From positions 5,386 through 69,385 of the forward strand of contig JBKEBE010000006.1 in assembly GCA_047973025.1 (NCBI GenBank): a DNA stretch of 64,000 nucleotides. The letters are read 5' to 3'. Made by a program: the position numbers and the translations under genes. This DNA is from Paludibacteraceae bacterium (lineage in GTDB: Bacteria; Bacteroidota; Bacteroidia; Bacteroidales; Paludibacteraceae). A model generated the notes under the pieces. The model had not been told where the DNA came from, searched no databases, and saw nothing but the letters and a program-made list of their open reading frames with translations. Numbering within the stretch: the first letter of the stretch is position 1; every line of letters begins with the position of its first letter. Below, piece after piece: positions 1 through 64,000 of the stretch.

Positions 1-1
1 T

Positions 2-1357
2 CCCTCGGAAGAAAGTTTCTACACGTTTATTGAACCTGCCTTGTGCTTTTTCAATCAGGAAACCAACTACAAAAGTTCGCCGTCGCCCTTCGGCATCAAA
101 ATGGCGGACAGGCTCACGGGAAAACCGCTGCATCTGGATATTTCCGACCTGCCGATGAAAAAAGGAATCATCACCAACCGGAATAAGTTCGTCCTCGGTC
201 CTTCGGGAAGCGGCAAATCCTTCTTTATGAACCACCTCATACGGCAGTACTACGAACAGGGAACGCACGTGCTGATGGTGGATACGGGTAATTCTTACCA
301 AGGATTGAGCAATCTCATTCATCAAAAAACCAAAGGCGAAGACGGAATTTACTACACTTACACCGATGAAAATCCCATCTCTTTCAATCCTTTCTACACC
401 GAAGATTTCGTGTACGACGTGGAAAAACGGGAAAGCATCAAAACGCTGATTATGACCCTCTGGAAACGGGACGACGAACCGCCTTCGCGCTCGGAGGAGG
501 TCGCCCTGTCCAATGCCGTTGCCCTTTACATCGAAAAAATCAAATCGGACAGAAGCATCAAACCCTGTTTCGATTCCTTTTACGAATACGTGAAAAGCGG
601 GTACCGGGACATGCTGAAAACCAAAGAAGTCCGCGAAAAAGATTTTGACATTGCCGGATTTCTCAACGTGCTCGAACCTTACTACAAAGGGGGCGAATAC
701 GATTTCCTGCTCAATTCGGACAAGGAACTGGATCTGCTCTCCAAACGTTTTATCGTGTTTGAAATAGATGCCATCAAAGACCACAAAATCCTGTTCCCGA
801 TTACCACCATCATCATTATGGAAGTATTTATCAACAAAATGAGGCGGTTGAAGGGCGTACGCAAAGTAATCGCCATCGAGGAAGCGTGGAAGGCGATTGC
901 ATCGGCAAATATGGCGGATTACATCAAATACCTCTACAAAACGGTGCGGAAATATTTCGGCGAAGCCATCGTGGTAACGCAGGAAGTGGACGATATCATC
1001 CAAAGTCCCATTGTGAAAGAAAGCATCATCAACAATTCGGACTGTAAAATCCTGCTTGACCAGCGCAAGTATATGAACAAGTTTGATGACATTCAGACGA
1101 TGCTCGGACTGACCGAAAAGGAGAAGTCACAAATCCTTTCCATCAACCAAAACAACGTGGCAAGCCGAATGTACAAGGAGGTTTGGATTGGTTTGGGCGG
1201 AACGCATTCTGCCGTGTATGCCACCGAAGTTTCTACCGAGGAATACCTGTGCTACACTACCGAAGAGACCGAAAAAGTAGAGGTGATGAAGCTTGCCGAA
1301 AAACTGGGTGGGGATATGGAGATGGCTATTAAAAGATTGACGACCCCTAACCCCTAA
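2..1357 (+). CDS. traG: Conjugal transfer ATPase TraG (VirB4-like), 5'-truncated by the window edge
   Basis: The frame is open from position 2. Walker A is GPSGSGKS. The TTG start at 41 in the ORF track is a truncation artefact. The gene sits first in the tra block. Confidence 0.85.
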   Translation, partial: PSEESFYTFIEPALCFFNQETNYKSSPSPFGIKMADRLTGKPLHLDISDLPMKKGIITNRNKFVLGPSGSGKSFFMNHLIRQYYEQGTHVLMVDTGNSYQGLSNLIHQKTKGEDGIYYTYTDENPISFNPFYTEDFVYDVEKRESIKTLIMTLWKRDDEPPSRSEEVALSNAVALYIEKIKSDRSIKPCFDSFYEYVKSGYRDMLKTKEVREKDFDIAGFLNVLEPYYKGGEYDFLLNSDKELDLLSKRFIVFEIDAIKDHKILFPITTIIIMEVFINKMRRLKGVRKVIAIEEAWKAIASANMADYIKYLYKTVRKYFGEAIVVTQEVDDIIQSPIVKESIINNSDCKILLDQRKYMNKFDDIQTMLGLTEKEKSQILSINQNNVASRMYKEVWIGLGGTHSAVYATEVSTEEYLCYTTEETEKVEVMKLAEKLGGDMEMAIKRLTTPNP

Positions 1358-1365
1358 AGGGGAAC
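1344..1365. repeat. C/G-tract hairpin element copy E1 (arm then hairpin)
   Basis: Sequence is cccctaa + cccc-taaa-gggg + aac. The traG stop codon (1355-1357) lies in the hairpin loop. Confidence 0.7.
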
Positions 1366-1434
1366 TTGAGGAAGTGCAAGTATTTAGCATTTCAGAAAAA
1401 AAGAAGATTTACAAACCATTAAATTCAATGTAAA

Positions 1435-2067
1435 ATGAAACAGAAAATTTTATTTTTAACAATCGCATTAGCTTCGTTATTTACACCAAAAGCAAATGCC
1501 CAATTTATCGTGAACGACCCGATTAATGTTGCCACCAGCATTGCCAATACGGTAAAAGAAGTGGTTCAGACATCGAAAACGGTAAAAAATACGCTCGACA
1601 ATTTCAAGGAGGTCGAGAAAGTGTATAAGCAGGGAAAGGATTACTACGACAAGCTGCGCAAGGTAAACGACCTGGTAAAAGATGCCCGGAAAGTACAGCA
1701 GACCATCCTGATGGTGGGCGACATTTCCGACTTGTACGTGAACAGCTACAAGCTGATGCTGCAGGACAAGAATTTCTCGTTCGAGGAACTCACGGCAATT
1801 GCTTTCGGATACTCCAAACTTTTGGAAGAGAGCGCCGCCCTGCTCAAAGAACTGAAAGGGATCGTCAATCCTTCCACGCTTTCGTTCAACGACAAGGAGC
1901 GGATGGATTTAATCGACCAGATCTACAAAGAAGTAAGCGAGTACCGCTCATTGGTAAGCTATTACACGAATAAAAACATATCGGTTTCTTACCTGCGTGC
2001 CAAAAAACAGAACGATGCGCAGCGCGTGATTGATCTGTACGGATCGGTGAATGACAGGTATTGGTAA
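1435..2067 (+). CDS. traI: Conjugative transposon protein TraI-like (DUF4141-like), secreted
   Basis: 210 aa with an N-terminal signal peptide ending ANAQ. Position and length match Bacteroides TraI. There is no traH-sized ORF between traG and this gene. Confidence 0.6.
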   Translation: MKQKILFLTIALASLFTPKANAQFIVNDPINVATSIANTVKEVVQTSKTVKNTLDNFKEVEKVYKQGKDYYDKLRKVNDLVKDARKVQQTILMVGDISDLYVNSYKLMLQDKNFSFEELTAIAFGYSKLLEESAALLKELKGIVNPSTLSFNDKERMDLIDQIYKEVSEYRSLVSYYTNKNISVSYLRAKKQNDAQRVIDLYGSVNDRYW

Positions 2068-2072
2068 TTTCA

Positions 2073-2186
2073 GTAAACGAGTAAACTAACAGTAAACAAG
2101 AAAACAGAGTAAACAGAGTAAACGAGAATACGGGTAAACCGCATTAACTTTTACACACTGTCTTGTCCACTTGTTTACCTGTCCAC
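2073..2186 (+). repeat. Array of six direct (A)GTAAAC repeats, one inverted GTTTAC and a TGTCCAC pair in the traI-traJ spacer
   Basis: GTAAAC occurs at 2073, 2081, 2092, 2109, 2118 and 2134. GTTTAC is at 2173-2178. TGTCCAC is at 2164-2170 and 2180-2186. Confidence 0.8.
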
Positions 2187-2202
2187 AAAAAACTAATATT
2201 TT

Positions 2203-3198
2203 ATGGACTTTAACAACTTACATCAGGTGCTCCGTGCACTGTACGAAGAGATGATGCCTCTTTGCGGAAGCATGATAGGCATTGCCAAGGGAATTGCAGG
2301 CACGGGTGCCTTGTTTTACGTCGCCCACCGGGTTTGGCAATCACTTTCAAGGGCTGAAGAGATAGACGTGTATCCGCTCCTGCGCCCGTTTGCCATCGGT
2401 TTCTGCATCCTGTTCTTTTCATCTGCCGTGCTGGGAACGCTAAACGGCGTACTCTCGCCGGTGGTAAAAGGAACCAATTCGATGCTGAAAACGCAGACGC
2501 TCGACATGAACAAACTCCGGGAACAGCGGGACAAGCTCGAACGGGAAGCGATGCTCCGCAATCCCGAAACGGCTTTTTTGGTCAGCAACGAAGAATTCGA
2601 CAAGAGAATCGAAGACATGCAGGGGCTTAACCCCAAGCATTTGGCCACCATAACTTCCATGTATGTGGAACGGGGCATGTACAACCTGAAAAAGACGATG
2701 CAGGACGCATTCAAGTCTTTTTTGGAAATCCTGTTCCAGGCCGCCGCGCTGATAATCGACACCATCCGCACCTTCTACCTGATCGTGCTTTCCATTTTGG
2801 GACCGATAGCGTTTGCCATCGGCATTTACGACGGTTTTCAATCCACCATCACGGGATGGCTCAGCCGGTACATTTCGGTGTATCTGTGGCTTCCCGTTTC
2901 GGATTTGTTCAGCACCATGCTTGCCCGCATACAGACCTTGATGATAGACAAAGAGATAACCGCCCTGCAGAACCCGTCGTATATCCCGGATGGTTCGAGC
3001 GTGGTGTACATCGTGTTTATGCTGATTGGCATCGTGGGTTATTTCGTCGTTCCCACTGTTTCGGGCTGGATCATTCAGGCAGGAGGCATGGGCAACTACG
3101 GCAAAAACCTCAGCCAATCCATTCAGAAAGGCGGAGCAGCAGCAGGCGCCGGAGCAGGCGCTGCCGGGGGAAATATTATGGGAAAATTGAAAAAGTGA
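2203..3198 (+). CDS. traJ: Conjugative transposon membrane protein TraJ (VirB6-like)
   Basis: 331 aa with several hydrophobic spans and a Gly/Ala-rich C-terminus. Position and length match TraJ. Confidence 0.8.
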   Translation: MDFNNLHQVLRALYEEMMPLCGSMIGIAKGIAGTGALFYVAHRVWQSLSRAEEIDVYPLLRPFAIGFCILFFSSAVLGTLNGVLSPVVKGTNSMLKTQTLDMNKLREQRDKLEREAMLRNPETAFLVSNEEFDKRIEDMQGLNPKHLATITSMYVERGMYNLKKTMQDAFKSFLEILFQAAALIIDTIRTFYLIVLSILGPIAFAIGIYDGFQSTITGWLSRYISVYLWLPVSDLFSTMLARIQTLMIDKEITALQNPSYIPDGSSVVYIVFMLIGIVGYFVVPTVSGWIIQAGGMGNYGKNLSQSIQKGGAAAGAGAGAAGGNIMGKLKK

Positions 3199-3205
3199 AA
3201 AAACT

Positions 3206-3231
3206 GCCCCCTAACCCCCTGAAGGGGGAAC
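3206..3231. repeat. Hairpin element copy E2 (arm then hairpin)
   Basis: Sequence is gccccctaa + ccccc-tgaa-ggggg + aac, 8 nt after the traJ stop. Confidence 0.75.
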
Positions 3232-3310
3232 TATTAGGGCAGGTCAAAACTCGTAAAAATATATTTTACAATACTTAAACAAGAAAACAATGAGTAATAA
3301 CACTAAAACA

Positions 3311-3334
3311 CCCCCTAAAGGGGGATGGGGGGCT
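3311..3334. repeat. Hairpin element copy E3 (hairpin then arm)
   Basis: Sequence is ccccc-taaa-ggggg + atggggggct, immediately upstream of the traK ATG. Confidence 0.75.
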
Positions 3335-3338
3335 GATC

Positions 3339-3962
3339 ATGGAATTTAAATCATTAAAAAACATCGAAACATCTTTTAAGCAGATACGGCTGTATGCACT
3401 TGTGTTCGGCATGCTCTGCACGCTGACGGTGGGTTTTGCCCTTTGGAAATCCTACGGTTTCGCCGAAGCGCAGCGCCAAAAAGTGTATGTGCTGGACAGC
3501 GGAAAATCGCTGATCGTTGCCCTTTCGCAGAATGCGGCGCTGAACCGCCCCGTGGAAGCACGAGAACACGTGCGCCGTTTCCACGAACTGTTTTTCACGC
3601 TGTCGCCCGATAAGTCGGCAATCGAAAGCAACATGAAGCGGGCTTTTTTTTTAGCAGACCAGTCGGCATTTAATTACTACAAGGACCTTTCGGAGAAAGG
3701 ATACTACAACCGCATCATCTCGGGAAATATCCAACAGCGGATTGAGATAGACAGCGTGCAGTGCGATTTTGCACAGTACCCGTATGAAGCACGCACCTTT
3801 GCGCGGCAGTACATCGTCCGTTCGAGTAGCATTACCGAACGAAGCCTCATAACATCCTGCCGGCTGATCAATTCCACCCGTTCGGACAACAACCCGCAGG
3901 GATTCGTCATCGAAGATTTCATCGTCAGGGAGAACAGGGATTTACAAACCATTAAAAGGTAA
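3339..3962 (+). CDS. traK: Conjugative transposon protein TraK
   Basis: 207 aa with one N-terminal TM segment. Position and length match TraK. Confidence 0.8.
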   Translation: MEFKSLKNIETSFKQIRLYALVFGMLCTLTVGFALWKSYGFAEAQRQKVYVLDSGKSLIVALSQNAALNRPVEAREHVRRFHELFFTLSPDKSAIESNMKRAFFLADQSAFNYYKDLSEKGYYNRIISGNIQQRIEIDSVQCDFAQYPYEARTFARQYIVRSSSITERSLITSCRLINSTRSDNNPQGFVIEDFIVRENRDLQTIKR

Positions 3963-3967
3963 AAATC

Positions 3968-4237
3968 ATGAAAAAGATATTGGATGAAATAACCCGGAAA
4001 CGGAACGGCTTCAATGAAAAATTGAAAAACCGGCTGGAAAGGATGACGCCCGACGCCCGGATGCGTACCATCCTCATCCTGCTGACTGCGTATGCACTGG
4101 CGACGGTATTTTTCCTCGTTCGGGGGTTTTCCGGGGGAAGCAGGAGCAGGTTTGAAGTTAAACACATTGAACCTGCAGAGCTTGAAAAAAAGACCGGTGG
4201 AAAGCCGGCTCCTAATGATTCGGCATACCGCTATTAA
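3968..4237 (+). CDS. traL: Conjugative transposon protein TraL-like (small, single TM)
   Basis: 89 aa, starting 5 nt after the traK stop, with one TM span (ILILLTAYALATVFFLV). Confidence 0.65.
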   Translation: MKKILDEITRKRNGFNEKLKNRLERMTPDARMRTILILLTAYALATVFFLVRGFSGGSRSRFEVKHIEPAELEKKTGGKPAPNDSAYRY

Positions 4238-4291
4238 CCTGCCTGACGGCAGATAAACAAATTAAAAAAAACAACTAACAATTTTTTAAAA

Positions 4292-5668
4292 ATGGAAAAT
4301 CAAAAAAATGAACTTGAAACCGGAATCTCTAATGAAATGCAGGATGACGGTGAAAATAGAAAAGAGGGGAAAAAGCCGGTTGAAAAAGAGCGGCGCACCC
4401 TTTCTCCCGAAGAAATTCAGAAACGGAAGAAAATGCTGATTTATCCGCTGATGGTACTCGTGTTTATCGGCGCACTGTATTGGATTTTTGCCCCTTCAAA
4501 AGCCGAAAAAGAAAAGCAGGAAACGGGACAGGGGTTAAACCTGGAAATTCCGCAGGTAAGCGGGGGCGATCTGCCGGACGATAAAGAAACCGCCTACAAG
4601 CAGGCGGACATGGAGCAGAAAGAGAGTGAAAGGCAGTCGGCGATCGGTGCGCTGTCCGATTTTTTCGGAGGAACGCAGAAAGCACACAGCCGTCCCGAAG
4701 AGTGGGAATTAGCCGCCGAACCGGATTACAGCAATGCCGGACACAACGAAATCCGCCAATCGGCATCGGCTTACGGTGACATCCGCCGCACGCTCGGAAA
4801 CTTCTACGAAGACAACTCGAAGACGGATGCCCTGCAGATGCAGATTGATGAACTGCAGGCACAGTTAAACGAAAAGAAGAATGCAGAATCGGAAAACGAC
4901 GAACTGCAGAAACAGTTGGAGCTGATGGAAAAATCGTATGAACTGGCATCCAAGTACATGCCCCAATCATCGGGAACGATGGCAGAACCTTTTGGAAATC
5001 CGGCAGGACATTCGACCGAAAGCGCTCCGAAAGCAGTCGGAACGGAGAGCAAAGAACCCGTATTCACCGTGTTGCCCGATGCGAAAAACGTCGTCTCGGC
5101 ACTTTACCGGGATGTACCTAACAGCGTGTTCATCGCCGAGCAGTCGCAGGAACGCAACCGCTATTTTATTTCCGGAACGGATGACTTTGATGATGCTTTC
5201 GACAAAAATACGCTGAAAGTTTCCGTCCACGAAACGGTAACGCTCAAAGACGGCGAAACCGTCCGCCTGCGTCTGTTGGAAACGGCCCGGGTAGCCGGAA
5301 TGCTTATCCCCAAAAACAAAATCCTGACCGCACAGGCAAAAATTCAAGGCAGCCGCCTGTCGCTTTCGGTTACCCACATCGAACAGCAGGGGCGGATTGT
5401 CGCCGTGAGCCTGTCGGCGCACGATTTGGATGGACAGCCGGGCATTCTCATTCCCAATTCGGAAGAGATGAATGCCGTGAAAGAGGTCGTTGCAGGAATG
5501 GGACAATCGGCGGGAACGAGCTTCACGTTCAATTCATCCGCAGGACAGCAGTTAGCGTCTGATGCCGGAAGAGGCGTGATGCAGGGTGCATCGCAGTACC
5601 TGAACAAAAAAATGCGGGAAGTGAAAGTTACGCTCAAAACGGGGCATCTGCTTTATTTAGCCCCCTAA
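4292..5668 (+). CDS. traM: Conjugative transposon protein TraM (VirB10-like position)
   Basis: 458 aa with an N-terminal TM segment, an acidic coiled-coil middle region and a conserved C-terminal domain. Position matches TraM. Confidence 0.8.
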   Translation: MENQKNELETGISNEMQDDGENRKEGKKPVEKERRTLSPEEIQKRKKMLIYPLMVLVFIGALYWIFAPSKAEKEKQETGQGLNLEIPQVSGGDLPDDKETAYKQADMEQKESERQSAIGALSDFFGGTQKAHSRPEEWELAAEPDYSNAGHNEIRQSASAYGDIRRTLGNFYEDNSKTDALQMQIDELQAQLNEKKNAESENDELQKQLELMEKSYELASKYMPQSSGTMAEPFGNPAGHSTESAPKAVGTESKEPVFTVLPDAKNVVSALYRDVPNSVFIAEQSQERNRYFISGTDDFDDAFDKNTLKVSVHETVTLKDGETVRLRLLETARVAGMLIPKNKILTAQAKIQGSRLSLSVTHIEQQGRIVAVSLSAHDLDGQPGILIPNSEEMNAVKEVVAGMGQSAGTSFTFNSSAGQQLASDAGRGVMQGASQYLNKKMREVKVTLKTGHLLYLAP

Positions 5669-5686
5669 ATCCCCCGCAAGGGGGAC
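5659..5686. repeat. Hairpin element copy E4 (arm then hairpin)
   Basis: Sequence is agccccctaaat + ccccc-gcaa-ggggg + ac. The traM stop codon (5666-5668) lies inside the arm. Confidence 0.8.
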
Positions 5687-5736
5687 TTTTAAAACCAAAT
5701 ACATAATCAAATTTTTATTCTAACATAGTCTGAAAA

Positions 5737-5767
5737 AGCCTTCCCTTCGGGAAGGTTTGGATGGGCT
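5737..5767. repeat. Hairpin element copy E5 (hairpin then arm)
   Basis: Sequence is agccttccc-ttcg-ggaagg + tttggatgggct. Confidence 0.8.
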
Positions 5768-5783
5768 TTAAATTCATAACAAT

Positions 5784-6704
5784 ATGAAAATCAAACAATT
5801 TCTTTTAGCAACAATTTTGCTGGCAGGCACATTTTCTGCCAACGCCCAATTCGGAACGGGCGACCTGTATCAAGGAATGAGCCGAAACATCCCCGGCGGG
5901 CGAGTGGTACTGCCTTACGGACTTTCCGTAACGTACGACAAAACCGTCCATCTTATTTTTCCTGCACAAATCCGTTACGTGGATTTGGGAAGTTCCAACA
6001 TCATCGCCGGAAAAGCCGAAGATGCCGACAACGTGCTTCGGGTGAAAGCGTCCGTGCGGGATTTTGAGACAGAAACCAATCTTTCGGTCATCTGCGACGA
6101 CGGCAGTTTCTTTGCCTTCAACGTGAAATACGCCGAAGAACCGGAACGGCTGAACATCGAGATGCAGGATTTTCTCCATTCGGGAGCGGGTAATCTGCCG
6201 ACCAACAAAGCCGATATTTATTTCAAAGAATTGGGCAATCAGTCGCCTGTGTTGGTTAAGCTGATTATGAAAACGATATGGCAAAACGACCGCAGGGAAA
6301 TCAAGCACATCGGCTCGAAAAAGTTCGGCGTACAATTCTTATTGCGAGGCTTATACACGCATAATGGACTTTTTTATTTTCACACGCTTACCAAAAACCA
6401 AAGTCAAATGCCGTTCAATATCGACTTCGTTACCTTCAAAGTAGTGGATAAAAAAGTGGCGAAACGCACCGCCATTCAAGAGCAAATCCTGCAACCGCTC
6501 CGCATCCACAACGACATTGTCCGCATCGGCGGAAACCAATCGAAACGCTCCGTGTTCGCACTCGAACAGTTTACTTTGCCCGATGATAAAGTATTGGAAG
6601 TTACGCTTTTCGAGCAAAACGGCGGACGGCATCAGACTTTCATCGTGGAAAACGAGGATTTAATCCGTGCAAAAAACATTGATAACCTGAAATTGAAATT
6701 TTGA
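5784..6704 (+). CDS. traN: Conjugative transposon protein TraN
   Basis: 306 aa with a signal peptide ending SANAQ. Position and length match TraN. Confidence 0.8.
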   Translation: MKIKQFLLATILLAGTFSANAQFGTGDLYQGMSRNIPGGRVVLPYGLSVTYDKTVHLIFPAQIRYVDLGSSNIIAGKAEDADNVLRVKASVRDFETETNLSVICDDGSFFAFNVKYAEEPERLNIEMQDFLHSGAGNLPTNKADIYFKELGNQSPVLVKLIMKTIWQNDRREIKHIGSKKFGVQFLLRGLYTHNGLFYFHTLTKNQSQMPFNIDFVTFKVVDKKVAKRTAIQEQILQPLRIHNDIVRIGGNQSKRSVFALEQFTLPDDKVLEVTLFEQNGGRHQTFIVENEDLIRAKNIDNLKLKF

Positions 6705-7300
6705 TGAAAAAGACGATGATTTTAATCGTGTGCCTTGTTGCGATAGCGGCAGTCACACACGCCCAACGGTTAATTCCGGGACAGCGGGGATTGCAATTAT
6801 CCTACATTTATCCGATTATTCCCACAAATGATAATCATTTGCAGCCCGCAAAAGCCCTCCCTACGGGAGGGTTTGGGTGGGCTTTGGCAATGACCATCAA
6901 TCACAAGCGAGCCAATCATTGGCTTTTCGGTTTAGAATACGCCAAGAAAAACTTTGCGTATCGAAACACAAAACTTCCTGTCGAAACTTTCGCTTTCGAG
7001 GGCGGATATATGCTCAATCTCTTTTCTGATGCCGGAAAGAACCTTTTGCTCAACACCGGAATTACCGCCGTTTCCGGTTACGAAACCGTTAATCGGGGCG
7101 AAAAACTTCTGCCCGACGGAGCAACTCTTTTGTCAAAAGACAAATTTGTTTACGGCGGAGCGTACCATTTGGCATTGGACGTTTTCGCAACGGACAACTT
7201 GGTGTTTTTCGTAAAAGGAAAGTGCAACGTGCTTTGGGGAAGCGATGTGGAGAGGTTTCGACCGCAGATAAATACAGGAATTAGAATAAGTCTGAACTAG
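6704..7300 (+). CDS. traO: Conjugative transposon protein TraO (outer-membrane beta-barrel-like)
   Basis: The ATG overlaps the traN TGA (TGATG). It has a signal peptide and the conserved PGQRGLQ motif, with alternating beta-strand-like sequence. Hairpin element E6 sits in frame within it. Confidence 0.75.
   Translation: MKKTMILIVCLVAIAAVTHAQRLIPGQRGLQLSYIYPIIPTNDNHLQPAKALPTGGFGWALAMTINHKRANHWLFGLEYAKKNFAYRNTKLPVETFAFEGGYMLNLFSDAGKNLLLNTGITAVSGYETVNRGEKLLPDGATLLSKDKFVYGGAYHLALDVFATDNLVFFVKGKCNVLWGSDVERFRPQINTGIRISLN
6853..6883. repeat. Hairpin element copy E6 (hairpin then arm), inside the traO coding sequence
   Basis: Sequence is agccctccc-tac-gggaggg + tttgggtgggct. It translates in the traO frame as ..KALPTGGFGWAL.. 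Confidence 0.8.
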
Positions 7301-7358
7301 GATTTATGTGATTTTTATGATTAAAAATGATTTTGTAAAACAATAAAAATGACTAAAA

Positions 7359-7808
7359 ATGAAACTAAAAAGTAAAATAATCAATAATTTATGGGTGGTG
7401 GGAGTGCTACTCATTGCCGGGTTTTGTCTATCTGCTTGCGATAACGAGCTGGATGTTCAGCAGGTGTATGAATTTGATATTCGCACGATGCCAGTGCGTA
7501 AAGAAATCCGCCAAAACGAAACCGCTGAAATCCGTTGTTCGCTAATCGAGAAAGGAAGTTTTTCCGATAATCGCTATACCATTCGTTACTTCCAATCAGA
7601 AGGATTTGGCGAACTTCGTTTAGGCAAAAACGGCGAAGTCTTTCTGCCTAATGACCGATATCCGCTTCCGGACAAAGAATTTCGACTGTACTACACTTCC
7701 CGCTCCAACGAAAGCCAGACCTTCGAGGTAGTGGTGGAAGATGGATTTGGAAATCAGAGGAGGTTGGAGTTTGAGTTTAGTGCTCAACGAGAAGAAATTA
7801 GGGAGTAA
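7359..7808 (+). CDS. traQ: Conjugative transposon lipoprotein TraQ (DUF3872-like)
   Basis: 149 aa with a lipobox (LSAC). The motifs TMPV, EIRC, YTIRYFQ and FRLYYTS resemble Bacteroides TraQ. Confidence 0.7.
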   Translation: MKLKSKIINNLWVVGVLLIAGFCLSACDNELDVQQVYEFDIRTMPVRKEIRQNETAEIRCSLIEKGSFSDNRYTIRYFQSEGFGELRLGKNGEVFLPNDRYPLPDKEFRLYYTSRSNESQTFEVVVEDGFGNQRRLEFEFSAQREEIRE

Positions 7809-7849
7809 AATCCCGATTTGTTTCATACTTTAATATTTAATAAATGCAG

Positions 7850-7885
7850 AAAAGCCCTTGCACGTGATGTGCTGGGGCTTTTTGG
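7850..7885 (+). terminator. Stem-loop after traQ, a possible end of the tra operon
   Basis: aaaagccc ... gggctttt with an inner gcac/gtgc pairing, followed by a T-run. Confidence 0.45.
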
Positions 7886-7902
7886 ATGAAATTAACCCAT
7901 TG

Positions 7903-8424
7903 TCAAATTAGAGAGGACCAGATTTTTAATCTTTTTTCTACTTCTCCAACTAACTTTTGATTGTTTCGAAAAAGAAAATTAGAAGCTATTAGTTGATTTA
8001 ATTTAGATATTGCGTCTCTTGGTGATAAAATTCCCGTTTCAACAAATTTATCAAAAATCCAAAACATACCGTGATACTCAATCTCTTTGTTTTTGGCGTA
8101 ATTTCGAAGAGTTTTATCACTGCTTAAAACGCAAGCGTTAATTTTGTTGGCGACGTGTAACACAGATTTATCAGCTTCTGATAAAGACTTTGGGTAATTT
8201 TCAAAGTAAATTTCAACAAAGTCTTGTTCGTGTAAATTATGAATAAAAAGCCTGCCAACGGACTGATAGGCTTGAAGTATTTCTTGTTGTTCCGAATACA
8301 ATTCGTATAAAACTGCAGAAGTAGTATGTATCTCTAATTCAAAATTGAAAAAAGATTTTGTCAAACCTATATCATACAAATCAATGAAAATATTAGCATC
8401 GGTAACGGCAATTTTTACTTTCAT
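7903..8424 (-). CDS. PIN-like (DUF4411-like) putative nuclease, second gene of the HTH-ImmA operon
   Basis: 173 aa. The N-terminal VTDANIFIDL looks like the first acidic motif of a PIN fold. Later acidic motifs are SEADKS and LSSDKTLR. It starts 21 nt after the upstream stop. Assignment is by eye only. Confidence 0.5.
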   Translation of the reverse strand: MKVKIAVTDANIFIDLYDIGLTKSFFNFELEIHTTSAVLYELYSEQQEILQAYQSVGRLFIHNLHEQDFVEIYFENYPKSLSEADKSVLHVANKINACVLSSDKTLRNYAKNKEIEYHGMFWIFDKFVETGILSPRDAISKLNQLIASNFLFRNNQKLVGEVEKRLKIWSSLI

Positions 8425-8445
8425 AGCTTAACACATATTATGAAA

Positions 8446-9510
8446 TTAAAATACCATTTGGTGTTCCTTTCTGAAATCAGCCAAAGATTGATTGTTCAAA
8501 GAAGCTGCTTTAGACATTGAAATTTGGTCTTCAACTAATGCACGGAATAAAAGTTGCTCAAAGCGGTTAGATTCTTCTGCTCCATTATATTCAACAGGTT
8601 CGTCTACTTTCCAATTCATCTGCTTTATTAAGAAAAAGAATTGTTTAGTATAGTGGTCGTTGATAATGCCACAGTCTTTGGCTCTCATAACTACGGCTTG
8701 CATAGAAATACCGTATTGTTTTTTGATATTGCCCAACTCATTTATTGAAAGTTTATTTCTGTGTTCGCCTAACTCTGCTTTAAGAGTTTTTTCAGGTAAC
8801 AACATTGCGCCTGCAAATTGATGACACAAAGTTTCTTTTTGTCTTTCGGTAATATCGCCAAACTTCAAAAGTAAGTGAGCCAATTCATGCAACAAAGTAA
8901 AACGTATTCTATCAGGCTTATTTATCTTGTTAGCGTTATATGCCACAACAGGAATAGTGTCGTTTACACGAGTTTGCAAGCCGTCAAAATCATCATTAAC
9001 TCTTAAATCAACAACTTTAATATTTTTATCCTCCAAGAGTTCAACAATATTGAAAATAGGACCATAACCCAACCCCCATTTTTCTCTTAAAAGTTCTGCT
9101 GCTTTATTTACCTGTTTATACTCAGTTACAATTTCAAAGTCTTTTAAGTGATCTTCAAACTCATTTGGTAAGCCCAAAATTTCTTCTAACTCTAAATACC
9201 GTGATAGTTTTTCCTTAGTGATTTCTTTAATTATTGAAGCCTCTTTTTGTGGCATTTTGCTCAATTTTCGAAACCCTACTTCACCCAACTCCACTTTAGT
9301 ACTTCTGAAAAAATAATCAGGATTTACATTTAAAGCCTTACTTAATAAGTTGATTTTTTCGGTATCAGGAATGACTTCACCTTTCTCGTAACGATGCAAT
9401 GCTTGACGAGATAATTGATTATCCAAGGCATCAGCCAAATCCTGCAATGAAAAACCTTTCATCAAACGGGCTGACTTAAAGCGTTCTGAAAAAATCTCTT
9501 TCATTTCCAT
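8446..9510 (-). CDS. Fusion protein: N-terminal XRE-family HTH plus C-terminal ImmA/IrrE-type zinc metallopeptidase
   Basis: 354 aa. The HTH region is FKSARLMKGFSLQDLADAL...LHRYEKGE. The HEXXH motif is LLHELAHLL. Confidence 0.85.
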   Translation of the reverse strand: MEMKEIFSERFKSARLMKGFSLQDLADALDNQLSRQALHRYEKGEVIPDTEKINLLSKALNVNPDYFFRSTKVELGEVGFRKLSKMPQKEASIIKEITKEKLSRYLELEEILGLPNEFEDHLKDFEIVTEYKQVNKAAELLREKWGLGYGPIFNIVELLEDKNIKVVDLRVNDDFDGLQTRVNDTIPVVAYNANKINKPDRIRFTLLHELAHLLLKFGDITERQKETLCHQFAGAMLLPEKTLKAELGEHRNKLSINELGNIKKQYGISMQAVVMRAKDCGIINDHYTKQFFFLIKQMNWKVDEPVEYNGAEESNRFEQLLFRALVEDQISMSKAASLNNQSLADFRKEHQMVF

Positions 9511-9530
9511 TGTTATTTTGAATTATAATG

Positions 9531-9538
9531 CAAAGATA
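9531..9538 (-). promoter_or_regulatory. Candidate Bacteroidota -7 box for the HTH-ImmA operon
   Basis: Plus-strand caaagata equals TAtcTTTG on the minus strand, about 20 nt upstream of the ATG. The spacing to any -33 TTTG is not ideal. Confidence 0.4.
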
Positions 9539-9735
9539 ATACTTTTTAGTTTACAAACACACAAAAACAATACCACTTTTCACACTATTTTGCTAACTAT
9601 GACAGAATTTTATGTTGACAAGACTGTATTTTACTGACAATTTTACCGAATTCAATCAAAAACTGAAAGTTTACAATACATAGTTGACATATTTACATAA
9701 AAATTTGATTTTGTAACTGAATGGAATAGTATTTG

Positions 9736-9743
9736 TACATTTG
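9736..9743 (+). promoter_or_regulatory. Candidate -7 box (TACATTTG) for the DUF2188-CBASS operon
   Basis: It matches TAnnTTTG, and a TTTG lies ~22 nt upstream. It is ~50 nt upstream of the first ATG (9792). Confidence 0.4.
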
Positions 9744-9749
9744 CAGACG

Positions 9750-9766
9750 GGTGCAAATAGGTGCAA
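9750..9766 (+). promoter_or_regulatory. Direct repeat GGTGCAA-ATA-GGTGCAA, a candidate operator
   Basis: Two exact 7-mers with a 10-bp period lie immediately downstream of the candidate -7 box. Confidence 0.35.
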
Positions 9767-9791
9767 CCATAACTTTTAATATTGTATAACG

Positions 9792-10013
9792 ATGAAGAAA
9801 AATCAACATGTAGTGCCGCACGAGAAAGGTTGGGCGGTAAAAGGCGCAGGCAACGAAAGGAACACAAAAATTGTACCTACACAAAAGGAAGCTATTGACA
9901 TAGCAAGGGAGATTGCCAAAAATCAGCAATCAGAATTAGTAATTCATAACAAAGAAGGAAAAATTAGGGAAAAAGACAGCTTTGGAAATGACCCACGAGA
10001 TATTAAGGGATAG
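9792..10013 (+). CDS. DUF2188-family small protein, first cistron of the CBASS-like operon
   Basis: 73 aa. The pattern HVVPHEKGWAVKGAG...KEAIDIAREIAKNQ..ELVIHNKEGKIREKDSFGNDP matches the DUF2188 consensus as I recall it. Its stop lies 3 nt before the patatin ATG. Confidence 0.7.
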   Translation: MKKNQHVVPHEKGWAVKGAGNERNTKIVPTQKEAIDIAREIAKNQQSELVIHNKEGKIREKDSFGNDPRDIKG

Positions 10014-10016
10014 CAG

Positions 10017-11003
10017 ATGAAGTTTAAAATTTTATCAATAGACGGTGGCGGAATAAAGGGGCTTTACTCCTCTACCATTCTTGAACATTTGGAAAGTAAA
10101 TTTGGTGGTAGTTGTTCCGACTACTTTGATATGATTTGTGGAACTTCAACAGGTGGTTTGATAGCTTTGGCTCTATCACAAAAAATCCCTGCTTCTGAAA
10201 TTTCAAAAATCTACACCAAACACGGAAAGGATATTTTTCCGAAACAAAATAAGTTAGTCGGTTTGCTCCGTCAAACTTTATGGAAAGGAAAATTTAAAGA
10301 CGAAGCATTGAAAAACGTGCTTACTGAAATTTTTGGCGAAAAGACTATTGGGGAAAGTAACAACCTGCTTTGTATCCCTTCCTATTCATTTACTGATGCT
10401 CGTCCGTGGATTTTTAAGTATGACCATAAGGAAGGCAATTTAGACAGGGATAATAAAGCAAGATATGTTGATGTGGCTTTGACGACATCGGCAGCACCTA
10501 CCTATTTGCCTTTGGCAGAAATTGATTTGTATGATTACAAGCAATTTATTGACGGTGGTGTGTGGGCAAACAATCCGTCTTTACTCGGGTTGGTTGAAGC
10601 CCTAACTTATTTTGTTGGCGAAGGAAAACCTTATGACAGTATTCAAATACTTTCTGTAAGTAGTTTGAACAACACTGCAGGAAAGCCAACAGGACTTAAA
10701 CGAAACAGGTCGTTTATACAATGGCGAAATGATTTGTTTGAAACATCTTTGATTGGGCAAAGCCATTTTTCGCATTACGTTCTCTCTCAATTTCACAACC
10801 TAAATTCTATGCCTGTGGAATATATTCGGATTCCTTCCGAAGCAATTTCTGCCGAACAACAACATTTGGTTCAACTTGATGTTGCAACCGACAAGGCTCT
10901 GCACCTAATAAGGGGTAAAGGAAACGACAGGGGAACTTTGGCAAGCAAAGACCCTGAAATTGCAAAATTTTTTCAATCACAAAAAACATATAAAATAAGA
11001 TAA
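10017..11003 (+). CDS. capV: Patatin-like phospholipase, CBASS effector (CapV-like)
   Basis: 328 aa. It has the oxyanion motif DGGGIKG, the nucleophile motif GTSTG and the catalytic Asp motif DGG (FIDGGVWANNP). Confidence 0.85.
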   Translation: MKFKILSIDGGGIKGLYSSTILEHLESKFGGSCSDYFDMICGTSTGGLIALALSQKIPASEISKIYTKHGKDIFPKQNKLVGLLRQTLWKGKFKDEALKNVLTEIFGEKTIGESNNLLCIPSYSFTDARPWIFKYDHKEGNLDRDNKARYVDVALTTSAAPTYLPLAEIDLYDYKQFIDGGVWANNPSLLGLVEALTYFVGEGKPYDSIQILSVSSLNNTAGKPTGLKRNRSFIQWRNDLFETSLIGQSHFSHYVLSQFHNLNSMPVEYIRIPSEAISAEQQHLVQLDVATDKALHLIRGKGNDRGTLASKDPEIAKFFQSQKTYKIR

Positions 11004-11005
11004 TT

Positions 11006-12004
11006 ATGGCAAATTGTAATACACACTTTGAAGAATACAATGGTAAAATCAGATTGACTGACACCCGTAGAAAAAGCCTTATAGGCTCTCGTAATGAATT
11101 GCGAAATAAGGTTAGGAAGTGGTTTAAGGAAAATAAACCTAATGAAACAAAACCAAAGTTTAGCGGACAAGGTTCAATGTCTATAGACACAATCATAAAC
11201 CCAATTCCACGAAGAATAAAAGATGGGAACGAAGAAATAACGGCTCTTTATTATGATGTAGATGATGGTATTTACTTTCAAGGCGATAAGGAGCCAAATG
11301 ATAGACCAACTCCGACTACATACCATAGTTGGATTTATAATGCTGTAAAAGGACATACGGACAAAGACCCTATTGATAAAAATACTTGTATCAGAACTTT
11401 GTTTGCTGACGGTCATAATATAGACCAACCTATTTACTACAAAAAAGGCGATACACCTCAACTTGCTCACAAGGAGAAAGGTTGGATTGATAGCGACCCA
11501 AAAGCATTTATAGATTGGTTTGAAGAAAAGGTAAAAAAAGAGCCTCAACTAAGAAGGTTGGTGCGTTATGGAAAAAGTTGGTGCGACAATCGTGAATTTG
11601 TAAACACAAGTAAGTCAATGCCATGCGGTTTAATCATTACAATACTTTTTGCGGAAAATGCAGTTTATCGTAAAGACCGTGATGATGTAGCTTTGAAAGA
11701 AACACTACTTGAAATTCAGCGAAAACTCAAAATCTCGTTTGAGTGTAAACGTCCAACAACTCCAAAAGGTGAAAATTTGTTGGCAAATTATGGTCATAAG
11801 GATTATTTTATGGATTGTCTTGCCAAGTTCATTGACGATGCCACGAAAGCATTGCAAGAAAAGAATTTCAAAAAGGCAACTGAACTTTGGCGTAAGCATT
11901 TAAGTGACAGGTTTCCGTTGGGTGAAGATAAGGACGATTCCGCAAACGCTTCGGCAGGACTTGGAACTATTATCACGCCTACAACAAAACCTTATGCAGA
12001 ATAA
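11006..12004 (+). CDS. cGAS/DncV-like nucleotidyltransferase (CD-NTase)
   Basis: 332 aa. It has GQGS (the G[S/G] motif), YDVDDGIYF (the hDxD motif), a later Asp in HNIDQPIYY, and the typical DPKAFIDWF and RLVRYGKSW segments. The C-terminus is ..TKPYAE. Confidence 0.8.
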   Translation: MANCNTHFEEYNGKIRLTDTRRKSLIGSRNELRNKVRKWFKENKPNETKPKFSGQGSMSIDTIINPIPRRIKDGNEEITALYYDVDDGIYFQGDKEPNDRPTPTTYHSWIYNAVKGHTDKDPIDKNTCIRTLFADGHNIDQPIYYKKGDTPQLAHKEKGWIDSDPKAFIDWFEEKVKKEPQLRRLVRYGKSWCDNREFVNTSKSMPCGLIITILFAENAVYRKDRDDVALKETLLEIQRKLKISFECKRPTTPKGENLLANYGHKDYFMDCLAKFIDDATKALQEKNFKKATELWRKHLSDRFPLGEDKDDSANASAGLGTIITPTTKPYAE

Positions 12005-12678
12005 TGAAAAATGTGCAATTTGAAAAAGACATATTACTTGTTCCCGATTTCTTTGACAAGTTGAGTATTGTTGAAGAGAACAATGAACGATTTTTAAAAG
12101 GTTCGTTGGACATTATTGACGGAACAGGAAAATTATGGGATACTTATGAAGTGGAAATTAAGGGTAGTGAAAGCTATCCTTATTCTTTCCCAAAACTGTA
12201 CGAAACAAACAATGCCTTTCTGAAAAACGCGGATTGGCATGTTTACGAAGATGATTTTTCTTGTTGTGTAGATGTGCCAATGAGCGAAAAAATCATTTGT
12301 AAAAATGGTTTGAATGTTTCTGACTACATAAAACAATATGCCATACCCTATTTAGCAAATCAAACATACAGAAAACGAGAAGGGTATTATTTATATGGTG
12401 AGTATTCACACGGAATTTTAGGCAGACTTGAATTTTATCAAAGCAGGTTGAAGGCGAAAAATTTAGCTGAACTTATTAAGATGTTTGATTTGATAATAAA
12501 TGACTATAATCCTGACAGAAGGGCAATGTGTCCTTTTTGTTATAAAGAAAAATTTAGAAGGTGTCATCGTGATGCGTTTAGGGAATTACAAGCAATAAAA
12601 GAATATTTAGCATATGATAGATTGATTTTGCTAAAGATTTTAAAGACAAACCCCGATTTTCAATTACCAATTATTTAA
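12004..12678 (+). CDS. Prokaryotic E2-like (UBC-fold) protein with a C-terminal Cys/His cluster
   Basis: 224 aa. The pattern YEVEIKGSESYPYSFPKLYE...WHVYEDDFSCCVDV resembles the E2 layout (YP..P, then H, then catalytic Cys). The C-terminal CPFCYKEKFRRCH is SEC-C-like. The ATG overlaps the CD-NTase stop (TAATG). Confidence 0.6.
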   Translation: MKNVQFEKDILLVPDFFDKLSIVEENNERFLKGSLDIIDGTGKLWDTYEVEIKGSESYPYSFPKLYETNNAFLKNADWHVYEDDFSCCVDVPMSEKIICKNGLNVSDYIKQYAIPYLANQTYRKREGYYLYGEYSHGILGRLEFYQSRLKAKNLAELIKMFDLIINDYNPDRRAMCPFCYKEKFRRCHRDAFRELQAIKEYLAYDRLILLKILKTNPDFQLPII

Positions 12679-12926
12679 GCATTGTTTAATGATTTTTTTT
12701 CGTCCAATGTAATTGTGATTATGATAAAATGTTTATACAGTAGTGATGCTTTTTATCGAAAAATAAATTCCACTCCGTCCCGGCAAATTTCTTTTGCTTC
12801 TTTTTTGTCCGCCTTTTTTAGTCAAAAAAAGAAGTCCCCGAAACTTTTCAGCTCCAAGGACTTCAAGAAAACAGTCAGAAATAAATGAAATAAAAAAGTC
12901 CATTTCCTTTCTCCTTATGGGGAAAG

Positions 12927-12948
12927 TACCCGAAGGGGGATAGGGGCT
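12927..12948. repeat. Hairpin element copy E7 (degenerate; hairpin then arm)
   Basis: Sequence is taccc-gaa-ggg + ggataggggct. The pcfJ stop codon (12947-12949, minus strand) lies in the arm. Confidence 0.5.
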
Positions 12949-14230
12949 ACGCACTCATCCGCTTTCTAATCAAATGTGCATTCCGATTTACGAGTGAAAT
13001 AATTTGGTCGTGCCATTCCGTATTTTGGTTGCAAACGCCACGTGCTTGCACCACTTGAAAGGTCGCTAATGAAACTTCAACGGTCTCAATGCGTTTGCCG
13101 TTAATCTGTGCCGAAAGAATAAGCGTGTCCGTTTTTAGAAAATATGCGTTGGCATACACACAGTGTTTCAATATGTTACCTTCTTCGAAAAACTCGTTTA
13201 CATCCTGCAAAACCCGCACGTGCAACTGTCCGTCCGAAAATTCCAATCCCAAAAACTTCGATTTCAGCTCTTGATACTGCGTTTCGTTTTTCAAAATTTG
13301 TTCCCGCTGTTTCTCTTTTTCCTGCCGTTTCTGCCAAGCCTGTTTTTTGCGCATCAGGCGGTCGTGTTCGGCTCTCAAATCCGCCGGGCAGACAAATTTG
13401 GCGTTCGATAAATCCTTGCCGAAAAACTGCAATAAATCCACATAATCGCACCATATCGACACATCCGAAACGGTGTACTTGTTGCGAATGCAAATGCGGA
13501 TACTTGCCCAATAATCATCCAAATTTTGCGAACGTTTGATGGAAAAATATCTCAACAAATCAATCTGTCCCGATTTCAGCAAAGTTTCCATTCGGCTGTC
13601 AGACAAGATATTTCGGAAAAAGTTTCGGGGCGAAAGTCCGTGAAAATCACCACGAAAACCGTTGCGTTTCACTTCGGGAATAAAGCGTTTGTGCGGATAA
13701 ACGGCTGTGGGCGAAACAAGATGCGCCTGCCGTTCTTGGCGGATTTCGAGGTCGGACGACCAATTCCAAACATCGTAATACAGCACGCTCATACATCGTG
13801 AACGTGCCATTATCACGGACTTTCCGCTCGGCGATATCCAATGTTGCACCACTTCACGGCAGTAAAGTTGCGCCGGATTGCCCACTTGGCAGTTTTTCTC
13901 CAAAAAGAAATACCGCAAAACTTGAAAACCACCGCAAACGGTGTATATTCCGTAATATTCGGCTTGCTTGAACGACTGTTTTCGGCTGTCGATTACTTTC
14001 TCTTTCGTGCCACAATGCGGACACGTACATCCGCAAATCGTTTCGTACAAGGCGTGTCCGCTTTTCCACGAATGTCCGCACTCCAAACACGTCAGCGTGC
14101 CGTTTTTCAGCCGTCGGGCTTGCTGTTTAAGGCAGTTTCTGAATGCCCAATCCTGCTGTTTTTGAGTGATTGGGGCAAGTCGCTTACTTTGTTCGGCGAC
14201 TTCCTTTTGTAGTTTCGTTCTCGGTTTCAT
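12947..14230 (-). CDS. pcfJ: PcfJ-like protein (conserved conjugative-element accessory protein)
   Basis: 427 aa with a Cys-rich N-terminal region (CLECGHSW...CGCTCPHCG). It resembles the PcfJ-like proteins seen in Bacteroides CTns. Confidence 0.65.
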   Translation of the reverse strand: MKPRTKLQKEVAEQSKRLAPITQKQQDWAFRNCLKQQARRLKNGTLTCLECGHSWKSGHALYETICGCTCPHCGTKEKVIDSRKQSFKQAEYYGIYTVCGGFQVLRYFFLEKNCQVGNPAQLYCREVVQHWISPSGKSVIMARSRCMSVLYYDVWNWSSDLEIRQERQAHLVSPTAVYPHKRFIPEVKRNGFRGDFHGLSPRNFFRNILSDSRMETLLKSGQIDLLRYFSIKRSQNLDDYWASIRICIRNKYTVSDVSIWCDYVDLLQFFGKDLSNAKFVCPADLRAEHDRLMRKKQAWQKRQEKEKQREQILKNETQYQELKSKFLGLEFSDGQLHVRVLQDVNEFFEEGNILKHCVYANAYFLKTDTLILSAQINGKRIETVEVSLATFQVVQARGVCNQNTEWHDQIISLVNRNAHLIRKRMSA

Positions 14231-14234
14231 TTCT

Positions 14235-14642
14235 TTAAAAAAGGCTTTTTTGTATGGCGGTTTCGGTCGGTGTGGTCGGGCGTTTGCGCACTTTGGTCAT
14301 ACGCTCGTAAATCTCGTTTTCGGCACGTTTCAAGGCGTTCTGCCGTGCCTGTTCTTTTTCTTCGGACGTGAGGGTAATCATGTGATTTACAATCACATTA
14401 CAGTCTATCGGTTTGCCGATTTCTAAGGCCGGCTCATCCCAATAATGAGTTGCAAGGGAGTAAATTTCGTCATCGCAAAATCCACATATTCCGCTCTGTT
14501 TTACGTAGTTGAGTATGAATGTAATGCAGTCGTTCATATTTTTTTCGGGATTGTTGAACGATACCGCAAAAAGTTCGTCCGTGCAGGCTCTTTCCGCAAG
14601 GTAGGTTTCTATGGTGCGTTTGAAATGTTCGGTAGTTTTCAT
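14235..14642 (-). CDS. pcfK: PcfK-like protein
   Basis: 135 aa starting at the internal ATG (MKTTEHFKRTIETYL..). The longer 265-aa ORF in the track runs through hairpin element E8 and is unlikely to be real. Confidence 0.6.
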   Translation of the reverse strand: MKTTEHFKRTIETYLAERACTDELFAVSFNNPEKNMNDCITFILNYVKQSGICGFCDDEIYSLATHYWDEPALEIGKPIDCNVIVNHMITLTSEEKEQARQNALKRAENEIYERMTKVRKRPTTPTETAIQKSLF

Positions 14643-14657
14643 TTTTCTGTCTGTTTT

Positions 14658-14687
14658 AGCCCCTCCAAACCTCCCCAAGGGGAGGCT
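14658..14687. repeat. Hairpin element copy E8 (arm then hairpin on the plus strand)
   Basis: Sequence is agcccctccaaac + ctcccc-aa-ggggag + gct. On the transcribed minus strand the loop reads CUUG. Confidence 0.8.
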
Positions 14688-14703
14688 TTTAGGGAATTGT
14701 TCT

Positions 14704-15177
14704 TTAATAAAGTTGAATAATCTTGATTGCTTGCTGATGATGATTGAGAATGTCCAAAACGGAAAACTCTGCCGTGCAAAATTCTTCGCCGGAATGTTTT
14801 CCGTAAGCGGTGTAGATAGCCGTACCACCTCTGTAAAGGCGCAAACGGTAGGTGTCCAAAGTGCTTTCGGGAAGTGAAAGTTTGTCTTGTTCGTCTTCGT
14901 CCAACTCCACAAACGTCCAATCTTTCTCGTCCAAAAGTGCGTGAATGTCGGGTTGCTCGTTTTCATCGGTGCGATAAAAATCCACTGCTGTGTCGTAATA
15001 ATTGAGTGAGCAAAAATTGTAATCTTCCGCAAAAGGTTGAACGGACTGCAAACGCTGTTTCATTCGTTCTCTCCACTCTGTGGTGCAATGGATTAGGGCA
15101 AATTGGCACTCGTCCCAATCGCTGTTGGTGTAGGCTTTTACCAATACAAAATCTGTTATTGTTGATGTTGCTTTCAT
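14704..15177 (-). CDS. Hypothetical conserved CTn protein, acidic
   Basis: 157-aa ORF in the minus-strand operon. I recognise no motif. Confidence 0.5.
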   Translation of the reverse strand: MKATSTITDFVLVKAYTNSDWDECQFALIHCTTEWRERMKQRLQSVQPFAEDYNFCSLNYYDTAVDFYRTDENEQPDIHALLDEKDWTFVELDEDEQDKLSLPESTLDTYRLRLYRGGTAIYTAYGKHSGEEFCTAEFSVLDILNHHQQAIKIIQLY

Positions 15178-15209
15178 ATTTTTTTATCGTTTTTATAGTG
15201 AAGTTTTTA

Positions 15210-15437
15210 TTAAAAAAATGATGCCAAAAGCAATCCGATTACGGCAAGAATAACTGCCCATTTCAGCACCTTAAAAACGATGTTAAGCGTTGTGCGGATG
15301 ATGAATTTCAGTACGGTAAAAGCCACAAAAATCATCACAAGCGTTATCGTTTCCGGCGTGGCGATAACCGAAACGGCGTAAACCGTTCCGATTATCAAAA
15401 TTAAGCCGATTATCAGCCGTAAAGGGATTGTTTTCAT
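15210..15437 (-). CDS. Small membrane protein (about 3 TM segments)
   Basis: 75 aa from an internal ATG (MKTIPLRLIIGLILIIG..), almost entirely hydrophobic. It starts 5 nt after the upstream stop. Confidence 0.5.
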   Translation of the reverse strand: MKTIPLRLIIGLILIIGTVYAVSVIATPETITLVMIFVAFTVLKFIIRTTLNIVFKVLKWAVILAVIGLLLASFF

Positions 15438-15441
15438 CGGG

Positions 15442-15744
15442 TTATCGGTTTGAAAGTGAGATAAAATTTCGCTCCAAAACTCGTTCAAAAGCGGTGTCGC
15501 TGTCGTATTCGTCCTGCGTGATGTCGATACTTCGGATAGGTCTGTCGTTGAATTTCCACTCGATAAAATTGTGTAAGGAGAAAATTTTAACATACCCGTT
15601 TCCTTTCAGATAGGCGACCACAAAAGCGTGTCTGTGTCCGATTTGGCATATCAGATGTTCGGTCTGTTCGCTCGGCTTATTGCCTTTCACAACTGCCATT
15701 AGTTGTATTTTTACTTTCACTGTATTTCTTGTTTTAGTGTCCAT
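15442..15744 (-). CDS. Hypothetical protein
   Basis: 100-aa ORF in the same operon, with no recognisable motif. Confidence 0.4.
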   Translation of the reverse strand: MDTKTRNTVKVKIQLMAVVKGNKPSEQTEHLICQIGHRHAFVVAYLKGNGYVKIFSLHNFIEWKFNDRPIRSIDITQDEYDSDTAFERVLERNFISLSNR

Positions 15745-15758
15745 TTTGAGTTGATTTT

Positions 15759-15787
15759 AGCCCATCCAACCTCCCCAAGGGGAGGCT
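15759..15787. repeat. Hairpin element copy E9 (arm then hairpin on the plus strand)
   Basis: Sequence is agcccatccaac + ctcccc-aa-ggggag + gct. Confidence 0.8.
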
Positions 15788-15840
15788 TTTGGTAGGGTGA
15801 TTATAATTTGTATAAGTTTGAATTGTCGCACTCCGCAAAG

Positions 15841-15866
15841 TCCCCTTTCGGGGGATTTAGGGGGCT
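15841..15866. repeat. Hairpin element copy E10 (hairpin then arm on the plus strand)
   Basis: Sequence is tcccc-tttc-ggggg + atttagggggct. On the transcribed minus strand the loop reads GAAA. Confidence 0.75.
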
Positions 15867-15868
15867 TC

Positions 15869-16423
15869 TCATACTGCTTTCGGATTTTGAATGGTTTCGT
15901 ACAAAGCTTCGCCGTTACAGAAATTGGCTATCTTGCGGACTTCCGTGTAGCCGTAATCGTCTTTGATTTGGTCGAGAATTTTGTCGGCTTCTACTTTTTC
16001 CAAAGCAAACAAAAACTCAAAAAGTACTTCAAAAGGTTTGTAATTTCCACATTCGGCATTGTAAGCATCTTTCACGAGTTTTCGCAAGTCACGTTTTTTT
16101 GGTTTGTAGGCTTTGAAGTCGTCATAAATATCATCGAAAATATCGTCAGCATCACCGTTTGAAACGATATTCCTGCATTCATAAATGTCGTCTAAATAGC
16201 TTTCATCCGGCGTGTAATCAATGCAAGCACCGGAATAATAAGCCGATGTCATAACAATATCAAGCGTGTAAAAGCGGTTGCGGTACTCATCCAAATAATA
16301 ACTCGGATAATTTCGGTTACTGCCTTTCACGTATTCTTTGTGTTCCGGCACGTTTCCAAACTCATAGTCGTCGTTGTCCACCACGATACAACGGTTTTCA
16401 AAAGCAAAATTATTGGTACTCAT
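15869..16423 (-). CDS. Strongly acidic hypothetical protein, a candidate anti-restriction or DNA-mimic protein
   Basis: 184 aa. A hand count gives about 37 Asp+Glu versus about 22 Lys+Arg, with runs such as GDADDIFDDIYDDF. It lies in the CTn accessory operon. Confidence 0.5.
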   Translation of the reverse strand: MSTNNFAFENRCIVVDNDDYEFGNVPEHKEYVKGSNRNYPSYYLDEYRNRFYTLDIVMTSAYYSGACIDYTPDESYLDDIYECRNIVSNGDADDIFDDIYDDFKAYKPKKRDLRKLVKDAYNAECGNYKPFEVLFEFLFALEKVEADKILDQIKDDYGYTEVRKIANFCNGEALYETIQNPKAV

Positions 16424-16580
16424 AGCGTTTCATTTTTAATTGTTCTACACATTGTTTTACGATTTCGCCAATTTGGACAGGGTTTTTATCCCATTTGATG
16501 CGGTAATGAGAGGAGGTGTTATCTTTGTTTCCCAAAACCAATTCGTTATTTTTATTTTCTGTTTTCATAATTTCTGACAT
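16410..16580 (-). CDS. Small hypothetical protein, first gene of the minus-strand accessory operon
   Basis: 56 aa from an internal ATG (MSEIMKTENK..). It overlaps the next gene by 14 nt. Confidence 0.35.
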   Translation of the reverse strand: MSEIMKTENKNNELVLGNKDNTSSHYRIKWDKNPVQIGEIVKQCVEQLKMKRYEYQ

Positions 16581-17003
16581 TTTTTTTTGTTGCGTCCAAA
16601 GAGCCGGAGTATGTTGATTTTGTTTCGAGGGCGGTGAAAAGGTCGTGTGGAGGCGGTGCAAGGTTTTTTGGGAAAATACTACCCGCAGGTGTGGAGATTT
16701 TTTCAAAAACCCGCGATGGCTAGACCTTACAACGCCGTTAGGCACACGGAAATACCTTTGCACTCGACACAAAATCAACTGCAATGCCCGGCTCTGTACG
16801 ATTGGTAAAACGGGAAGAAATTACAGACAGGAAATAACGTGAGGAGTGAGAAAATGTAGAGAAAGTTGTTTGTTGAAGATTTTTAAGATAAAAGTTTGGA
16901 TTGTATCGAGTTAGAAAAAGGGCAGGAGGAAATTTGGTCGGCACAGGCTACGCTGTCCGGGCTGATTTTTGACTGCTTTTTTTCGTCGTTATCCAATGAA
17001 AAA

Positions 17004-17044
17004 CTTCCCTTTCGGCTTATCCGCAGGATGTGCCGAAAGGGAAG
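17004..17044. repeat. 13-bp perfect stem-loop in the non-coding gap
   Basis: cttccctttcggc, then 15 nt, then gccgaaagggaag. Confidence 0.7.
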
Positions 17045-17350
17045 AAAAACAAATTTGTGATGAATAGAAAATGAGCGGGAGCAGAAAACTTCAAACTTGT
17101 TTGCCGTTTTAAGCGGACGCTTTTTTTCGTCCCTTTGTGGTAGATTTCGGCGAGGCTTGCCGGCTGATTTTTTGAACCTGAATGAAACGGAGTGATTGAA
17201 CGGCTTCAAATAAAGCGGACGGTGTGCCACAGACGAAAAGAAAAACCATTATTTGTCGGATAGAAAGTGTGCGGAAAAGAGAAATGCCTTATTCTATAAG
17301 TTGATATATTTTTCTTTTCTACACTCTTTCGTCATTTTCCAAATGAAATT

Positions 17351-17387
17351 TCCCTTCCGCCTTTTCTGAAAGAAGGGGCGGAAGGGA
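17351..17387 (-). terminator. Long hairpin downstream of the integrase gene
   Basis: tcccttccgcc ... ggcggaaggga is an 11-bp perfect stem with further imperfect pairing. It lies 26 nt after the int stop. Confidence 0.5.
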
Positions 17388-17412
17388 GGATATTTTACAT
17401 ATCAAAATTATT

Positions 17413-18642
17413 TTACAAAGATGTTGGCTTATAATTTAGTTTGTTGAGTTTTCCCGCCAATATATTCATATCATTTTGAATTTTATTTGTGGTAACGCGG
17501 GCGTAGATTTGCGTTGTTTTTATGTTCGTATGGCCCAGCATTCGAGAAACTGTTTCAATAGGAACGCCCTTGGAGAGCGTAACTGTGGTTGCGAAACTAT
17601 GGCGCGCAATGTGAAATGTTAAATTCTTGTCAATTCCACATAAATCGGCAATTTCCTTTAAATAATCGTTTACTTTTTGATTACTTGGAACGGGAAATAA
17701 ATGTTCATCTACACGCAGTGGCTCGTATTTCTTTATCAACTGCATCGGTATATCCAATAAGACAATATTGCTTCTCACATCGGTTTTTTCACGCTTGGTA
17801 TTGATCCAAAAGCTTCCGTTTTCTTGAACGATGTTATGTATTGTCAATTGTTTTACGTCGATATAAGCCAATCCTGTAAAACAAGAAAAGATGAAAATAT
17901 CCCGCACACGTTCCAGTCTTTCCGAAGGAAGTTTTTTGTTGAGTATTTTTTTGAGTTCTTCGTCCGTCAAATACCCCCGGTCTTCTCGTTCCATCCTGAT
18001 TTTGAAGTTGGCAAACGGATCGAAGTGCAGGTAGCCGGAATTTCGGGCAAAAATCACGATGGTTTTGAAGCGGCGCATTGTACGGGCAACGGTGTTCGGC
18101 TTGCATTCACGAGTAGTTTTCAGGAACAAATCAAATCCGTTAACAAACTCATAATTCAGCTCATTTAGACGAATATCATCACGACCATATTTATGCTGAA
18201 TAAATTCTTTTAGTCGTTTAGTGGTGGTTTCATATTTTCCATAAGTGGATTTTTTTCGTGTAATACCTACTTGTGCTTTGAAATTTTCGTTGTATTTTTC
18301 TGCTGTTTGTAATAGGGTGGTAATTTCACCCTCATTTTTCCCTTGTAGCACAGCCTTGTATTTCTCCATACTCAATTCGTTATCGGCAAAATAAAGTTGA
18401 TTGAAAAGCGAATGTAGTTGGCTGGTAAATTGGTCTATCTGCAGATTGCTTTCTACCGCTTCCTGTGTCCGACCTTTCAAGTGGCTGGTTTTAGCATTCC
18501 ACAAAGATACATTGACATTTATTCCGGTACTCAAAACAAAATATTCTTTACCCAAATAAATTCTTGCCATCAGAGGTGACTTACCTTCTTTGTTCTTGTA
18601 GTTGTTTCTAATGTAGTAAGAAACCTTAAATTGTTTACTCAT
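17413..18642 (-). CDS. int: Tyrosine recombinase/integrase (Bacteroides CTn type)
   Basis: 409 aa. The catalytic signature is HIARHSFATT (HxxR) plus LGHTNIKTTQIYARV (the nucleophilic Tyr). An N-terminal arm-binding-like region is present. Confidence 0.9.
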   Translation of the reverse strand: MSKQFKVSYYIRNNYKNKEGKSPLMARIYLGKEYFVLSTGINVNVSLWNAKTSHLKGRTQEAVESNLQIDQFTSQLHSLFNQLYFADNELSMEKYKAVLQGKNEGEITTLLQTAEKYNENFKAQVGITRKKSTYGKYETTTKRLKEFIQHKYGRDDIRLNELNYEFVNGFDLFLKTTRECKPNTVARTMRRFKTIVIFARNSGYLHFDPFANFKIRMEREDRGYLTDEELKKILNKKLPSERLERVRDIFIFSCFTGLAYIDVKQLTIHNIVQENGSFWINTKREKTDVRSNIVLLDIPMQLIKKYEPLRVDEHLFPVPSNQKVNDYLKEIADLCGIDKNLTFHIARHSFATTVTLSKGVPIETVSRMLGHTNIKTTQIYARVTTNKIQNDMNILAGKLNKLNYKPTSL

Positions 18643-18746
18643 AATATTGTTGTTTTTTATCTTTGTTTTTACTCTACAAAGATGGGGTTAAACATTTAAT
18701 TATAAGTTGAATAGAGGTCTTTATTCAGGGCTTCATTATCACTCTT

Positions 18747-18795
18747 TTGCTACATTTTTTTGAAGGCTTTTGAATTGTAGCAGTTATTGTAGCAA
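18747..18795. promoter_or_regulatory. att-proximal repeat cluster, candidate recombinase binding sites
   Basis: ATTGTAGCA occurs twice as a direct repeat (18774-18782 and 18786-18794). The inverted partner TTGCTACA is at 18747-18754. Confidence 0.3.
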
Positions 18796-18954
18796 TGAAT
18801 GAACGGATATTGACTGCTAACGCTTACTAAAAAGCCGTCAATAGCATTCACTACAAAACAAAAAAACACCGTAAAACCATCGTTCTACAGTGTTTTAATT
18901 CAATTGAAAGCATGTTTTTGATGCTAACTTGAAACCCTGAAAGGTTTCATTTTG

Positions 18955-19027
<73 letters not shown>

Positions 19028-19042
19028 ATATTTTATGGTATG

Positions 19043-19074
19043 CAAATTTACGTACAATTTCACGATGTTGCAAA
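19043..19074 (-). promoter_or_regulatory. Bacteroidota-type promoter for tRNA-Gly
   Basis: The minus strand reads TTTG, a 20-nt spacer, then TAAATTTG. The -7 box ends 15 nt before the tRNA 5' end. Confidence 0.6.
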
Positions 19075-19182
19075 TTTATGTGTATTTTTTTCTTTCGTTA
19101 TTTTCGTAACTTCCGACGATACGCGACGATAGTTGTGTATTGTTTGCAACAAGACAAAGACGAACGGTTGACATGAAATAAC

Positions 19183-19217
19183 AAAACGATTTTAATCGTC
19201 GAGATTAAAACCGTTTT
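19183..19217 (-). terminator. Stem-loop downstream of the 19242-19691 gene
   Basis: aaaacgattttaatc / gattaaaaccgtttt pairs at 14 of 15 positions with a 5-nt loop. The flank is moderately T-rich. Confidence 0.5.
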
Positions 19218-19241
19218 GTCCGAGCGAAAAATGTGCTGTTT

Positions 19242-19691
19242 CTAACGTCTGTTGGAATTTTGTTTTCCTCTATTTCCTCTATCGTCTCTGTATTCCTTTG
19301 ATTTCTGCATACGTTCATCACGAAGTTTCACGTATTCAGCCATTTTCTCTTTTCCGATGATTTGTTCAAGTTCTGCTTCATGCTGCTTACGATCTTTTTG
19401 CATTTCTTCTCTAAACTTTTCACGGTCTGATTCATTATTTTTCTGATATTCAGCACGTTTTTTAGTCCTTTCTTCGTCCTTTTGCTTATAGAAATCAACT
19501 AATTTCGTTTTTTCACCTTCTGTTAGGTTCAAGTCCTTAGCCATGCGTTCAGCGCGCTGTTCAGGAGTTATGTTCATTCCGCGTGGAGCCTCTGTACGGG
19601 CTTTTCTTTGTCCTCTATTCGCATTTTGCGCTATTGTACAGATATTTAGCGCGAAAATTGATGCCAATACTAATAATCCAATTTTTTTCAT
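19242..19691 (-). CDS. Secreted Lys/Glu/Arg-rich helical protein (DUF4890-like or Spy/CpxP-like)
   Basis: 149 aa with a signal peptide and a highly charged, repetitive helical sequence. Confidence 0.5.
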   Translation of the reverse strand: MKKIGLLVLASIFALNICTIAQNANRGQRKARTEAPRGMNITPEQRAERMAKDLNLTEGEKTKLVDFYKQKDEERTKKRAEYQKNNESDREKFREEMQKDRKQHEAELEQIIGKEKMAEYVKLRDERMQKSKEYRDDRGNRGKQNSNRR

Positions 19692-19830
19692 ATGCTTTCA
19701 AATGGTTAAGTGAATAAATAATGATATTCATTTGACCTTTTAAGCGCGAAATGGTTTAAAAGGGATAGTAACAAAGTGTCTTAATTTCAAAAAAACAGGA
19801 CATAAAAAAGTATTGATTAACTTCAAAGGA

Positions 19831-21789
19831 TCAGTTTACGATTACTTTAAACGAGCTGTTCAGGCTACTTTCTTCAACCACATTTACAATGTAAATACCT
19901 TTTTCTATCGGGATTATCAGTTGGTTGGTCGTCGATATTTGCCGGTAAACCCTATTGCCGGCTACATTATAAATAGTTATTTTCGCATTGGGCAAAATTT
20001 CGGACAAAATTATTTCCTGATTTTTTGACCGGCAAATGATGGGGGGACTTGAAGGAGTGTTTACAGCACTGGGTGTATATCCTATTTTATTGTCAATCCA
20101 CTCGATCCGTTCTCGGATATAGCTTTTAACACTTTCTACTTCGCCATAGTAGCTACCGTATATTTGCGGATTTTGATGCACATACGTATTCAAAATATTC
20201 CAGCGTTTGAAGTTGAGCTTTTGCGATTCGTTTAATTCCGCGCTAAGCGAATCGGCAACATTGTTTAAGGTCTGCTGTGTAATGATTTTATTGTCTCTGT
20301 AATGGGAATAAATTCTCTTTAAATCTTGTGTTGTTTGTGGATCTGAAAAAATTCGGTTTACAAAATCTCTGGCACCGGTCGCGGCACTTCCTTTGGTGCG
20401 ATAAATCCAGTCGGAAAGAGAGTTGATCGGGTACGTTCGATTGTCGTTTTCGTAGGCAATGTCAAAATCCCAAACCGGACCGAAAAAAAACGTATTATTA
20501 TCCCGATGCTTATACATATAGGTACTCCAGAATGTGTCTGTGTTCCCGCTTATTTCGCCTACTAAAAATAAGCGAAGAAAAGATTCCATATCGATGTATT
20601 TTCGATATCCGGATACAGGGTCTCTGTAGTTTGCTGTATATAGTGTATTTTCCATATTGTTGAAAAATTGGATGATATAATTCCGTTGGATGCTGTTTAT
20701 ATCGTCGTCTTTCGGATATTTGATGGTAACAGGAATCCGGTTGCGCGCCGATTCAAACCAAGATATTTCGGAGTAGGCATACGCGTCGATTTCGAGAAAA
20801 TAACCACCCGATAAATCGGGCAGGGAAACGGTTGTTTCAGCCATTTTTTCAATATCAACGCGTTGTTTCGCGACTTCAATTTGATCACAAAGTTGATATG
20901 TCCCTTTGTATTGACCGTTTAAGATCACGTCAACCGCTTTGCCGGCAGGCGTGTATTCGAGCCCCAGTTTATTGCTCAAATCAAACGCGAGCAGATTTCT
21001 CATCAAAGTCTTATCGCCATAATTATTTATCAATGTCCAGCTTTTTTCTTTAGCAGGCATGCCGAGTAAACTGGTTTTATTAAACAACTTTATCCGATAT
21101 GGTTTTTTGGGAAAACTCCACGAAGCATTTCCTCGCCCTCTAATTTCTGTACTGTCGCTAAAAATCTCAGTTCCATTCTCCGAAACAACCGTAAAGATTC
21201 CTTTTAAATAAACTTCTTTGCTGGTAATGTCTTCTTCATTTCGGGTGTGGATAATTACGGTCGGGAGATTGGTTAGTTGATACAATTTGCTGTCATCTCC
21301 GACAGATTTTGTCCCATAAAATTCCACTTCGGCAATGTTACACCGTGTGTCAACCGGTCCTTTATACCTCACGTATCTGAAAGCCCTTGAGTTGCTAACT
21401 GGTTTTTTTGTCAAGACATTTTCCGTTGGAACATCCGTAATGACGTATAAGGGGAGTGCGTCCCCGAAATCTGGATTGTTCGCCCCCTCAAAAATTCCAA
21501 GCTCTACACGGCTGGGATGTCCGGGACGCGGGCAAAAAGCCACTTCTGTAATAACATGGGGTTCACCCAAATCAAGTCCGATCCAACCGTTATTTCTATC
21601 ACAAGCCGCATACGTGTTTTGAAGATTACCATCGAAGACATTCGTGGGGGTGTTGACGGTACTCGAGCAAGCATAAGGAGAATAGTCAAACGCGTTAAAA
21701 TCGCCGATAATTGTACCTGTCAGTTTTTGTGAATGGAGTAAGCTAAAGAAAGGAAGACAGAGAGATAGGAATAGTAGTCGTTTCTTCAT
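19831..21789 (-). CDS. CotH-family protein with an N-terminal discoidin-like domain and a C-terminal T9SS type A sorting domain
   Basis: 652 aa with a signal peptide. CotH-like segments include WSFPKKPYRIKL and LINNYGDKTLMRNLLAFDL. The C-terminal tail ..IYNVAGNRVY...GIYIVNV...FKVIVN resembles Por_Secre_tail. Confidence 0.7.
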   Translation of the reverse strand: MKKRLLFLSLCLPFFSLLHSQKLTGTIIGDFNAFDYSPYACSSTVNTPTNVFDGNLQNTYAACDRNNGWIGLDLGEPHVITEVAFCPRPGHPSRVELGIFEGANNPDFGDALPLYVITDVPTENVLTKKPVSNSRAFRYVRYKGPVDTRCNIAEVEFYGTKSVGDDSKLYQLTNLPTVIIHTRNEEDITSKEVYLKGIFTVVSENGTEIFSDSTEIRGRGNASWSFPKKPYRIKLFNKTSLLGMPAKEKSWTLINNYGDKTLMRNLLAFDLSNKLGLEYTPAGKAVDVILNGQYKGTYQLCDQIEVAKQRVDIEKMAETTVSLPDLSGGYFLEIDAYAYSEISWFESARNRIPVTIKYPKDDDINSIQRNYIIQFFNNMENTLYTANYRDPVSGYRKYIDMESFLRLFLVGEISGNTDTFWSTYMYKHRDNNTFFFGPVWDFDIAYENDNRTYPINSLSDWIYRTKGSAATGARDFVNRIFSDPQTTQDLKRIYSHYRDNKIITQQTLNNVADSLSAELNESQKLNFKRWNILNTYVHQNPQIYGSYYGEVESVKSYIRERIEWIDNKIGYTPSAVNTPSSPPIICRSKNQEIILSEILPNAKITIYNVAGNRVYRQISTTNQLIIPIEKGIYIVNVVEESSLNSSFKVIVN

Positions 21790-22060
21790 ATTTTTCTTTT
21801 GTTAGAATGTTCATAACATGACAAAATATACTTGCGTAAATCGCAAATAATGTATCACGATAAATCAAAAATGTACAGGGATGTAAAAAAGTAGCATTTA
21901 CAGGTTGAACGCAAGACATCAATTATCTTGACGCGGAGTCTAAAAATTCATTTTTTTGAAGTTTGGTAAAAAAAATGCAAACCCCGTTTACCTATTTTCT
22001 TAAAAAAATCAAAGGTATGTTTTTTTTCTGATTCTACAATCCATCTCATTAATTTATCAG

Positions 22061-22374
22061 CTATTTGCAACGTAAAATGTTTGAGCGAATCACTTGTTCA
22101 CAACGAAACAAGTTATAGGTTACATTTATCAATCCGATTATGCTTGTTGCTTTTACAACAAGGTTTACTGACTTCCAAATAAGCCGTTCATGTGCTGTTC
22201 GATAAATCCAAATATTGTGTAAAGCGAACACAAGCCAAACTTGTTTGAGCATGGTTGATCTGTGTCCAATCATGACATAAACACATGTTCTCCCCTCGTC
22301 CCTGCATTGCGCTTTTTTTCTGTATTAAGAACTTCTCTCAAAGTATGCCTGAATGGCTCAAAATCAATAACTTT
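22061..22374 (-). pseudogene. Possible degraded IS5/IS1182-like transposase N-terminal remnant
   Basis: One minus-strand frame reads ..IDFEPFRHTLREVLNTEKKRNAGTRGEH. After a frame change it reads ..MLKQVWLVFALHNIW..ERLIWKS. This loosely resembles the InsH-type N-terminal region. It is fragmentary and was assessed by eye only. Confidence 0.3.
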
Positions 22375-22668
22375 TCTTAGTATTTCAGCCGGATTACCCG
22401 GATGCTGAAAGTTTTGCAGCGCTTATTTGTTCTTCTAATTGACCTCTATTTCCGGTTGTTTTATATTTGTACATCTGTTTGATTGCTTAGTACATAAATT
22501 TATATTTAAGGTATTGATTATAATTGTTCCAATTCGTAGAGGTTCCATGACATGATGGAGCAGAATACTTGTTGAAATGACGCAACAACATCTCTTAAAA
22601 CATTTTATTTTTTCACGGATATTTATTAAAAAATGAGTACATTTGTATCTTGTTGCAAAAAAAAATAC

Positions 22669-23271
22669 ATGCAGAAAGAGATAAAAATTCATATAGCCGG
22701 AATGATATTCAACCAGTCAATGGGTGGCACTTATTCGTTGATTCTGAGTGAAGATGAAGGATTAAAAAGACGATTTTCAGTATTGATAGGTGAAGCGGAA
22801 GCCCAATCTATTGCCCTGAAATTAAATAACACCAAATCTCCCAGACCACTTTCGCACGATTTGATGAATATTATTATTCGGGAATTGAATGCCCGTATGG
22901 TAAAAGTGCTTATATACGAAATGGTCAATGATATTTTTTACGCCGAAATATATCTAGCCCAAAACGATAAACCAATCGTGATTGATGCCAGAACTTCTGA
23001 CGCTGTTGCTTTGGCTGTACGATGTAACGCGCCTATTTTCATTAATTCCGATATTCTTGATATTGTAGGGACCGTAATCAATGATGATGAAATCGCCGAT
23101 GCTAAACAATCTTTTTCCGAAAAAGATATTGTAATCAAAGAATTAACCATCGAGAAAGTAAGATACCTTTCGCTAACTAAACTTACTAGCTTGTTGACTA
23201 AGGCTATAGACGAAGAAAATTATGAAATCGCAGCCTTAATCAGGGATGAGATTGACTTAAGAAAAAGATGA
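22669..23271 (+). CDS. Bifunctional nuclease family protein (DUF151/BFN) with a C-terminal UVR motif
   Basis: 200 aa from ATG 22669. It contains the segments SVLIGEAEAQSIA, PRPLSHDL and DARTSDAVALA, plus a C-terminal EENYEIAALIRDEI. Confidence 0.7.
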   Translation: MQKEIKIHIAGMIFNQSMGGTYSLILSEDEGLKRRFSVLIGEAEAQSIALKLNNTKSPRPLSHDLMNIIIRELNARMVKVLIYEMVNDIFYAEIYLAQNDKPIVIDARTSDAVALAVRCNAPIFINSDILDIVGTVINDDEIADAKQSFSEKDIVIKELTIEKVRYLSLTKLTSLLTKAIDEENYEIAALIRDEIDLRKR

Positions 23272-23353
23272 ACCGGAACTAAAAAACCCTTGTCCCAATT
23301 AAATTCTACGATATGTACTTATTTTGTTACTTGTAAAACAACAAATCAATCCC

Positions 23354-24652
23354 ATGAATACGAAACTTCGACTGATTATCATGAATTTTCTCCAATTTGC
23401 GATTTGGGGAGCGTACCTTACATCTATGTCGCGCTACCTCGGTCCGGCAGGATTGGGAGCACACATCGGAATTTTTTATTCCGTTCAAGGAATTGTCTCT
23501 ATTTTTATGCCCGCCTTGGTGGGTATTATTGCAGACAGATGGGTGCCTGCGCAAAAATTGCTTGGTATTTGTCACGCATTAGCCGGAATTTTTATGATTA
23601 CAGCCGGCTGGTACGGAATCAACGCCGGGAATACGGTCGATTTTACGACTTTGTTTTCATTCTATACGTTAAGTGTTGCATTTTACATGCCGACGCTGGC
23701 GCTTTCCAACTCCGTAGCATACAACGTTCTGGAGCAGAATGGTTTGGATACGGTAAAAGCTTTTCCACCAATTCGCGTGTTCGGAACTATCGGTTTTATT
23801 ATTTCCATGTGGACGGTCGATTTATTGGGGTTTCAAACTACGCCGATTCAATTCGTGTTCAGCGGTATTATCGGACTTGTATTAGCTGTTTACGCATTCA
23901 CGCTTCCTAATTGCCCGGTAAACAAATCTGTGGAAAAGAAATCGTTTGTAGAAGCTGCCGGACTTAACGCGTTCCGGCTTTTCAAAGATAAAAAAATGGC
24001 AATTTTCTTCATTTTCTCCATGTTTCTGGGCGTTTCGCTACAAATAACAAACGGTTTTGCCAATCCTTTTATTTCTAGTTTTGAAGCAGTTAATGAATAC
24101 GCGAATACATTCGGTGTACAGCATTCCAACATACTGATTTCACTTTCACAAATTTCGGAAACTTTATGTATCCTACTCATCCCGTTCTTTTTACGACGTT
24201 TTGGTATAAAAACCGTGATGCTTATTGCGATGTTTGCCTGGGTAATACGATTCGGATTTTTTGGACTCGGCGATCCGGGTAGTGGCGTGTGGTTACTCGT
24301 TTTATCGATGTTGGTATATGGTGTTGCCTTTGACTTCTTCAATGTATCCGGTTCGTTATATGTCAACAAAGAAACCGATCATTCGATTCGTTCGAGCGCA
24401 CAAGGTTTATTTATGCTGATGACGAATGGCATTGGTGCTACAATAGGGACATTAGGCGCACAAGCTGTTGTGAATCGATACTGTCAATGGACAGATGTAG
24501 CTGTAGAAGGGGGCACAAAATCGCTACTTATCGGGAATTGGCAGGCGGTTTGGTTTATTTTCGCGGCTTATGCCCTCGTTATTGCCATTTTATTCTGGAT
24601 ACTGTTTCGATACAAACATGTAAAAGAAGATGTGCAGGAGATAAAACATTAG
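23354..24652 (+). CDS. Nucleoside permease (NupG-like MFS transporter)
   Basis: 432 aa from ATG 23354 with about 12 hydrophobic spans. The N-terminus RLIIMNFLQFAIWGAYLTS is typical of nucleoside:H+ symporters. Confidence 0.7.
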   Translation: MNTKLRLIIMNFLQFAIWGAYLTSMSRYLGPAGLGAHIGIFYSVQGIVSIFMPALVGIIADRWVPAQKLLGICHALAGIFMITAGWYGINAGNTVDFTTLFSFYTLSVAFYMPTLALSNSVAYNVLEQNGLDTVKAFPPIRVFGTIGFIISMWTVDLLGFQTTPIQFVFSGIIGLVLAVYAFTLPNCPVNKSVEKKSFVEAAGLNAFRLFKDKKMAIFFIFSMFLGVSLQITNGFANPFISSFEAVNEYANTFGVQHSNILISLSQISETLCILLIPFFLRRFGIKTVMLIAMFAWVIRFGFFGLGDPGSGVWLLVLSMLVYGVAFDFFNVSGSLYVNKETDHSIRSSAQGLFMLMTNGIGATIGTLGAQAVVNRYCQWTDVAVEGGTKSLLIGNWQAVWFIFAAYALVIAILFWILFRYKHVKEDVQEIKH

Positions 24653-24680
24653 TGGCTTTCAGCTCCGATAGTGGTTAAGG

Positions 24681-24700
24681 TATCTATCTATCTATCTATC
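24681..24700. repeat. Tetranucleotide microsatellite (TATC)x5
   Basis: Read directly from the sequence. It lies 29 nt after the permease stop. Confidence 0.95.
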
Positions 24701-24994
24701 TGTTTTGTTGCGTACTGTTTTAATTTAGTTATTGATTGATAATCAGTTGATAACAAATGTTTTGTGTTTACGACTTTTGGAAGTAGCATCTGTATCTCAA
24801 AAATAGCGACATCATCAACCTGTTACTGTTAGAACTATATTCCCGACTAATATTCTCTAAAAAAAGGGCTAATCGATAGGTAGATATTAACGAGTTAGGG
24901 TCAATGTAAAAAAAGAGAGCTCATCATATCAGCAGTAAAACATTTCTAAAAAATTTAAGAAAATTCATCAAAAAATAACTTGCAGACTAAAAAT

Positions 24995-25009
24995 TTATTA
25001 TTATTATTA
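24995..25009. repeat. Trinucleotide microsatellite (TTA)x5
   Basis: Read directly from the sequence. Confidence 0.9.
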
Positions 25010-25036
25010 TTTTTGTTGCTTATAATCAACAAAAGA

Positions 25037-25095
25037 ATTTAATATAACTCAGAAATCCACCTTCATAGAAAGTGGATTTCTGAGTTATATTAAAT
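25037..25095 (-). terminator. 24-bp perfect inverted repeat with an 11-nt loop, downstream of the HTH/small-ORF pair
   Basis: atttaatataactcagaaatccac, then cttcatagaaa, then gtggatttctgagttatattaaat. On the minus strand it is followed by tcttttgttg. Confidence 0.5.
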
Positions 25096-25099
25096 CTGA

Positions 25100-25243
25100 T
25101 TATACAGCTTCGTGAATATTGTTTATAGGTCTTGATGAACGTATCATAGCTTCTTTAGCTTTCATACCTCCTTCAAGAATTGAAGATTCAATTAATTCTT
25201 TAAAATTATCGACAGCTTGTTGAATTGTTATCAAATTTGTCAT
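25100..25243 (-). CDS. 47-codon ORF overlapping the 3' end of the HTH gene. It may be a small protein or the stump of a lost downstream gene.
   Basis: The product is MTNLITIQQAVDNFKELIESSILEGGMKAKEAMIRSSRPINNIHEAV. It overlaps the HTH gene by 38 nt and ends 4 nt before the big hairpin. It is absent from the >=60-aa ORF track. Confidence 0.3.
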   Translation of the reverse strand: MTNLITIQQAVDNFKELIESSILEGGMKAKEAMIRSSRPINNIHEAV

Positions 25244-25445
25244 TATTAAAAAATTCTTTTAAGGAAAATCCAAGTGCGTTTGAGACCTTTTCAATATTTA
25301 CAATCGAAATATTTCGTTGACCATTTTCAACACTTGCAATATAACTTCTGTCTAAATCGGCAGTATAAGCCAAGTCTTTTTGAGACATTTTTTTTATCTC
25401 TCTTAACTCTTTTATTCTTAACCCGATTTTAGATTTTGCATTCAT
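25206..25445 (-). CDS. XRE-family HTH regulator resembling restriction-modification controller (C) proteins
   Basis: 79 aa. The pattern LRIKELREIKKMSQKDLAYTADLDRSYIASVENGQRNISIVNIEKVSNALG follows the typical C-protein/XRE layout. Confidence 0.7.
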   Translation of the reverse strand: MNAKSKIGLRIKELREIKKMSQKDLAYTADLDRSYIASVENGQRNISIVNIEKVSNALGFSLKEFFNNDKFDNNSTSCR

Positions 25446-25467
25446 ACTGCAAAGATTACATTTTGTT

Positions 25468-25490
25468 GACTATAAGCCAAAGACTATAAG
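25468..25490. promoter_or_regulatory. Direct repeat GACTATAAG x2 upstream of the HTH gene, a candidate operator
   Basis: Exact 9-mers at 25468-25476 and 25482-25490 with a 14-bp period, 23-45 nt upstream of the ATG at 25445. Confidence 0.35.
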
Positions 25491-25601
25491 TAACATCTCG
25501 ATATTGTTCTAAAAAAAATGATTACTTTTGAAAAGATAAACAAGAAAAGCACATACACTCAACGTCAGCTATATGCAATAGCGGCTTTAAGCTAATTGTA
25601 T

Positions 25602-25682
25602 AAGTTCTGCATCCCGCTCAAACTACGCAGCGGCTTGACAGGAAACTACCCCGAAATCTGCCACTACTCATACAATTTACTG
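25602..25682 (+). repeat. Left copy of the ~81-bp direct repeat bracketing fic
   Basis: aagttctgcatcccgctcaaactacgcagcggcttgacaggaaactaccccgaaatctgccactactcatacaatttac.. It has about 4 mismatches to the right copy. Both copies are preceded by ttgtataagt. Confidence 0.9.
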
Positions 25683-25776
25683 TTAGAACCAATGGAACGG
25701 ATGCGGAGAATAAAGGCGTTAATCTCCTTAAATATGCAGGGAAAAATTATTATATTTGTCGCAAATTTAATTTGAT

Positions 25777-26874
25777 ATGGCAAAATACATCTATCAATAC
25801 AGCAATTGGCCCAATTTCACTTGGGATGAAAAAGAAATTCAAGGACTTTTAGGAAAAGTTCGACATTTACAAGGAAAACTTTTCGGACAAATGAGTACAC
25901 TTGGATTTTCTATAAAAGAAGAAACGATGCTTTCTACTTTGACTCTTGACGTATTAAAATCATCTGAGATTGAAGGAGAAATTTTAAATTATCAGCAAGT
26001 TCGCTCGTCAATTGCTCGAAAATTAGGAATAGATTATGCAGGTATGGTTTATTCCGATAGAGATGTTGAAGGTGTTGTTGAAATGATGCTTGACGCTACC
26101 CAAAATTATCTCAACAACTTAGATGATGAAAGATTATTTGGTTGGCACGCCGCACTTTTTCCAACAGGTAGAAGCGGAATGTTTAAAATAGATGTTGCTT
26201 GTTATCGTAGTGGCGAAATGCAAGTTGTTTCAGGTGCAATGGGTAAAGAGAAAATCCATTATCAAGCACCACCTCCATCTGAAGTAAAATTTGAAATGGA
26301 TAGATTCCTTGAGTGGTTTGAGAATGAAAATAAATTAGATTTAGTAATTAAATCAGCAATTGCCCACTTTTGGTTTATTATCATACATCCTTTTGATGAT
26401 GGTAATGGGCGCATAGCAAGAGCTATTTCAGACTTACTGCTTGCTCGTTCAGATGAAAGTTCACAAAGATTTTATAGTTTATCCAATCAAATACTGAACG
26501 ATAGAAAGGTATATTATGAAATACTAAAAAAAACTCAATTTAGTGATGGAGAAATCACTGAATGGTTAGTTTGGTATTTGAATTGCCTTTACAGAGCATT
26601 ACAAAGTTCAACAGATTCAATTCAAAAAGTGCTTCATAAAACCGAATTCTGGGATAAGCATAAAGAGACGGCTTTAAATGCGCGTCAAAGATTAATGATT
26701 AATAAGTTATTTGATGGTTTTGAAGGCAAATTAAAATCTTCAAAATGGGCAAAAATCACAAAAAGCTCTTCTGATACAGCATTAAGAGATATTAAAGATT
26801 TAATTGATAAAGGAATATTGAAACAAGAAGAATCAGGTGGAAGAAGCACAAACTATGAATTAAATGAATTTTAA
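25777..26874 (+). CDS. fic: Fic/DOC family protein (N-terminal DUF4172-like, Fic core, C-terminal wHTH-like)
   Basis: 365 aa with the Fic motif HPFDDGNGRIARA. An upstream SSEIEG matches the (S/T)xxxE(G/N) auto-inhibitory helix motif. Confidence 0.9.
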   Translation: MAKYIYQYSNWPNFTWDEKEIQGLLGKVRHLQGKLFGQMSTLGFSIKEETMLSTLTLDVLKSSEIEGEILNYQQVRSSIARKLGIDYAGMVYSDRDVEGVVEMMLDATQNYLNNLDDERLFGWHAALFPTGRSGMFKIDVACYRSGEMQVVSGAMGKEKIHYQAPPPSEVKFEMDRFLEWFENENKLDLVIKSAIAHFWFIIIHPFDDGNGRIARAISDLLLARSDESSQRFYSLSNQILNDRKVYYEILKKTQFSDGEITEWLVWYLNCLYRALQSSTDSIQKVLHKTEFWDKHKETALNARQRLMINKLFDGFEGKLKSSKWAKITKSSSDTALRDIKDLIDKGILKQEESGGRSTNYELNEF

Positions 26875-26929
26875 CCACTGGGTACACACACATTTTGTAT
26901 AAGTAATGGCAAGGAAAGTGCTAAATATC

Positions 26930-27010
26930 AAGTTCTGCATCCCGCTCAAACTACGCAGCGGCTTGACACGAAACTACCCCGCAATCTGGCATTACTCATA
27001 CAATTTACCG
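26930..27010 (+). repeat. Right copy of the ~81-bp direct repeat bracketing fic
   Basis: It aligns base for base with 25602-25682 apart from about 4 substitutions. Relative to the left copy, an extra ~27 nt follows the shared ttgtataagt. Confidence 0.9.
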
Positions 27011-27386
27011 GTCAAACGGTCTAAAAAACCACTTCCAATTATTTTCATTTTTTCCCTAATATTTCTCCCCTCGAAATTTGCCATTTCACATCGCCGATTT
27101 TTCCCCTTTCCACATAGCGGCTTAAAATGATTGGTGTGAAACAATATTTACTATCTTTACAGCAAAGAGCAAGTTTTTAGACGGACTGCCGTTAGGGGCA
27201 AGTGAAAGAAACTAGCTGTTTAGTTGATTAAATGTAGTACCTTAATAATTTTAGATGAATTTGCCCATCCACCTGTGGAGAGAGACGAAGTATATGTGGA
27301 AATCTTTGAATAGGCAGATAAATCCGCAAGGAATAGGAAAACGGCAATAAGGAATACAAGGAAATCCATAAAGTACGCTCAAGGAG

Positions 27387-27442
27387 CCATAAGGAACACA
27401 CGAGAAGCCATAAGCCATAAGGAATAGACGAGAAGCCGTAAG
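27387..27442. repeat. 28-nt tandem duplication within a wider AAGGA-rich degenerate repeat tract (~27325-27445)
   Basis: ccataaggaacacacgagaagccataag and ccataaggaatagacgagaagccgtaag match at 25 of 28 positions. Confidence 0.85.
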
Positions 27443-27587
27443 GAGTTCGAAATAATTCAAATTATTAACCAGGCGGGTTAATAACGACATTTTTTGCGTG
27501 TCAAAGTATTCATAAACAGCTATTTGTGTAGAATAATATCACGTTATATTAGTGTCGGGTTAATATTAACTTAAAATATATTTTTTT

Positions 27588-28244
27588 ATGCCAACAAATC
27601 GAACATTAACCGAAGCCGAAACCCTAGAACAGTACAGAGTTTCATTAGACAACGTTGAAAACCAGTCAGAAATCGCTACAATCATGGCAGCACTCGGATA
27701 CAACACCGAAACCATTGGATAGGGAAAAGCCTTATTAGCAGAAACAAGACAAGCCTATGATGCAAACAAGACCGAAGACGATGAGACCTCAGAAGCATAC
27801 GGCAAATTCTCGGATTTAAAGGCACAACTTGAAGAAACATATTCACTACACCGTAAAAAAGCAAAAGTAGTATTCAGAAACGATGCGCTTATACTGGATA
27901 AGTTAGCCGTTTCAGGTAGTTTACCAAAAGCATATGTAAAATGATTGGAGACAACTAAGAAATTTTACAGCATAGCATCAACCGATGCTGATTTACAAAG
28001 CAAACTGGCAAGATTAAAGATTACAACCGACGATTTAACCGCCGCCGGCACCTCGATAACTCAACTCGAAGCAGCAAGAGCAGATTATTTAAGAGAAAAA
28101 GGAGAATCACAAGACGCAACAAAAGCCAAAGACGCAGCCTTTGCAAAGATGGATGATTGGATGAGCGAGTTCTACGCAGTCGCACGGATTGGATTAGAAG
28201 ATAATCCACAGCTATTAGAAGCATTAGGAAAAGTAGTTAGATAA
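27588..28244 (+). pseudogene. Hypothetical gene disrupted by two in-frame stop codons
   Basis: A single frame runs from ATG 27588 to TAA 28242-28244. It is interrupted only by TAG at 27720-27722 and TGA at 27942-27944. The sequence looks protein-like throughout. Confidence 0.6.
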
Positions 28245-28362
28245 TAACAAGAAAAGCCCGCCCTATTTGTAAGCACATTGGCAAGACACACAAGCCACGC
28301 TCTGACATGAGTACGAAATAAATAGAAAAACAGGATACAGTTAATCTCTACCGATTTTTTTT

Positions 28363-28406
28363 AATGTCTCAACTTCTACAAACCGGAAGTTGAGACATTT
28401 TCTTCA
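28363..28406 (+). terminator. 14-bp perfect stem-loop followed by a T-rich tract
   Basis: aatgtctcaacttc, a 9-nt loop, gaagttgagacatt, then tttcttc. Confidence 0.55.
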
Positions 28407-28450
28407 TACCCTTATGACAAGATAATGCATGAACAAGACAGCCTCAATCC

Positions 28451-28468
28451 ACACACACACACACACAC
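28451..28468. repeat. Dinucleotide microsatellite (AC)x9
   Basis: Read directly from the sequence. It lies ~160 nt upstream of the lipoprotein ATG at 28627. Confidence 0.95.
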
Positions 28469-28626
28469 ATTATACCATTGTCCCGATTACGTTGCATTCG
28501 CCGAAAAATACGACATTCTACGTATTGTACGCTTATCATTTCTTTTGGACTTTTGCAACATGCGTTTTGCCCTACAAACCAAGCAATACCCACGGTAAAA
28601 TCAATAATTATATTAACAACAAACTC

Positions 28627-29403
28627 ATGAAAAAAAATCTTTACTTTATGCTGACAGTCTTGGTAGCTGCCGCAATCCTTGTAAGCTGTGAAACCAACGA
28701 CCCGGATGCCGATAAAAAAACCGAAACGATCGATCCCATCAAGACTTTTTCAAACTTAGATGGCGCGGGAGTGATGGTTGCAACAAAATCATACGTAAAA
28801 GCTCCATCGGCAACCGGCGGGATTCCGGGCATGGGGGATATCGATTTGGATATAGAAGTAGGTACCGCCGTGGCTGTTTTTGGCGACTTAAAGAACGGGA
28901 CATATAACGATGTGGGAGAAGTTAGCTTATCCATCAATTCACAACAATACCCCTTAAAAAAACAATCAAACAATTCATACGTCAGTACACCCGGTTTGAC
29001 CGATCCACAGGGTATCGTGTTCGACGGAAGCACCCCTTTTTGGGAGGTGCCAAACCTTAATTTCGGCAAAAGCTCATATTATCAATTCCCGAACAAGCCC
29101 GTCATTACCTCCGAAAAAACCATCACAAAATCCGAAGGTTATACTTTCAGCATTTCGGGAAGCAGCATGGGCGACAGTATTATTTACATCATTGCATCAG
29201 AAAACAATTATGTTACCAAAACAAAAGCTCCACAAACAAACAACAGCGTATCCTTTACCGCGTCGGAGTTATCCAAACTTAAAGCATCAGAATATGCGCT
29301 AATACAAGTAACAACATACAGAATAAGGAAACAAACGGTAGAAAATAAGGATTATTTTATGATTAATCAAGTGGTTGTAAGTGAATATGCAGAAGTGAAA
29401 TAA
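28627..29403 (+). CDS. Surface/periplasmic lipoprotein, hypothetical
   Basis: 258 aa from ATG 28627 with a signal peptide and lipobox (AAILVSC). Confidence 0.6.
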   Translation: MKKNLYFMLTVLVAAAILVSCETNDPDADKKTETIDPIKTFSNLDGAGVMVATKSYVKAPSATGGIPGMGDIDLDIEVGTAVAVFGDLKNGTYNDVGEVSLSINSQQYPLKKQSNNSYVSTPGLTDPQGIVFDGSTPFWEVPNLNFGKSSYYQFPNKPVITSEKTITKSEGYTFSISGSSMGDSIIYIIASENNYVTKTKAPQTNNSVSFTASELSKLKASEYALIQVTTYRIRKQTVENKDYFMINQVVVSEYAEVK

Positions 29404-29463
29404 ATTCAATCCAATTGGAACAAGTTATATAGCAAACATCAATAACAATTAAAAGCAAACAAA

Positions 29464-29970
29464 ATGAAACAACAATTTTTCTTTCTAACAGTATTTCTTT
29501 TATTTACAACACAAGTTGCTATTTCTCAAGTGGCTTATGAAAAAGGCGATAAAATAGGTCAAATAGGCATAGGATTAGGCTCCGGTATAGGATTGCCCAT
29601 AAATGTAGGATATGAAGTCGGCATAACCGAAAAAATAAGTGTGGGCGGAACAGTTGGTTTTGCCTCTCACAGCATACCGTCATTTGGAGGTAATGTATCG
29701 ATAATGTATATTCCCGTCGGAGCAAAAGGAGCTTACCACTTCTATGTAACCGACAACATTGATGCCTACGGAGGCGCCGTATTGGGATATTTGGTTGCAT
29801 CTGCAAACTATCCCGCTAATTATAGCTGGGCTAAGACAAACTACGGCAGTGTCATGTATGGAGGCTATCTGGGCGGAAGATATTATTTCACGCCCTCTCT
29901 GGGAGCTTTTGCCGAAATAGGTTATACATCGCTCGGCTATTTGTCTGTCGGATTGTCCTATAAATTCTGA
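29464..29970 (+). CDS. Small outer-membrane beta-barrel protein
   Basis: 168 aa with a signal peptide, Gly/aromatic-rich alternating strands and a C-terminal ..LSYKF. Confidence 0.6.
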   Translation: MKQQFFFLTVFLLFTTQVAISQVAYEKGDKIGQIGIGLGSGIGLPINVGYEVGITEKISVGGTVGFASHSIPSFGGNVSIMYIPVGAKGAYHFYVTDNIDAYGGAVLGYLVASANYPANYSWAKTNYGSVMYGGYLGGRYYFTPSLGAFAEIGYTSLGYLSVGLSYKF

Positions 29971-30031
29971 TTTCAAGTACAATAAAAAAATGACGACGGC
30001 TCCCGAGCCTTTTTGTTTATTTAATCTTCGT

Positions 30032-30067
30032 AAAAGTCAAGTTCTCTTGACTTTTATTTTTTTGTTA
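30032..30067 (+). terminator. Rho-independent terminator
   Basis: aaaagtcaag - ttct - cttgactttt followed by atttttttt. Confidence 0.65.
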
Positions 30068-30122
30068 ATTTTCAACATTACGCTTCAGTAGTATCGACCA
30101 AAAGCGTGTACCAAACACATCA

Positions 30123-31184
30123 TCATCGTAGCAAATTGATATGCCCCTTTAGTTGATAATTTCTTCCGTCAGACCCCTTCGCACGAATTATGTAAAAATA
30201 AGTGCCGGTCGGAGCCGGTTTGCCACCAATTGTTCCATCCCAACCCGTTTGTGGATTTGACCATTTGTACACGGATCTACCCCAACGATTTACAACCGTA
30301 GCGTTGAATTCGACTATCGAAGTGTAAGCTACACGAAACTCGTCGTTGTTCCCGTCGCCATTCGGCGTGAAAACCTTAGGTACAGAAATATTAGATTCAG
30401 AAACCGATATATCCAATGAGTCAGAAGCCGTTTTTTGTGCGTTGCTTACCCGGAGTCGTATTTTGTATTTTCCTGTCTCTGTAAAAGTGTATTGGTGATC
30501 TTGTTCGTTACGAGTTATAATCAAAGAGCCGTCTTTATAAATCTGCCACAGATAATTTTGTACATTTCCGGTAGGATTGCTGTAAAAATCGATACGCAAA
30601 GGTGCTGAACCTTCTAACGTCGTATTTGACGGACGTTGATTCTCGTTTGTCGAATCTCGGGCAAGTGTTGTGGTAGAAATCTTACAACCAATTTCTTCCA
30701 TTACCGGTTCTTCGTAAAAATCTTGTTTTATTGAACTCGGAAGATTGGACTGATTGGAGATATTATGCTTCTTCTCTTTTATTTCATCCAAAGGGAATTG
30801 TTTTCCGGAAGGATTTTGGCATATAAGGTTAAGTAAATTGCTTTCTTTACGTAAATCAAAAACCCAAAAAAAAGTTTCGTTTCCATCGACGCTAACAATG
30901 TATCCCGCATTATTTTTGGGATCGATGTACGTTTCTGTATCGGATAGCTTCGAGAAATCGGTCAACTCTTTTTTTATCCCATCCCCAAAAGTAAACCAAC
31001 GAACATTGACATGGGGGGAGATTGATTTAAAATGAATCTCGCAGGAATTATCAATTTTTGAAAATAAAATAACTTTTCCGTCCTCATCATAGGGTAGTTG
31101 AGAATGCGCACCCTGTATGAACAATTGAGCAGAAGTGCCTAACGTTATTAAACTTAAAATCGCATAAATGAGAATTCTTTTCAT
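30123..31184 (-). CDS. Secreted PKD-domain protein with a T9SS type B (gliding-motility-associated) C-terminal sorting domain
   Basis: The C-terminus reads VFTPNGDGNNDEF...VVNRWGRSVY...WDGTIGGKPAPTGTYFYII. A PKD-like segment lies upstream. The start is taken at MKRILIYAIL. Confidence 0.7.
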   Translation of the reverse strand: MKRILIYAILSLITLGTSAQLFIQGAHSQLPYDEDGKVILFSKIDNSCEIHFKSISPHVNVRWFTFGDGIKKELTDFSKLSDTETYIDPKNNAGYIVSVDGNETFFWVFDLRKESNLLNLICQNPSGKQFPLDEIKEKKHNISNQSNLPSSIKQDFYEEPVMEEIGCKISTTTLARDSTNENQRPSNTTLEGSAPLRIDFYSNPTGNVQNYLWQIYKDGSLIITRNEQDHQYTFTETGKYKIRLRVSNAQKTASDSLDISVSESNISVPKVFTPNGDGNNDEFRVAYTSIVEFNATVVNRWGRSVYKWSNPQTGWDGTIGGKPAPTGTYFYIIRAKGSDGRNYQLKGHINLLR

Positions 31185-31331
31185 TGCTTTCGTAAACATG
31201 CTTCGAATAGTAATCATTACAATTTCATAAACAAAAAAATGGCTTATTTATTGTTGTTGATATCCGGTCAATCTATAATTTTTAGTACATTTGCACTATT
31301 ATTGTTCCTGAAATATGAAAAATATCAGATT

Positions 31332-33152
31332 ATGAAGAATAAGTTTCTCCGGCTACTGTTGTTTATTTTTTTCTGCACTACCCAATTCGTTGACGCGCAG
31401 CAACCCAATTATCCGATAAAAACCATAGACGGTATCGAGTATTATATATACACGGTTGAAGCCGGCGAAGGATTATACGCAATCAGCCGTCGATTCGGCG
31501 TTACCCAAGCTGATATTAATAATGTAAATCCGCAAATTCACGATGGTCTAAAGTCCGGGACAGAAATCTTAATTCCGAAAAAAGATGAGAAAATCTCTTC
31601 CAATTCTGTTGTGCTGGCAGAAAATGTAGAATTTGTGCTGCATACGGTACAACGTCGCCAAACCATGTTTGCCATTAGTAGAAAATACAACGTAACCCAG
31701 GATGCTATCATCAAATCAAATCCACAAATCCAAAATCGCGGTATTCAGCCCGGAGACGTACTTCGTATTCCGGTCGTAAAAAAAACAACTCCTCCTACTA
31801 CCAAAACCAAGGCAACGAATAACAAACCTGCGACATCCCGCACCGGAAACGAAGACACTCGACAAACTTTACATATTGGTGCTGACAATACCTATATCAC
31901 GCATCAAGTAGTTTCCGGTGAGACACTTTCTTCTATCGGTAGAAAGTACAATGTGAGTGTAAATGAACTGAAACGATTAAATCCGGAAAGTGCAGATGAG
32001 CTGCCAATCGGAGTTGTTTTGAAAGTACCATTCCCATCAAACAATTCAAATACTGCAACACCTGCTATTTTAACCCAATCTAAACCGAATGCCACGTCTC
32101 CCGCGAAACCAAATCTGACACTAAAAACAAAATATAAAATCGCTTATTTACTGCCTTTCTTGGCGGAAGAAAAAAACGACCCGACTGCCGATAAGTTTAT
32201 CGAATTTTACATGGGATCCTTATTGGCTATTAATAACGCCAAAAATAGCGATTTAGAATTTGAAATATTAGCCTTTGACACCGAAAAAACGGAAACCAAA
32301 TTATTCGAGATTATCAACAAACCCGAACTTCAAAAAGTTGATTTGATTATCGGACCTGCTTATACTGCTCAAATCCCTATTTTAGTGGACTTTGCAAAAC
32401 GTCGTAAGATTCATGCAATTATCCCTTTTAGCTCAAAAGCAAAGTACATGGATGATAATCCCTATCTATTCCAATTTAATCCGGATCAAGCAATTCAAAA
32501 CGATTTCGCGGTTGATCTTTTTACGAATAATTTTAAGCATTCAAATATCATTCTGGTCGAAACCGGAAATACGAATTGGTCTGATGACGGAACCGACTAT
32601 TTTACGTCGCTTAAGCAACAATTCGATCGTCAAAAAATAAATTATAATTTCGTCAAAAACGCACAGCTAAATGTCGATTGGAATATCTATTTGGCTTCGA
32701 ATAAAAATAACATTATTATTTTTGATGCAGAAGATTTTAAACCTGTAAGTAGTTATATGTCTGTTTTGTACGATTTTGGTGCAAAATACGACATCGCTGT
32801 TTTGGGACAGTATTCTTGGCGTGGTCAAACCGGTAAAAAGCCAAAGATGTACTACATGGTACCCTTCGCGGGAAACAAATTTGGAACACAATTCTATGAG
32901 CAGGAATTTAAGAAATACTACAAAAACATAATGCCGATTACGAATCCTCGCTACGATTTGCTCGGATACGATATTACAACCTATTTTCTTTCAACGATGC
33001 GTAGAACCGGTTTTACATTCAATAGCACTACACAGGTGTTGAATTTTACGAACGGCGTACAATCTGATTTTGAATTCAAACGTACCAACCGCAATGGTGG
33101 ATTTGTTAACCATAAACTCTACCTGATTAAAGATGAAGCAACATCGAAATAG
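31332..33152 (+). CDS. Protein with three LysM domains and a periplasmic-binding-protein-like C-terminal region
   Basis: There are three LysM repeats (YTVEAGEGLYAISRRFGV.., HTVQRRQTMFAISRKYNV.., HQVVSGETLSSIGRKYNV..). A signal peptide follows ATG 31332. Confidence 0.7.
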   Translation: MKNKFLRLLLFIFFCTTQFVDAQQPNYPIKTIDGIEYYIYTVEAGEGLYAISRRFGVTQADINNVNPQIHDGLKSGTEILIPKKDEKISSNSVVLAENVEFVLHTVQRRQTMFAISRKYNVTQDAIIKSNPQIQNRGIQPGDVLRIPVVKKTTPPTTKTKATNNKPATSRTGNEDTRQTLHIGADNTYITHQVVSGETLSSIGRKYNVSVNELKRLNPESADELPIGVVLKVPFPSNNSNTATPAILTQSKPNATSPAKPNLTLKTKYKIAYLLPFLAEEKNDPTADKFIEFYMGSLLAINNAKNSDLEFEILAFDTEKTETKLFEIINKPELQKVDLIIGPAYTAQIPILVDFAKRRKIHAIIPFSSKAKYMDDNPYLFQFNPDQAIQNDFAVDLFTNNFKHSNIILVETGNTNWSDDGTDYFTSLKQQFDRQKINYNFVKNAQLNVDWNIYLASNKNNIIIFDAEDFKPVSSYMSVLYDFGAKYDIAVLGQYSWRGQTGKKPKMYYMVPFAGNKFGTQFYEQEFKKYYKNIMPITNPRYDLLGYDITTYFLSTMRRTGFTFNSTTQVLNFTNGVQSDFEFKRTNRNGGFVNHKLYLIKDEATSK

Positions 33153-33816
33153 TTTTACATTTTTCCTTATCCTTATTTCTTTCTTGCCTTTCGTCCAAAA
33201 GGCACGGAGTCAAACCATCTTGCTTGATCCTCCGGAAATATATATTGGTCCAAACTTCGGATTAACGGCTTCCCGTGTTTTATTCAATCCCAAAGTTCAA
33301 CAAACTTTTTTTTGGGGCTATAATGGCGGGATAACATTTCGTTATGTCTCCGAGGAGCATTTCGGCTTTCAAGTGGAAGCCAACTATTCACAGAGGGGGT
33401 GGAATGAAGAAGGAAATGTTTACGCAAGAAGGTTGGATTATCTTGAAATACCTTTTCTTACCCATGCGTATCTGGGTGAAAAAAATCGATTGTTTTTCAA
33501 TATCGGACCAAAGTTGGGGTATCTACTCGACGAAACCGTGCTTAATGACGACGGAGGCGACACCAACGCCGAACAACGCGTGAAACCGGCAGATTTCAAA
33601 TTTGACTATGGCATAACCGTCGGATTGGGGTATAATCTCAAAACACGCAAAGCCGGAATCTTTCAGTTTGAATTACGCGGTAATTACGGACTTTCGGATA
33701 TATTTGCCAATCAAAAATCGGATTTTTTTGATAACTCCAATTATTTAAACATATCGGCAAACATCGGTTGGCTTTTTCAACTTACAGGCAAAAAGAACCC
33801 GGATATGAATGAGTAG
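33133..33816 (+). CDS. Outer-membrane beta-barrel protein (PorT/porin-family-like)
   Basis: 227 aa with a signal peptide and alternating aromatic/Gly strands. It overlaps the upstream gene by 20 nt. Confidence 0.55.
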   Translation: MKQHRNSFTFFLILISFLPFVQKARSQTILLDPPEIYIGPNFGLTASRVLFNPKVQQTFFWGYNGGITFRYVSEEHFGFQVEANYSQRGWNEEGNVYARRLDYLEIPFLTHAYLGEKNRLFFNIGPKLGYLLDETVLNDDGGDTNAEQRVKPADFKFDYGITVGLGYNLKTRKAGIFQFELRGNYGLSDIFANQKSDFFDNSNYLNISANIGWLFQLTGKKNPDMNE

Positions 33817-34047
33817 TAACCGGTAAGTAGTATAAAAGATTTATTTTCATGTTTTGTTTCCATTAAAGACAAATGGAACACGCCATTAATCATATCCCCT
33901 TGTGTGTCAAAGTTTGTTGACGTAGCTGTTTCATCGATTAAACTCAAAACAGGATGGATAAATTAAGACTGAGATTCTTTTTTGCTATAGACTTGCCTAT
34001 TTCGGTTTCTCTCGAATCTTTTTTTTGATTTTAGAAATTTTTACAGT

Positions 34048-34740
34048 ATGAACCTAATTCATATCGAAACGTCCACGAATGTTTGTTCTGTGGCTGTCAG
34101 TCAAGATGGAAAATGCATTTTCGTTGCTTCCGACTCGGCAGGGATGAATCACGCGACTATGTTAAGTCCATTTATTCAGAAAGGACTGGATGCGATGAAA
34201 GCTGGAAATATTTTTCCGGATGCCATAGTCGTTAGTAGTGGTCCGGGGTCTTATACCGGTTTACGTATCGGAGTTTCAACCGCAAAAGGGCTTTGCTTTG
34301 GTTATGGAATCCCACTAATCGGAATCGACACGTTAAGTATTTTGACCCAAGCCGTCATTCTTAAACAGGCTGTCGAAACAAACGCGTTATTATGCCCGAT
34401 GATTGACGCGCGACGTATGGAAGTATATACTGCATTGTACAGTTCTGACCTAAAGCAGATTGAACCGGTTTCTGCTAAAATTGTGGGTGAAAATTCTTTT
34501 TTAGAGTTGCTGGATAAAAATACAATCTATTTTTATGGAAATGGCGCAGATAAATGCAAAGAAATCATTACCCATGCGAATGCCAAATTCATATCTGCAG
34601 TAGAACCACAAGCTGAAAATATGATAGCACTCGGAGAAGAGAAATTCATCAAACAAGATTTCGAAGATACCGCTTATTTTGAACCGTTTTATCTCAAAGA
34701 TTTTCAGGCGACTACTCCTAAAAATAGGTTTAAGAAATAG
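34048..34740 (+). CDS. tsaB: tRNA t6A37 threonylcarbamoyltransferase complex dimerisation subunit TsaB
   Basis: 230 aa with IETSTNVCSVAV and SSGPGSYTGLRIGVSTAKGL. Confidence 0.85.
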   Translation: MNLIHIETSTNVCSVAVSQDGKCIFVASDSAGMNHATMLSPFIQKGLDAMKAGNIFPDAIVVSSGPGSYTGLRIGVSTAKGLCFGYGIPLIGIDTLSILTQAVILKQAVETNALLCPMIDARRMEVYTALYSSDLKQIEPVSAKIVGENSFLELLDKNTIYFYGNGADKCKEIITHANAKFISAVEPQAENMIALGEEKFIKQDFEDTAYFEPFYLKDFQATTPKNRFKK

Positions 34741-35479
34741 AGTCAAAGATTACGGATACTTAAATTTCAATTGGTAAAGGCATCAAGACGGCGTAATAAT
34801 GCTTCTATCAAGCACTGACAGAGTATCTTCATTGCTTTTCCAATCTGTCGATTTATTTCGTTTACGCTTATCCTAATTTGGAGCATAATGATTTTGTGAA
34901 AATATTTTAATTAATCAAAACAAACAGCTTAAAAATTTGTTTTGTTAATATGTATTTCAGCAAACAAGTTTTCGATCTGTTTTATTTCTTATAACAACAA
35001 GATGTCCTTTTGAACATATATAGTTTCTCACGCTCGATTGGCTCGCTAAACGCACTGACATAGCAGATAAATTCTATCTCAAAATAATACACAAAAATCA
35101 TTCGAATAATTCTTTTACCCTACTTACAAAAACAAAAAAAATCACTAATTACAGTATGATTTGATAGCAAAATTTGAACAAATAGAACTGAAATTTTAAA
35201 TTTTACACGTTTATTTTTTATCAACCGTTGTATTTCTCAAAAATTATGATTTAATTTACATCAAATTTTAACTGATCAATTACCTTAATAATACAAAAGC
35301 TATAATATCAGCGTTTTTTTTTTGACTAAATAATATTTTTTTATAATTTTGCACAATCTTTGTTGTGTTAAATCATATGTTGTAACAATAACAGTTACAA
35401 CGTTTGGAAAAAAGACTGCTTGTTTTCTCAATAAAATTATTATAGATATATTAATTAATAAATTTAAATTTTTTAAGAA

Positions 35480-36640
35480 ATGAAAAAAAGTTTCTTCCTA
35501 AGTGTAGTAGTTTTGGCTAGTGCCTTAACTTACACAAATGCTCAAAATGCTACGACAACACCTGTTGAAGCGGCTCATTGGTCTGTTGCTCTAAAAGGTG
35601 GTATAGACTATTTCAACATCAAACCATTAGGAGATGATATCATGGATAATGGTTCTTGGGGAGCAGGTATCTCTATCGAAAGAACAGCCAACCCATTGGT
35701 TGGATATGGACTGAACGTAGATTTCTTGAATTATAACCGTTCTTCTATCGAAGGATATACTATTGATCCTACGTTATTCACTTCATTTAATCTTTCCAAT
35801 CTTCTTTATCCAAGTCGCAGAAACGCCAAAGTTAATGTTTATGCCAATTTAGGCGCAGGAGCAAGTATTGCTCAGTATGATAATGCGGATTTCGGTCTTC
35901 TTGGATATCCTGCAAGTGGGAGCAAAATCAGTCCGTTAGCAACAAGTGCTTTAGCTTTGGAAGCTAATTTGAGTAGAGTTCTTGCTTTAGGTCTTGAAGC
36001 CGGATACCGTGGTTATATTTCTCCGGAATCTCCTTATGTACATTATAATGATGCCTATACATTGATGGCTACTCTTCGTTTCAAATTAGGAACCGGAGCC
36101 AATACGCATGTTCGGGATATGACTCGCGATGATTATTATCCAGCTCCGCTACCTGTTATCTCTGAAAATAAATACGATGACAGCCAGTTGATTAATCGTC
36201 TTGATAACATTGACAGACAACTTCAAGATGTTCAGAATCGTTTGAGCAAGCTTGAACAAGATGTGAAAAACTTGGAAAATATGCCCAAAGGAACAACCGT
36301 TAGCGCTTCATTCGAAAATATTGAATTTGATTTTGACTCAGACGTTATCAAAGAAGAATCAAAATCGACATTAAATCAAGTGATCAGCATTCTAAAAGAA
36401 AATGATACTTGGAGCACAATCCGAATAATGGGTCATACCGACAATACCGGTTCTGATTCTTACAATCAAAATCTTTCAGAACGTCGTGCTGCTTCCGTAG
36501 CAAAATATTTGACTGAAAACGGTATTGCAACTTCAAAAATTTCAAGCGAAGGATTCGGCGAATCCAGACCAATTGCTACAAATGATACTGCCGAAGGACG
36601 TCAAGACAACCGTCGCGTAGAATTTGAAATTACAAAATAA
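35480..36640 (+). CDS. OmpA-family outer-membrane protein
   Basis: 386 aa with a signal peptide and a coiled-coil linker. The C-terminal OmpA domain reads GHTDNTGSDSYNQNLSERRAASV. A 739-bp AT-rich leader/intergenic region precedes it. Confidence 0.85.
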   Translation: MKKSFFLSVVVLASALTYTNAQNATTTPVEAAHWSVALKGGIDYFNIKPLGDDIMDNGSWGAGISIERTANPLVGYGLNVDFLNYNRSSIEGYTIDPTLFTSFNLSNLLYPSRRNAKVNVYANLGAGASIAQYDNADFGLLGYPASGSKISPLATSALALEANLSRVLALGLEAGYRGYISPESPYVHYNDAYTLMATLRFKLGTGANTHVRDMTRDDYYPAPLPVISENKYDDSQLINRLDNIDRQLQDVQNRLSKLEQDVKNLENMPKGTTVSASFENIEFDFDSDVIKEESKSTLNQVISILKENDTWSTIRIMGHTDNTGSDSYNQNLSERRAASVAKYLTENGIATSKISSEGFGESRPIATNDTAEGRQDNRRVEFEITK

Positions 36641-36660
36641 TCTTTCTTGATTCTTAAAAT

Positions 36661-36693
36661 AAAAAAGGTGTCCAATGACACCTTTTTTATTTT
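36661..36693. terminator. Bidirectional rho-independent terminator between the convergent ompA-family gene and aroA
   Basis: An A6 run, ggtgtc-caat-gacacc, then T6atttt. Confidence 0.75.
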
Positions 36694-36698
36694 ACCTA

Positions 36699-37913
36699 TC
36701 ACAGCACGATATTCTCTATATCTTTCCAAAAATCCGGATAGGATTTACTTACCACTTCCGGATTTTTTATTGTCATTGGTTGAATGAGGGCTACCGGCGC
36801 AAATGCCATCGCCATGCGATGATCTTCATAAGTTTCTATGTTGGGTAATTTCTCGGCCTTACATTTCTCCCCATCCCAGGCTAATTCCCCATCAACCGGT
36901 TCAGATAGAATATAGCCCAATTTTTTTAGTTCGGTAATAAGTGCCCGAATACGATCTGTTTCCTTTATTTTTAGGCTTTCTAATCCTACGAAATGAAACG
37001 AAATCCCTTTTAAACAACATGTAACTACCACGGTCTGTGCTAAATCGGGGATATTGGTAAAGTCAAATTCGTAATGTGTAATTCGCACTTTCCCGTTTGT
37101 CGTGAGGATAATTCCTTCCTTTCTAAATTTGGTTTGAATTCCAAAATTTTCAAAAATAGCTACAACTTCACTGTCGCCTTGCAAACTGTTTTGGTTCAAC
37201 CCATTCAATCTTATCTGTCCTGCTCCGGCTATAGCCAGTATTTCATACCAATAAGACGATGCCGACCAGTCGCCCTCTACAACATACGGTATTGGTTGGT
37301 AGGTTTGCGGACGAATATCAATTTTACTGCCGTTAAAGTCAACTTTAACGCCGAACTCCCGCATCATACCCTGGGTCATTTGTATGTACGGTTTGGAGAT
37401 GATTTTTCCTTTTAGATTGATTTTCAGTCCATCGAGCATACTTGGCGCGATCATCATCAATGCGGAAATATATTGACTACTGATATCGCCGTTTAAATCG
37501 ATAGCACCTCCGATAATGGCACTCCCGTATATTTTCAATGGAGGAAATCCGACCTTTTCAAGGTATTCCACCTTTCCGCCTAACGTATTCAGGGCTTCTA
37601 CCAGTATTTTTATCGGGCGATTTTTCATTCGCTCGCTTCCGGTAATTGTCCATTCGCCCAGCGTCTTTGCCAAGAATGCTGTAAGAAATCGCATGGAGGT
37701 TCCGGCGGCACCTACGTCAAAATGGGTGCTATTACTTTCAAAAGACTTTACCATTACTCGCGTATCATCACAATCCGATAGGTTTTGAATATCGTATGGA
37801 CTATATGACAAAGCATTCAAAATCAATACTCTATTGCTAATGCTTTTGGATGCGGGTAGCGTAATTGTCAGCTTAATATTTTCGGGGTCGAGTCGTATCT
37901 CTTTTGTATTCAT
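36699..37913 (-). CDS. aroA: 3-phosphoshikimate 1-carboxyvinyltransferase (EPSP synthase)
   Basis: 404 aa with LPASKSISNRVLILNAL and a typical two-domain EPSPS length. Confidence 0.85.
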   Translation of the reverse strand: MNTKEIRLDPENIKLTITLPASKSISNRVLILNALSYSPYDIQNLSDCDDTRVMVKSFESNSTHFDVGAAGTSMRFLTAFLAKTLGEWTITGSERMKNRPIKILVEALNTLGGKVEYLEKVGFPPLKIYGSAIIGGAIDLNGDISSQYISALMMIAPSMLDGLKINLKGKIISKPYIQMTQGMMREFGVKVDFNGSKIDIRPQTYQPIPYVVEGDWSASSYWYEILAIAGAGQIRLNGLNQNSLQGDSEVVAIFENFGIQTKFRKEGIILTTNGKVRITHYEFDFTNIPDLAQTVVVTCCLKGISFHFVGLESLKIKETDRIRALITELKKLGYILSEPVDGELAWDGEKCKAEKLPNIETYEDHRMAMAFAPVALIQPMTIKNPEVVSKSYPDFWKDIENIVL

Positions 37914-38111
37914 TTACTTATTCTTGGATTCCACTTGTAAATACAACTTTAGGCTACCGATAAGTAGTGGCAATACCTATTATTCTTTCAGCGATGTGAG
38001 CGAGAATATGTTTCTCTTTCGCTTAGCTGAACGGATAACGATTACGAGCTTTGCTCTTTTTGGTCCGTCCATAGAAAAAAGTTGCAGATGAGTAAACCTA
38101 TAACCGAAGCG

Positions 38112-38142
38112 CAAAGGTATGCAATTTATACGATGTTGCAAA
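38112..38142 (-). promoter_or_regulatory. Bacteroidota-type promoter upstream of aroA
   Basis: The minus strand reads TTTG, a 19-nt spacer, then TACCTTTG. It shares the 13-mer atttgcaacatcg with the tRNA-Gly promoter. Confidence 0.5.
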
Positions 38143-38287
38143 TACCGATGAGAATGAAAGCAATAGAGCGGACGCTATTGGAGTAAATAAAAGTACTGTG
38201 AGGGAAATAACGTGTATTTGTGAAGCCGTGCAATGGTAATTACAGTATGGAGTTTGCGTAACCCGTGCACAATACATTTGATTTGTC

Positions 38288-38432
38288 GATAAAAATGAAA
38301 CAACTCAATCATCTAACTTGACTCGCAAAGAGATGAATTAACAGCATGTTTACTGTTTGCTGACAGGAAAGTCAGATACCTGCTCATAAAAAAAGAGGCT
38401 GTCTTCGTTTTGAGACAGCCTCGGTTTATTTT
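38288..38432 (+). ncRNA. Candidate ~145-nt small RNA (predicted only)
   Basis: A TACATTTG -7 box lies at 38273-38280. An internal hairpin ctgac-aggaaa-gtcag is present, and a strong terminator lies at 38395-38432. No ORF longer than 23 codons is present. Confidence 0.25.
38395..38432. terminator. Orphan strong stem-loop flanked by A7 upstream and a T-rich tract downstream
   Basis: gaggctgtct - tcgttttg - agacagcctc. The plus strand continues ggtttatttt and the minus strand continues ttttttt. Confidence 0.6.
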
Positions 38433-38510
38433 CACAAAAAATACACTTCTTACGAATTGTATAACTGATACATCTAATTCTCGATTGTTCATAATATTTT
38501 ACCAAACAAT

Positions 38511-38541
38511 CTTGCAAACAACAACGAAAATACTACTTTTG
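38511..38541 (+). promoter_or_regulatory. Candidate promoter for the TPR gene
   Basis: cTTG, a 19-nt spacer, then TACTTTTG, ending 18 nt before ATG 38560. Confidence 0.45.
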
Positions 38542-38559
38542 TAAAAAAAAAGGATTATC

Positions 38560-39948
38560 ATGCGTAATTTCTCTTTTTTCATAGACGATGAGTCGGGGGA
38601 GCTAGTAAAGCGGTATGAAAAATATCTCTCCGGAGATGCTACCGGATACTTTGACGTGGATGAGATGGAGCGTATCGTAGAGTACTATTTGTCTTACGGA
38701 CGGACAAAAGATTCGTTACGGGCAGTAGAATTGGGGAAGAAATTACATCCGGCAAGTGACGGATTGGATATAAAACGTGCCAAAATCTATCTCGCGACTG
38801 GAGAGACCAACAAAGCTCTAAGGATTCTGACGAGCCTTGTCGAAGATTCCGATCCCGAGATAATTTTTCTAAAAATAGAAGCGCTTTCCAAGTTGGAACG
38901 TGTACATGAAGCGTTTGAACTTACCGAAGAATTGATTACCGAAACGGATGATGCTGATAAAGACGTAATCTGCATCGACTTGGCGATGATTTTTCAGAGT
39001 ATTGGAGATTTCGATTCTGCGCTCAAGATACTGAAAATAGGGGATGAACATCATCCGAAGAATATTGATTTACTCTTCGATATGGCGTTTTGTCAGGAGC
39101 AAAAATCGCTTTTGGAAGATGCCATGCAGACATACCAAAGAATTATCGATATCGATTCGTATGTCAGCGAAGCCTGGTTCAATCTGGGTCAGGTTCATTT
39201 TCTACGGAGTAATTTCGAAGACGCTATCGAAGCGTTTGACTATGCTTTGGTTATCAACGAGAAAGACAGTTTTGCATTAATTCAGAAAGCGCATGCGCAT
39301 TTCCAACTGGGACAATGGCAGGAAGCCATTGATATTTACCTTGAATATGCCGAGGTTATTCCCGATAAATGGCAGGTTAGGCTTTTTATTGGTGAATGTT
39401 ACGAGAAAAAAGAAAATTTTCCGAAAGCCCTTTATTACTACAAGCTATCTTACAAGGAGATGTCCGATAATTACGAAGCATTAATCGGAATAGCCATTTG
39501 TTTGCTCGAGTTGGAGCAGTTTGAAGAAAGTCTGGAATATATCAAAAAAGCACTTGAAATCGGATCGGAAATGCCGGACGCTTGGGTCTATCTTGCCGAA
39601 GCCAAAGTAGGACTTGGAGACTTGAAAAGTGCATTGGAAGCATATCATCAGGCAATCAGCATAGAGCCCAATCAGCCCGACACCTTGCTCGCAATGGGAA
39701 ATTTATACATGGACAGTGCCAAATTTCGCTCGGCGCTTAAATATTATGAATTAGCGTACAGCTACGATTCCACCTTGGAGTTTATTGAGCTTTTTATCTC
39801 CGTAGCAAGTTATTATACAGGAGATTATGTGCAAACCGCTCTTTATCTCGAATTGGCAATCCACCGCAATTTAGATGCGGCAAAGCTTTTTCTGGAACTT
39901 TGTCCGGATGCTCAAACACAATTTCAAACACTTCTTCAAGGAAACTAA
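38560..39948 (+). CDS. Tetratricopeptide-repeat protein
   Basis: 462 aa with repeated 34-aa TPR-like units (..AWFNLGQVHF..A..F..AL.., ..AWVYLAEAKV..). Confidence 0.75.
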   Translation: MRNFSFFIDDESGELVKRYEKYLSGDATGYFDVDEMERIVEYYLSYGRTKDSLRAVELGKKLHPASDGLDIKRAKIYLATGETNKALRILTSLVEDSDPEIIFLKIEALSKLERVHEAFELTEELITETDDADKDVICIDLAMIFQSIGDFDSALKILKIGDEHHPKNIDLLFDMAFCQEQKSLLEDAMQTYQRIIDIDSYVSEAWFNLGQVHFLRSNFEDAIEAFDYALVINEKDSFALIQKAHAHFQLGQWQEAIDIYLEYAEVIPDKWQVRLFIGECYEKKENFPKALYYYKLSYKEMSDNYEALIGIAICLLELEQFEESLEYIKKALEIGSEMPDAWVYLAEAKVGLGDLKSALEAYHQAISIEPNQPDTLLAMGNLYMDSAKFRSALKYYELAYSYDSTLEFIELFISVASYYTGDYVQTALYLELAIHRNLDAAKLFLELCPDAQTQFQTLLQGN

Positions 39949-39960
39949 AAATTGTAGGTA

Positions 39961-40704
39961 TTGATGAAACGATTTGGGTTAATAGGCTATCCTTTAGGAC
40001 ATTCTTTTTCAAAAAAATATTTTACCGAGAAATTTGCACGCGAAAACACCGATTCCGAATATGAATTATTTGAATTACGGTCGATTAATGATTTCCCTGC
40101 ATTGCTAAGGAGCCACCAACTTACCGGACTGAACGTAACCATTCCCTACAAAGAAAAGGTTATTCCTTTTTTAGACGAGCTGGACGAAACGGCAAGAAAG
40201 ATAGGCGCGGTTAATGTCATTCAATTTATTAAAAATTCCGATTCGCTTATTCTGAAAGGATACAATTCTGATGTTATAGGCTTCACGCAATCCATTTTAC
40301 CCCATATAAAACCCGCCCACGAAAAGGCGTTGATACTGGGAACCGGAGGCGCGTCCAAAGCAATTGACTATGCATTGCAAAGCATGAATATTCAAACAAC
40401 GTTTGTCTCGCGTAATCCGACTTTCAATCAACTGTCATACAGTAGATTAGATGAGTTGATATTGGCTAATAATTTAATCGTTATCAATACATCGCCGGTT
40501 GGGATGCATCCACACACCGACGAGTGTCCGCTAATACCGTATGAATATTTGACAACAGAGCATCTATTGTTCGATGTGGTATATAATCCGTCAGAGACTT
40601 TGTTTATGAAGAAAGGAAAAGAGCGGGGAGCGGTTGTGTTGAACGGGGAAGAAATGCTTGTCGGACAAGCCGAAGCGGCGTGGCGGATATGGACTAATCC
40701 GTAG
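39961..40704 (+). CDS. aroE: Shikimate dehydrogenase
   Basis: 247 aa with GLIGYPLGHSFS, LNVTIPYKE, GAVNV and LGTGGASKA. Confidence 0.85.
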   Translation: MMKRFGLIGYPLGHSFSKKYFTEKFARENTDSEYELFELRSINDFPALLRSHQLTGLNVTIPYKEKVIPFLDELDETARKIGAVNVIQFIKNSDSLILKGYNSDVIGFTQSILPHIKPAHEKALILGTGGASKAIDYALQSMNIQTTFVSRNPTFNQLSYSRLDELILANNLIVINTSPVGMHPHTDECPLIPYEYLTTEHLLFDVVYNPSETLFMKKGKERGAVVLNGEEMLVGQAEAAWRIWTNP

Positions 40705-40756
40705 TTTTAGGATTCAGTTGCTTTTCAACATTTAAACCAAACCAACTCCTGATACA

Positions 40757-41455
40757 ATGCAACTTTTTTATGCTCCCGATATTGCCGTAGAGCAATCTCT
40801 TTCTGAAGAAGAAAGCCGGCACGCGGTACGTGTACTACGTGTGAAAGTGAACGATGAAATCAATATCGTGGATGGGATAGGCGGACTGTACAAAGCTGTA
40901 GTAACCAACCCAAATCCAAAACGTTGCGAATTTGAAATTACCGATACAATTCAAAATTTCGCTCGTAAAAATTACCGCCTGCACATCGCCATTGCTCCCA
41001 CAAAAAATATCGAACGGTTTGAATGGTTTGTAGAGAAAAGTACCGAGTTCGGTATTGACGAGATAACACCTATACTGTGTCGATATTCGGAAAGAAAGCA
41101 ACTAAAGGTCGAACGGTTGAAAAAAATAATTATTTCCGCCGCCAAGCAGTCCCTTCAAGCAAATTTTCCAAAAATCAATCCGTTAGAAACTTTTGAAGCG
41201 TTTCTTTCGCGACAAACCGATCATCCGTGTTTCATCGCGCATTGCTACGAGGGAGCAAAACCCTTATTGTCGAGCGTGTATCAAATTGGAGACGACTGTA
41301 CCCTGTTAATTGGTCCCGAAGGCGATTTCAGCCAAGATGAAGTAGAAAGTGCCATTAAGTCCGATTATCAACCGATTTCACTCGGGCATAGTCGCTTGCG
41401 TACCGAAACTGCCGGAATAGCTGCCTGCCACACGATTGTTATGCTGAATCAGTGA
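40757..41455 (+). CDS. rsmE: 16S rRNA (uracil1498-N3)-methyltransferase
   Basis: 232 aa starting MQLFYAP.., with HAVRVLRV and LIGPEGDFS..E, which are typical of RsmE. Confidence 0.8.
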   Translation: MQLFYAPDIAVEQSLSEEESRHAVRVLRVKVNDEINIVDGIGGLYKAVVTNPNPKRCEFEITDTIQNFARKNYRLHIAIAPTKNIERFEWFVEKSTEFGIDEITPILCRYSERKQLKVERLKKIIISAAKQSLQANFPKINPLETFEAFLSRQTDHPCFIAHCYEGAKPLLSSVYQIGDDCTLLIGPEGDFSQDEVESAIKSDYQPISLGHSRLRTETAGIAACHTIVMLNQ

Positions 41456-41682
41456 TGGTTTCGTTAGGTTCAATTTAAGTTCGACTTTATGCTACTTGCA
41501 ATTTTACCAAGTTCTAAGAATGCCATTTTACAGGGTTTAAAATTAGCTCCCGATTTATTTACAAGTTTAACATTCTCTAAAATCCCGTTAATTGTTATTA
41601 AAAGTGTGTTTTAACATTTGAAATAATCGTATTTTTGTAGGCTGAAAAATAATATTTAATTTTCGTAGAATACACATTTAAG

Positions 41683-42669
41683 ATGGTGGATATTAAAGAA
41701 CTTAACGAGCGTATCGAGCGCCAAAGCGCGTTTGTGGATTCCATAACGATGGGTATGGATAAGGTTATCGTAGGGCAAAAACATCTGGTAGAATCACTTC
41801 TAATCGGCTTGCTGTCCGATGGACACGTATTGCTGGAAGGAGTGCCGGGATTAGCCAAAACGTTGGCAATTAAAACATTGTCAGACTTGATCAAGGCTGA
41901 TTTCAGCCGGATTCAGTTCACGCCGGATTTGCTCCCCGCCGATGTGATCGGAACGATGATTTACAGCCAAAAGAATGAAGATTTTCACATTCGGAAAGGT
42001 CCTGTTTTTGCAAACTTTATCTTGGCAGACGAAATCAACCGTGCGCCCGCAAAAGTGCAAAGTGCGCTACTTGAAGCCATGCAGGAGCGTCAGGTAACGA
42101 TCGGCGATAAAACTTATAAATTGGAAGAACCGTTTATGGTGCTTGCCACTCAAAACCCGATTGAACAAGAAGGTACATACCCACTTCCCGAAGCCCAGGT
42201 GGATCGGTTCATGCTGAAAGTAATCATCGACTATCCCAAGAAAGAAGAAGAAAAACTAATCATTCGGCAAAATCTGGCTAAAGAACAACCCAAAGTTACG
42301 CCATTACTCTCTCCAAAAGACATTGTTGTCGCTCGCGAAATAGTACGAGAAGTATATATCGACGAAAAAATAGAAAAATACATCATCGATATTGTTTTTG
42401 CCACCCGCTATCCACAAGACTATAAGCTGGAAAGCCTGAAAGAAATGATTGCCTTTGGCTCGTCTCCGAGAGCTTCCATCAATCTGGCACTGGCATCACG
42501 CGCGTACGCTTTCATCAAACGCCGCGGTTACGTTATTCCGGAAGATGTTCGCGCCGTGTGTTACGATGTACTTCGTCATCGTATCGGACTGAGTTATGAA
42601 GCGGAAGCTAATAATTTAACTTCCGAAGAAATTATTACCGATATTCTAAATACGGTCGAAGTGCCTTGA
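41683..42669 (+). CDS. MoxR-family AAA+ ATPase, first gene of the Bat aerotolerance cluster
   Basis: 328 aa with Walker A LEGVPGLAKT and Walker B ILADEINRA. Confidence 0.9.
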   Translation: MVDIKELNERIERQSAFVDSITMGMDKVIVGQKHLVESLLIGLLSDGHVLLEGVPGLAKTLAIKTLSDLIKADFSRIQFTPDLLPADVIGTMIYSQKNEDFHIRKGPVFANFILADEINRAPAKVQSALLEAMQERQVTIGDKTYKLEEPFMVLATQNPIEQEGTYPLPEAQVDRFMLKVIIDYPKKEEEKLIIRQNLAKEQPKVTPLLSPKDIVVAREIVREVYIDEKIEKYIIDIVFATRYPQDYKLESLKEMIAFGSSPRASINLALASRAYAFIKRRGYVIPEDVRAVCYDVLRHRIGLSYEAEANNLTSEEIITDILNTVEVP

Positions 42670-42732
42670 TGTCGCATTCTTACGTAAACGCACGAAATCA
42701 AACGCTTCTAAATTATTGTACGGTACGATTGA

Positions 42733-43599
42733 ATGGAAACCAACGAGCTACTAAAAAAAGTACGAAAAATTGAAATAAAGACACGGGGACTTTCGCAAAA
42801 TATCTTCGCGGGGGAATACCATACCGTTTTTAAAGGTCGGGGGATGACTTTTGCGGAAGTTCGCGAATACCAGTACGGAGATGATGTGCGTGCCATTGAT
42901 TGGAATGTTACCGCCCGATTTGGTCGTCCTTTTATTAAAATTTTTGAAGAAGAGCGGGAATTGACCGTTATTTTACTGGTCGATGTGTCCGGAAGTTTGG
43001 ATTTTGGCACATCCGGTCAATTCAAAAAAGAGATTACAACAGAAGTTGCGGCGACGCTGGCTTTTTCAACCATTCAAAACAACGATAAAGTAGGAGCCAT
43101 CTTTTTTTCCGATAAGGTAGAAAAATTTATTCCGCCGAAAAAAGGGCGGAAACATGTGTTGCATATCATTCGAGAGCTTTTGGTCTTCAAGCCCGGAAGC
43201 AATCAAACGGACATTGGAGGAGCCTTGAAATATTTTACCAACGCCATCAAAAAACGCTCAACCGCGTTTATCATATCCGATTTCATGGACAGTGGTTTTG
43301 AGCGGACATTGTCCATTGCGAACAACAAGCACGACATAGCGGCTTTGCAGGTTTACGACGTGCGTGAAGGCGAGCTACCCAATGTAGGGATGATAAAATT
43401 AAAAGATGCCGAAACCGGCGAACGTATGTGGATTGATACGTCCGACAAGCGGCTTCGCACATCGTATAAGCATCAGTGGAACGAACGTCAACTGCAATTG
43501 CAGAAGATATTCAAACAATCCGGAGTAGATTCCGTATCGATGAGTACGAAGGATGATTACGTACGCGCGTTGATGAAATTATTCAAACTTAGAGGTTGA
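42733..43599 (+). CDS. DUF58 protein (vWA-like, MoxR partner)
   Basis: 288 aa with REYQYGDD.R.IDW and LLVDVSGS. Confidence 0.85.
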   Translation: METNELLKKVRKIEIKTRGLSQNIFAGEYHTVFKGRGMTFAEVREYQYGDDVRAIDWNVTARFGRPFIKIFEEERELTVILLVDVSGSLDFGTSGQFKKEITTEVAATLAFSTIQNNDKVGAIFFSDKVEKFIPPKKGRKHVLHIIRELLVFKPGSNQTDIGGALKYFTNAIKKRSTAFIISDFMDSGFERTLSIANNKHDIAALQVYDVREGELPNVGMIKLKDAETGERMWIDTSDKRLRTSYKHQWNERQLQLQKIFKQSGVDSVSMSTKDDYVRALMKLFKLRG

Positions 43600-43634
43600 G
43601 CGTTTTTGGAAAATTGATTTTTGATTCAGAAAGC

Positions 43635-44582
43635 ATGTTAAAAAAAATTATACTGTTCTTTATCGCTTTATGGCTGCTAATTGATGGAAATGTGTTGGCG
43701 CAATCCGTTTCAGTTACGGCTAAAATTGATTCCGCCCAAATGTGGATTGGCAATCAAACCGATATCGTTTTTGATGTAACGCTGCGAAAAGGACAACGGG
43801 TACAATTCCCTATCTTTTCAGATACGATTGTCGGAAATTTAGAAATTGTCGAACCGGTAAAAATGGATACTGTCGCTCTATCGGACGAAAATATGCAAGT
43901 TAGTGCCCGCTACAAAGTAACTTCATTTGAAGATTCGTTGGTCTATATCCGGGAATTTCCATTCGTTTCCGGTACAGATACTTCTTGGTCGAATTCATTG
44001 TCGATACGGGTTATACAGCCTTTCGTAATCGATACCGCGTCCAACACGTTGGCAGATATCAAGCCTGTTTATAAGCCACCCTTTAACTGGAAGCGCTTTT
44101 TTCTACGTGGCTTGTTGTTTTTACTTTTGATAGGGTTGGCTGTATTGTTATTCATCTTAATTAAAAGATTTATTTCAAAGAAACCGATCGTTGCCATTGA
44201 AAAGCCCAAAGTCGTCATTTCGCCATACGATGAAGCCATCAGCCGGTTAGATGCCTTGCGTGATGAAAAAATGTGGCAAAAAGGCAGAATCAAGGAGTAT
44301 CATACCGAATTGACAGATATTGTTCGAATCTATATAGAGAAGATGTTCAATATCAACAGCATGGAAATGACTTCCGATGAGATATTGGAGCATGTCGAAT
44401 TTTTAAAGGTTGATAAATCCGGTGCTTACGGCGCATTAAGGCAAATGCTCTCGTTGGCGGATCTTGTCAAATTTGCAAAATGGAATCCATCCCCTTCGGA
44501 CAATGAACTGAGCCTGATGAATGCCTACTTGTTCGTTAATCAGACGAAGGTGGAGGAAGCAAAACCACTTGAAAAAAAATAA
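43635..44582 (+). CDS. Membrane protein of the Bat cluster (third-gene position), hypothetical
   Basis: It has a signal peptide from ATG 43635 and one internal TM segment (LLFLLLIGLAVLLFILI). Confidence 0.55.
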   Translation: MLKKIILFFIALWLLIDGNVLAQSVSVTAKIDSAQMWIGNQTDIVFDVTLRKGQRVQFPIFSDTIVGNLEIVEPVKMDTVALSDENMQVSARYKVTSFEDSLVYIREFPFVSGTDTSWSNSLSIRVIQPFVIDTASNTLADIKPVYKPPFNWKRFFLRGLLFLLLIGLAVLLFILIKRFISKKPIVAIEKPKVVISPYDEAISRLDALRDEKMWQKGRIKEYHTELTDIVRIYIEKMFNINSMEMTSDEILEHVEFLKVDKSGAYGALRQMLSLADLVKFAKWNPSPSDNELSLMNAYLFVNQTKVEEAKPLEKK

Positions 44583-44639
44583 GTAATTAAAACGAAAGAA
44601 GCCTATGCGATGAATGCAGATGGCTTACAGCTATAAATA

Positions 44640-45623
44640 ATGACATTTCACAATCCCGAATATCTGTTTTTACTGCTTTTACTCATCCCCGTAATAGGTT
44701 GGTACCTGTGGGAAACACGTAAATCGGATGCCAGCATGCAGATATCATCCGTAGCAAGGCTGAAAGACGCGCCCCAGACAGCGAGACTCCGGATGCGTCA
44801 TCTACCCTTTATTTTAAGGCTACTTGCTATCAGCATGTTGATATTGGCTATCGCGCGTCCGCAATCGTCACTCAACTGGCGGAAAGAAAACAAGGAAGGG
44901 ATTGACATTATGATGGCATTGGATATTTCGGGTACGATGATGGCGGAAGATTTACGTCCGAATCGCTTGGAAGCCGCCAAGAATGTTGCCGTCGATTTTA
45001 TACAATCTCGCCCAAATGACAATCTCGGTTTAGTGGTTTTTGCCGCCGAAAGTTTTACGCAATGCCCACTCACAATTGATCACACAGTACTTATTAATCT
45101 GTTTTCAGGTATCCGATACGGCATGATTGAAGATGGAACTGCTATTGGCTTGGGACTTGCCAACGCTGTAACGAGAATCAAAGAAAGCAAGGCGAAATCC
45201 AAAGTCATCATTTTGCTTACTGACGGATCCAACAACCGGGGAGACATTGCCCCGATGACTGCCGCTGAAATCGCTAAAACATTCGGCATACGGGTATATG
45301 CTATCGGAGTAGGTTCGCACGGAATGGTCAGTATGCCTGTTCAAACTCCTTTTGGCGTACGGTTTGAAAAAATGAAATCGGAGTTTGACGAAGCTACGTT
45401 GGAAAAAATAGCTGAAATAACCGGTGGACAATACTTCAGAGCGACCAACAACGCCAAACTTCGTGAAGTTTATCAGGAAATAGACCAATTGGAAAAAACA
45501 AAAATCAGTGTACAGGAATTTAGCAATAAGAGTGAACTTTATTTCATCTTCGCTTTGCTCGCATTCTTGTTGTTATTAACAGAAATCTTGGTTAGAAATA
45601 CTTGGTTGAAAACATTGCCATAG
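44640..45623 (+). CDS. batA: vWA-domain aerotolerance protein BatA
   Basis: 327 aa with N- and C-terminal TM segments and the MIDAS-like motif ALDISGTM. Confidence 0.8.
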   Translation: MTFHNPEYLFLLLLLIPVIGWYLWETRKSDASMQISSVARLKDAPQTARLRMRHLPFILRLLAISMLILAIARPQSSLNWRKENKEGIDIMMALDISGTMMAEDLRPNRLEAAKNVAVDFIQSRPNDNLGLVVFAAESFTQCPLTIDHTVLINLFSGIRYGMIEDGTAIGLGLANAVTRIKESKAKSKVIILLTDGSNNRGDIAPMTAAEIAKTFGIRVYAIGVGSHGMVSMPVQTPFGVRFEKMKSEFDEATLEKIAEITGGQYFRATNNAKLREVYQEIDQLEKTKISVQEFSNKSELYFIFALLAFLLLLTEILVRNTWLKTLP

Positions 45624-45707
45624 ATGAGACACGTTTATATTGCATACAATTAAATAGGTATTAAATCAAAATTGTCTTGAAATTTTCAGACAAACAGTCT
45701 AAATAAT

Positions 45708-46739
45708 ATGTTTCGATTTGCTCATCCGGAATACTTACTTTTATTGATACCGGTACTTTTATTAGTAGTGGTTTTCACGCGTTCGCTATACCTTAAAAAA
45801 AAGAATTTAAAACGCTGGGGTGAGTTGAAATTGTTGGAAACATTGATGCCTAATGTGTCTTCAGCCAGACCGACGTTCAAATTTTATTTGTTATTGTCAG
45901 CGGCAATTCTTCTCGTAATCGTTTTGGCGCAACCCCAATTTGGCGCTAAAGAAGAAAACGTTAAGAAAAAGGGAATTGAAGTGATGGTGGCTTTAGATGT
46001 CTCCAATTCCATGTTGGCGCAAGACATACAACCAAGCCGTCTGATGAAGGCAAAACAGATTCTCTCACAGTTGATTGATCGGATGAGTGACGATAAGGTC
46101 GGAATGGTCGTTTTTGCAGGAGACGCTTTCGTCCAGCTTCCGATTACGACCGACTACAACGCCGCGAAACTTTTCTTGTCTTCCATAAGTACCGAAATGG
46201 TTCCATTGCAAGGGACAGCTATTGGTACAGCTATCGATCTTTCCATCAAATCGTTCGGACAAAACAAATCGGATGCGGGAAGAGCGATCATTCTCATTAC
46301 AGATGGCGAAAATCACGAAGACAATGCCGTGGCAGCCGCTAAATTAGCCGCGGATAACGGAATCAAATTGTTTGTAATCGGTATGGGGACCCCGGAAGGG
46401 GCGCCAATTCCGGTTGGTGGAATGGTTAGTTTCAAGAAGGATAGGGGAGGAAATGTGGTGGTATCCAAACTAAATGAAGAAATGGCATCCGAAATTGCCC
46501 GCGCCGGCAACGGACTCTACGTGCGTGCCGACAATAGTGATGTCGCACTGAAAAATATTAAAAATCAATTAGATACCTTGGCGAAGGCAGAGCTTGAACA
46601 AAAAGTTTACGCGCAATACAACGAACAATTTCAATCCTTTGCCATCATCGCACTTATAATTTTAATACTCGAATTCTTTGTTTTCGCGCGTAAAAACAAA
46701 TGGCTGAGTAGGATACGGATTTTTGATGCGAAAAAATAA
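45708..46739 (+). CDS. batB: vWA-domain aerotolerance protein BatB
   Basis: 343 aa with the MIDAS-like motif ALDVSNSM and flanking TM segments. Confidence 0.8.
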   Translation: MFRFAHPEYLLLLIPVLLLVVVFTRSLYLKKKNLKRWGELKLLETLMPNVSSARPTFKFYLLLSAAILLVIVLAQPQFGAKEENVKKKGIEVMVALDVSNSMLAQDIQPSRLMKAKQILSQLIDRMSDDKVGMVVFAGDAFVQLPITTDYNAAKLFLSSISTEMVPLQGTAIGTAIDLSIKSFGQNKSDAGRAIILITDGENHEDNAVAAAKLAADNGIKLFVIGMGTPEGAPIPVGGMVSFKKDRGGNVVVSKLNEEMASEIARAGNGLYVRADNSDVALKNIKNQLDTLAKAELEQKVYAQYNEQFQSFAIIALIILILEFFVFARKNKWLSRIRIFDAKK

Positions 46740-46777
46740 CGTTATATTTATATTCAATTGTGAGACTGACTTACCCA

Positions 46778-47470
46778 ATGAAGATATTAAAAAACAGCCT
46801 ATTTGTTTTCTTCTTTTTTGCCCCATTCATGATGAATGGACAGAGCGAGAACGATGATATTCGCGCCGGCAATCGGTTATACAATCATAAAAAGTTTACC
46901 GAAGCAGAAATCGAGTATCGAAAAGCATTGCAAAAAAACAATAAATCTTTCGAAGCAAATTACAATTTGGGAAATTCCCTGTTCCGACAAGAAAAGTATC
47001 ACGAAGCATTCGAACAATACAAAGCCGCTGTGCCTTTAACCGAAAATAACAGACAAAAAAAGGCATCAGGATTCCACAATATTGGCAATACGTTCATGTC
47101 GGGTGGACAGTATCAGGAAGCTATAAATGCCTATAAAATGGCTTTGAGAAATAATCCGAAGGATAACGAAACAAGGTATAATCTGGCGTACGCTCAATCC
47201 ATGTTGGACAAACAAAACGACAACGATCAGAACAAAGACAACAACGATAAAAACAAGGAAAACAAACAAAACGACCAACAACAGCCAAAGAACGACCCAA
47301 ATAAAGAGCAAGAAGAAAACAAGCCACAACAAGACCGGCAACAACCGCAAATGTCAAAAGAAAATGCCCAGCAAATTCTGAACGCGCTAGAACAAGATGA
47401 AAAAGATAATCAAGATAAAGCAAAAAGAGCAAACGCTCGTGGCAACCGAAAGGTAGAAAAAGATTGGTAA
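46778..47470 (+). CDS. batC: TPR protein BatC with a low-complexity N/D/K/Q-rich tail
   Basis: It has TPR units followed by a DKQNDNDQNKDNNDKNKENKQNDQQ.. tract. Its position follows batB. Confidence 0.7.
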   Translation: MKILKNSLFVFFFFAPFMMNGQSENDDIRAGNRLYNHKKFTEAEIEYRKALQKNNKSFEANYNLGNSLFRQEKYHEAFEQYKAAVPLTENNRQKKASGFHNIGNTFMSGGQYQEAINAYKMALRNNPKDNETRYNLAYAQSMLDKQNDNDQNKDNNDKNKENKQNDQQQPKNDPNKEQEENKPQQDRQQPQMSKENAQQILNALEQDEKDNQDKAKRANARGNRKVEKDW

Positions 47471-47524
47471 AAAAGAACTTTTGTCCGCAAATGATAACAA
47501 AATGAACCGGCTATTAAAACTCAA

Positions 47525-49381
47525 ATGAAGATTACAAAATACATATTACTTGTAATTACATTCTCAATATCCTATTGTATTGTTGCTCAGGGAGAAACAA
47601 AATTTACCGTTTCAGCTCCCGGTGCGGTCTATATGGATACACCCTTTCAATTGGTATATACTGTAAATGCTTCCGCGAAAGACCTTCAAGCTCCTGATTT
47701 TCAGTTTTTCGAAATACTTGCCGGACCTTTTGAATCACGCAGCTCTTCCTGGCAGTCCATAAACGGAAAAACATCAAGCTCGGTTACACTTTCCTATACA
47801 TTCACATTGATGCCCGGGAAAACGGGAACCTTTAAATTTCCACCGGCATCCATTACGGTAGATGGTGAAAAAGTCTATTCCAATGGACTGACCATTAAAG
47901 TGGAAGCCGCCGGAAAATCGAATTCACAGCAAGGACAAGGACAGATTCAGCGGGGCAATCAGTCGTCTAATCCACCTCAATCAGGTAGCACAAGTCGCGT
48001 TACCAATGAAAGCGTATTTGTACGAACGATTGTTTCCAAAACGAATATCTACGAGCAAGAAGCCATTCTCGTTACTTATAAGCTTTATACTTTACTGGAT
48101 ATCGCCCAATTTACGGATATCAAACTCCCTGATTTCAACGGCTTTCTCAAACAGGAAATTGAACAACCGTCCAACAAACAACTCGCAGCTGAAACCTACA
48201 ACGGGCGTAGCTATGGAACTGTGGTGTTGTATCAAGCCATACTTTTCCCACAACGTGCCGGAGAAATAACAATCGACAATGCCAATTTTACTGCATTGCT
48301 TCGATTGCGCAACGAGGCTCAACTCAAAAGTATTTTTGACGATTTTTTTGACAGTTATTCCAATGTCGAAAAAACCTTAACAGGGCGCGGCGTAAAAATC
48401 AATGTCAAAGCACTACCGATTGAAGGCAAACCTGCGTCATTCTCCGGAGCTGTCGGGAATTTTGACTTGAAGGCAACCATTAATTCCAATGAACTAAAAA
48501 CCAATGAACCGGCTACAATAAAGGTTCTCATCTCCGGTTCGGGAAATATGAAATTACTAAAGAACCCCGAAATAAAATTTCCCGACGCGTTTGAAATATA
48601 CGATCCCAAGGTCGAAAATAAATTTAACACCGGATCGGGGGGAGTTTCCGGAACCAAAACCATCGAATACCTGTTTATTCCCCGCCGTACCGGAAAATAT
48701 GAGATTCCGGCTGCCGAACTTTCTTACTTCGATTTGAATGAGCACACCTACAAAACGCTAAGAACCCCCGTTTATATTGTTAACGTGGAGAAAGGCGAGG
48801 GGGGAGAAACTATCGTGGGCAACTACACGAATAAAGAAGATGTAACCGAAGTAGCGAAAGATATTCGTCACATTAATAACGGCAATGTTCAACTGACGAG
48901 CGAAAAAAGACCGATTTATGGTTCATTTCCTTTCTGGATGATGTTTTTGATACCCTTAATATTGGCTGCTATCGTGTTCATTTTCCTGAGAAAATATCTG
49001 AAAGACAACGCGGATATAATCTTAGTCAAAACCAAGAAAGCGAATAAAGTCGCACAGAAAAGACTCAAAACCGCACAGAAATTTTTGTCGGAAGGGAATA
49101 AAAAACAATTCTACGAAGAAGTTATGAAAGCGGTTTGGACTTATCTCTCGGATAAGCTATCCATTCCCGTTGCCGAGTTAAACAAGGATAATATTAGCTC
49201 CAAAATGGCTTCACGGGGATATGACGGCGAACTGATCGGACAATTTACCGAAATCTTGAATACCTGCGAATTTGCAAGCTATGCGCCTAATACGGGGCAG
49301 CAAGAGATGGGGAATGTGTACGAAGATGCCGCTGACGCGATAGGCAAGGTAGAGCAACACTACAAAACGAAAAAAAAGTAG
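47525..49381 (+). CDS. batD: BatD (oxygen-tolerance) protein
   Basis: 618 aa with a signal peptide and a C-proximal TM segment. Position and size match BatD. Confidence 0.75.
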   Translation: MKITKYILLVITFSISYCIVAQGETKFTVSAPGAVYMDTPFQLVYTVNASAKDLQAPDFQFFEILAGPFESRSSSWQSINGKTSSSVTLSYTFTLMPGKTGTFKFPPASITVDGEKVYSNGLTIKVEAAGKSNSQQGQGQIQRGNQSSNPPQSGSTSRVTNESVFVRTIVSKTNIYEQEAILVTYKLYTLLDIAQFTDIKLPDFNGFLKQEIEQPSNKQLAAETYNGRSYGTVVLYQAILFPQRAGEITIDNANFTALLRLRNEAQLKSIFDDFFDSYSNVEKTLTGRGVKINVKALPIEGKPASFSGAVGNFDLKATINSNELKTNEPATIKVLISGSGNMKLLKNPEIKFPDAFEIYDPKVENKFNTGSGGVSGTKTIEYLFIPRRTGKYEIPAAELSYFDLNEHTYKTLRTPVYIVNVEKGEGGETIVGNYTNKEDVTEVAKDIRHINNGNVQLTSEKRPIYGSFPFWMMFLIPLILAAIVFIFLRKYLKDNADIILVKTKKANKVAQKRLKTAQKFLSEGNKKQFYEEVMKAVWTYLSDKLSIPVAELNKDNISSKMASRGYDGELIGQFTEILNTCEFASYAPNTGQQEMGNVYEDAADAIGKVEQHYKTKKK

Positions 49382-49496
49382 GACGGAAAATACTTTAGAG
49401 AGGGAGAGGTCATCTCAACCAACTATGACAACACACAAAGGGATGATTGATGGTTCGTTCCATGTTTCCTTTATGTGAAAAATAAGTTTTAAACGC

Positions 49497-50267
49497 ATGA
49501 AAATTAAAAATAAGTACTTTTTGTTGATACTGTCTTTTCTACTGACGGCAATGGCGACACAGGCTGAATCTGATTCAATTGCGCGAAGTGTGAAGCAAGC
49601 GAATGAACTGTATAGCAACGGTCAATACTCCGATGCTGTAAAACTTTACGAAAAACTCTTACAAAATGGCGTTTCTGCAGAACTGTATTACAATCTGGGA
49701 AACAGCTATTACAAAATAGACGAAATTGGTTTATCAATACTTAATTATGAGCGCGCTTTGCGACTTAATCCCGGTTTCAGAGATGCCGCGTACAACTTGG
49801 AGATTGCCGAGAGCAAGATTGTTGACAAGGTAACTACGTCAGCTTCTTTTTTCGTAAAACGCTGGATTAATGGTCTGATTAACAAATTATCTTCCAATCA
49901 ATGGGCTTTTGTCAGTTTAGTCTTTTTTATACTGTCAATTGCTACTTTTTTCGTTTTCATTTTTTCTAATTTGCGAAAGCGAAGGAAATTTTCATTTTAC
50001 GCGTCGATTATTTTAGCTTTATTTTTTATGGGTACATTCGTATTTTCAGGAGTACGCAAAGAGCAATTTGTGAAACACAATTCCGCTATAGTACTTTCCG
50101 GACAAGTAAGCGCGAAGAGTGCCCCTGATGCGAGCGGAACCGAGCTTTTTCAACTTCACGAAGGAACAAAAGTGCATATCAAAAGCACACTTGGCGCATG
50201 GACGGAAATTACTCTTGAAAATGGCGCTTTGGGCTGGATTGAAGAAAAAGCGATAGAAAGGATTTAA
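49497..50267 (+). CDS. batE: BatE: TPR plus TM plus a C-terminal SH3-like domain
   Basis: 256 aa with TPR units, two TM segments and a C-terminal ..GTKVHIKSTLGAWTEITLENGALGWIEEKAI. Confidence 0.7.
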   Translation: MKIKNKYFLLILSFLLTAMATQAESDSIARSVKQANELYSNGQYSDAVKLYEKLLQNGVSAELYYNLGNSYYKIDEIGLSILNYERALRLNPGFRDAAYNLEIAESKIVDKVTTSASFFVKRWINGLINKLSSNQWAFVSLVFFILSIATFFVFIFSNLRKRRKFSFYASIILALFFMGTFVFSGVRKEQFVKHNSAIVLSGQVSAKSAPDASGTELFQLHEGTKVHIKSTLGAWTEITLENGALGWIEEKAIERI

Positions 50268-50310
50268 CAGAATCTATTCAGTTTTTTTCAGAAATAAACT
50301 TCTAATAGCA

Positions 50311-50979
50311 ATGATAGAGATTTTAGACCACATTGACAAGCAGTGGTTACTTGCACTCAACAACGATTATCCTACTTTCTGGGACGGTTTGATGATGGGG
50401 TTTACCGAGAAACTGACTTGGATTCCGCTCTATCTTTCAATCATTTTTATACTCTTCAAAAAATGGAAGAATCAGGCGTGGTGGATTATTATTGGTTTAG
50501 TACTTTGCGTAACCATTGCCGACCAAGTAGCATCGGGTTTGCTCAAAGAAACAGTACAACGTTTACGTCCGTCTCGTGATCCTCAATTGGAGGGTATGGT
50601 TGAGATTGTAAATGGATATAGGGCCGGGAAGTATGGATTTGCATCTTCTCACGCGGCAAATTCGTTCGGTCTGGCAATGTTGAGCACGCTGATTTTTCGA
50701 AATAGAAATTACGCGATTGCGATTTTTCTATGGGCTGCAATTAATGCCTATTCACGTATTTATCTTGGGGTGCATTATCCCGGAGACATTCTGACCGGAA
50801 TGCTTATCGGGGTAGGAGCCGCGTGGCTTGTATATTGGTTACTGAAAAAATTCAGACCACAAATATTTACCGAAAATTCTTCCGTTAAAATTCAAGCGGT
50901 TATTCCAATTATCGTACTGGGGTTGAGTGTTTTGGGGCTGATAATTTACAGTATTTGGTTTTTTGCGCCGATGGGGTAG
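50311..50979 (+). CDS. PAP2-family phosphatase (membrane)
   Basis: It has the three PAP2 motifs KETVQRLRPS, SSHAANS and SRIYLGVHYPGD. Confidence 0.85.
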   Translation: MIEILDHIDKQWLLALNNDYPTFWDGLMMGFTEKLTWIPLYLSIIFILFKKWKNQAWWIIIGLVLCVTIADQVASGLLKETVQRLRPSRDPQLEGMVEIVNGYRAGKYGFASSHAANSFGLAMLSTLIFRNRNYAIAIFLWAAINAYSRIYLGVHYPGDILTGMLIGVGAAWLVYWLLKKFRPQIFTENSSVKIQAVIPIIVLGLSVLGLIIYSIWFFAPMG

Positions 50980-50997
50980 ATGTCGCAAAATCTACTC

Positions 50998-51023
50998 CAT
51001 AGATTTACAAATCTATGATTTTT
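50998..51023 (+). terminator. Possible terminator after the PAP2 gene
   Basis: catagattt / aaatctatg form a stem with a very small loop, then attttt. Confidence 0.35.
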
Positions 51024-51150
51024 AGTAGGGTAGGAGTAACTGCAATGTTGTATGTAGATTAGTATCTCTAAAGTAAATCCCCACCAAATTAGCATTTCAA
51101 CAAAAATTTAGCAGTTCTAAAAAGTATCAGATTCCCTCCATACAATTTTT

Positions 51151-52575
51151 CTACATCCCGAAACTATACACCCCAATCTTGTCCATAAAGAAATTGAATA
51201 CACCTACGAGCAGAATACCTGCCGTACAGATAAACAGGCTGACACGGTTGTAATTGTCGGTTTTCAGGGTTGGAATGGGATGCTCGCTACTGTCGATAAA
51301 CATGGCTTTTACCACAAGCAGATAGTAGTAAAGTGAAATAATGGTATTTACCACCGCGATAAGTACAAGCACGTAGAAGCCTTGTTCCAAAGCTGCCGCG
51401 AAGATAAAGAATTTGCTGAAAAAGCCCGCAAACGGTGGAATTCCACCCAAAGAGAACATTGCCAACATCATTACAAAACTCAATATCGGATTTGTACTGT
51501 ACAGTCCTTTGTAATCGCTGATATTGAGTTTTCCGGTACGGTTTTCGATAGCGGTAATCACACCAAAAGCGGCTAAATTGGAGAATACATATACGAAGAT
51601 GTAGTAAATTAGGGTTGTCATCCCAAGAGCTGTTCCACTCACAGCCGCCAATGCAATATAACCCGCTTGTGAGATAGAGGAGAAAGCCAAAAAGCGCTTG
51701 ATATTCGTTTGCCGAATAGCAAATAAGTTGGCTAATGTGATGGTAATAATAATAATCCCGAATAAAATACCTTGCCATTGTACAATCAGGTTGCCGAATA
51801 CTTTGTAGAGCAACAGCATCAAAACAAATACAGCAGCACCTTTTGAAACGACTGAGAGATACGAAGTTACGTTTGTAGGAGCACCTTCATACACATCGGC
51901 TGTCCACAAATGAAATGGAACCAGTGATATTTTGAAAAACAAACCGGCTACAAAGAAAACAAACGCCATTATTTGCAAGGCATTTACGCCGATGAGCGGA
52001 GCCATATCGGCGAAATAAAGCGTTCCGACCGAACCGTAAAGATACGAGATGCCGAATAACATGATACCGGAAGAAAAAGCTGCCAGAAGAATGTATTTTG
52101 CACCCGCTTCCGCCGATTTTTTGCTTTGCTTTTCCAGAGCGGCTAACGTAGCCAATGGAATAGAAGCCATCTCCAAACCGATATAGAACATCAAGAAATG
52201 ACCGCTTGAAATCATAAAATACATCCCAAGCAAGGTTGTCAGGGTCAGAAAATAGTATTCGCCACGCTTATTGCCCTGTTTTTCGCCGTCAAAGACTTCT
52301 TTTGCTTGTAAGAATATGATGAGTGTCGCCACATTCAGGATACCTTTTACGATAGTCATTACCGGTTTATAGTCGTACATTCCGCCAAAAACAGCTCCGG
52401 CTTCGTAGGGCATAAAAGTCCAGATGGTATGCAGGGCAAATGCCGCGATAGCAACAGGTTGGAAATACTTCATTCCACGTTTACCCGCTATCAAGTCAAA
52501 TAGCAAGAGAAATAGAATGACTGCCAAAAGCGAAACTTCGCTACGCATGAATAAAAAATTGCTGATATAGTCCAT
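51151..52575 (-). CDS. nuoN: NADH-quinone oxidoreductase subunit N
   Basis: 474-aa polytopic antiporter-like protein, last gene of the nuo cluster. Confidence 0.85.
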   Translation of the reverse strand: MDYISNFLFMRSEVSLLAVILFLLLFDLIAGKRGMKYFQPVAIAAFALHTIWTFMPYEAGAVFGGMYDYKPVMTIVKGILNVATLIIFLQAKEVFDGEKQGNKRGEYYFLTLTTLLGMYFMISSGHFLMFYIGLEMASIPLATLAALEKQSKKSAEAGAKYILLAAFSSGIMLFGISYLYGSVGTLYFADMAPLIGVNALQIMAFVFFVAGLFFKISLVPFHLWTADVYEGAPTNVTSYLSVVSKGAAVFVLMLLLYKVFGNLIVQWQGILFGIIIITITLANLFAIRQTNIKRFLAFSSISQAGYIALAAVSGTALGMTTLIYYIFVYVFSNLAAFGVITAIENRTGKLNISDYKGLYSTNPILSFVMMLAMFSLGGIPPFAGFFSKFFIFAAALEQGFYVLVLIAVVNTIISLYYYLLVVKAMFIDSSEHPIPTLKTDNYNRVSLFICTAGILLVGVFNFFMDKIGVYSFGM

Positions 52576-52701
52576 AACAAAATGTTTCTTAAGCCTTTAA
52601 AAGCGAAAATGTCGGTGTGTATATTCTAATTTATGTTTTATAACTTGTCTTCAGATAAAATGAAGATGATCCCAAAGGTTTTTCTTATATCTGTCTGAAT
52701 A

Positions 52702-54183
52702 TTACCGTGTTAATTGGGTAATAACATTTCCCAAACTGTCATTCAGCATATTGGACAATCCCAATGGGAACGAACCGATATAAACAACACCGGCAATTAA
52801 AACGATTACCGCCAACTTTTCAAACCAAACGGCATCCGTCAGTCTTTCGTGGTGCGGGTCTTGCATGGGTCCGTACAGGAATTTACCTACCATGCGTAAA
52901 ATATATACCGCTGTCGCTACGATAGAACTAATTGCTAATATGGTTAGTACACGGCGGAAAATATCGCTGTTTTCAAATGAGCCGACAAAAATCGTCATCT
53001 CGGCAGCAAACCCACTCAAGCCCGGAAGTCCGAGAGAAGCCAATCCGGCAATCACAAATGCTACACCCAAGAAAGGAATAACCTTCATCAACCCGCCCAT
53101 TTCGGTAATCATACGGGTGTGAGTACGTCCGTAAATCATCCCGATTAAGGCAAAGAATAAAGCGGTCATCAAACCGTGAGAAAGCATCTGAAGTACAGCA
53201 CCCGTCATGGATGTTTGGGTAAGCATCAGTATGGCAAAAAGTACCAAATTGCAGTGACTTACCGAAGAATAGGCGTTGATGTATTTCAGGTCGCGCTGAT
53301 GGATGGCGGCTAACGCACCGTAGAATACCCCAATGGCGGTTAACGCGATAAAAATTGGCGATAAAACATGCGCGGCTTCAGGCATCAAGTATATAGAAAC
53401 TCGGAAACAACCGTAACCGCCCAATTTCATCAATACGCCTGCATGTAACATCGAAACAGCTGTTGGGGCAGAAGCGTGACCATCCGGAGACCACGTATGA
53501 AACGGGAATAAAGCCCCTAACACTCCGAAACCGAAGAACGTCAGTGTAAAGAATAGGTATTGGTCTTTAATGGGAATATGCGCATTGACAAGGTCTAAAA
53601 TATTCATGCTTGTCGCGCCGGAACTGAAATAAATCCCCAAAATACCGACCAACAAGAACGCTGAAGCACCCATCAACATCAAGGTCAATTTCATCGCCGA
53701 ATACTCTTTCTTTCCGCTTCCCCAAATACCAATCAGCAAGTACATCGGGATGAGTGCTACTTCGTAAAACATAAACATGGTAAACATGTCGGTGGTGATG
53801 AAAAATCCGAATACACCGATTGACAGCAAACAGAACCACATGAAAAACTCGCGCGTGAGCGGTTCTATTTTCCACGAAGTGAATGTGCCGGTAAGGACTA
53901 TTACGGCAGATAAACAGAGCATAGCCACCGAAACACCGTCTACACCGAGCGAAAACGCGATGTTCAACGGCTTGTACCATTCCCAACTTGAAGTGAAAAG
54001 CATCGGGTCAGTCGCTCCTGCATGGCGGGCGGACAGATAGGCTGTTACGAGATAAGCCGAAGCCGCCACTAACGCAAGACTACCGGCAACCATTATTCCC
54101 AAAATCTGCTTACGTGTTTTTACTACGAATAGCAAGAGCAACATCAGAATGGGTATCAGTACGAATATCAATAAAAAGTTCAT
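52702..54183 (-). CDS. nuoM: NADH-quinone oxidoreductase subunit M
   Basis: 493-aa polytopic antiporter-like protein. Assigned by position. Confidence 0.85.
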   Translation of the reverse strand: MNFLLIFVLIPILMLLLLFVVKTRKQILGIMVAGSLALVAASAYLVTAYLSARHAGATDPMLFTSSWEWYKPLNIAFSLGVDGVSVAMLCLSAVIVLTGTFTSWKIEPLTREFFMWFCLLSIGVFGFFITTDMFTMFMFYEVALIPMYLLIGIWGSGKKEYSAMKLTLMLMGASAFLLVGILGIYFSSGATSMNILDLVNAHIPIKDQYLFFTLTFFGFGVLGALFPFHTWSPDGHASAPTAVSMLHAGVLMKLGGYGCFRVSIYLMPEAAHVLSPIFIALTAIGVFYGALAAIHQRDLKYINAYSSVSHCNLVLFAILMLTQTSMTGAVLQMLSHGLMTALFFALIGMIYGRTHTRMITEMGGLMKVIPFLGVAFVIAGLASLGLPGLSGFAAEMTIFVGSFENSDIFRRVLTILAISSIVATAVYILRMVGKFLYGPMQDPHHERLTDAVWFEKLAVIVLIAGVVYIGSFPLGLSNMLNDSLGNVITQLTR

Positions 54184-54247
54184 AGTTTACGATCTCTTTC
54201 CCTATTTTCCGCTTTAGCAGATTTGACGGGTATTTAATGTTTGAAAA

Positions 54248-56173
54248 TTAATAACTAAATATTGCAATTGCGGTAATCAGCAACACACCGGCTAAGAAAA
54301 CCCAGGCGTACCATTGCAGGCTACCGGATTGAAATCCTTTGATTTTTTCGGATGTGCGACCGGTAACCCAAGCCATGCCATTCATCGCGCCATCGACCAC
54401 ATGACGGTCAAACCAAGCGAATGGACGTGAGATACCGTTGAAAATAATCTTCTTGGTAATAAAATTATAGACTTCGTCGATGTAAAATTTATTGTAGGAA
54501 GCTTTGTACAGTCCTTTGATTTTAGTTGCTATCTCGGCAGGACGTTTATTCTCATTCCTATACAGTACGCGAGCCAGTAATATTGCAGCTAAAGCGACTA
54601 ATACACTTATGATGGCTATTTTTAGGTCTAAATGAATGGCATACGGCGTATGGTCAGCGGTTACTAACTTTCCGAAGGGAATAAATCCACCGACAACAGT
54701 TAACAAAGCCAAGAACAGTAACGGGATAGACATTGAAAGCGGACTTTCGTGCGGTTTATGATCGCCGTGAGCTATGTATTCTTTTCCCCAAAATATGTTG
54801 TAATACAGTCGGAACATATAGAAAGCGGTAAGTCCGGCAGTAATGGTCATCCAAATACCCATTCCGGTACTGAAACCGTAAACGGCTGTCATGATTTCGT
54901 CTTTACTCACAAATCCGGAGAACGGCGGTATTCCCGCTATTGCCAAACAAGCGATAAGGAATGTAATGTGCGTAATGGGCATGTATTTTCGAAGCCCCCC
55001 CATATCTTTCATTTCGTTGCTATGTACGGCATGGATAATCGAACCTGCGCCCAAGAATAGCAAAGCTTTGAACATGGCGTGCGTAAACAAGTGAAACATG
55101 GAAGACATGTATCCCAGAGCACCGTGTTCGTGGTGATTAAGCTCCATACCGGTACTTACGCCAAGCGCCACCATCATGAATCCGATTTGAGAAATGGTCG
55201 AAAACGCGAGTACACGTTTTATATCGGTCTGCGTAATGGCGATTACAGCCGCGAACATGGCGGTAAATGCCCCTACATAGGCAATTCCGTGTAGGACTTC
55301 CGGTGTGAACCCGATGTAAATGGGAAATAAGCGGGCTACCAAATAAACGCCCGCAACAACCATCGTAGCCGCGTGGATAAGCGCTGAAACGGGCGTAGGA
55401 CCTTCCATAGCATCCGGTAGCCAAACATGTAATGGAAACATAGCCGATTTACCGGCTCCACCGATAAATATAAGAGCCATTGCCCACACCAACGCGCTTG
55501 TTCCCATAAAGGTTGAACCCAACGCCGTACTGAAAATGCTTCCATCGCCCGACATCAATTCGCCGAAGTTGAAAGTCTGCGTAAAAGATGATAGTACTAA
55601 AATACCGATTAAGAAAAAGAAATCGGCAAAACGAGTTACGATAAACGCCTTTTTAGATGCTCGGACAGCGGAAGGTTTCGTATAGTAAAAGCCGATGAGC
55701 AGGTAGGATGAAACGCCCACCAATTCCCAGAAAATATACATTTGGAAGATGTTGGTAGCCAGTACCAATCCGAGCATCGAAAACGAGAAAAGAGAAAGGA
55801 ATGCGTAATAACGCTGGAAACCTTTCTCGCCTTTCATGTAGCCCATACTGTATATGTGCACCATCAACGAAACGGTAGAAATGACTACCAGCATCATTAC
55901 CGAAATAGGGTCTATCAAAATGCCTAAATCGATATGAAGACGTTCACCCACATTTAACCACGTGAAGTTGTAAGGGGTTAGCGTTTGCCAAGCGCCATTC
56001 ACTTTTTCCGCCGTAAAATATTGAAATGCCGTAAAGTACGAAAGTACAGTTACCAATCCCAACGAAATGGTCCCTACCAATCCGGCGGTACACGGTTTAA
56101 GTCTCGCTCCCAACAAACCAATGGCTAAAAAGGTTAGCAAAGGAAGCAATAAAATTAAAATGGTATATTCCAT
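54248..56173 (-). CDS. nuoL: NADH-quinone oxidoreductase subunit L
   Basis: 641 aa, the longest antiporter-like subunit, with a C-terminal extension. Confidence 0.85.
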   Translation of the reverse strand: MEYTILILLLPLLTFLAIGLLGARLKPCTAGLVGTISLGLVTVLSYFTAFQYFTAEKVNGAWQTLTPYNFTWLNVGERLHIDLGILIDPISVMMLVVISTVSLMVHIYSMGYMKGEKGFQRYYAFLSLFSFSMLGLVLATNIFQMYIFWELVGVSSYLLIGFYYTKPSAVRASKKAFIVTRFADFFFLIGILVLSSFTQTFNFGELMSGDGSIFSTALGSTFMGTSALVWAMALIFIGGAGKSAMFPLHVWLPDAMEGPTPVSALIHAATMVVAGVYLVARLFPIYIGFTPEVLHGIAYVGAFTAMFAAVIAITQTDIKRVLAFSTISQIGFMMVALGVSTGMELNHHEHGALGYMSSMFHLFTHAMFKALLFLGAGSIIHAVHSNEMKDMGGLRKYMPITHITFLIACLAIAGIPPFSGFVSKDEIMTAVYGFSTGMGIWMTITAGLTAFYMFRLYYNIFWGKEYIAHGDHKPHESPLSMSIPLLFLALLTVVGGFIPFGKLVTADHTPYAIHLDLKIAIISVLVALAAILLARVLYRNENKRPAEIATKIKGLYKASYNKFYIDEVYNFITKKIIFNGISRPFAWFDRHVVDGAMNGMAWVTGRTSEKIKGFQSGSLQWYAWVFLAGVLLITAIAIFSY

Positions 56174-56294
56174 AAAAAGTAGTATATATGCTCTTAGAGT
56201 CTCTACTATAAAGAATTTGAGCGTTTATCCAAGTATCTAATCGTTTTTATTTCAATTTTTTTCCAAAATTAGGAAATTCTATTCCTACATTTTT

Positions 56295-56636
56295 CTATTC
56301 CTTCATTTCATGTATATTGTCCACATCGGTATTGCCGAATTTTCGATACACATTGATGATGATAGCAATAGCGACGGCTGTTTCACAGGCGGCAATGGCT
56401 ATGACAAAAAGTGCGTAAAACATCCCTTCCATTTGTCCCGGATGAAGATAACGGTTGAAAACGGCGAAGTTTAAATCCACCGCGTTCAAAATCAATTCTA
56501 CCGAAACCAGCATTAAAATCAGGTTCTTACGAGTAAAAAAACCGTAAATACCGGCAAAAAACATAATCAGCCCGACAAGCAAAAAGGCTGTCATAGGTAT
56601 TGTCGCGCCGGATGTATTTATTAATATCTCTCCCAT
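56295..56636 (-). CDS. nuoK: NADH-quinone oxidoreductase subunit K
   Basis: About 100-113 aa with 3 TM segments and the VELILNAVNL-like motif VSVELILNAVDLNF. The start could instead be the internal Met at codon 15. Confidence 0.8.
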   Translation of the reverse strand: MGEILINTSGATIPMTAFLLVGLIMFFAGIYGFFTRKNLILMLVSVELILNAVDLNFAVFNRYLHPGQMEGMFYALFVIAIAACETAVAIAIIINVYRKFGNTDVDNIHEMKE

Positions 56637-56643
56637 AGTGTGT

Positions 56644-57177
56644 TTATTTATCTAAATCGTTACCGGTATTATCTACATTTTTTTCTTTACGGGCAATTAA
56701 TATCGCTCCTACGATACATGCCAGTAAAAGTACGCTTACCACTTCAAACGGAAGCAGGAATTGATATTTCTCTGTACCCATCATAGTTGTACCGATGTCT
56801 TGCATCTTCAGTTCGCTTCCTTTTACGAAAGTATATACGCGGGTTACATTCGCTACAATGATATAGCCGCAAAGGATTAAGCCACCAATAGCCAATAAAG
56901 CGGAACTGCGTACTTTCCAACTCATTTTGGTCATAAATTCATCGCCGGGTTTGTGCGTGAGAAATATTGCCATGATGAACAGCACCATGATACCGCCCGC
57001 GTACACGGCTATTTGTACTGTAAACAGATAAGTGTAATTGAGTATCAGGAATAATCCGGCAGTAGCCAATAGCACAAAAAGCAGGTAAGTTGCCGAGCGA
57101 ATGACTTTCTTGCTCGTAACAGCCAATACCGAGAATACAGCTATTACTAATGCTAAAATGAAAAATAGGATTGTCAT
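56644..57177 (-). CDS. nuoJ: NADH-quinone oxidoreductase subunit J
   Basis: 177-aa hydrophobic protein. Assigned by position. Confidence 0.8.
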   Translation of the reverse strand: MTILFFILALVIAVFSVLAVTSKKVIRSATYLLFVLLATAGLFLILNYTYLFTVQIAVYAGGIMVLFIMAIFLTHKPGDEFMTKMSWKVRSSALLAIGGLILCGYIIVANVTRVYTFVKGSELKMQDIGTTMMGTEKYQFLLPFEVVSVLLLACIVGAILIARKEKNVDNTGNDLDK

Positions 57178-57256
57178 GTTACATTACCCCCGAAGGGAAA
57201 ATTTATGGTGTTAGTACGTAATTATTTATCTTATTTCAAACGGTTTTTATTGAGAG

Positions 57257-57808
57257 TCAGGCATTATCATCACTCTTTTCTTGAACTGTGGAAGATGCTT
57301 CGGCTTCGTTCTTTTCAACTTTCGGTGGCGCGTCTTTTTTCTTCTTCTCTCTGAGTTTACTTCCCGGTTGATTGAGCTGATGCACTAATTTGCTCCTGTC
57401 AAACATGGCACCTTCAAAATCGTTGTTGAAAAAAATAGCATCAGACGGACAGGTAATCACACACAGGTTACAGAACGTACACATTCCATAATCCCAAATA
57501 TGCTTGTCAAGCACTTTTTTCTTCCGACCTTCTTCGTTTTCAATCAATTCGGTAGTAACGGTAATCGTTCCGTTCGGGCAGTTTGTCATACATATTCCGC
57601 AAGCCGTACAGGCGTGTTCGTTATTTTCATCGTGTGGCATGTACAATTCGGAACGCCAACGGTCAGAAATAACCAACGATTCCCTATTCTCAGGATATTG
57701 CATGGTTACTTTTTTCGTCCAAAGTTCCTTCCACGTAACCATCAAGCCACCCGCAAGAGACTTTACCGCGGTAAAGATTCCGGAAATATATTTTACAAAT
57801 GAATTCAT
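57257..57808 (-). CDS. nuoI: NADH-quinone oxidoreductase subunit I (2x[4Fe-4S]) with a Lys-rich C-terminal tail
   Basis: It has the two ferredoxin motifs CTACGICMTNCP and CTFCNLCVITCP. Confidence 0.85.
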   Translation of the reverse strand: MNSFVKYISGIFTAVKSLAGGLMVTWKELWTKKVTMQYPENRESLVISDRWRSELYMPHDENNEHACTACGICMTNCPNGTITVTTELIENEEGRKKKVLDKHIWDYGMCTFCNLCVITCPSDAIFFNNDFEGAMFDRSKLVHQLNQPGSKLREKKKKDAPPKVEKNEAEASSTVQEKSDDNA

Positions 57809-57893
57809 TATTTATATTTTTAAATGCCTGATTTAAGCCAGATAGGCAATATATGCTTTTTGAATAATTTATTATCTGAAAAAATAACTACAA

Positions 57894-59021
57894 CTACGGT
57901 GTAATACCAAATACATTCGGGAACCAATCGGAAAGCGTCCATCCGGCGAGTACCATGATTACCATGACCAACGTATTTACTAAGTTGATGGGTAATAGGT
58001 ATTTCCATTCCAAATTCAGCAACAAGTCAATCCGCAAACGCGGGAATGACCAGCGCACCCACAAACTCAGAAATACCAAAAATCCGGCTTTGGCAAAGAA
58101 CCATACATACGAAGGGATATACCACATTACTTGGTTAAAAGTGTCCCAGCCTTGAATCTGAATAGGCATCCAACCGCCTAAGAATACAGTGGCGGCAATC
58201 GCGGCAATGATAAACATGTTCAGGTATTCTGCCAAATAGAAAAATCCGAATTGCAAACCGGAATATTCGGTGTGATAACCTGCGGTAAGTTCGCCTTCGG
58301 CTTCGGGCATGTCGAACGGACCGCGGTTGGTCTCGGCGTGTCCCGAAATCAAATAGATGACAAACGCGATAATTGCCGGAATGTGTCCGTTGAAGATGTT
58401 CCAAACATAGCGTTGATTCTCAACCATTTCGGAGAATTGCATGGTACCGCTCAATATGACGATAGTCATCAAGGCAAATCCCGCCGAAAGTTCATAACTC
58501 ACAAACTGCGCACCACTCCGCATGGCACCAATCATGGAGTATTTGTTGTTGCTCGACCATCCGGCAAGCAATACGCCAATGATGCCGAGCGAAGAAACGG
58601 CAAGTACATACACCATGCCAATGTTAAAATCGACTGCTTGCAAACCTTTTCCGAAGGGAATGGCACCAAACGCCAATACCGAAGATACAATCACAAAAAA
58701 AGGCGCGGCATAATACAGAAATTTATCGACACTATTGATATGAATAATTTCCTTAATCAGGATTTTTACCATATCCGCAAGACTCTGGATAACGCCGTAT
58801 TTGCCTAATCGGTTCGGACCCAGGCGGGCTTGAAAAAATGCCGTAATTTTTCGTTCGATGTAGATAAGTGCCAACGCGATAATGGCGTAAGCCGCTAAAA
58901 CCGCGATTAATATTAGCGCGCCTTCTACCAGCGTTGCCCAAAATGGCGACATGTTGCTCGTGAAAAATGCGTGTAGATTGGCAAGCAGTCTGTCAAGCTC
59001 TAATGGTTGTTTATATTCCAT
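57894..59021 (-). CDS. nuoH: NADH-quinone oxidoreductase subunit H
   Basis: 375-aa polytopic protein with typical NuoH/ND1 segments ([22 protein letters not shown]). Confidence 0.9.
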
Positions 59022-59170
59022 ACTATAAATAAAAATCTCCTATTTCCTTTCGGAACAGTCTGTCGGAATTTTATACAATTCGTTTTTTACTAAAAAATTT
59101 CAATTCAATTTCTCCGCGAAAGCTTCTCCGGCAAATAACCAAAACATACTTCACACCATGAAGTTAATAT

Positions 59171-60802
59171 CTACCGATCAATATCGGGGATAACGTAATC
59201 CATAGACCCACCAATACCGATGAAGTCGGCAAGCAATTCTCCTTTACAAATCAAAGGCATAACCGCGACGGCAGGCAACGATGGCGAGCGGAATTTTACC
59301 CGATAGGGAGACTTATCGCCCTTACTTTCGATAAATACCGAAAACTCTCCTTTTCCGGCTTCCACGCTTTGGAAGAATTGACCTTCCGGTATGCGAATGA
59401 TGGGTTTTACTTTAGCCAGTATATCCCCTTCGGGAATGTTATCAATCAGTTGCTCAATGATATGCAACGATTGTTCGATTTCATCTAACCGATTCAGATA
59501 ACGCGCGTAGCTGTCGCCTTCGGTACGAATGATTTCTTTGAACTCTACCTGGTCGTAAAGCGCGTAAGGTTTGTATTTACGCACATCGCAAGACCAACCC
59601 GAACCCCGTCCGGCAGGACCGGTAACCGCGTAACTGATCGCATCGTCTTTCGATAGATTACCTACGTTTACCATACGGTTCAGCGTAATGGGGTTGTGCG
59701 AGAAGAAATTATCGTATTCCACCAATTTTTCGCGCATATAGGGGATAAACGCTTTTACGTCTTTTTGAAAATCGGGGTAGATGTCGAACATCACACCGCC
59801 TACTACGTTTTGGTTGATGATTAGTCGTCCGCCACAAGTCTTGTCAAAAATATCCAGCACGTGTTCGCGTTCGCGAATGCCGTAGATAAAAGCAGTAGTC
59901 GCCCCAAGGTCGTTGCAGTGAGCCGCCCAAGCTATCAGGTGTGAACTGATGCGGTTCAACTCGTCCATGATTACTCGGATATATTGAGCGCGTGCGGGTA
60001 TTTCGGCTTCGATCGCTTTTTCGATACACATGCACAGTGCGTGGCGGTTGATGCCCGCGGAAAGATAATCCAACCGGTCGGTCAGGTGTAAAATTTGCGG
60101 ATAAGTCATGCTTTCCGTCATCTTTTCGATACCGCGATGGATATAACCGCTGTTGACATCTATTTTTTTTACGATTTCACCGTTCAGCGCGGTGCGAAAG
60201 TGCATGACACCGTGTGTGGAAGGGTGCTGTGGTCCAATATTGATGATGTAGTCGTTTTCATTAAAAATGGGTGTGGTACTTTCGACAAGTTTGCCGCTTT
60301 CATCTTCCATGATACGTGGCGCGATGTCTTCTATTTCTTTATTGGCAATGGTGATGGGATTAAGCGTCGGATCGGCATCGTAATCTTTGCGAAGCGGGAA
60401 TCCTTTCCAATCGTCGGCGAGTAGGAAACGGCGCATATCCGGATTGTTGATGAAACGGATGCCGAGCATGGCGTAAACTTCGCGCTCGTTTAAGTGGGCT
60501 GTTTCGTACAAATCGGTAATGGAGTAAAGTAATGGATTTTCACGGTCTTCCGTAGCCGTGATGACAACCAACTCCTTGCTCATATCTTTTGATGAAGCGA
60601 ACAGATAAATGACGCCTAATTTTTCGCCCCAATCCATTCCAATCAAACTGATTAAGTAGTCGAAAGGTAATTTGGGATTGCTGTGAAGCGTTTTTACGAG
60701 CGGATGAAGTTGTTTGGGCTCGACTGTTACGGTCAGTTTTTGCTTTTCTTCGATTACCGCATCAGGAACGGCTGAAAGGATAATGTCGTTGATGTCTTTC
60801 AT
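59171..60802 (-). CDS. nuoCD: Fused NADH-quinone oxidoreductase subunits C and D
   Basis: 543 aa. The N-terminal ~170 aa are NuoC-like. The remainder is NuoD-like (GPQHPSTHGV .. C-terminal DYVIPDIDR). Confidence 0.9.
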   Translation of the reverse strand: MKDINDIILSAVPDAVIEEKQKLTVTVEPKQLHPLVKTLHSNPKLPFDYLISLIGMDWGEKLGVIYLFASSKDMSKELVVITATEDRENPLLYSITDLYETAHLNEREVYAMLGIRFINNPDMRRFLLADDWKGFPLRKDYDADPTLNPITIANKEIEDIAPRIMEDESGKLVESTTPIFNENDYIINIGPQHPSTHGVMHFRTALNGEIVKKIDVNSGYIHRGIEKMTESMTYPQILHLTDRLDYLSAGINRHALCMCIEKAIEAEIPARAQYIRVIMDELNRISSHLIAWAAHCNDLGATTAFIYGIREREHVLDIFDKTCGGRLIINQNVVGGVMFDIYPDFQKDVKAFIPYMREKLVEYDNFFSHNPITLNRMVNVGNLSKDDAISYAVTGPAGRGSGWSCDVRKYKPYALYDQVEFKEIIRTEGDSYARYLNRLDEIEQSLHIIEQLIDNIPEGDILAKVKPIIRIPEGQFFQSVEAGKGEFSVFIESKGDKSPYRVKFRSPSLPAVAVMPLICKGELLADFIGIGGSMDYVIPDIDR

Positions 60803-60971
60803 GTGAACTTTATGGCTACTCTTTATCCCTTCATGCGGGGGATGTTATCACGTTTTTTCGTTACTTTAGCTTTTAATAGGTTTGAGACTTACCATTTTGC
60901 CGGTCATTTATTTCTTTTTACTAAAAAATAAAACTTACGCGGATGGGTCTGCCTAAACTCGATTCTTTATA

Positions 60972-61637
60972 TTAACGATTCGGAAATTCGTTTTTCACGT
61001 CAACGGCTTCACCTGTTTTCGGGTCAATCAATGTTGCCGGATTGTATGGACGCACAATGCGTTTGTTTCCGAAGAATTTTTCGGCTTTCACTTTGCGCTG
61101 CAACTGAAGTAATCCGTAAAATAGCGATTCGGGACGTGGCGGACAGCCGGGAATGTACACATCTACCGGGATGATTTTGTCGGCTCCGTTGATGACGTGG
61201 TACGAGTCAACGAAAGGTCCTCCTGAAATAGCACAAGCTCCCATGGCTACGACATATTTAGGTTCTGCCATCTGGTCGTAAACCCGACGAAGAAGTGGAC
61301 CCATCTTATGAACAATGGTACCGGCGACGACCATTAAGTCAGCCTGACGCGGACTGTTACGGGTAACTTCCATCCCGAAGCGAGCCAAATCATAGTGAGC
61401 GGCGGCGGCAGCCATAAATTCGATTCCGCAGCAACTTGTGGCAAAGGCAAGGGGCCAAAGCGAGTTGGCTCGTCCCCAGTTGATCATTTGGTCTAACTTA
61501 CCGACAACGACATTGGTTCCACCGGCATTCAGCTCATCAATATAGGATTGAAGGGTATCGTTGTCTTTAAAATCCTCGGCAGGAAGCGCCTTTATTTTTA
61601 CTTTATTTACGTCCATTTCAAAATACCTTTTCTCCAT
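60972..61637 (-). CDS. nuoB: NADH-quinone oxidoreductase subunit B
   Basis: It has [10 protein letters not shown] and GCPPRPE. The start may be the internal MDVNKV. Confidence 0.9.
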
Positions 61638-61960
61638 GCATAGGCAAGGCCTAAGCCCAGAATTACGATGAAAATGAGAATACTAATCAATCCGCTCATC
61701 CCGAGTTGACGAACAACGGTAGACCAAGGAAACAAAAAAATTGTTTCTATGTCAAACATTAGAAACAAAATAGCATACAGGTAATAGCCTACCCGGAACT
61801 GCATCCACGATGTGCCGTGAGTGGGAAGACCGCATTCATACGGTTCGCCTTTTTGGAAATTGATTGATTTGGGGGATAAAAGAATAGCCGCCGTCAGACC
61901 GACAACGACCAGCGTTATCCCTGCGAGCAGTACCACTACGAAGAGTGATTGAGTATCCAT
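61607..61960 (-). CDS. nuoA: NADH-quinone oxidoreductase subunit A
   Basis: 117 aa with 3 TM segments and YECG..P, typical of NuoA/ND3. Confidence 0.85.
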
Positions 61961-62281
61961 AGGAATATAGTTAAACGTTTAGAGTGTATAAATATATTAC
62001 AAAAAATCCGGCTAACAGAAATAAAAAACGCCGGATAGATAAACTGAGTAGAAAATTGTTTTCAAAACGGTGCAAAGGTAACGAATTCTTTTTGTATAAT
62101 CTATTATTTTTATTGAAAAATATAGGATTTTGTAAAGTCGAGTTTGCAAAATGACATGTAAAACAGCTTGAATAAGCGTGGTTAAAGTCCCATGTTTGTA
62201 TTGATTGACTCTTGAAAACGAAAAAATCTGTATCTTTGCATATAGTTTTACCCAAAATAGAGTAATAAAAAATTATTTTGA

Positions 62282-63121
62282 ATGGAATATACAACCGTCA
62301 TCAAGCCTAAAAACACGCTTTTTGAAGTTGATTTGAAGGAGATTTGGCAATATCGAGACTTGCTTTCCATGTTTGTCAAGCGCGATATTGTTACGCAATA
62401 CAAACAAACCATCTTGGGACCCGCTTGGTTTTTTATCCAACCGGCGTTGACAACGATAATGTATATGGTGGTTTTTGGCGGTATAGCCAAAATCAGCACG
62501 GACGGACTCCCGCAACCTATGTTTTACTTGGCGGGTATCGTGCTTTGGCAGTATTTCGCGGATTGTCTGAATAAAACGTCCGGCACTTTTGTTGCGAATC
62601 AAGGCATTTTCGGTAAAGTCTATTTCCCGAGACTGATTGTGCCGCTGTCCAACGTTGTTTCCAATCTGGTAAAAATGGGTATTCAGTTCCTGCTTTTCGT
62701 GGTTGTATATATTTATTACGTAATAATTGGTGTAAATGTCGCTCCGAATGCTTACGCCCTACTTTTCCCGATACTGATAGTAATGCTTGCCGGCTTGGCA
62801 CTCGGGTTTGGAATAATTATCTCGTCCATGACGACCAAATACCGTGATTTGACCATTTTGTTTACTTTTGTAGTACAGCTGTGGATGTACGCTACGCCGG
62901 TAATTTATCCGATGAGTACTATTAAAAACGAGACGCTTCGGCTTGCCATGTCGTTGAATCCGCTTACATCTATTTTTGAAGCGTTCAAATATGGGATGAT
63001 GGGTGTCGGGGAGTTTAGCTGGGTACAGTTGGGATATAGTTTTGTATTTATGATCGTACTATTGGTAATCGGGATAGTTGTCTTTAATAAAGTGCAAAAA
63101 AGTTTTATGGATACCGTTTAA
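62282..63121 (+). CDS. ABC-2 type transporter permease (Wzm/TagG-like polysaccharide exporter)
   Basis: 279 aa with 6 TM segments. The N-terminal LKEIWQYRDLLSMFVKRDIVTQYKQTILGPAWFFIQP is typical of Wzm-type permeases. Confidence 0.8.
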   Translation: MEYTTVIKPKNTLFEVDLKEIWQYRDLLSMFVKRDIVTQYKQTILGPAWFFIQPALTTIMYMVVFGGIAKISTDGLPQPMFYLAGIVLWQYFADCLNKTSGTFVANQGIFGKVYFPRLIVPLSNVVSNLVKMGIQFLLFVVVYIYYVIIGVNVAPNAYALLFPILIVMLAGLALGFGIIISSMTTKYRDLTILFTFVVQLWMYATPVIYPMSTIKNETLRLAMSLNPLTSIFEAFKYGMMGVGEFSWVQLGYSFVFMIVLLVIGIVVFNKVQKSFMDTV

Positions 63122-63137
63122 TAAAAAAATTTCCTTA

Positions 63138-63506
63138 GTGAACTATTTATACATATTAGGAACCATTGTCTTTACCGTCTATGGGCAGATTATTTTGAAA
63201 TGGCGGATATTGAAGATGAACTGGCAACCCAAGACGGATACCCTTTGGGTGGCAGTTACCGATTATCTGAAGTTTCTGTTCGACCCCTTTATTTTCTCCG
63301 GATTTTTGTCGGCTTTTATCGCTTCCGTATTTTGGATGCTGGCTATGACCAAGTTTGAAATAACGCGCGCCTATCCGTTTATGAGTTTATCGCCTGCTAT
63401 TGTTTTTATTTTGGGTATTTGGTTGCTGAATGAACAATTTACGTGGGGAAAAGTGATTGGATTGGGTTTGATTATTATAGGTACGATTGTAACTGTACGA
63501 TTTTAA
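63138..63506 (+). CDS. Small 4-TM DMT/EamA-like protein (ArnE/ArnF- or GtrA-like flippase candidate)
   Basis: Hydrophobic ORF. The start is uncertain (GTG 63138 or TTG 63078), with no in-frame ATG near the 5' end. It directly precedes a GT2 gene. Confidence 0.5.
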   Translation: MNYLYILGTIVFTVYGQIILKWRILKMNWQPKTDTLWVAVTDYLKFLFDPFIFSGFLSAFIASVFWMLAMTKFEITRAYPFMSLSPAIVFILGIWLLNEQFTWGKVIGLGLIIIGTIVTVRF

Positions 63507-63514
63507 CTGAAAAT

Positions 63515-64000
63515 ATGGAATATGCAATTCACATATCGGTTGTTTCTCCCGTTTACAAAGCCGAAAATATTGTTTCGGAGCTTGTGAAACAGGTGAAAGA
63601 AGCTGTTTCGACTATCAGCGAAGATTTTGAAATTATTTTGGTCAACGATGCTTCTCCCGATAATTCATGGGGTAAAATTGTGGAAGAGTGCGGTAAGGAT
63701 AAGCGTGTGAAGGGGATAGACCTGAGCCGCAATTTTGGACAGCATTACGCCATCACTGCCGGATTGAATTACGCCAAAGGCGAATGGGTGGTGGTAATGG
63801 ACTGCGACTTGCAGGATAGACCGGACGAAATACCGAATTTGTACCGGAAAGCGCAAGAAGGATGGGATAGTGTGTTTGCCCAACGAACTGTTCGAAACGA
63901 TAGCTTTGTTAAGAAAATATTCTCAAAGGCGTTTTATAGATTATTCAGTTACTTAACAGAAACCAAGCAAGACGCGTCGGTGGCTAATTTTGGGATTTAT
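63515..64000 (+). CDS. Family-2 glycosyltransferase (ArnC/GtrB-like polyprenyl-phosphate glycosyltransferase), 3'-truncated by the window edge
   Basis: It is absent from the ORF track because it runs off the window. It reads MEYAIHISVVSPVYKAE.., LVNDASPD and VVMDCDLQD (DxD), and is open for 162 codons to the edge. Confidence 0.8.
   Translation, partial: MEYAIHISVVSPVYKAENIVSELVKQVKEAVSTISEDFEIILVNDASPDNSWGKIVEECGKDKRVKGIDLSRNFGQHYAITAGLNYAKGEWVVVMDCDLQDRPDEIPNLYRKAQEGWDSVFAQRTVRNDSFVKKIFSKAFYRLFSYLTETKQDASVANFGIY

Follow-up and report, generated by a model that had tools for sequence, protein, structure and literature searches.

The locus is an island of six genes at positions 7903–12678 of the window, the 64,000-nucleotide stretch of Paludibacteraceae bacterium DNA that was analysed:

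7903–8424, minus strand: PIN-like gene (173 aa)
8446–9510, minus strand: HTH-M78 peptidase gene, the regulator (354 aa)
9792–10013, plus strand: DUF2188 gene (73 aa)
10017–11003, plus strand: CapV patatin gene (328 aa)
11006–12004, plus strand: CD-NTase gene (332 aa)
12004–12678, plus strand: E2-like gene (224 aa)

The PIN-like gene and the regulator are 21 nt apart, and the genes of the plus-strand operon follow each other with gaps of 3 and 2 nt and then a 1-nt overlap. All six coordinates and all these spacings coincide with those of the original prediction, as does its placement of two divergent operons between traQ and pcfJ/pcfK, with TraQ (PF12988) encoded on one side of the island and PcfJ/PcfK (PF14284/PF14058) on the other. 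The host element is a Bacteroidales conjugative transposon (CTn), for which at least three insertion sites were found. The identical six-gene block occurs in about 90 metagenome sample blocks; these copies, with an identity of 98–100%, represent one element and not independent evidence.

The GC content falls from 0.45–0.54 in the tra genes to 0.30–0.38 over about 7750–12950, and is 0.42–0.47 beyond. The island (7850–12750) has a GC content of 0.345 versus 0.469 in the left flank and 0.404 in the right, a drop that bears out its earlier description as AT-rich cargo. Inside the island the values for single genes lie between 0.307 (PIN) and 0.392 (DUF2188); outside it, traQ has 0.433 and pcfJ 0.460.

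The gene families had also been named correctly, as judged for all six by Pfam, PADLOC, curated models and, in the case of the PIN protein, AlphaFold and Foldseek. The first protein of the plus-strand operon matches PF09954 (1.6e-26) and the PADLOC candidate PDC-S16 (9e-37). DUF2188 is the first cistron before different cargo in seven related loci and in five loci devoid of the HTH-peptidase/PIN pair, and it belongs to a set of small leader genes that can stand in for one another. Its leading position had been considered unusual, but such leaders have been reported beside CapH/CapP-type regulators and CapV-CdnA CBASS, and PDC-S16 is a further precedent. The second protein (PF01734, Patatin) scores 350.7 bits against NF041079 (cut-off 200), the curated model for CBASS lipases of the cGAMP type, matches the PADLOC Effector model PDLC00758 at 4e-110 and two solved structures of CapV, 9wn1 and 9kh7 (about 1e-43 to 1e-42), and is identified by these matches as the CapV patatin-like phospholipase, the CBASS effector. 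In one of the seven loci mentioned above, the CapV slot holds an LRAT and Cap15-like 2TM effector, while the surrounding flanks are 85–86% identical to the window.

The CD-NTase (PF21654/PF18144) scores 223.5 bits against the cGAS model NF041078 (cut-off 150) and matches the PADLOC Cyclase model PDLC00774 at 2e-120; its nearest solved structure is 7ljo (7e-56), that of BfCdnB (PMC10442399). The catalytic signature GS...DxD...D (G56-S57, D84, D86 and D140) is invariant in the alignment. The protein ends in ...AGLG-TIITPTTKPYAE, with a glycine about 12 residues before the end instead of at the terminus, and the terminal P-[W/Y]-A-[E/K] is conserved. In E2-only CBASS, a glycine at the C-terminus of the cyclase serves for its covalent attachment to E2. 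The island protein is predicted to be a CdnB-like cGAMP synthase. The E2-like protein matches the PADLOC E2 model PDLC00865 at 1.7e-58 over residues 4–203, and its CC at 87–88 is conserved in homologues. Its SEC-C-like CxxC...CH cluster (C176, C179, C187, H188) had been regarded as an unusual addition; however, the cluster lies inside the PADLOC E2 model and is a family trait, conserved in all long-E2 homologues. This protein is a putative long-form E2-only analogue of Cap2, and no E1 or JAB gene was present among the island ORFs. From its protein matches, the DUF2188-CapV-CD-NTase-E2 operon is classified as a type II-short (E2-only) CBASS.

In the minus-strand operon, the regulator carries an HTH_3 domain (PF01381, 3e-12, residues 12–67) and a Peptidase_M78 domain (PF06114, 1e-13, residues 161–277), with no GAF domain among its domain matches. 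Fourteen PADLOC RmrA models match it at 1e-29 to 7e-46 (best 6.8e-46), and the capP (2.5e-16) and capH (6e-12) models do so more weakly. Residues H208-E209-x-x-H212, E240, C229 and [F/Y]80-R81 are invariant in 24 homologues. The AlphaFold model is poor (pLDDT 57), and the sequence matches those of CapP and IrrE structures weakly (E = 0.03 to 1.3). As far as can be judged from domains and motifs, the regulator is a fused XRE-HTH and M78 (ImmA/IrrE) zinc peptidase that resembles both RmrA and CapH-CapP fusions, and its predicted role is that of a repressor/antitoxin.

Sequence-level matches of the PIN-like protein are weak, including a precomputed Pfam match (PF11848) and PADLOC PDC-S70 at 1.6e-6; none of the PADLOC RmrT models matched it. 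Its AlphaFold model has a pLDDT of 87, and all top matches of this model in a Foldseek PDB search are PIN domains: Nob1 (2.5e-5), VapC4, HARP RNase P and VapC. The acidic site (D9, E41, D103, D125) is invariant in 26 homologues. The gene product is predicted to be a COG2405/DUF3368-type PIN-like nuclease with an intact acidic site, and to be the toxin or a second effector of the cassette.

The two operons diverge from an intergenic region of 281 nt (9511–9791) with the following features:

9531–9538, minus strand: -7 box TATCTTTG of the regulator promoter
9549–9556, minus strand: TTGTAAAC site, which overlaps the TTTG at -33 in the promoter of the regulator; most related loci have it near -45 relative to the start codon
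9614–9621, minus strand: TTGTCAAC site, position -111
9669–9676, minus strand: second TTGTAAAC site, position -166, adjoining a TGTCAAC half-site
9736–9743, plus strand: outward -7 box TACATTTG, predicted promoter of the DUF2188-CBASS operon
9751–9765, plus strand: conserved element GTGCAAATAGGTGCA, downstream of the outward promoter and ahead of the first cargo gene; candidate for an operator or a 5' leader

The promoter consensus of Bacteroidetes is TTTG / TAnnTTTG. The motif TTGT[AC]AAC is enriched 25-fold in control regions (5.1 per kb versus 0.2 per kb in the background; 77 sequences), and many related loci have a second site between -165 and -185. Since the site at -45 overlaps the -33 element, its conservation may partly be that of the promoter and not of an operator. 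Conserved blocks in the intergenic region are common to loci with different cargo, and nucleotide similarity to loci with other cargo or none ends within this region, at 9728–9765. On the reverse strand, a TAnnTTTG whose distance hardly varies (about -211; -233 in the window) is present in 14 of the 28 close loci that have a divergent neighbour and in none of the nine that have not (Fisher p = 0.007). The GTGCAAATAGGTGCA element, with up to three mismatches, was found in the window and in 14 close loci, 15 sequences in all that begin their cargo with different genes; it is absent from the close loci without a divergent gene. Altogether, the control region travels with the HTH-peptidase/PIN pair, and its outward promoter was seen only in loci that carry cargo.

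In a survey of 80 Bacteroidota species loci, which are mutually related so that the counts do not represent independent events, the regulator immediately precedes the PIN gene in 79, and the single exception ends at a contig edge. A divergent neighbour, at a short and fairly constant spacing, is present in 54 of the 66 loci for which 2 kb or more of upstream sequence are available (82%; binomial p = 2e-7). Recognised defence cargo was found in 36 of these 66: 21 CBASS (types II, II-short and III), 2 Pycsar, 10 ubiquitin-like 6E, 1 pAgo-associated and 2 E1/E2/JAB. About 18% of the loci are without a divergent gene, and several of the genes in the divergent position are of a housekeeping or mobile kind (CitMHS, SSF, transposase, integrase); therefore, the pair also works alone. 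Beyond this Bacteroidota-only survey, the cassette adjoins CBASS on Runella, Sulfitobacter and Roseovarius plasmids, while on gammaproteobacterial and Sulfuricurvum plasmids the pair stands upstream of type I R-M genes, co-directional and not divergent. Seen from the other side, at least 11 loci with a close relative of the CD-NTase/E2 core have room for the pair but do not contain it, seven close metagenomic relatives keep both halves, and in three sister CBASS loci a stand-alone M78 peptidase set occupies the same divergent position. The pairing of regulator and PIN gene is obligate, and the divergent cargo is variable or absent. Independent and random association of the two operons had been named as a result that would refute the finding, and this is borne out in part: they proved separable in both directions, but their association is not random, the divergent arrangement being strongly favoured.

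The explanation we prefer, with moderate confidence, is that the PIN toxin and the CBASS are both under the control of one fused CapH-CapP-like repressor/antitoxin, and that the island consists of two joined modules. One would be a portable control cassette, comprising the XRE-HTH/M78 and PIN genes together with some 250 nt of divergent control DNA; the other would be the type II-short CBASS with DUF2188, CapV, the CdnB-like CD-NTase and E2. In an uninfected cell, the HTH-peptidase would occupy TTGT[A/C]AAC-type sites, repress its own operon and the outward CBASS promoter, and neutralise the PIN nuclease. By analogy with CapP and VapB52, for which the trigger is ssDNA, phage infection or DNA damage would activate the peptidase, which would then cut its own linker near [F/Y]80-R81, derepressing CBASS and freeing the PIN RNase. 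To judge from its family, the CD-NTase, which E2 would hold or prime by way of its C-terminal tail, would produce cGAMP; this would activate the CapV phospholipase, leading to destruction of the membrane and abortion of the infection. The HTH-peptidase/PIN cassette probably serves to switch CBASS on.

Alternatively, two independent neighbours could have met in a defence island, a RosmerTA- or VapBC52-like toxin–antitoxin system (TA) defending alone and a self-regulated E2-CBASS, with no regulatory cross-talk. We regard this as rather unlikely. Defence genes cluster in islands in any case, PADLOC treats RmrA as a stand-alone TA antitoxin, RosmerTA defends alone, and both the sizeable minority of pairs with no divergent operon or with non-defence neighbours and the at least 11 loci that hold CD-NTase/E2 relatives and room, but no pair, fit this explanation. 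Against it stand the prevailing divergent orientation (82% of loci) at short and fairly constant spacing, and an outward promoter and downstream element that belong to the cassette, are always equally far from the start of the regulator and are confined to loci with cargo. Common control of the two modules is further favoured by the CapP-like M78 peptidase that fills the same slot in sister loci, and by CapH/CapP, which are so placed and proven to control CBASS (Lau et al. 2022, 10.1101/2022.04.27.489752).

Two further readings concern the island as part of its element and as a single machine. The HTH-peptidase could be an ImmR/ImmA-type switch of CTn excision or transfer, with the PIN gene as an addiction module stabilising the element; ICEBs1 ImmR/ImmA is the founding example of such a protein pair, the cassette is flanked by tra and pcf genes within a mobile CTn that has several insertion sites, and a number of plasmid copies sit on conjugative plasmids. 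Nevertheless, Tra genes occur within 10 kb in only 2 of the 80 related loci, the composition of the cassette is foreign to the CTn, its neighbours elsewhere are defence operons, and the CTn presumably has its own regulatory regions elsewhere, which makes such a switch highly improbable. Hardly credible is the originally favoured reading, an obligate, previously undescribed six-component immune system, which the neighbourhood analysis largely refutes. The recurrence of the block in metagenomes, the two halves retained in seven close metagenomic relatives and the same six-gene order on a Roseovarius plasmid would speak for it, but the metagenome copies are a single element, cargo varies freely next to the conserved pair, the effector is swapped within an 85% identical backbone, and the CBASS core and DUF2188 both occur without the pair. 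With the operons separable, every part in a catalogued family and the layout already present in Roseovarius, the reading of the six genes as an uncharacterised system is not supported.

The Roseovarius locus (Roseovarius sp. THAF9, pTHAF9_b, NZ_CP045406.1, 52162–56745) has PIN and XRE-peptidase genes opposite DUF2188, CapV, a nucleotidyltransferase and a small E2-like gene, under generic annotation. It belongs to another phylum, and identities to the window are 33% for the regulator, 60% for DUF2188, 34% for CapV and 27% for PIN; its cyclase has 399 aa and gave no BLASTP match to that of the window, and its E2 is of the short form (158 aa). The CBASS half resembles SmCdnG-SmE2 of Serratia (PMC12948482) and the B. 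fragilis CdnB family (7LJO) in combining, in one operon, a CD-NTase, a lone E2-like protein without E1/JAB and a cyclic-nucleotide-activated effector. SmCdnG belongs to clade G, has about 400 aa and carries a C-terminal helix/beta-sheet E2-binding motif, whereas the island cyclase is clade-B-like with 332 aa. The island also differs from these E2-only examples in its long E2 (about 220 aa) with the CxxC...CH cluster and in the non-terminal glycine of the cyclase.

The control cassette shares with RosmerTA (Millman et al. 2022; NetFlax, PMC10440598) an RmrA-type antitoxin, a two-gene layout with the antitoxin first and variable partner toxins; however, described RmrT toxins include membrane-depolarising proteins and not PIN nucleases, and the island PIN protein falls outside the RmrT models. 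M. tuberculosis VapBC52 (PMC13273310) and the modules of Matelska et al. 2017 (PMC5499597), in which an HTH-DUF955 (M78) fusion is co-transcribed with a COG2405/DUF3368 PIN gene, likewise have an HTH and IrrE-type peptidase polypeptide encoded just upstream of a PIN nuclease. VapB52 was found experimentally to cleave itself with ssDNA and free the PIN toxin. Its FR motif after the HTH (F75-R76), at the junction with the peptidase and serving as a self-cleavage site, is at a position comparable to that of [F/Y]80-R81, and both proteins have a conserved Cys between HExxH and the Glu ligand, although the Cys-HExxH spacing differs. The island proteins gave no sequence-level match to VapB52 or VapC52, and control of a neighbouring immune operon is not part of the description of VapBC52.

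CapH/CapP, which repress CBASS and respond to ssDNA (Lau et al. 2022), provide a parallel in arrangement: the genes for an XRE HTH and an M78/IrrE peptidase precede a defence operon and lie on the opposite strand. They are, however, two proteins, CapP having a C-terminal GAF domain and a cysteine switch, whereas the island regulator is one polypeptide with no GAF match; its similarity to their models is moderate, and RmrA fits far better. The same study tabulates 'Type II short, phospholipase, CapH-CapP fusion' CBASS, the fused CBASS examples being actinobacterial, and describes DUF2188 operons as well as a vapC-like gene with a CapH-CapP fusion upstream of DISARM. In the island family, a PIN gene always accompanies the fusion. 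The co-transcription of an HTH-peptidase with a PIN gene, previously held to be unusual, thus has precedents in Matelska et al. 2017, VapBC52 and Lau et al. 2022, and the configuration once described as unrecognised has precedent in each of its three points: the HTH-M78 and PIN pair, the DUF2188 leader and the E2 cluster. Both modules are of known types, and the island is a fairly ordinary locus of defence genes, not a novel type of system.

ORF calling on the window recovered six genes at the positions and with the spacing originally predicted: adjacent genes are 21, 3 and 2 nt apart or overlap by 1 nt, and 281 nt separate the two divergent operons. Two minus-strand genes, hereafter the pair, face a plus-strand operon of DUF2188, CapV, CD-NTase and E2 genes; the pair together with the intergenic control region is referred to as the cassette.

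7903–12678, both strands: complete island
7903–8424, minus strand: PIN-domain gene
8446–9510, minus strand: regulator gene, a fused XRE-HTH/M78 peptidase
9511–9791: control region between the divergent operons

A PIN toxin and an E2-only CBASS with cGAMP signalling and a CapV effector are probably both controlled by a repressor-antitoxin of the island that resembles CapH-CapP fusions and VapB52.

The 354-aa regulator joins an XRE HTH and an M78 peptidase in one polypeptide, and an alignment of homologues revealed an invariant HExxH, Glu ligand, Cys and an [F/Y]-R motif following the HTH. Its PADLOC matches were strong to RmrA and weaker to capP and capH; its AlphaFold model, with a shallow alignment of sequences all at least 79% identical, reached a pLDDT of only 57. 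The 173-aa protein has a PIN-domain fold (AlphaFold pLDDT 87) with four invariant acidic residues, and all of its top PDB matches were PIN nucleases. Sequence and profile searches of the PDB with both proteins gave only weak hits (IrrE, 0.03–0.13; CapP, 1.3; a Nob1 entry labelled VapC6, 0.17) and did not return VapBC52, and no PIN homologue was found in phage records. Across Bacteroidota families the cassette retains 70–95% amino-acid identity.

The plus-strand operon is a type II-short (E2-only) CBASS. CapV passes the NCBI curated model of cGAMP-activated lipases (350.7 bits, cut-off 200) and the CD-NTase passes that of cGAMP synthases (223.5 bits, cut-off 150); the catalytic residues of the latter are invariant among homologues, and its nearest solved structure is 7LJO (7e-56), Bacteroides fragilis CdnB (PMC10442399). 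PADLOC E2 models cover almost the full length of the last gene's product (1.7e-58). Its Cys/His cluster (C176, C179, C187, H188), previously taken for an addition, is conserved throughout the long-E2 homologues and falls within the PADLOC E2 model. The first gene, DUF2188, corresponds to the PADLOC candidate PDC-S16; sequence search found no solved relatives of DUF2188 or of the E2. The 5' end of the DUF2188 gene (9795–9863) shares 80–87% DNA identity over about 62–70 nt with the alphaproteobacterial plasmids NZ_CP128603.1, NZ_CP045406.1 and NZ_CP015096.1, which is high for hosts so distant from a Bacteroidales element; this could reflect either a very conserved peptide, KNQHVVPH..GWAVKGAGN, or a cis-acting element.

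The argument that the AT-rich block is cargo stands, since the computed GC profile revealed a genuine break: the GC content is 0.345 over 7850–12750, 0.469 on the tra side and 0.404 on the right side, with sharp transitions at about 7.8 kb and 12.9 kb. According to Pfam, the island is flanked by TraQ and PcfJ/PcfK. The carrier is a CTnDOT-type conjugative transposon (CTn), whose right end lies at about 19,030 (19028–19033), near a gene for a tyrosine integrase.

17413–18642, minus strand: tyrosine integrase, 409 aa

In other samples, copies 98–99.98% identical up to this end adjoin different chromosomal genes, which gives the CTn at least three insertion sites. Beyond its end in three copies (L001, L002, L011) the flanks include genes for a tRNA synthetase and an Orn/Arg decarboxylase, and the flank in the window differs. 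Variants occur among copies in other samples (L004, L007, L011, L015/L103): in one, CapV was called as 288 rather than 328 aa; in another, the cyclase was called as 337 aa, overlapping the E2; a third has no pcfJ beside the island; and in a fourth, traO is cut by an IS with a DDE transposase. A Paludibacteraceae MAG has an annotated PIN protein 100% identical to that of the window. When the CD-NTase, the regulator and TraQ were looked up by exact match, only copies of the same transposon came back, with neither an empty traQ–pcfJ site nor an independent neighbourhood among them. No close copy of the island was found by plasmid DNA search, and Rfam gave no match above chance on 7300–13300. At 7850–7882, where traQ and the PIN gene converge, lies a GC-rich hairpin (aaaagccc...ggggctttt), absent from the consensus-scan list, that looks like a bidirectional terminator.

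A PIN-based scan, with one genome per species, revealed relatives in at least 182 species, and the best 80 loci were examined; genes in related loci were called by a simple longest-ORF rule. The regulator gene lies directly upstream of the PIN gene in 79 of the 80, and the one remaining locus is truncated at the end of its contig; the pair is therefore obligate. Of the 66 loci whose upstream sequence extends for 2 kb or more, 54 carry an opposite-strand neighbour (p = 2e-7 for departure from random orientation) and 12 have no divergent gene, counts that overstate independence because the loci share ancestry. The divergent gene starts a recognisable defence operon in 36 of the 66; transporters, a transposase and an integrase also occur in this position.

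Defence cargo divergent from the regulator–PIN pair (number of the 36 loci)
Type II CBASS with Cap2/Cap3/NucC: 10
Multiubiquitin/E1/DUF6527 "6E" systems: 10
CapV–cyclase–E2: 5
Cyclase–E2 core of the window plus a Cap15-like effector: 2
Type III CBASS: 2
A different cyclase plus a short E2: 2
Pycsar: 2
E1/E2/JAB proteins: 2
pAgo-associated gene: 1

Besides DUF2188, three more small genes recur as first cistrons that separate defence cargo from the cassette or from another regulator, namely a 139-aa LRAT/NlpC-like gene, a 139-aa HNH gene with a C-terminal membrane segment, and DUF1508 (YegP-like). These leader genes pair freely with varied cargo (L021, L027, L030, L050–L054, L069, L080, L081, L088, L089, L097, L099, L111–L116 and L121–L126).

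Nucleotide comparisons show that the control region travels with the pair. The window and the related locus L021 are 85–86% similar over 7918–10012 and 10978–12672, CapV having been precisely swapped in L021 for an LRAT-like gene and a Cap15-type effector; in comparisons with L023 and L026, where cargo is different or absent, similarity ends at 9728 and 9765, between the divergent operons. Conserved blocks are common to loci with different first cargo genes. The density of the octamer TTGT[A/C]AAC is 5.1 per kb within the 330 nt preceding the regulator gene versus 0.2 per kb across the loci overall. The octamer usually lies at about −45 and −165 to −185, and forms inverted pairs 29 nt apart in a more distant subgroup. 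The Bacteroidetes promoter consensus is TTTG/TAnnTTTG, of which TAnnTTTG is the −7 box, and it was used since a sigma-70 promoter scan is unsuited to Bacteroidetes promoters.

9549–9556, 9614–9621 and 9669–9676: TTGT[A/C]AAC sites
9736–9743: predicted outward-facing −7 box TAnnTTTG, a consensus match
9751–9765: element GTGCAAATAGGTGCA, downstream of the −7 box

The position of the outward −7 box relative to the regulator start is almost constant (about −211; −233 in the window), and the box with GTGCAAATAGGTGCA occurs in 14 of 28 loci with a divergent gene and in none of 9 without one (Fisher p = 0.007). This association is the strongest evidence that the cassette would provide its cargo with a regulated promoter.

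The main rival to control of both outputs by one regulator, that the two operons are independent neighbours, is less probable. Approached from the cyclase by a metagenome scan, the pair is present in 7 of 29 loci with a cyclase at least 69% identical and absent in at least 11 that have enough upstream DNA; the surveys from the PIN and from the cyclase thus describe separable modules that are combined non-randomly. A six-component obligate system was rejected, since the cargo varies beside a conserved pair and the CBASS core occurs without it. It is unlikely that the regulator is a switch for CTn transfer, since tra genes lie nearby in only 2 of the 80 related loci. In three of the loci lacking the pair, near cyclase/E2 relatives with a Cap15-like effector, a stand-alone M78 peptidase and two small genes occupy the same divergent position (L117, 1377–3223; L120, 5490–7196; L124, 5057–6766). 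Pfam did not recognise the two small proteins, and a sigma-factor identity considered for them in L117 and L120 was given up for want of Pfam confirmation.

If the dual-control reading is true, the locus is a compact case of a costly abortive-infection system kept silent on a mobile element of gut and anaerobic-digester Bacteroidales and induced on alarm only, with one sensor also arming a PIN nuclease. More tentatively, one could hypothesise that the pair and a control region of about 250 nt serve defence islands as a plug-and-play alarm cassette with two outputs. A single self-cleavage would then release the PIN RNase and switch on, at the outward promoter, whichever immune operon is inserted (CBASS, Pycsar, ubiquitin-like 6E or pAgo-associated), while interchangeable small leaders (DUF2188, DUF1508, LRAT-like, HNH-TM) would add a further functional layer. 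Given the relatives of the cassette on proteobacterial, cyanobacterial and Rhodothermus plasmids, this would be a general organising principle not described as such. The comparative set offers natural promoter-swap experiments, with one cassette and at least six cargo types, and flags DUF2188 and the three other leaders as recurrent first cistrons.

Cassette relatives also occur on RefSeq plasmids of several phyla, including proteobacterial, cyanobacterial and Rhodothermus plasmids. The alphaproteobacterial plasmid pTHAF9_b of Roseovarius sp. THAF9 (NZ_CP045406.1, 52162–56745) has the same six-gene order, with the PIN and XRE/M78 regulator genes on one strand and DUF2188, CapV, nucleotidyltransferase and E2-like genes on the other. 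However, its 399-aa nucleotidyltransferase belongs to a different cyclase clade and its E2-like protein is short (158 aa); since BLASTP found no match between the two cyclases, the layout recurs with non-orthologous CBASS parts. On Runella and Sulfitobacter plasmids the cassette is divergent from CBASS, while on those of Sulfuricurvum, Shewanella baltica and Vibrio cholerae (pNDM-116-14) the regulator is co-directional with, and just upstream of, type I R-M genes. Of these three plasmids, those of Sulfuricurvum and Vibrio have an annotated PIN gene after the regulator and that of Shewanella does not; in Shewanella and Vibrio a Fic gene lies beside the R-M genes.

The original prediction parsed the sequence accurately, but the configuration it did not recognise has precedents, the Roseovarius order among them. 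COG2405/DUF3368 PIN genes co-transcribed with HTH-DUF955 fusions, for which stress-triggered self-cleavage was proposed, were described by Matelska et al. 2017 (PMC5499597). In VapBC52 of M. tuberculosis, the HTH/IrrE-peptidase antitoxin was shown experimentally to cleave itself with ssDNA at an FR motif, freeing a PIN tRNase with an anti-phage effect (PMC13273310). The RmrA antitoxin of RosmerTA is of the same type as the window regulator, and RosmerTA toxins are variable. CapH/CapP, whose genes lie upstream of CBASS and divergent from it, keep the system repressed and are responsive to ssDNA; the same study tabulates "Type II short, phospholipase, CapH-CapP fusion" systems, reports DISARM preceded by a vapC-like gene and a fusion, and ties DUF2188 operons to CapH/CapP-type regulators (Lau et al. 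2022, 10.1101/2022.04.27.489752). The CapV–CdnA CBASS of Pseudomonas Pa011, on an ICE, is likewise adjoined by a DUF2188 gene. Compared with these systems, the locus is no new kind of immune mechanism; its mildly new aspects are a highly conserved, portable cassette used with many kinds of cargo and the recurrence of small leader genes.

What the first reader, a model, noticed from the sequence alone, without database searches (positions are those of the whole stretch)
7903..9510. Fused XRE-HTH/ImmA-IrrE metallopeptidase with a downstream PIN-like gene: an autonomous toxin-type module, or a one-protein CapH/CapP-like CBASS regulator?
The 354-aa protein has a clear N-terminal HTH and a C-terminal HEXXH (HELAH) ImmA/IrrE domain in one chain. 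A 173-aa protein with PIN-like acidic motifs follows 21 nt later.

Two pieces of established knowledge bear on this:
- ImmA/IrrE peptidases cleave partner XRE repressors on a stress signal, and separate HTH (CapH) plus peptidase (CapP) pairs sit divergently upstream of CBASS operons and control them.
- COG2856-XRE pairs are linked to diverse toxins in three-component toxin-antitoxin-like systems.

Here both situations apply at once. The gene is divergent from a CBASS operon and it also carries its own candidate nuclease. A self-cleaving fused sensor-repressor that controls both a nuclease and CBASS would be an interesting regulatory design.
Basis: partly seen in the sequence, partly recalled or inferred. 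Interest (0 to 1): 0.7.

Follow-up and report, generated by a model that had tools for sequence, protein, structure and literature searches.

The report
Repressor-peptidase plus PIN defence-regulator cassette
A single protein that joins a DNA-binding repressor to a stress-activated peptidase, together with a PIN nuclease gene, forms a portable cassette that in many Bacteroidota sits head-to-head with anti-phage operons (here CBASS) and probably switches them on while releasing the nuclease.

Summary
On the minus strand, 8446-9510 encodes a 354-aa XRE-HTH/Peptidase_M78 fusion (HELAH, residues 208-212). After a 21-nt gap, 7903-8424 encodes a 173-aa protein with a confident PIN fold and invariant acidic residues. 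A DUF2188-patatin-CD-NTase-E2 CBASS operon starts 281 nt away on the other strand.

The pair belongs to a known kind. It matches RosmerTA RmrA profiles. It has the architecture of M. tuberculosis VapBC52, a self-cleaving HTH-peptidase antitoxin with a PIN toxin. It carries a conserved [F/Y]80-R81 motif where CapP cleaves CapH (F82|R83) and where VapB52 is thought to cut itself (F75-R76).

The new part is the context:
- In 79 loci the two genes are always adjacent.
- Their roughly 220-280-nt control region travels with them.
- All 29 CD-NTase genes and all 10 BubBD-like genes in these loci lie upstream on the opposite strand. They come from four CBASS cyclase clusters and type II Bub operons.

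This supports one self-cleaving repressor-antitoxin controlling both the PIN toxin and the neighbouring defence operon. All function is inferred. Literature already notes CapH-CapP fusions and one vapC-like neighbour.

Verdict: new variant of a known kind, moderately interesting.

The parts
8446..9510 (-). 354-aa fused XRE-HTH / Peptidase_M78 protein (CapH-CapP-fusion, RmrA or VapB52-like repressor-antitoxin)
   Evidence: Pfam HTH_3 and Peptidase_M78. PADLOC RmrA 7e-46 over the full length, capP 2.5e-16 on residues 133-280, capH 6e-12 on residues 2-99. AF2 pLDDT 88.7. Foldseek best hits are CapP 7t5t and IrrE 3dti.
9310..9477 (-). XRE-type helix-turn-helix domain (residues 12-67)
   Evidence: Pfam HTH_3. 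PDB sequence hits to C.Csp231I and P22 C2. The predicted recognition-helix residues R35 Q36 A37 H39 R40 Y41 E42 are invariant in 39 homologues.
9268..9273 (-). F80-R81, the predicted autocleavage site in the HTH-peptidase linker
   Evidence: Position 80 is F or Y in 76/76 proteins and R81 is present in 75/76, at 52-94% identity. The motif is also FRK or YRK in the Runella and Sulfuricurvum homologues. The CapH cleavage site is F82|R83. The VapB52 FR motif is F75-R76. Equivalence is inferred.
8680..9030 (-). Peptidase_M78 (ImmA/IrrE) domain, residues 161-277
   Evidence: Pfam E 1e-13.
8824..8889 (-). Zinc site: H208-E209-L-A-H212 (8875-8889), plus invariant E226 and C229 (8824-8835)
   Evidence: All five residues are invariant in 76/76 homologues. 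The ligand roles of E226 and C229 are inferred.
7903..8424 (-). 173-aa PIN-like (COG2405/DUF3368-type, VapC-like) predicted RNase toxin
   Evidence: AF2 pLDDT 90.3. Foldseek top hits are all PIN domains. D9, E41, D85, D103 and D125 are invariant. The gene sits directly downstream of the HTH-M78 gene in 79 loci, with a gap of -4 to 41 nt in 77 of them.
9511..9791 (.). Shared control region between the two divergent operons. It is conserved together with the cassette.
   Evidence: Alignment across loci with different neighbours. blastn homology to the window begins about 12-15 nt inside the PIN 3' end (about 7916-7918) and ends inside this region, between 9557 and 9789.
9531..9538 (-). Bacteroidetes-type -7 box TATCTTTG of the HTH-M78/PIN promoter (candidate)
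   Evidence: TAnnTTTG match. Strongly conserved columns.
9548..9557 (-). Proximal TTTGTAAACT element (candidate operator), just upstream of the -7 box
   Evidence: The TTGT[ACT]AAC motif lies at about -50 from the start codon in most loci. TGTAAAC occurs in 48/72 loci against 5.7 in shuffles.
9614..9689 (-). Central and distal copies of the TTGTnAAC motif (GTTGACA at 9614-9620 and 9683-9689; AGTTTACAA at 9668-9676)
   Evidence: TGTCAAC occurs in 47/72 loci against 2.7 in shuffles.
9709..9717 (+). TTTTGTAAC, an inverted copy of the motif that overlaps a candidate -33 TTTG of the divergent promoter
   Evidence: GTTACAAAA is conserved at about -205 to -215 in many loci. Coordinates.
9736..9743 (+). 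Candidate -7 box TACATTTG for the DUF2188-CBASS operon
   Evidence: The only TAnnTTTG match on the + strand in the intergenic region. It lies in a window-specific insertion, so it is weakly supported.
9750..9766 (+). Direct repeat GGTGCAA-ATA-GGTGCAA next to the start of the divergent operon
   Evidence: Conserved in many loci whose first divergent gene differs (DUF2188, DUF1508, CBASS-II cyclase).
9792..12678 (+). Divergent operon, the likely regulated cargo: DUF2188 (9792-10013), patatin effector (10017-11003), CD-NTase (11006-12004), E2 (12004-12678). This is a type II-short CBASS.
   Evidence: Pfam. PADLOC PDC-S16 9e-37, phospholipase effector 4e-110, cyclase 2e-120, E2 2e-58.
7850..7883 (.). 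GC-rich hairpin (AAAGCCC...GGGCTTT) between the PIN stop codon and the convergent traQ. Candidate terminator.
   Evidence: Read directly from the sequence. The consensus terminator scan did not list it.

Best explanation
Window 7903-9791 is a three-part portable cassette:
1. A control region of about 280 nt with two back-to-back promoters and repeated TTGTnAAC elements.
2. A one-chain CapH-CapP-like repressor-peptidase. It has an XRE HTH, an [F/Y]R cleavage linker, an M78 zinc peptidase and a helical C-terminal domain.
3. A co-transcribed PIN RNase.

Proposed mechanism (all steps inferred from homologues):
- In unstressed cells the fusion protein binds the repeated sites. It represses its own operon and the divergent DUF2188-patatin-CD-NTase-E2 CBASS operon. 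Like VapB52, it also holds the PIN protein inactive.
- On phage infection or DNA damage the peptidase is activated. The likely signal is single-stranded DNA, as for CapP, IrrE and VapB52.
- The peptidase cuts its own chain at F80|R81, detaching the HTH.
- Cleavage derepresses CBASS and frees the PIN toxin, which probably cleaves tRNA.

Shown here:
- The domain content and folds.
- Conservation of the catalytic and cleavage-site residues.
- The obligate pairing of the two genes.
- Conservation of the control region.
- The strict head-to-head association with varied defence operons.
For: Domains and folds.

The pairing is obligate:
- In 79 of 81 loci the HTH-M78 gene lies immediately upstream of the PIN gene. 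In 24 of them the genes overlap by 1 or 4 nt.
- Identities of the two proteins to the window co-vary (r = 0.91).

Cleavage and active-site motifs:
- [F/Y]80-R81-K82, H208, E209, H212, E226 and C229 are conserved in 76 proteins down to 52% identity. They are also present in homologues at 44% and 38% identity.
- Experimental precedents are CapH cleaved at F82|R83 by ssDNA-activated CapP (bioRxiv 10.64898/2026.05.16.725639) and VapB52 self-cleaving on ssDNA at an FR motif and neutralising the PIN toxin VapC52 (PMC13273310).

Regulator reading:
- All 29 CD-NTase genes and all 10 BubBD-like genes found in these loci are upstream and on the opposite strand. None lies elsewhere, although 547 kb upstream and 631 kb downstream were searched.
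- The partner operons differ: CBASS with E1E2/JAB/NucC, with E2 plus patatin, 2TM or SAVED-HNH, or with HORMA/TRIP13; type II Bub; and TIR, PycTM, pAgo, SoFic and AbiH genes.
- DNA homology between cassettes starts at the PIN 3' end and stops inside the control region, while the neighbours are unrelated.
- TTGTnAAC motifs are 8-17-fold enriched and positionally fixed.
- A Runella plasmid homologue with only 32% PIN identity is again divergent from a CBASS phospholipase operon.
- CapH+CapP pairs are known to sit upstream of, and divergent from, CBASS, Bub, DISARM and DUF2188 operons.
Against: - No experiment supports any step. DNA binding, cleavage, toxicity and neutralisation are all inferred.
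- The protein lacks the GAF domain that forms half of the ssDNA groove in CapP and IrrE. Foldseek aligns only about 170 residues and the C-terminus is helical. The activating signal is therefore uncertain.
- 14 of 72 loci with enough upstream sequence have no divergent gene called, yet several of them keep the distal motif. The pair can therefore stand alone, and the distal sites may serve autoregulation only.
- Some divergent neighbours are housekeeping genes.
- In many loci homology to the window stops at 9557, just past the proximal promoter.
- The spacing between the candidate -33 and -7 boxes (16 and 22 nt) is not the canonical 19-21 nt.
- The PIN matches no RmrT profile in PADLOC and no Pfam PIN family above threshold in my scans.
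Confidence: 0.6

Rival explanations
1. The pair is an autonomous toxin-antitoxin/defence module of the RosmerTA or VapBC52 kind. It only autoregulates itself. The CBASS operon has its own control, and the two are neighbours because defence genes cluster.
For: - Strong full-length RmrA profile matches.
- VapBC52 and RosmerTA systems work as two-gene units.
- 14 loci have no divergent gene and some have housekeeping neighbours.
- Homology often ends at 9557, right after the proximal promoter.
- In Sulfuricurvum the pair sits inside a type I R-M operon rather than divergent from anything.
Against: - Random clustering does not predict that 29/29 cyclases and 10/10 BubBD genes are upstream and divergent with none downstream.
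- It does not predict a median spacing of 258 nt.
- It does not predict conservation of control-region elements up to the start codon of unrelated first genes.
- No other regulator gene lies between the cassette and these operons.
Confidence: 0.2
2. The fusion is purely a CapH/CapP-type transcriptional switch. The PIN protein is not a toxin but an accessory, for example an RNase that processes the operon mRNAs or a co-sensor.
For: - The PIN protein is unusually well conserved (70-88% identity across many Bacteroidota families).
- It never occurs without the regulator.
- It matches no RmrT toxin model.
- Unfused CapH/CapP pairs regulate CBASS without any PIN.
Against: - The full acidic PIN active site is invariant.
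- Overlapping or closely spaced antitoxin-toxin gene order is typical of type II TA pairs.
- The same architecture in M. tuberculosis is a toxic tRNA-cleaving PIN neutralised by the fusion protein.
- COG2405/DUF3368 genes paired with HTH-DUF955 have been predicted to be toxins (PMC5499597).
Confidence: 0.12
3. The fusion is the ImmR/ImmA-like immunity switch of the conjugative transposon that carries it, and it controls excision or transfer genes rather than defence genes.
For: - The locus lies inside a CTnDOT-like element: Tra genes up to 7808, PcfJ, an integrase at 17413-18642 and tRNA-Gly at 18954-19027.
- ImmR/ImmA pairs control ICE and prophage induction.
Against: - In other genomes the cassette is not linked to tra or integrase genes. 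It is linked to CBASS, Bub and other defence operons.
- In the window it is convergent with traQ and separated from it by a hairpin.
- It is low-GC cargo.
Confidence: 0.03

Closest known systems
VapBC52 of Mycobacterium tuberculosis (Rv2515c/Rv2514c; Singh et al., NAR 2026, PMC13273310)
   Same: - The gene order is fusion protein first, PIN second.
- The antitoxin has an XRE N-terminal domain, an IrrE/CapP-like HEXXH peptidase and a further C-terminal domain.
- A conserved aromatic-Arg motif lies in the linker after the HTH.
- The toxin is a PIN domain with an N-terminal Asp.
- The published mechanism is ssDNA-triggered self-cleavage that frees the toxin, which is the mechanism proposed here.
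   Different: - No direct sequence comparison was possible. The sequences are not in the PDB copies searched.
- VapB52 uses a cysteine-switch loop (C229, nine residues after the HEXXH). Here the invariant C229 lies three residues after E226 in the ligand helix.
- VapBC52 is described as a stand-alone TA system, with no role in controlling a neighbouring operon.
- Different phylum.
CapH + CapP regulators of CBASS and other immune operons, including the reported CapH-CapP fusions (Lau et al. 2022, bioRxiv 10.1101/2022.04.27.489752; bioRxiv 10.64898/2026.05.16.725639)
   Same: - The position is upstream of and divergent from the defence operon.
- The partners include CBASS types I-III, Bub/6E and DUF2188 operons.
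- The HTH repressor has an F|R cleavage site about 80 residues in.
- The M78 peptidase is the best structural match (7T5T).
- The capH and capP profiles both hit the single chain.
- Lau et al. list 15 CBASS systems with a fusion, and one DISARM system with a vapC-like gene plus a fusion.
   Different: - One polypeptide instead of two, so cleavage would be in cis or between protomers.
- No GAF domain.
- An obligate PIN partner gene. The searched papers mention this only once, in a figure legend, and do not analyse it.
- The reported CBASS-associated fusions that I saw are actinobacterial.
RosmerTA (RmrT/RmrA) anti-phage toxin-antitoxin systems (Millman et al. 2022; Ernits et al. 2023, PMC10440598)
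   Same: - The antitoxin is an HTH + ImmA/M78 protein. 14 PADLOC RmrA models match at 1e-29 to 7e-46 over nearly the whole length.
- Toxins are variable, and PIN-like partners of the ImmA node have been noted.
   Different: - The 173-aa protein matches no RmrT model. Its only PADLOC hit is the candidate family PDC-S70, at 1.6e-6.
- RosmerTA is treated as a self-contained defence system, not as a regulator of another operon.
COG2405/DUF3368 and DUF4411 PIN-like toxins with HTH-DUF955 partners (Matelska et al. 2017, PMC5499597)
   Same: The paper describes exactly this predicted three-component arrangement: HTH, DUF955 protease and a PIN-like gene, with fused HTH-DUF955 upstream of a COG2405 PIN in Geobacillus. 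Self-cleavage was proposed there.
   Different: It is a purely bioinformatic prediction of a TA system. No link to CBASS or Bub regulation was made.
ImmR/ImmA (ICEBs1, phage phi105) and DdrO/IrrE (Deinococcus)
   Same: A DNA-damage-activated M78 peptidase cleaves an XRE repressor to derepress divergent genes.
   Different: These are two-protein systems that control mobile-element induction or DNA repair, not defence operons. They have no toxin partner.

Membership tests
CapH/CapP-type immune-operon regulator | XRE-family HTH repressor module | tested here: met
   Pfam HTH_3 at 3e-12. PADLOC capH at 6e-12, covering residues 2-99 against profile positions 2-96 of 103.
CapH/CapP-type immune-operon regulator | M78 (ImmA/IrrE) zinc peptidase with HEXXH and a downstream Glu | tested here: met
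   Pfam Peptidase_M78 at 1e-13 and PADLOC capP at 2.5e-16. H208, E209, H212 and E226 are invariant. Top Foldseek hit is CapP 7t5t.
CapH/CapP-type immune-operon regulator | F|R cleavage site between the HTH and the following helix of the repressor | tested here: met
   [F/Y]80-R81 is conserved in 75-76 of 76 proteins. CapH is cleaved at F82|R83. Positional equivalence is inferred from the profile coordinates, not from a residue-level alignment.
CapH/CapP-type immune-operon regulator | Encoded upstream of, and on the opposite strand to, the regulated defence operon | tested here: met
   The gap to the CBASS operon is 281 nt in the window. 29/29 cyclases and 10/10 BubBD genes are divergent in related loci.
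CapH/CapP-type immune-operon regulator | C-terminal GAF domain of CapP, which forms the ssDNA-binding groove | tested here: not met
   The AF2 model is all-helical after residue 256. Foldseek aligns only about 170 residues to CapP and IrrE. There is no GAF Pfam hit.
CapH/CapP-type immune-operon regulator | Two separate genes (capH and capP) | tested here: not met
   A single 354-aa ORF. Fusions are reported as a minority variant, 15 systems.
CapH/CapP-type immune-operon regulator | Represses the operon, with ssDNA- or DNA-damage-induced cleavage relieving repression | not testable with these tools
   Needs reporter, EMSA and cleavage assays.
RosmerTA | RmrA antitoxin (HTH + Zn-peptidase) | tested here: met
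   14 PADLOC RmrA models match. The best is 6.8e-46, residues 3-319 against profile positions 7-329 of 380.
RosmerTA | Adjacent RmrT toxin recognised by RmrT models | tested here: not met
   No RmrT hit at E <= 0.1. The only hits are PDC-S70 at 1.6e-6 and PDC-M07A at 0.045. RmrT families are heterogeneous, so this is a weak negative.
RosmerTA | Toxicity, neutralisation and anti-phage activity | not testable with these tools
   Experimental.
VapBC52-like TA | PIN-domain toxin with a conserved acidic quartet, encoded directly downstream of the antitoxin | tested here: met
   Foldseek hits are PIN domains only. D9, E41, D103 and D125 (and D85) are invariant. The gap is 21 nt, and ranges from -4 to 41 nt in 77 of 79 loci.
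VapBC52-like TA | Antitoxin made of an XRE N-terminal domain, an FR linker, an IrrE-like peptidase and an extra C-terminal domain | tested here: met
   compared with the description in PMC13273310.
VapBC52-like TA | Sequence homology to Rv2515c/Rv2514c | not tested
They were not found in the PDB sequence or structure copies.
PIN domain-like superfamily, COG2405/DUF3368 cluster | Significant match to PF11848 | tested here: inconclusive
   The precomputed database annotation lists PF11848 for the protein and all 120 listed homologues. My hmmscan runs at E <= 0.1 and E <= 0.01 did not return it. NCBIfam gave only sub-threshold matches to PRK12496-series 'hypothetical protein' models, the best at 3e-5.

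The most novel reading that the evidence does not exclude
A toxin-antitoxin pair has been recruited as a universal, portable 'licensing' cassette for abortive-infection operons. One self-cleaving protein acts as sensor, as repressor of a neighbouring defence operon (CBASS I/II/III, Bub, TIR, Pycsar-like, pAgo) and as antitoxin of a PIN RNase. A single proteolytic event would then fire a fast RNase response and transcriptionally arm a slower signalling system. The toxin would also guard the regulator against loss or against phage-encoded inactivation.
Probability: 0.4. Interest if true: 0.7.

Novelty: new variant of a known kind. Interest (0 to 1): 0.55.

Why it matters
How toxic abortive-infection systems such as CBASS are kept silent and then switched on is an active question. 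CapH/CapP, CapW and CapK/CapS are the known answers.

This cassette would add a one-protein version that carries its own effector. It would link two literatures that are currently separate:
- RosmerTA and VapBC52 toxin-antitoxin defence.
- CapH/CapP transcriptional control.

The cassette is compact at about 1.9 kb. It is strongly conserved and appears with at least eight kinds of partner operon. It is therefore a convenient experimental handle for asking whether TA modules double as defence-island regulators.

It would also improve annotation. These loci are currently labelled 'XRE family regulator + hypothetical/PIN protein', or would be called an incomplete RosmerTA.

Tried and rejected
There were no significant hits. 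Assignment of the PIN rests on structure and on the precomputed PF11848 label.
- Sequence search of the PDB with the PIN profile. Only weak hits came back, and the FADD hit at 0.18 is spurious.
- Sequence search of the PDB with the 354-aa protein. It found only HTH proteins and weak IrrE matches. VapB52 was not found.
- Sigma-70 promoter and terminator consensus scan. It was uninformative for a Bacteroidota sequence, so I used the TAnnTTTG motif instead.
- First greedy ORF calling missed the 73-aa DUF2188 gene because of an antisense ORF. I fixed this by weighting ORFs by cross-locus conservation.
- Phage collection. There is no homologue of the PIN in 50,697 phage records, so there is no sign that this is a phage-borne module.
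- ICE-immunity role. Rejected because the cassette's associations in other genomes are with defence operons, not tra or int genes.
- Hotspot explanation (a conserved gene flanking a variable insertion site). Rejected because the genes downstream of the PIN also vary between loci and DNA homology ends at the PIN 3' end.
- Literature search for a prior description of the fusion+PIN cassette as a CBASS regulator. I found only the one-line DISARM legend in Lau et al..
Full report
**1. What is in the sequence.**

Two co-oriented ORFs lie on the minus strand.
- 8446-9510 encodes 354 aa. The start is at 9510, with a second in-frame Met at 9504.
- 7903-8424 encodes 173 aa, after a 21-nt gap.

The 354-aa protein has Pfam HTH_3 on residues 12-67 (E 3e-12) and Peptidase_M78 on residues 161-277 (E 1e-13), with HELAH at residues 208-212.

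On the plus strand, 281 nt from the start codon, an operon begins:
- DUF2188, 9792-10013.
- A patatin-like phospholipase, 10017-11003.
- A CD-NTase, 11006-12004.
- An E2-like protein, 12004-12678.

This is a type II-short CBASS.

**2. The 173-aa protein is a PIN nuclease.**

My profile scans gave only sub-threshold hits: NYN at 0.024, PRK12496-series 'hypothetical protein' NCBIfam models at 3e-5, and PADLOC candidate family PDC-S70 at 1.6e-6. The database carries a precomputed PF11848/DUF3368 label for the protein and for all listed homologues.

An AlphaFold2 model built on 44 homologues is confident (pLDDT 90.3). Its best Foldseek matches in the PDB are all PIN domains: Nob1 2lcq at 5e-5, VapC4 5h4g, 1v96, 1y82, Rv0301 3h87, the SMG6 PIN and HARP RNase P.

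D9 (after strand 1), E41, D85, D103 (after strand 4) and D125 are invariant in the alignment.

**3. The 354-aa protein is a one-chain CapH-CapP / RmrA / VapB52-like protein.**

- PADLOC matches 14 RosmerTA RmrA models nearly end to end (best 6.8e-46).
- The capH model matches residues 2-99, covering 95 of its 103 positions. The capP model matches residues 133-280.
- NCBIfam gives a sub-threshold hit to the spr1629 repressor/antitoxin family.
- The AF2 model (pLDDT 88.7, pTM 0.86) shows an XRE HTH, a lower-confidence linker, a long helix (residues 88-112), the alpha/beta peptidase and an all-helical C-terminal part.
- The best structural matches are CapP of Thauera (7t5t), then IrrE and PprI, over about 170 residues. 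No GAF domain is present.

Across 76 homologues at 52-94% identity, H208, E209, H212, E226 and C229 are invariant. So is a linker motif: position 80 is F or Y in 76/76, R81 is present in 75/76 and K82 in 74/76. The same motif occurs in a 44%-identical Runella protein and a 38%-identical Sulfuricurvum protein.

This matters for two reasons. E. coli CapH is cut by CapP between F82 and R83 (bioRxiv 10.64898/2026.05.16.725639). M. tuberculosis VapB52 carries an 'FR motif' (F75-R76) at the junction where it cleaves itself (PMC13273310). I infer F80|R81 as the autocleavage site.

**4. The two genes form an obligate pair.**

The PIN protein has 680 detected homologues and the fusion protein has 1,943. 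The listed ones are 70-100% identical and come from many Bacteroidota lineages.

A scan of one genome per species found relatives in 264 species, and I analysed the best 80.
- In 79 of 81 loci (80 genomes plus the window) the HTH-M78 gene lies directly upstream of the PIN gene.
- The gap is -4 to 41 nt in 77 of them. In 24 the genes overlap by 1 or 4 nt.
- The two proteins' identities to the window copies co-vary (r = 0.91).
- The two exceptions are a contig end and a disrupted gene.

**5. What the cassette sits next to.**

I called ORFs in all loci, clustered them and annotated cluster representatives with PADLOC and Pfam. Of 72 loci with enough upstream sequence, 58 have a divergent gene block.

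| Divergent neighbour | Loci |
|---|---|
| CBASS operons | 25 |
| Type II Bub operons (Multiubiquitin BubA, DUF6791+ThiF BubBD, DUF6527 BubE) | 9 |
| Other divergent genes | 24 |
| No divergent gene called | 14 |

The 25 CBASS operons fall into four unrelated cyclase clusters:
- Cyclase + E1E2 + JAB + NucC.
- Cyclase + E2 with patatin or 2TM.
- Cyclase + HORMA + TRIP13 + 2TM.
- Cyclase + E2 with SAVED-HNH or 2TM.

The 24 'other' loci include further cyclases, ThsB-like TIR, PycTM, pAgo, SoFic and AbiH genes, and also some housekeeping genes.

The decisive test is orientation. All 29 cyclase genes and all 10 BubBD-like genes detected anywhere in these loci are upstream and on the opposite strand. 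None is downstream or co-oriented, although similar amounts of DNA were searched on each side (547 kb and 631 kb). The median distance from the regulator start to the first divergent gene is 258 nt.

Independent samples agree:
- A metagenomic relative (85% PIN identity) is divergent from a SMODS/SEC-C/DUF6602 operon.
- On the finished Runella slithyformis plasmid pRUNSL02, a 32%-identical PIN and 44%-identical regulator are divergent from a 'CBASS cGAMP-activated phospholipase - nucleotidyltransferase' operon.

**6. The control region belongs to the cassette.**

blastn of the window against the other loci shows homology that begins about 12-15 nt inside the 3' end of the PIN gene (about 7916-7918). 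It ends inside the intergenic region, at 9557, at about 9695-9735 or at about 9765-9789. It runs further only where the first divergent gene is also DUF2188. The neighbouring operons and the genes beyond the PIN are unrelated between loci.

Alignments of the upstream 220-290 nt show these conserved elements:
- A -7 box TAnnTTTG (window 9531-9538, minus strand).
- TTTGTAAACT just upstream of it (9548-9557).
- Further TTGTnAAC copies (9614-9620, 9668-9676, 9683-9689).
- An inverted copy, TTTTGTAAC (9709-9717).

TGTCAAC occurs in 47 of 72 upstream regions against 2.7 in shuffles. TGTAAAC occurs in 48 against 5.7. The copies cluster at about -50 and at -165 to -215.

A second element, the direct repeat GGTGCAA-ATA-GGTGCAA (9750-9766), lies next to the start of the divergent operon. 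It is conserved in loci whose first gene is DUF2188, DUF1508 or a CBASS-II cyclase.

The predicted recognition helix of the HTH is invariant, which fits a conserved operator. Which element is the operator is unresolved. Promoter assignments are candidates only, because the spacings are non-canonical.

**7. Mechanism.**

The best-supported model is a self-cleaving repressor-antitoxin.
- Bound to the repeated sites, it represses its own operon and the divergent defence operon, and it holds the PIN inactive.
- A stress signal activates the peptidase. By analogy with CapP, IrrE and VapB52, the signal is ssDNA.
- The peptidase cuts at F80|R81.
- Cleavage derepresses CBASS and releases the PIN RNase.

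The experimental precedents are in relatives, not in this protein:
- CapH/CapP repression, and ssDNA- or DNA-damage-induced cleavage.
- VapB52 self-cleavage, dependent on HEXXH; neutralisation of VapC52 through the N-terminal domain; tRNA cleavage; and phage protection.
- RosmerTA anti-phage activity.

Weak points:
- The GAF half of the ssDNA groove is absent.
- 14 loci have no divergent operon.
- Nothing was tested experimentally.

I give the combined model 0.6, 'autonomous TA only' 0.2, 'regulator with a non-toxic PIN accessory' 0.12 and 'ICE immunity switch' 0.03.

**8. Comparison with what is known, and novelty.**

Each half is known:
- Matelska et al. 2017 predicted HTH-DUF955 fusions with COG2405/DUF3368 PIN genes as self-cleaving TA systems.
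- Ernits et al. 2023 noted PIN partners of the ImmA/Rosmer antitoxin node.
- Singh et al. 2026 characterised VapBC52.
- Lau et al. 2022 listed 15 CBASS systems with CapH-CapP fusions. The ones I saw are actinobacterial type II-short systems with a phospholipase effector. They also drew a DISARM system with 'a vapC-like gene' next to a fusion.
- Chambers et al. found CapH+CapP at 31% of Bub operons.

Full-text searches did not find any description of a conserved fusion + PIN + control-region cassette as the unit that is swapped between defence operons.

The locus meets most CapH/CapP features but not the GAF domain or the two-gene layout. It meets the RmrA feature of RosmerTA but not an RmrT model. 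I therefore file it as working like both families, and as a new variant rather than a plain member of either.

**9. Context.**

The cassette and CBASS are low-GC cargo (33-39% against 43-49%) near the end of a CTnDOT-like conjugative transposon.
- Tra genes run up to 7808, followed by PcfJ.
- A tyrosine integrase at 17413-18642 abuts tRNA-Gly at 18954-19027.
- At least ten metagenome contigs carry the same arrangement, with an identical PIN protein.

Noticed in passing
window 1-19027: The first ~19 kb is the end of a CTnDOT-like conjugative transposon. It carries Tra genes (TraO 6701-7300, TraQ 7359-7808), PcfJ at 12947-14230(-), and a tyrosine integrase at 17413-18642(-) next to tRNA-Gly(GCC) at 18954-19027(-), the likely integration site. 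The cassette+CBASS block (7903-12678) has lower GC (33-39%) than the tra region (43-49%).
   Followed up: partly
window 9792-10013 (+): A 73-aa DUF2188 protein (PADLOC candidate PDC-S16, 9e-37) is the first gene of the CBASS operon, 4 nt before the patatin gene. In related loci the slot between the regulator and the cyclase holds DUF2188, DUF1508, an LRAT/NlpC-like protein or small unknown proteins (clusters c66, c67). Their role is unknown. Lau et al. also noted DUF2188 operons next to CapH/CapP.
   Followed up: partly
window 9750-9766 (+): The direct repeat GGTGCAA-ATA-GGTGCAA lies just upstream of the divergent operon's start codon. It is conserved in many loci with unrelated first genes. 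It could be a second operator, a site for another factor, or a 5'-UTR element.
   Followed up: partly
L099 (Runella slithyformis plasmid pRUNSL02, NC_015704.1) 4735-7510: A distant copy of the cassette (regulator 44% identical, PIN 32% identical, genes overlapping) on a finished conjugative plasmid. It is again divergent from a CBASS phospholipase-nucleotidyltransferase operon. A GGDEF-domain gene follows the PIN gene.
   Followed up: partly
L100 (Sulfuricurvum kujiense plasmid pSULKU03, NC_014756.1) 4956-6510: In a Campylobacterota plasmid, a 38%-identical regulator plus PIN pair sits inside a type I restriction-modification operon, between hsdS and hsdR. This is a different kind of association from the head-to-head one.
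   Followed up: no
L088 and L082 (genome loci): Some divergent blocks contain two different CD-NTase genes in one operon, for example cyclase-E2-2TM-cyclase.
   Followed up: no
window 12682-12888 and 12831-12864: A 68-aa ORF follows the E2 gene. A strong 15-bp hairpin with a T-run on the minus strand (12864-12831) lies between the CBASS operon and the convergent pcfJ gene.
   Followed up: no
window 25777-26874 (+) and 19831-21789 (-): The chromosomal flank beyond the tRNA encodes a DUF4172-Fic protein and a CotH kinase-like protein. Neither is related to the finding.
   Followed up: no
L013/L018 (metagenome loci): In some copies of a related locus, a DDE_5 transposase has inserted between the cassette's control region and the CBASS cyclase, truncating the cyclase (305 aa against 340 aa). 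This is a natural uncoupling of regulator and operon.
   Followed up: no

Follow-up and report, generated by a model that had tools for sequence, protein, structure and literature searches.

Why a small DUF2188 gene should head a cyclic-nucleotide defence operon is the question raised by the locus at 9792-12678 of the window, by which we mean the whole 64,000-nt stretch of Paludibacteraceae DNA analysed here. An earlier note had read the locus as an E2-only CBASS operon on a conjugative transposon, with DUF2188 as an unusual additional first cistron. We therefore re-examined the operon and its surroundings, and compared the neighbourhoods of related DUF2188 genes.

The operon and its setting

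The four-ORF layout was reproduced with exactly the same coordinates. The leader cistron (9792..10013, +) encodes a 73-aa protein with a pI of 9.6, which matches Pfam DUF2188 (PF09954) over its full length (1.6e-26; 92.6 bits against a cutoff of 22), PADLOC PDC-S16 (9.1e-37, residues 1-73) and phrog_3220 (4.5e-31). Its stop codon does lie 3 nt before the patatin start, reading TAG at 10011-10013, CAG, then ATG at 10017. The second gene (10017..11003, +) encodes a 328-aa CapV patatin-like phospholipase effector, which matched the NCBIfam equivalog NF041079 CBASS_lipase (7.3e-105; score 350.7 against a cutoff of 200) and the PADLOC phospholipase effector model (3.9e-110), and the patatin motifs quoted in the earlier note were located at aa 10-15 (GGGIKG), 42-46 (GTSTG) and 179-181 (DGG). 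After a gap of 2 nt follows a CD-NTase of 332 aa (11006..12004, +), a cGAS/DncV-like cyclase that scored above the cutoff of NCBIfam NF041078 (cGAS; 3.8e-66), matched the PADLOC cyclase model (1.8e-120) and has 7LJO as its nearest solved structure (7.1e-56). The cyclase motifs were likewise in place, with GQGS at aa 54-57, DVD at aa 84-86 and the third Asp within NID at aa 138-140, and the C-terminal tail, ...SAGLGTIITPTTKPYAE, contains Gly in the GLG of aa 318-320. The last gene, overlapping the cyclase gene by 1 nt, encodes a 224-aa E2-like protein (12004..12678, +) matched over its full length by PADLOC E2 PDLC00865 (1.7e-58). In the family alignment, His79...Cys88 and a C176/C187/H188 cluster are invariant in the E2-like protein, for which a Pfam search gave no match and a sequence search for solved relatives found none. 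As the earlier note had stated, neither E1 nor JAB is present, either among the ORFs of 7000-16000 or among the genes called on identical contigs. With a cyclase, a CapV effector and a lone E2 bearing the invariant H79/C88 all recognised, the E2-only (type II-short) assignment holds at the level of sequence, and as an E2-only CBASS the operon is ordinary. The four-gene order was found again in one related locus (L116) and on identical metagenome contigs; the exact protein turned up in 143 blocks of the collection, of which the six displayed share this layout.

Carriage on a conjugative transposon was also borne out, since Tra genes, a tyrosine integrase and a tRNA-Gly flank the operon. The CTnDOT-type transfer genes (41..7808, +), recognised by Pfam matches and by the genes called on identical contigs, comprise TraG (41-1357), DUF4141 (1435-2067), TraJ (2203-3198), TraM (4292-5668), a DUF4138/TraN-like gene (5784-6704), TraO (6701-7300) and TraQ (7359-7808); TraL, TraQ and PcfK are annotated on the identical contigs. 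On the other side (12947..19027, -) lie PcfJ (12947-14230), a PcfK-like gene, small ORFs, the tyrosine integrase (17413-18642) and the tRNA-Gly (18954-19027), which is probably the end of the element. A GC-rich 15-bp hairpin at 12831..12864, between the convergent E2 and PcfJ genes, resembles a terminator whose T-run is on the minus strand. The GC content is 33-38% across the cargo and 44-50% in the flanks. The locus, ~5 kb of cargo at roughly 7.9-12.9 kb, differs in composition from the CTnDOT-type conjugative transposon that carries it and consists of two divergent units, HTH-M78 with a PIN-like gene and DUF2188-CapV-CD-NTase-E2.

The first of these units was omitted from the earlier note. 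Its promoter-proximal gene (8446..9510, -), divergent from the operon, encodes a 354-aa fusion of HTH_3 (3.2e-12) and Peptidase_M78 (1.1e-13) with the zinc motif HELAH. PADLOC models for RmrA (6.8e-46), capP (2.5e-16) and capH (5.9e-12) all matched it, so the protein is, as predicted from these matches, a fused CapH-CapP / RmrA-like repressor-protease. Transcribed downstream of it is a gene for a 173-aa PIN-like protein (7903..8424, -), assigned to DUF3368 through PF11848 on an identical protein and weakly matching PADLOC PDC-S70 (1.6e-6). The two genes are inherited together in several related loci (L001-3, L011, L013, L038, L051 and L060), and the PIN-like protein is possibly a toxin partner of RosmerTA-like or VapC-like type.

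Between the HTH-M78 and DUF2188 starts lies a control region (9511..9791). A TAnnTTTG motif search located a Bacteroidota-type -7 box, TACATTTG, at 9736-9743, with TTTG ~22 nt upstream. This is the one motif of its type before any gene start, which agrees with the earlier view that the operon has a single plausible common promoter. Given this promoter and the 3-nt gap, DUF2188 is almost certainly co-transcribed with the genes that follow. Inverted repeats were detected in the region, and TGACA / TTTACAA repeats, which may be operators, are kept in related loci (alignment A2, seven homologous intergenic regions). An Rfam search of the locus matched no known RNA element. A sigma-70 scan returned an internal TTGACA-17-AAAAAT at 9895-9923, which was set aside because such a scan is uninformative for Bacteroidota.

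Distribution of DUF2188

The 80 closest relatives of DUF2188 and the window made up a survey of 81 loci, whose counts are not independent because ~28 of the 80 come from one proteobacterial ICE lineage. DUF2188 is nearly always the first cistron, and its gap to the next gene has a median of 6 nt and is 12 nt or less (2-12) in 61 of 71 loci. It leads a CD-NTase or PycC operon in 51/81 loci and other cargo in 23/81, with 46 architectures in the whole set. The cargos behind it are CapV, Cap15, Sa_NUDIX-2TM, NucC, PycTM/PycC, ThsB/ThsA, Multi_ubiq-E1 and PDC-M36A; DUF2188 thus stands before CBASS of four effector types and before Pycsar-like, Thoeris, ubiquitin-like and other operons. Divergent DUF2188 genes head Cap15-type CBASS in L098, L100 and L103, and stand-alone copies occur in L033, L043, L045, L057 and L062. 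DUF2188 keeps 65-93% identity in loci with a CapV of 32% and a CD-NTase of 25% identity; 24 positions are invariant in the subfamily, which spans several phyla, and the family has 5,548 representatives at the 50%-identity level.

An HTH-protease adjoins DUF2188 in 51/81 loci, as CapH+CapP in 29, as an HTH-M78 fusion in 14 and as HTH-S24 in 8, and in 30/81 none was recognised in the three genes upstream. In Streptococcus prophages, the neighbour of DUF2188 is the CI-like HTH-S24 repressor. DUF2188 identity follows HTH-M78 identity (Spearman 0.77, p = 0.001, n = 14), and related loci carry the same head module with differing cargo behind it. Looking from the other direction, at homologous CBASS loci including those from a search with the CapV protein as query, DUF2188 was found in ~5/67 and was missing from ~62/67 (about 93%), so it is facultative for CBASS. 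Many CapP-linked CBASS loci also lack DUF2188, and the two modules are therefore separable.

These results do not sustain the idea that DUF2188 is an unusual, CBASS-specific addition, since its junctions with cyclic-nucleotide systems are of at least eight kinds and it also heads Thoeris, ubiquitin-like and other operons. Moreover, it is missing from most homologous CBASS loci and is inherited with the upstream HTH-protease gene. The earlier note had held that absence from homologous CBASS loci together with random occurrence elsewhere would count against its reading. The absence was found for most of these loci, but the occurrence elsewhere is non-random, ahead of other defence operons.

Possible roles of DUF2188

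The AF2 model of DUF2188 (pLDDT 80.8) predicts a beta-beta-beta-alpha-beta-beta fold, and the protein ends in a conserved tail, ...SFGNDPxxxKG (alignment A1). Searches of the PDB with phmmer and two profiles (A1, A3) gave no genuine solved relative, and Foldseek against the PDB returned only noise (best E 0.13), such as Cas1 N-terminal domains with a TM of about 0.3. BFVD yielded nothing beyond proteins of DUF2188 type and weak matches to DUF1508 and HicB-like proteins. The modelled fold is without a functional clue. We also considered whether the Gly end, present in 65/78 copies, marks DUF2188 as a substrate of ubiquitin-like conjugation; this was rejected, since Gly-ending copies are unlinked to E1/E2 genes in the operon (33/7 vs 32/6, Fisher p = 1.0). 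The AAR-GGN codons also create an SD-like AAGG at a distance of 7-12 nt from the ATG that follows, which may contribute to their conservation.

If DUF2188 were a dedicated fourth CBASS component, that is, a new Cap protein binding the cyclase, E2 or cyclic nucleotide to modulate signalling, its tight coupling to capV, its lead position in the 51/81 cyclase operons, its recurrence before the distantly related CapV and CD-NTase described above and the divergent copies ahead of Cap15-type CBASS would all be accounted for. However, DUF2188 proteins of 65-78% identity head Pycsar-like, Thoeris, ubiquitin-like, NlpC-only and PDC-M36A operons, which have unrelated enzymes and messengers, and specific recognition of partners this divergent would be unlikely for so conserved a protein. 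Together with its absence from most homologous CBASS loci, this makes a dedicated component improbable. At the opposite extreme, DUF2188 could be a hitchhiking ORF on a promoter cassette, without a role in this locus, as would suit its facultative presence and the published work that took the four Pa011 CBASS genes as the defence unit. The invariant positions across several phyla, the size of the family and the conserved position and coupling of the gene make this highly improbable.

The protein might instead act on its own, either as PDC-S16, a small protein of defence or stress response, or as a minimal HicB-like antitoxin module, and would then simply be transcribed along with the defence islands whose edges it occupies. 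The full-length PDC-S16 match, the treatment of DUF2188 by PADLOC as a single-gene candidate, the stand-alone copies and the phage family phrog_3220 point in this direction. So does the occurrence of DUF2188 as the C-terminal part of an annotated antitoxin beside a BrnT-like toxin in M. abscessus prophages. In addition, published HHpred results for a different member of DUF2188 gave a link with PDB 5JN6 and a weak one with HicB, and the predicted beta-beta-beta-alpha core is compatible with a HicB-like description. That topology, however, was the only point of agreement in the fold comparison; the HicB/5JN6 similarity was not reproduced by profiles A1 and A3 against the PDB or by Foldseek, and the HicB-like match in BFVD reached only E 1.1 (TM 0.43-0.49). 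The strict first-cistron place and the short gaps argue for a tie to the downstream genes, and no cognate toxin adjoins DUF2188 in the window except the PIN-like gene across the promoter. We regard autonomous action as possible, although unlikely. That PIN-like gene is central to another proposal, in which DUF2188 functionally belongs with the divergent toxin and HTH-M78 antitoxin to a RosmerTA-like three-gene module and CBASS is neighbouring cargo. The strong RmrA match of the HTH-M78 protein is in its favour, as are the conservation of the trio, which in L001, L051 and L060 is accompanied by hardly any cargo or none and in other loci by varying cargo, and a fusion of DUF2188 into the antitoxin of an RNase-type toxin in a mycobacteriophage. 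But the PIN-like protein matched no PADLOC RmrT model, and most DUF2188 loci are without a PIN-like gene: the proteobacterial ones have CapP and CapH only, and others HTH-S24 or nothing recognised. A three-gene module is accordingly a doubtful explanation, with a small chance of being correct.

Taken all together, DUF2188 seems not to be a CBASS component in the strict sense and rather appears, from comparison of its loci, as a highly conserved portable leader that travels with stress-responsive HTH-protease switches. It most likely tunes the expression or activation threshold of the downstream genes and not cyclic-nucleotide chemistry. Because it leads many unrelated cargos, its partner must be common to all contexts; this could be a nucleic acid, the switch formed by the repressor, or some factor of general occurrence in host or phage. 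On balance we consider it probable that damage-inducible defence operons have in DUF2188 a portable leader module that tunes expression or activation, with the CBASS operon here as cargo of a CTnDOT-type element. In such a scheme, the HTH-M78 protein would repress the shared control region until DNA damage or ssDNA during infection inactivated it and induced the operon, as for CapH/CapP. The E2 would restrain or prime the cyclase via its C-terminal tail; a phage cue would then lead to cyclic-nucleotide synthesis, CapV activation and death of the infected cell. DUF2188, as the portable leader directly 5' of varied abortive-infection cargos, would adjust the output of what follows.

A more tentative and rather unlikely reading makes DUF2188 a small co-factor that serves damage-inducible abortive-infection operons in general, through a shared signal or through the HTH-protease switch. 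As the first protein made on induction it might, for example, bind ssDNA or RNA or serve as a universal safety catch, and would in this way determine at what threshold CBASS, Pycsar, Thoeris and ubiquitin-like systems all fire. If true, this would be a new cargo-independent control layer in bacterial immunity. CBASS, Pycsar and Thoeris kill their own host, and therefore control of expression and of firing thresholds matters. A 73-aa protein that is 65-93% identical across phyla, takes first place in these systems and usually neighbours a repressor-protease responsive to ssDNA or damage is a tractable and cheap candidate for a shared control element, and the window, in which a widespread Bacteroidota conjugative transposon carries the six genes, offers a compact natural test case. 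The value of the locus lies in this generalisation and not in the operon, because as an E2-only CBASS the latter is ordinary and its link with DUF2188 had been noticed earlier.

Comparison with known systems

The association of DUF2188 with defence is already in the literature, in passing, through PADLOC PDC-S16, the CapH/CapP paper and a Pa011 figure; the name 'PDC-S16' was not found in the literature searched. The window DUF2188 matches PDC-S16 and PF09954 over its full length but, unlike the single-gene PDC-S16 of PADLOC, heads a multi-gene operon here and in most close relatives. The RmrA models belong to the RosmerTA (RmrT/RmrA) toxin-antitoxin defence system. As there, the window has an HTH-M78 protein, matched by 14 RmrA models, followed by a small putative nuclease gene; in contrast, the partner is a PIN-like DUF3368 protein with only the weak PDC-S70 match, and the pair stands opposite a CBASS operon in the manner of a CapH/CapP regulator.

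As in the window, the CapH/CapP module combines an XRE-type HTH with an M78 zinc peptidase (HExxH), and its coding sequences lie upstream of a defence operon in divergent orientation; the window, however, has both predicted activities fused in one protein that RmrA models score better than capH/capP. Work on CapH/CapP showed CapP to be activated by ssDNA, already listed DUF2188-containing operons with CapH/CapP, and also lists DISARM with a vapC-like gene and a CapH-CapP fusion; it links DUF2188 to defence by citing Burroughs & Aravind 2020 (bioRxiv 10.1101/2022.04.27.489752; 10.64898/2026.05.16.725639). The Serratia marcescens CdnG-E2 system (PMC12948482) is alike in having an effector, a CD-NTase and a lone E2-like protein without E1/JAB, in the invariant His...Cys of its E2 and in a Gly-containing cyclase tail. 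However, the window cyclase is short, and nearest to 7LJO rather than to the long clade-G enzymes described for E2-CBASS; the window E2 has 224 aa and an extra invariant C/C/H cluster, compared with the about 18 kDa of SmE2; and the window also has the DUF2188 leader and a regulator in the form of an HTH-M78 fusion. The type II CBASS of Pseudomonas aeruginosa Pa011 (CapV-CdnA-Cap2-Cap3), located on an ICE, was drawn with an adjoining DUF2188 gene (bioRxiv 10.1101/2022.03.30.486325). As in the window, DUF2188 lies directly 5' of capV on an integrative conjugative element, and in proteobacterial loci (e.g. L030, L035, L055 and L064) it stands 5-6 nt before capV, with divergent CapH and CapP. Pa011-type systems differ from the window in having full Cap2 (E1-E2) and Cap3 (JAB) and a two-protein regulator instead of a fusion, and it is their CapV and CD-NTase that share the 32% and 25% identity with those of the window.

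Genes and setting of the operon

All four genes proposed in the earlier note were found on the forward strand at exactly the positions it gave: DUF2188 (9792-10013, 73 aa; PF09954, 1.6e-26), the patatin-like CapV (10017-11003; NCBIfam 'CBASS cGAMP-activated phospholipase', 7.3e-105, above cutoff), the CD-NTase (11006-12004; NCBIfam 'CBASS cGAMP synthase', 3.8e-66, above cutoff; PADLOC cyclase, 1.8e-120) and the E2-like protein (12004-12678, 224 aa; PADLOC E2, 1.7e-58 over full length). Every motif quoted for the patatin and the CD-NTase was located, and the reported 3-nt junction reads as the stop TAG (10011-10013), CAG and the start ATG of the patatin gene. The CD-NTase gene begins after a further gap of 2 nt, and the E2-like gene overlaps the CD-NTase gene by 1 nt. 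As had also been claimed, neither an E1 nor a JAB gene was seen among the neighbouring ORFs or on identical contigs, and the operon is a genuine E2-only CBASS.

The closest solved structure to the cyclase was 7LJO (7.1e-56), and the E2-like protein gave neither a Pfam match nor a solved relative detectable by sequence. In an alignment of 14 homologues, a His79...Cys88 pair is invariant, as expected of an E2 active site, together with a second cluster, C176/C187/H188. The cluster, spelled CPFC...RCH in the window (12529-12567, residues 176-188), may form a metal-binding knuckle; it lies in a C-terminal extension that is absent from the roughly 18-kDa E2 of the Serratia E2-CBASS.

The upstream flank encodes CTnDOT-type TraG, TraJ, TraM, TraN-like, TraO and TraQ, and the downstream flank PcfJ, PcfK, a tyrosine integrase and tRNA-Gly; therefore, the proposed carriage on a conjugative transposon holds. 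GC content is 33-38% over approximately 7.9-12.9 kb and 44-50% in the tra genes and PcfJ on either side, and the regulator pair, DUF2188 and CBASS genes are one compositionally foreign cargo block. The identical DUF2188 protein occurs in 143 assembly-collection blocks, with the window layout in all six contexts shown.

DUF2188 as a first cistron

Scanning one genome per species returned more than 497 DUF2188 relatives, and for the best 80 (63-93% identity; Bacteroidota, Proteobacteria, Clostridium and Nitrospirota) ORFs were called, neighbours clustered and cluster representatives annotated. Across these loci and the window, DUF2188 is nearly always the first cistron, followed at a median of 6 nt (12 nt or less in 61/71) by 46 different architectures, and it leads a cyclase operon in 51/81. 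The cargo comprises CapV-CD-NTase-E2 (window, L004 and L116, the L numbers denoting retrieved loci), Cap15-CD-NTase-E2, Sa_NUDIX-2TM-CD-NTase with or without E2, CD-NTase with E1-E2-JAB and NucC, Pycsar-like PycTM-PycC-E2, Thoeris ThsB alone or with ThsA, Multi_ubiq with E1 and DUF6527, PDC-M36A, an NlpC/LRAT-like protein alone, or nothing at all. Proteobacterial ICEs carry CapV-CdnA-Cap2-Cap3, where CapV and CD-NTase are only 32% and 25% identical to those of the window whereas DUF2188 is 68% identical. At the end of the DUF2188 coding sequence, conserved Lys-Gly codons (AAR GGN) and the stop give an SD-like AAGG/AAAGGA 7-12 nt before the next start codon, whatever gene follows (window 9996-10016; junctions L001-L080), and this end may double as a translational-coupling signal.

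Starting from CBASS genes instead, we found no close DUF2188 at 23 cyclase-retrieved loci (42-80% identity), but in three of them a divergent member ends 3 nt ahead of the gene for a Cap15-like effector; CapV-retrieved loci had DUF2188 in 2/44 evaluable cases, and one, L116, repeats the window architecture including the divergent HTH-M78 gene. The co-occurrence envisaged for CD-NTase neighbourhoods thus stands in part: about 5/67 homologous CBASS loci carry DUF2188, which a rough estimate from scan frequency puts well beyond what chance would give for a gene this rare, but most do not, and DUF2188 is therefore facultative in CBASS. Some loci without it have in the first slot a ~138-aa protein with an HNH motif and a membrane-like C-terminal glycine-zipper (L083:4944-5360, L084, L085, L086:4780-5361, L090:2325-2738).

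The closest relatives carry, 3 nt after DUF2188 and before the effector, an extra ~139-aa NlpC/P60-LRAT-like papain-fold gene (Pfam LRAT 1.5e-7, Peptidase_C92 2.6e-6; L001:2460-2879, L002:6226-6645, L004:505-927, L009:6226-6642, L022:6227-6646), which with DUF2188 makes up the entire operon in L001 and L051. It is absent between 10013 and 10017, and the window looks like the relatives' layout minus this gene. The putative thiol peptidase could be a deconjugating enzyme in JAB-less E2-only systems. In L005:6232-8424, L006, L008, L009, L010, L016 and L017, a PycTM effector and a Pycsar-type cyclase (PADLOC PycC 3e-142; Pfam Guanylate_cyc) are paired with a window-family E2 (22-32% identity), which suggests that control by E2 proteins extends beyond CD-NTases. 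DUF1508 (YegP-like, 7.2e-37) recurs just upstream of DUF2188 (L005:5650-5976, L006, L008, L060), just downstream (L024) and in L088:8314-8643. In the BFVD structure comparison, the DUF2188 model also showed weak similarity to a DUF1508 protein from a phage (prob 0.96, TM 0.57, E 0.3); these small domains may be related to each other, or one may be able to replace the other.

The divergent regulator and its linkage to DUF2188

Two reverse-strand neighbours had gone undescribed: a divergent HTH-M78 fusion (8446-9510, 354 aa), which combines an HTH of XRE type with an M78 zinc peptidase (HELAH motif), and behind it a PIN-like DUF3368 gene (7903-8424, 173 aa). The 281-nt control region contains a Bacteroidota-type -7 box, TACATTTG, at 9736-9743 with TTTG ~22 nt upstream; the box and repeated TGACA/TTTACAA motifs are kept in six related loci. 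This was the only such promoter motif ahead of the operon's gene starts, which agrees with the earlier view that DUF2188 and patatin share the sole plausible promoter; no Rfam elements were detected at the locus. By analogy with CapH/CapP (see also 10.64898/2026.05.16.725639), HTH-M78 would keep the operon silent and DNA damage or ssDNA would induce it, and the operon is probably controlled in this way.

An HTH-protease gene adjoins DUF2188 in 51/81 loci, as separate CapH and CapP (29; CapP 2.9e-71), an HTH-M78 fusion (14) or a LexA/CI-like HTH-S24 (8). Over the 14 loci with the window-type regulator, the sequence identity of DUF2188 rises and falls with that of HTH-M78 (Spearman 0.77, p = 0.001), while the cargo behind this common head changes from Cap15 CBASS (L002) to Pycsar-like (L009), ubiquitin-like (L011, L013), NlpC-like only (L001, L051) or none (L060). 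The inherited unit is therefore the HTH-M78/DUF2188 head, with a PIN-like gene not always present, and cargo is swapped downstream of it. Some DUF2188 loci lacking an HTH-protease adjoin a defence-type pair of AAA_21 ATPase (9.3e-26) and RloB-like protein (6e-17) (L010:4287-5555, L027:3704-5590, L067:3821-5742).

The lysogeny module of Streptococcus prophages (L104, Javan35, 3501-7090; L106, Javan570) carries DUF2188 immediately 5' of, and on the same strand as, a CI-like HTH-S24 repressor gene; these are followed in Javan35 by genes for a small RelA_SpoT-like protein (2.2e-7) and an integrase.

The DUF2188 protein and its probable role

Clustered at 50% identity, the family has 5,548 representatives; most are about 75 aa long, and some tandem copies occur. 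The window protein is basic (pI 9.6), and its AlphaFold model (pLDDT 80.8) has a beta-beta-beta-alpha-beta-beta topology with a low-confidence tail. Neither sequence nor fold comparison matched a solved structure, and the viral library BFVD returned DUF2188-type proteins with weak DUF1508 and HicB-like similarities. A 2026 paper connected a different DUF2188 protein with PDB 5JN6 and, suggestively, with the HicB N-terminal domain; for the window protein, the topology alone was reproduced and not the similarity.

We favour the reading of DUF2188 as a portable leader gene in front of inducible defence operons. Since its near-constant sequence accompanies unrelated partners, it probably acts on something shared, such as a nucleic acid, the switch formed by the repressor or some general factor of the host or phage, and it more likely tunes expression or activation threshold than joins the signalling chemistry. 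An autonomous defence or antitoxin-like protein is an unlikely alternative reading, although PADLOC already lists DUF2188 as the single-gene candidate PDC-S16. The one fusion seen that hints at toxin neutralisation or regulation comes from M. abscessus prophages, where a BrnT-like toxin gene is followed by an annotated 197-aa antitoxin with DUF2188 as its C-terminal part (residues 125-185, 5.5e-20; L105, prophiT48-1, 2291-3225).

The window regulator scores best with the RosmerTA antitoxin model RmrA (6.8e-46; capP 2.5e-16 and capH 5.9e-12 are weaker), and we consider it improbable that DUF2188 completes a RosmerTA-like module as its third member. A role as a dedicated Cap protein is just as doubtful, and the idea of a CBASS-specific addition is not supported, in that Pycsar-like, Thoeris, ubiquitin-like and other operons are led by DUF2188 too. 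That it merely hitchhikes seems very improbable, with 24 positions invariant across the subfamily and its tail conserved as [DN]S[FYH]GNDPxPPKG.

DUF2188 had been connected with defence before. The CapH/CapP paper (bioRxiv 10.1101/2022.04.27.489752) described operons that contain DUF2188 and refers to Burroughs & Aravind 2020 for the prediction that it acts in defence, a Pa011 CBASS figure (bioRxiv 10.1101/2022.03.30.486325) draws it beside capV on an ICE, and a 2025 Thoeris survey named it a putative effector; no functional test was found in the literature searched. To this record the analysis adds a compact test case, the window, and the generalisation of DUF2188 as a first cistron that is cargo-independent, regulator-linked and facultative.
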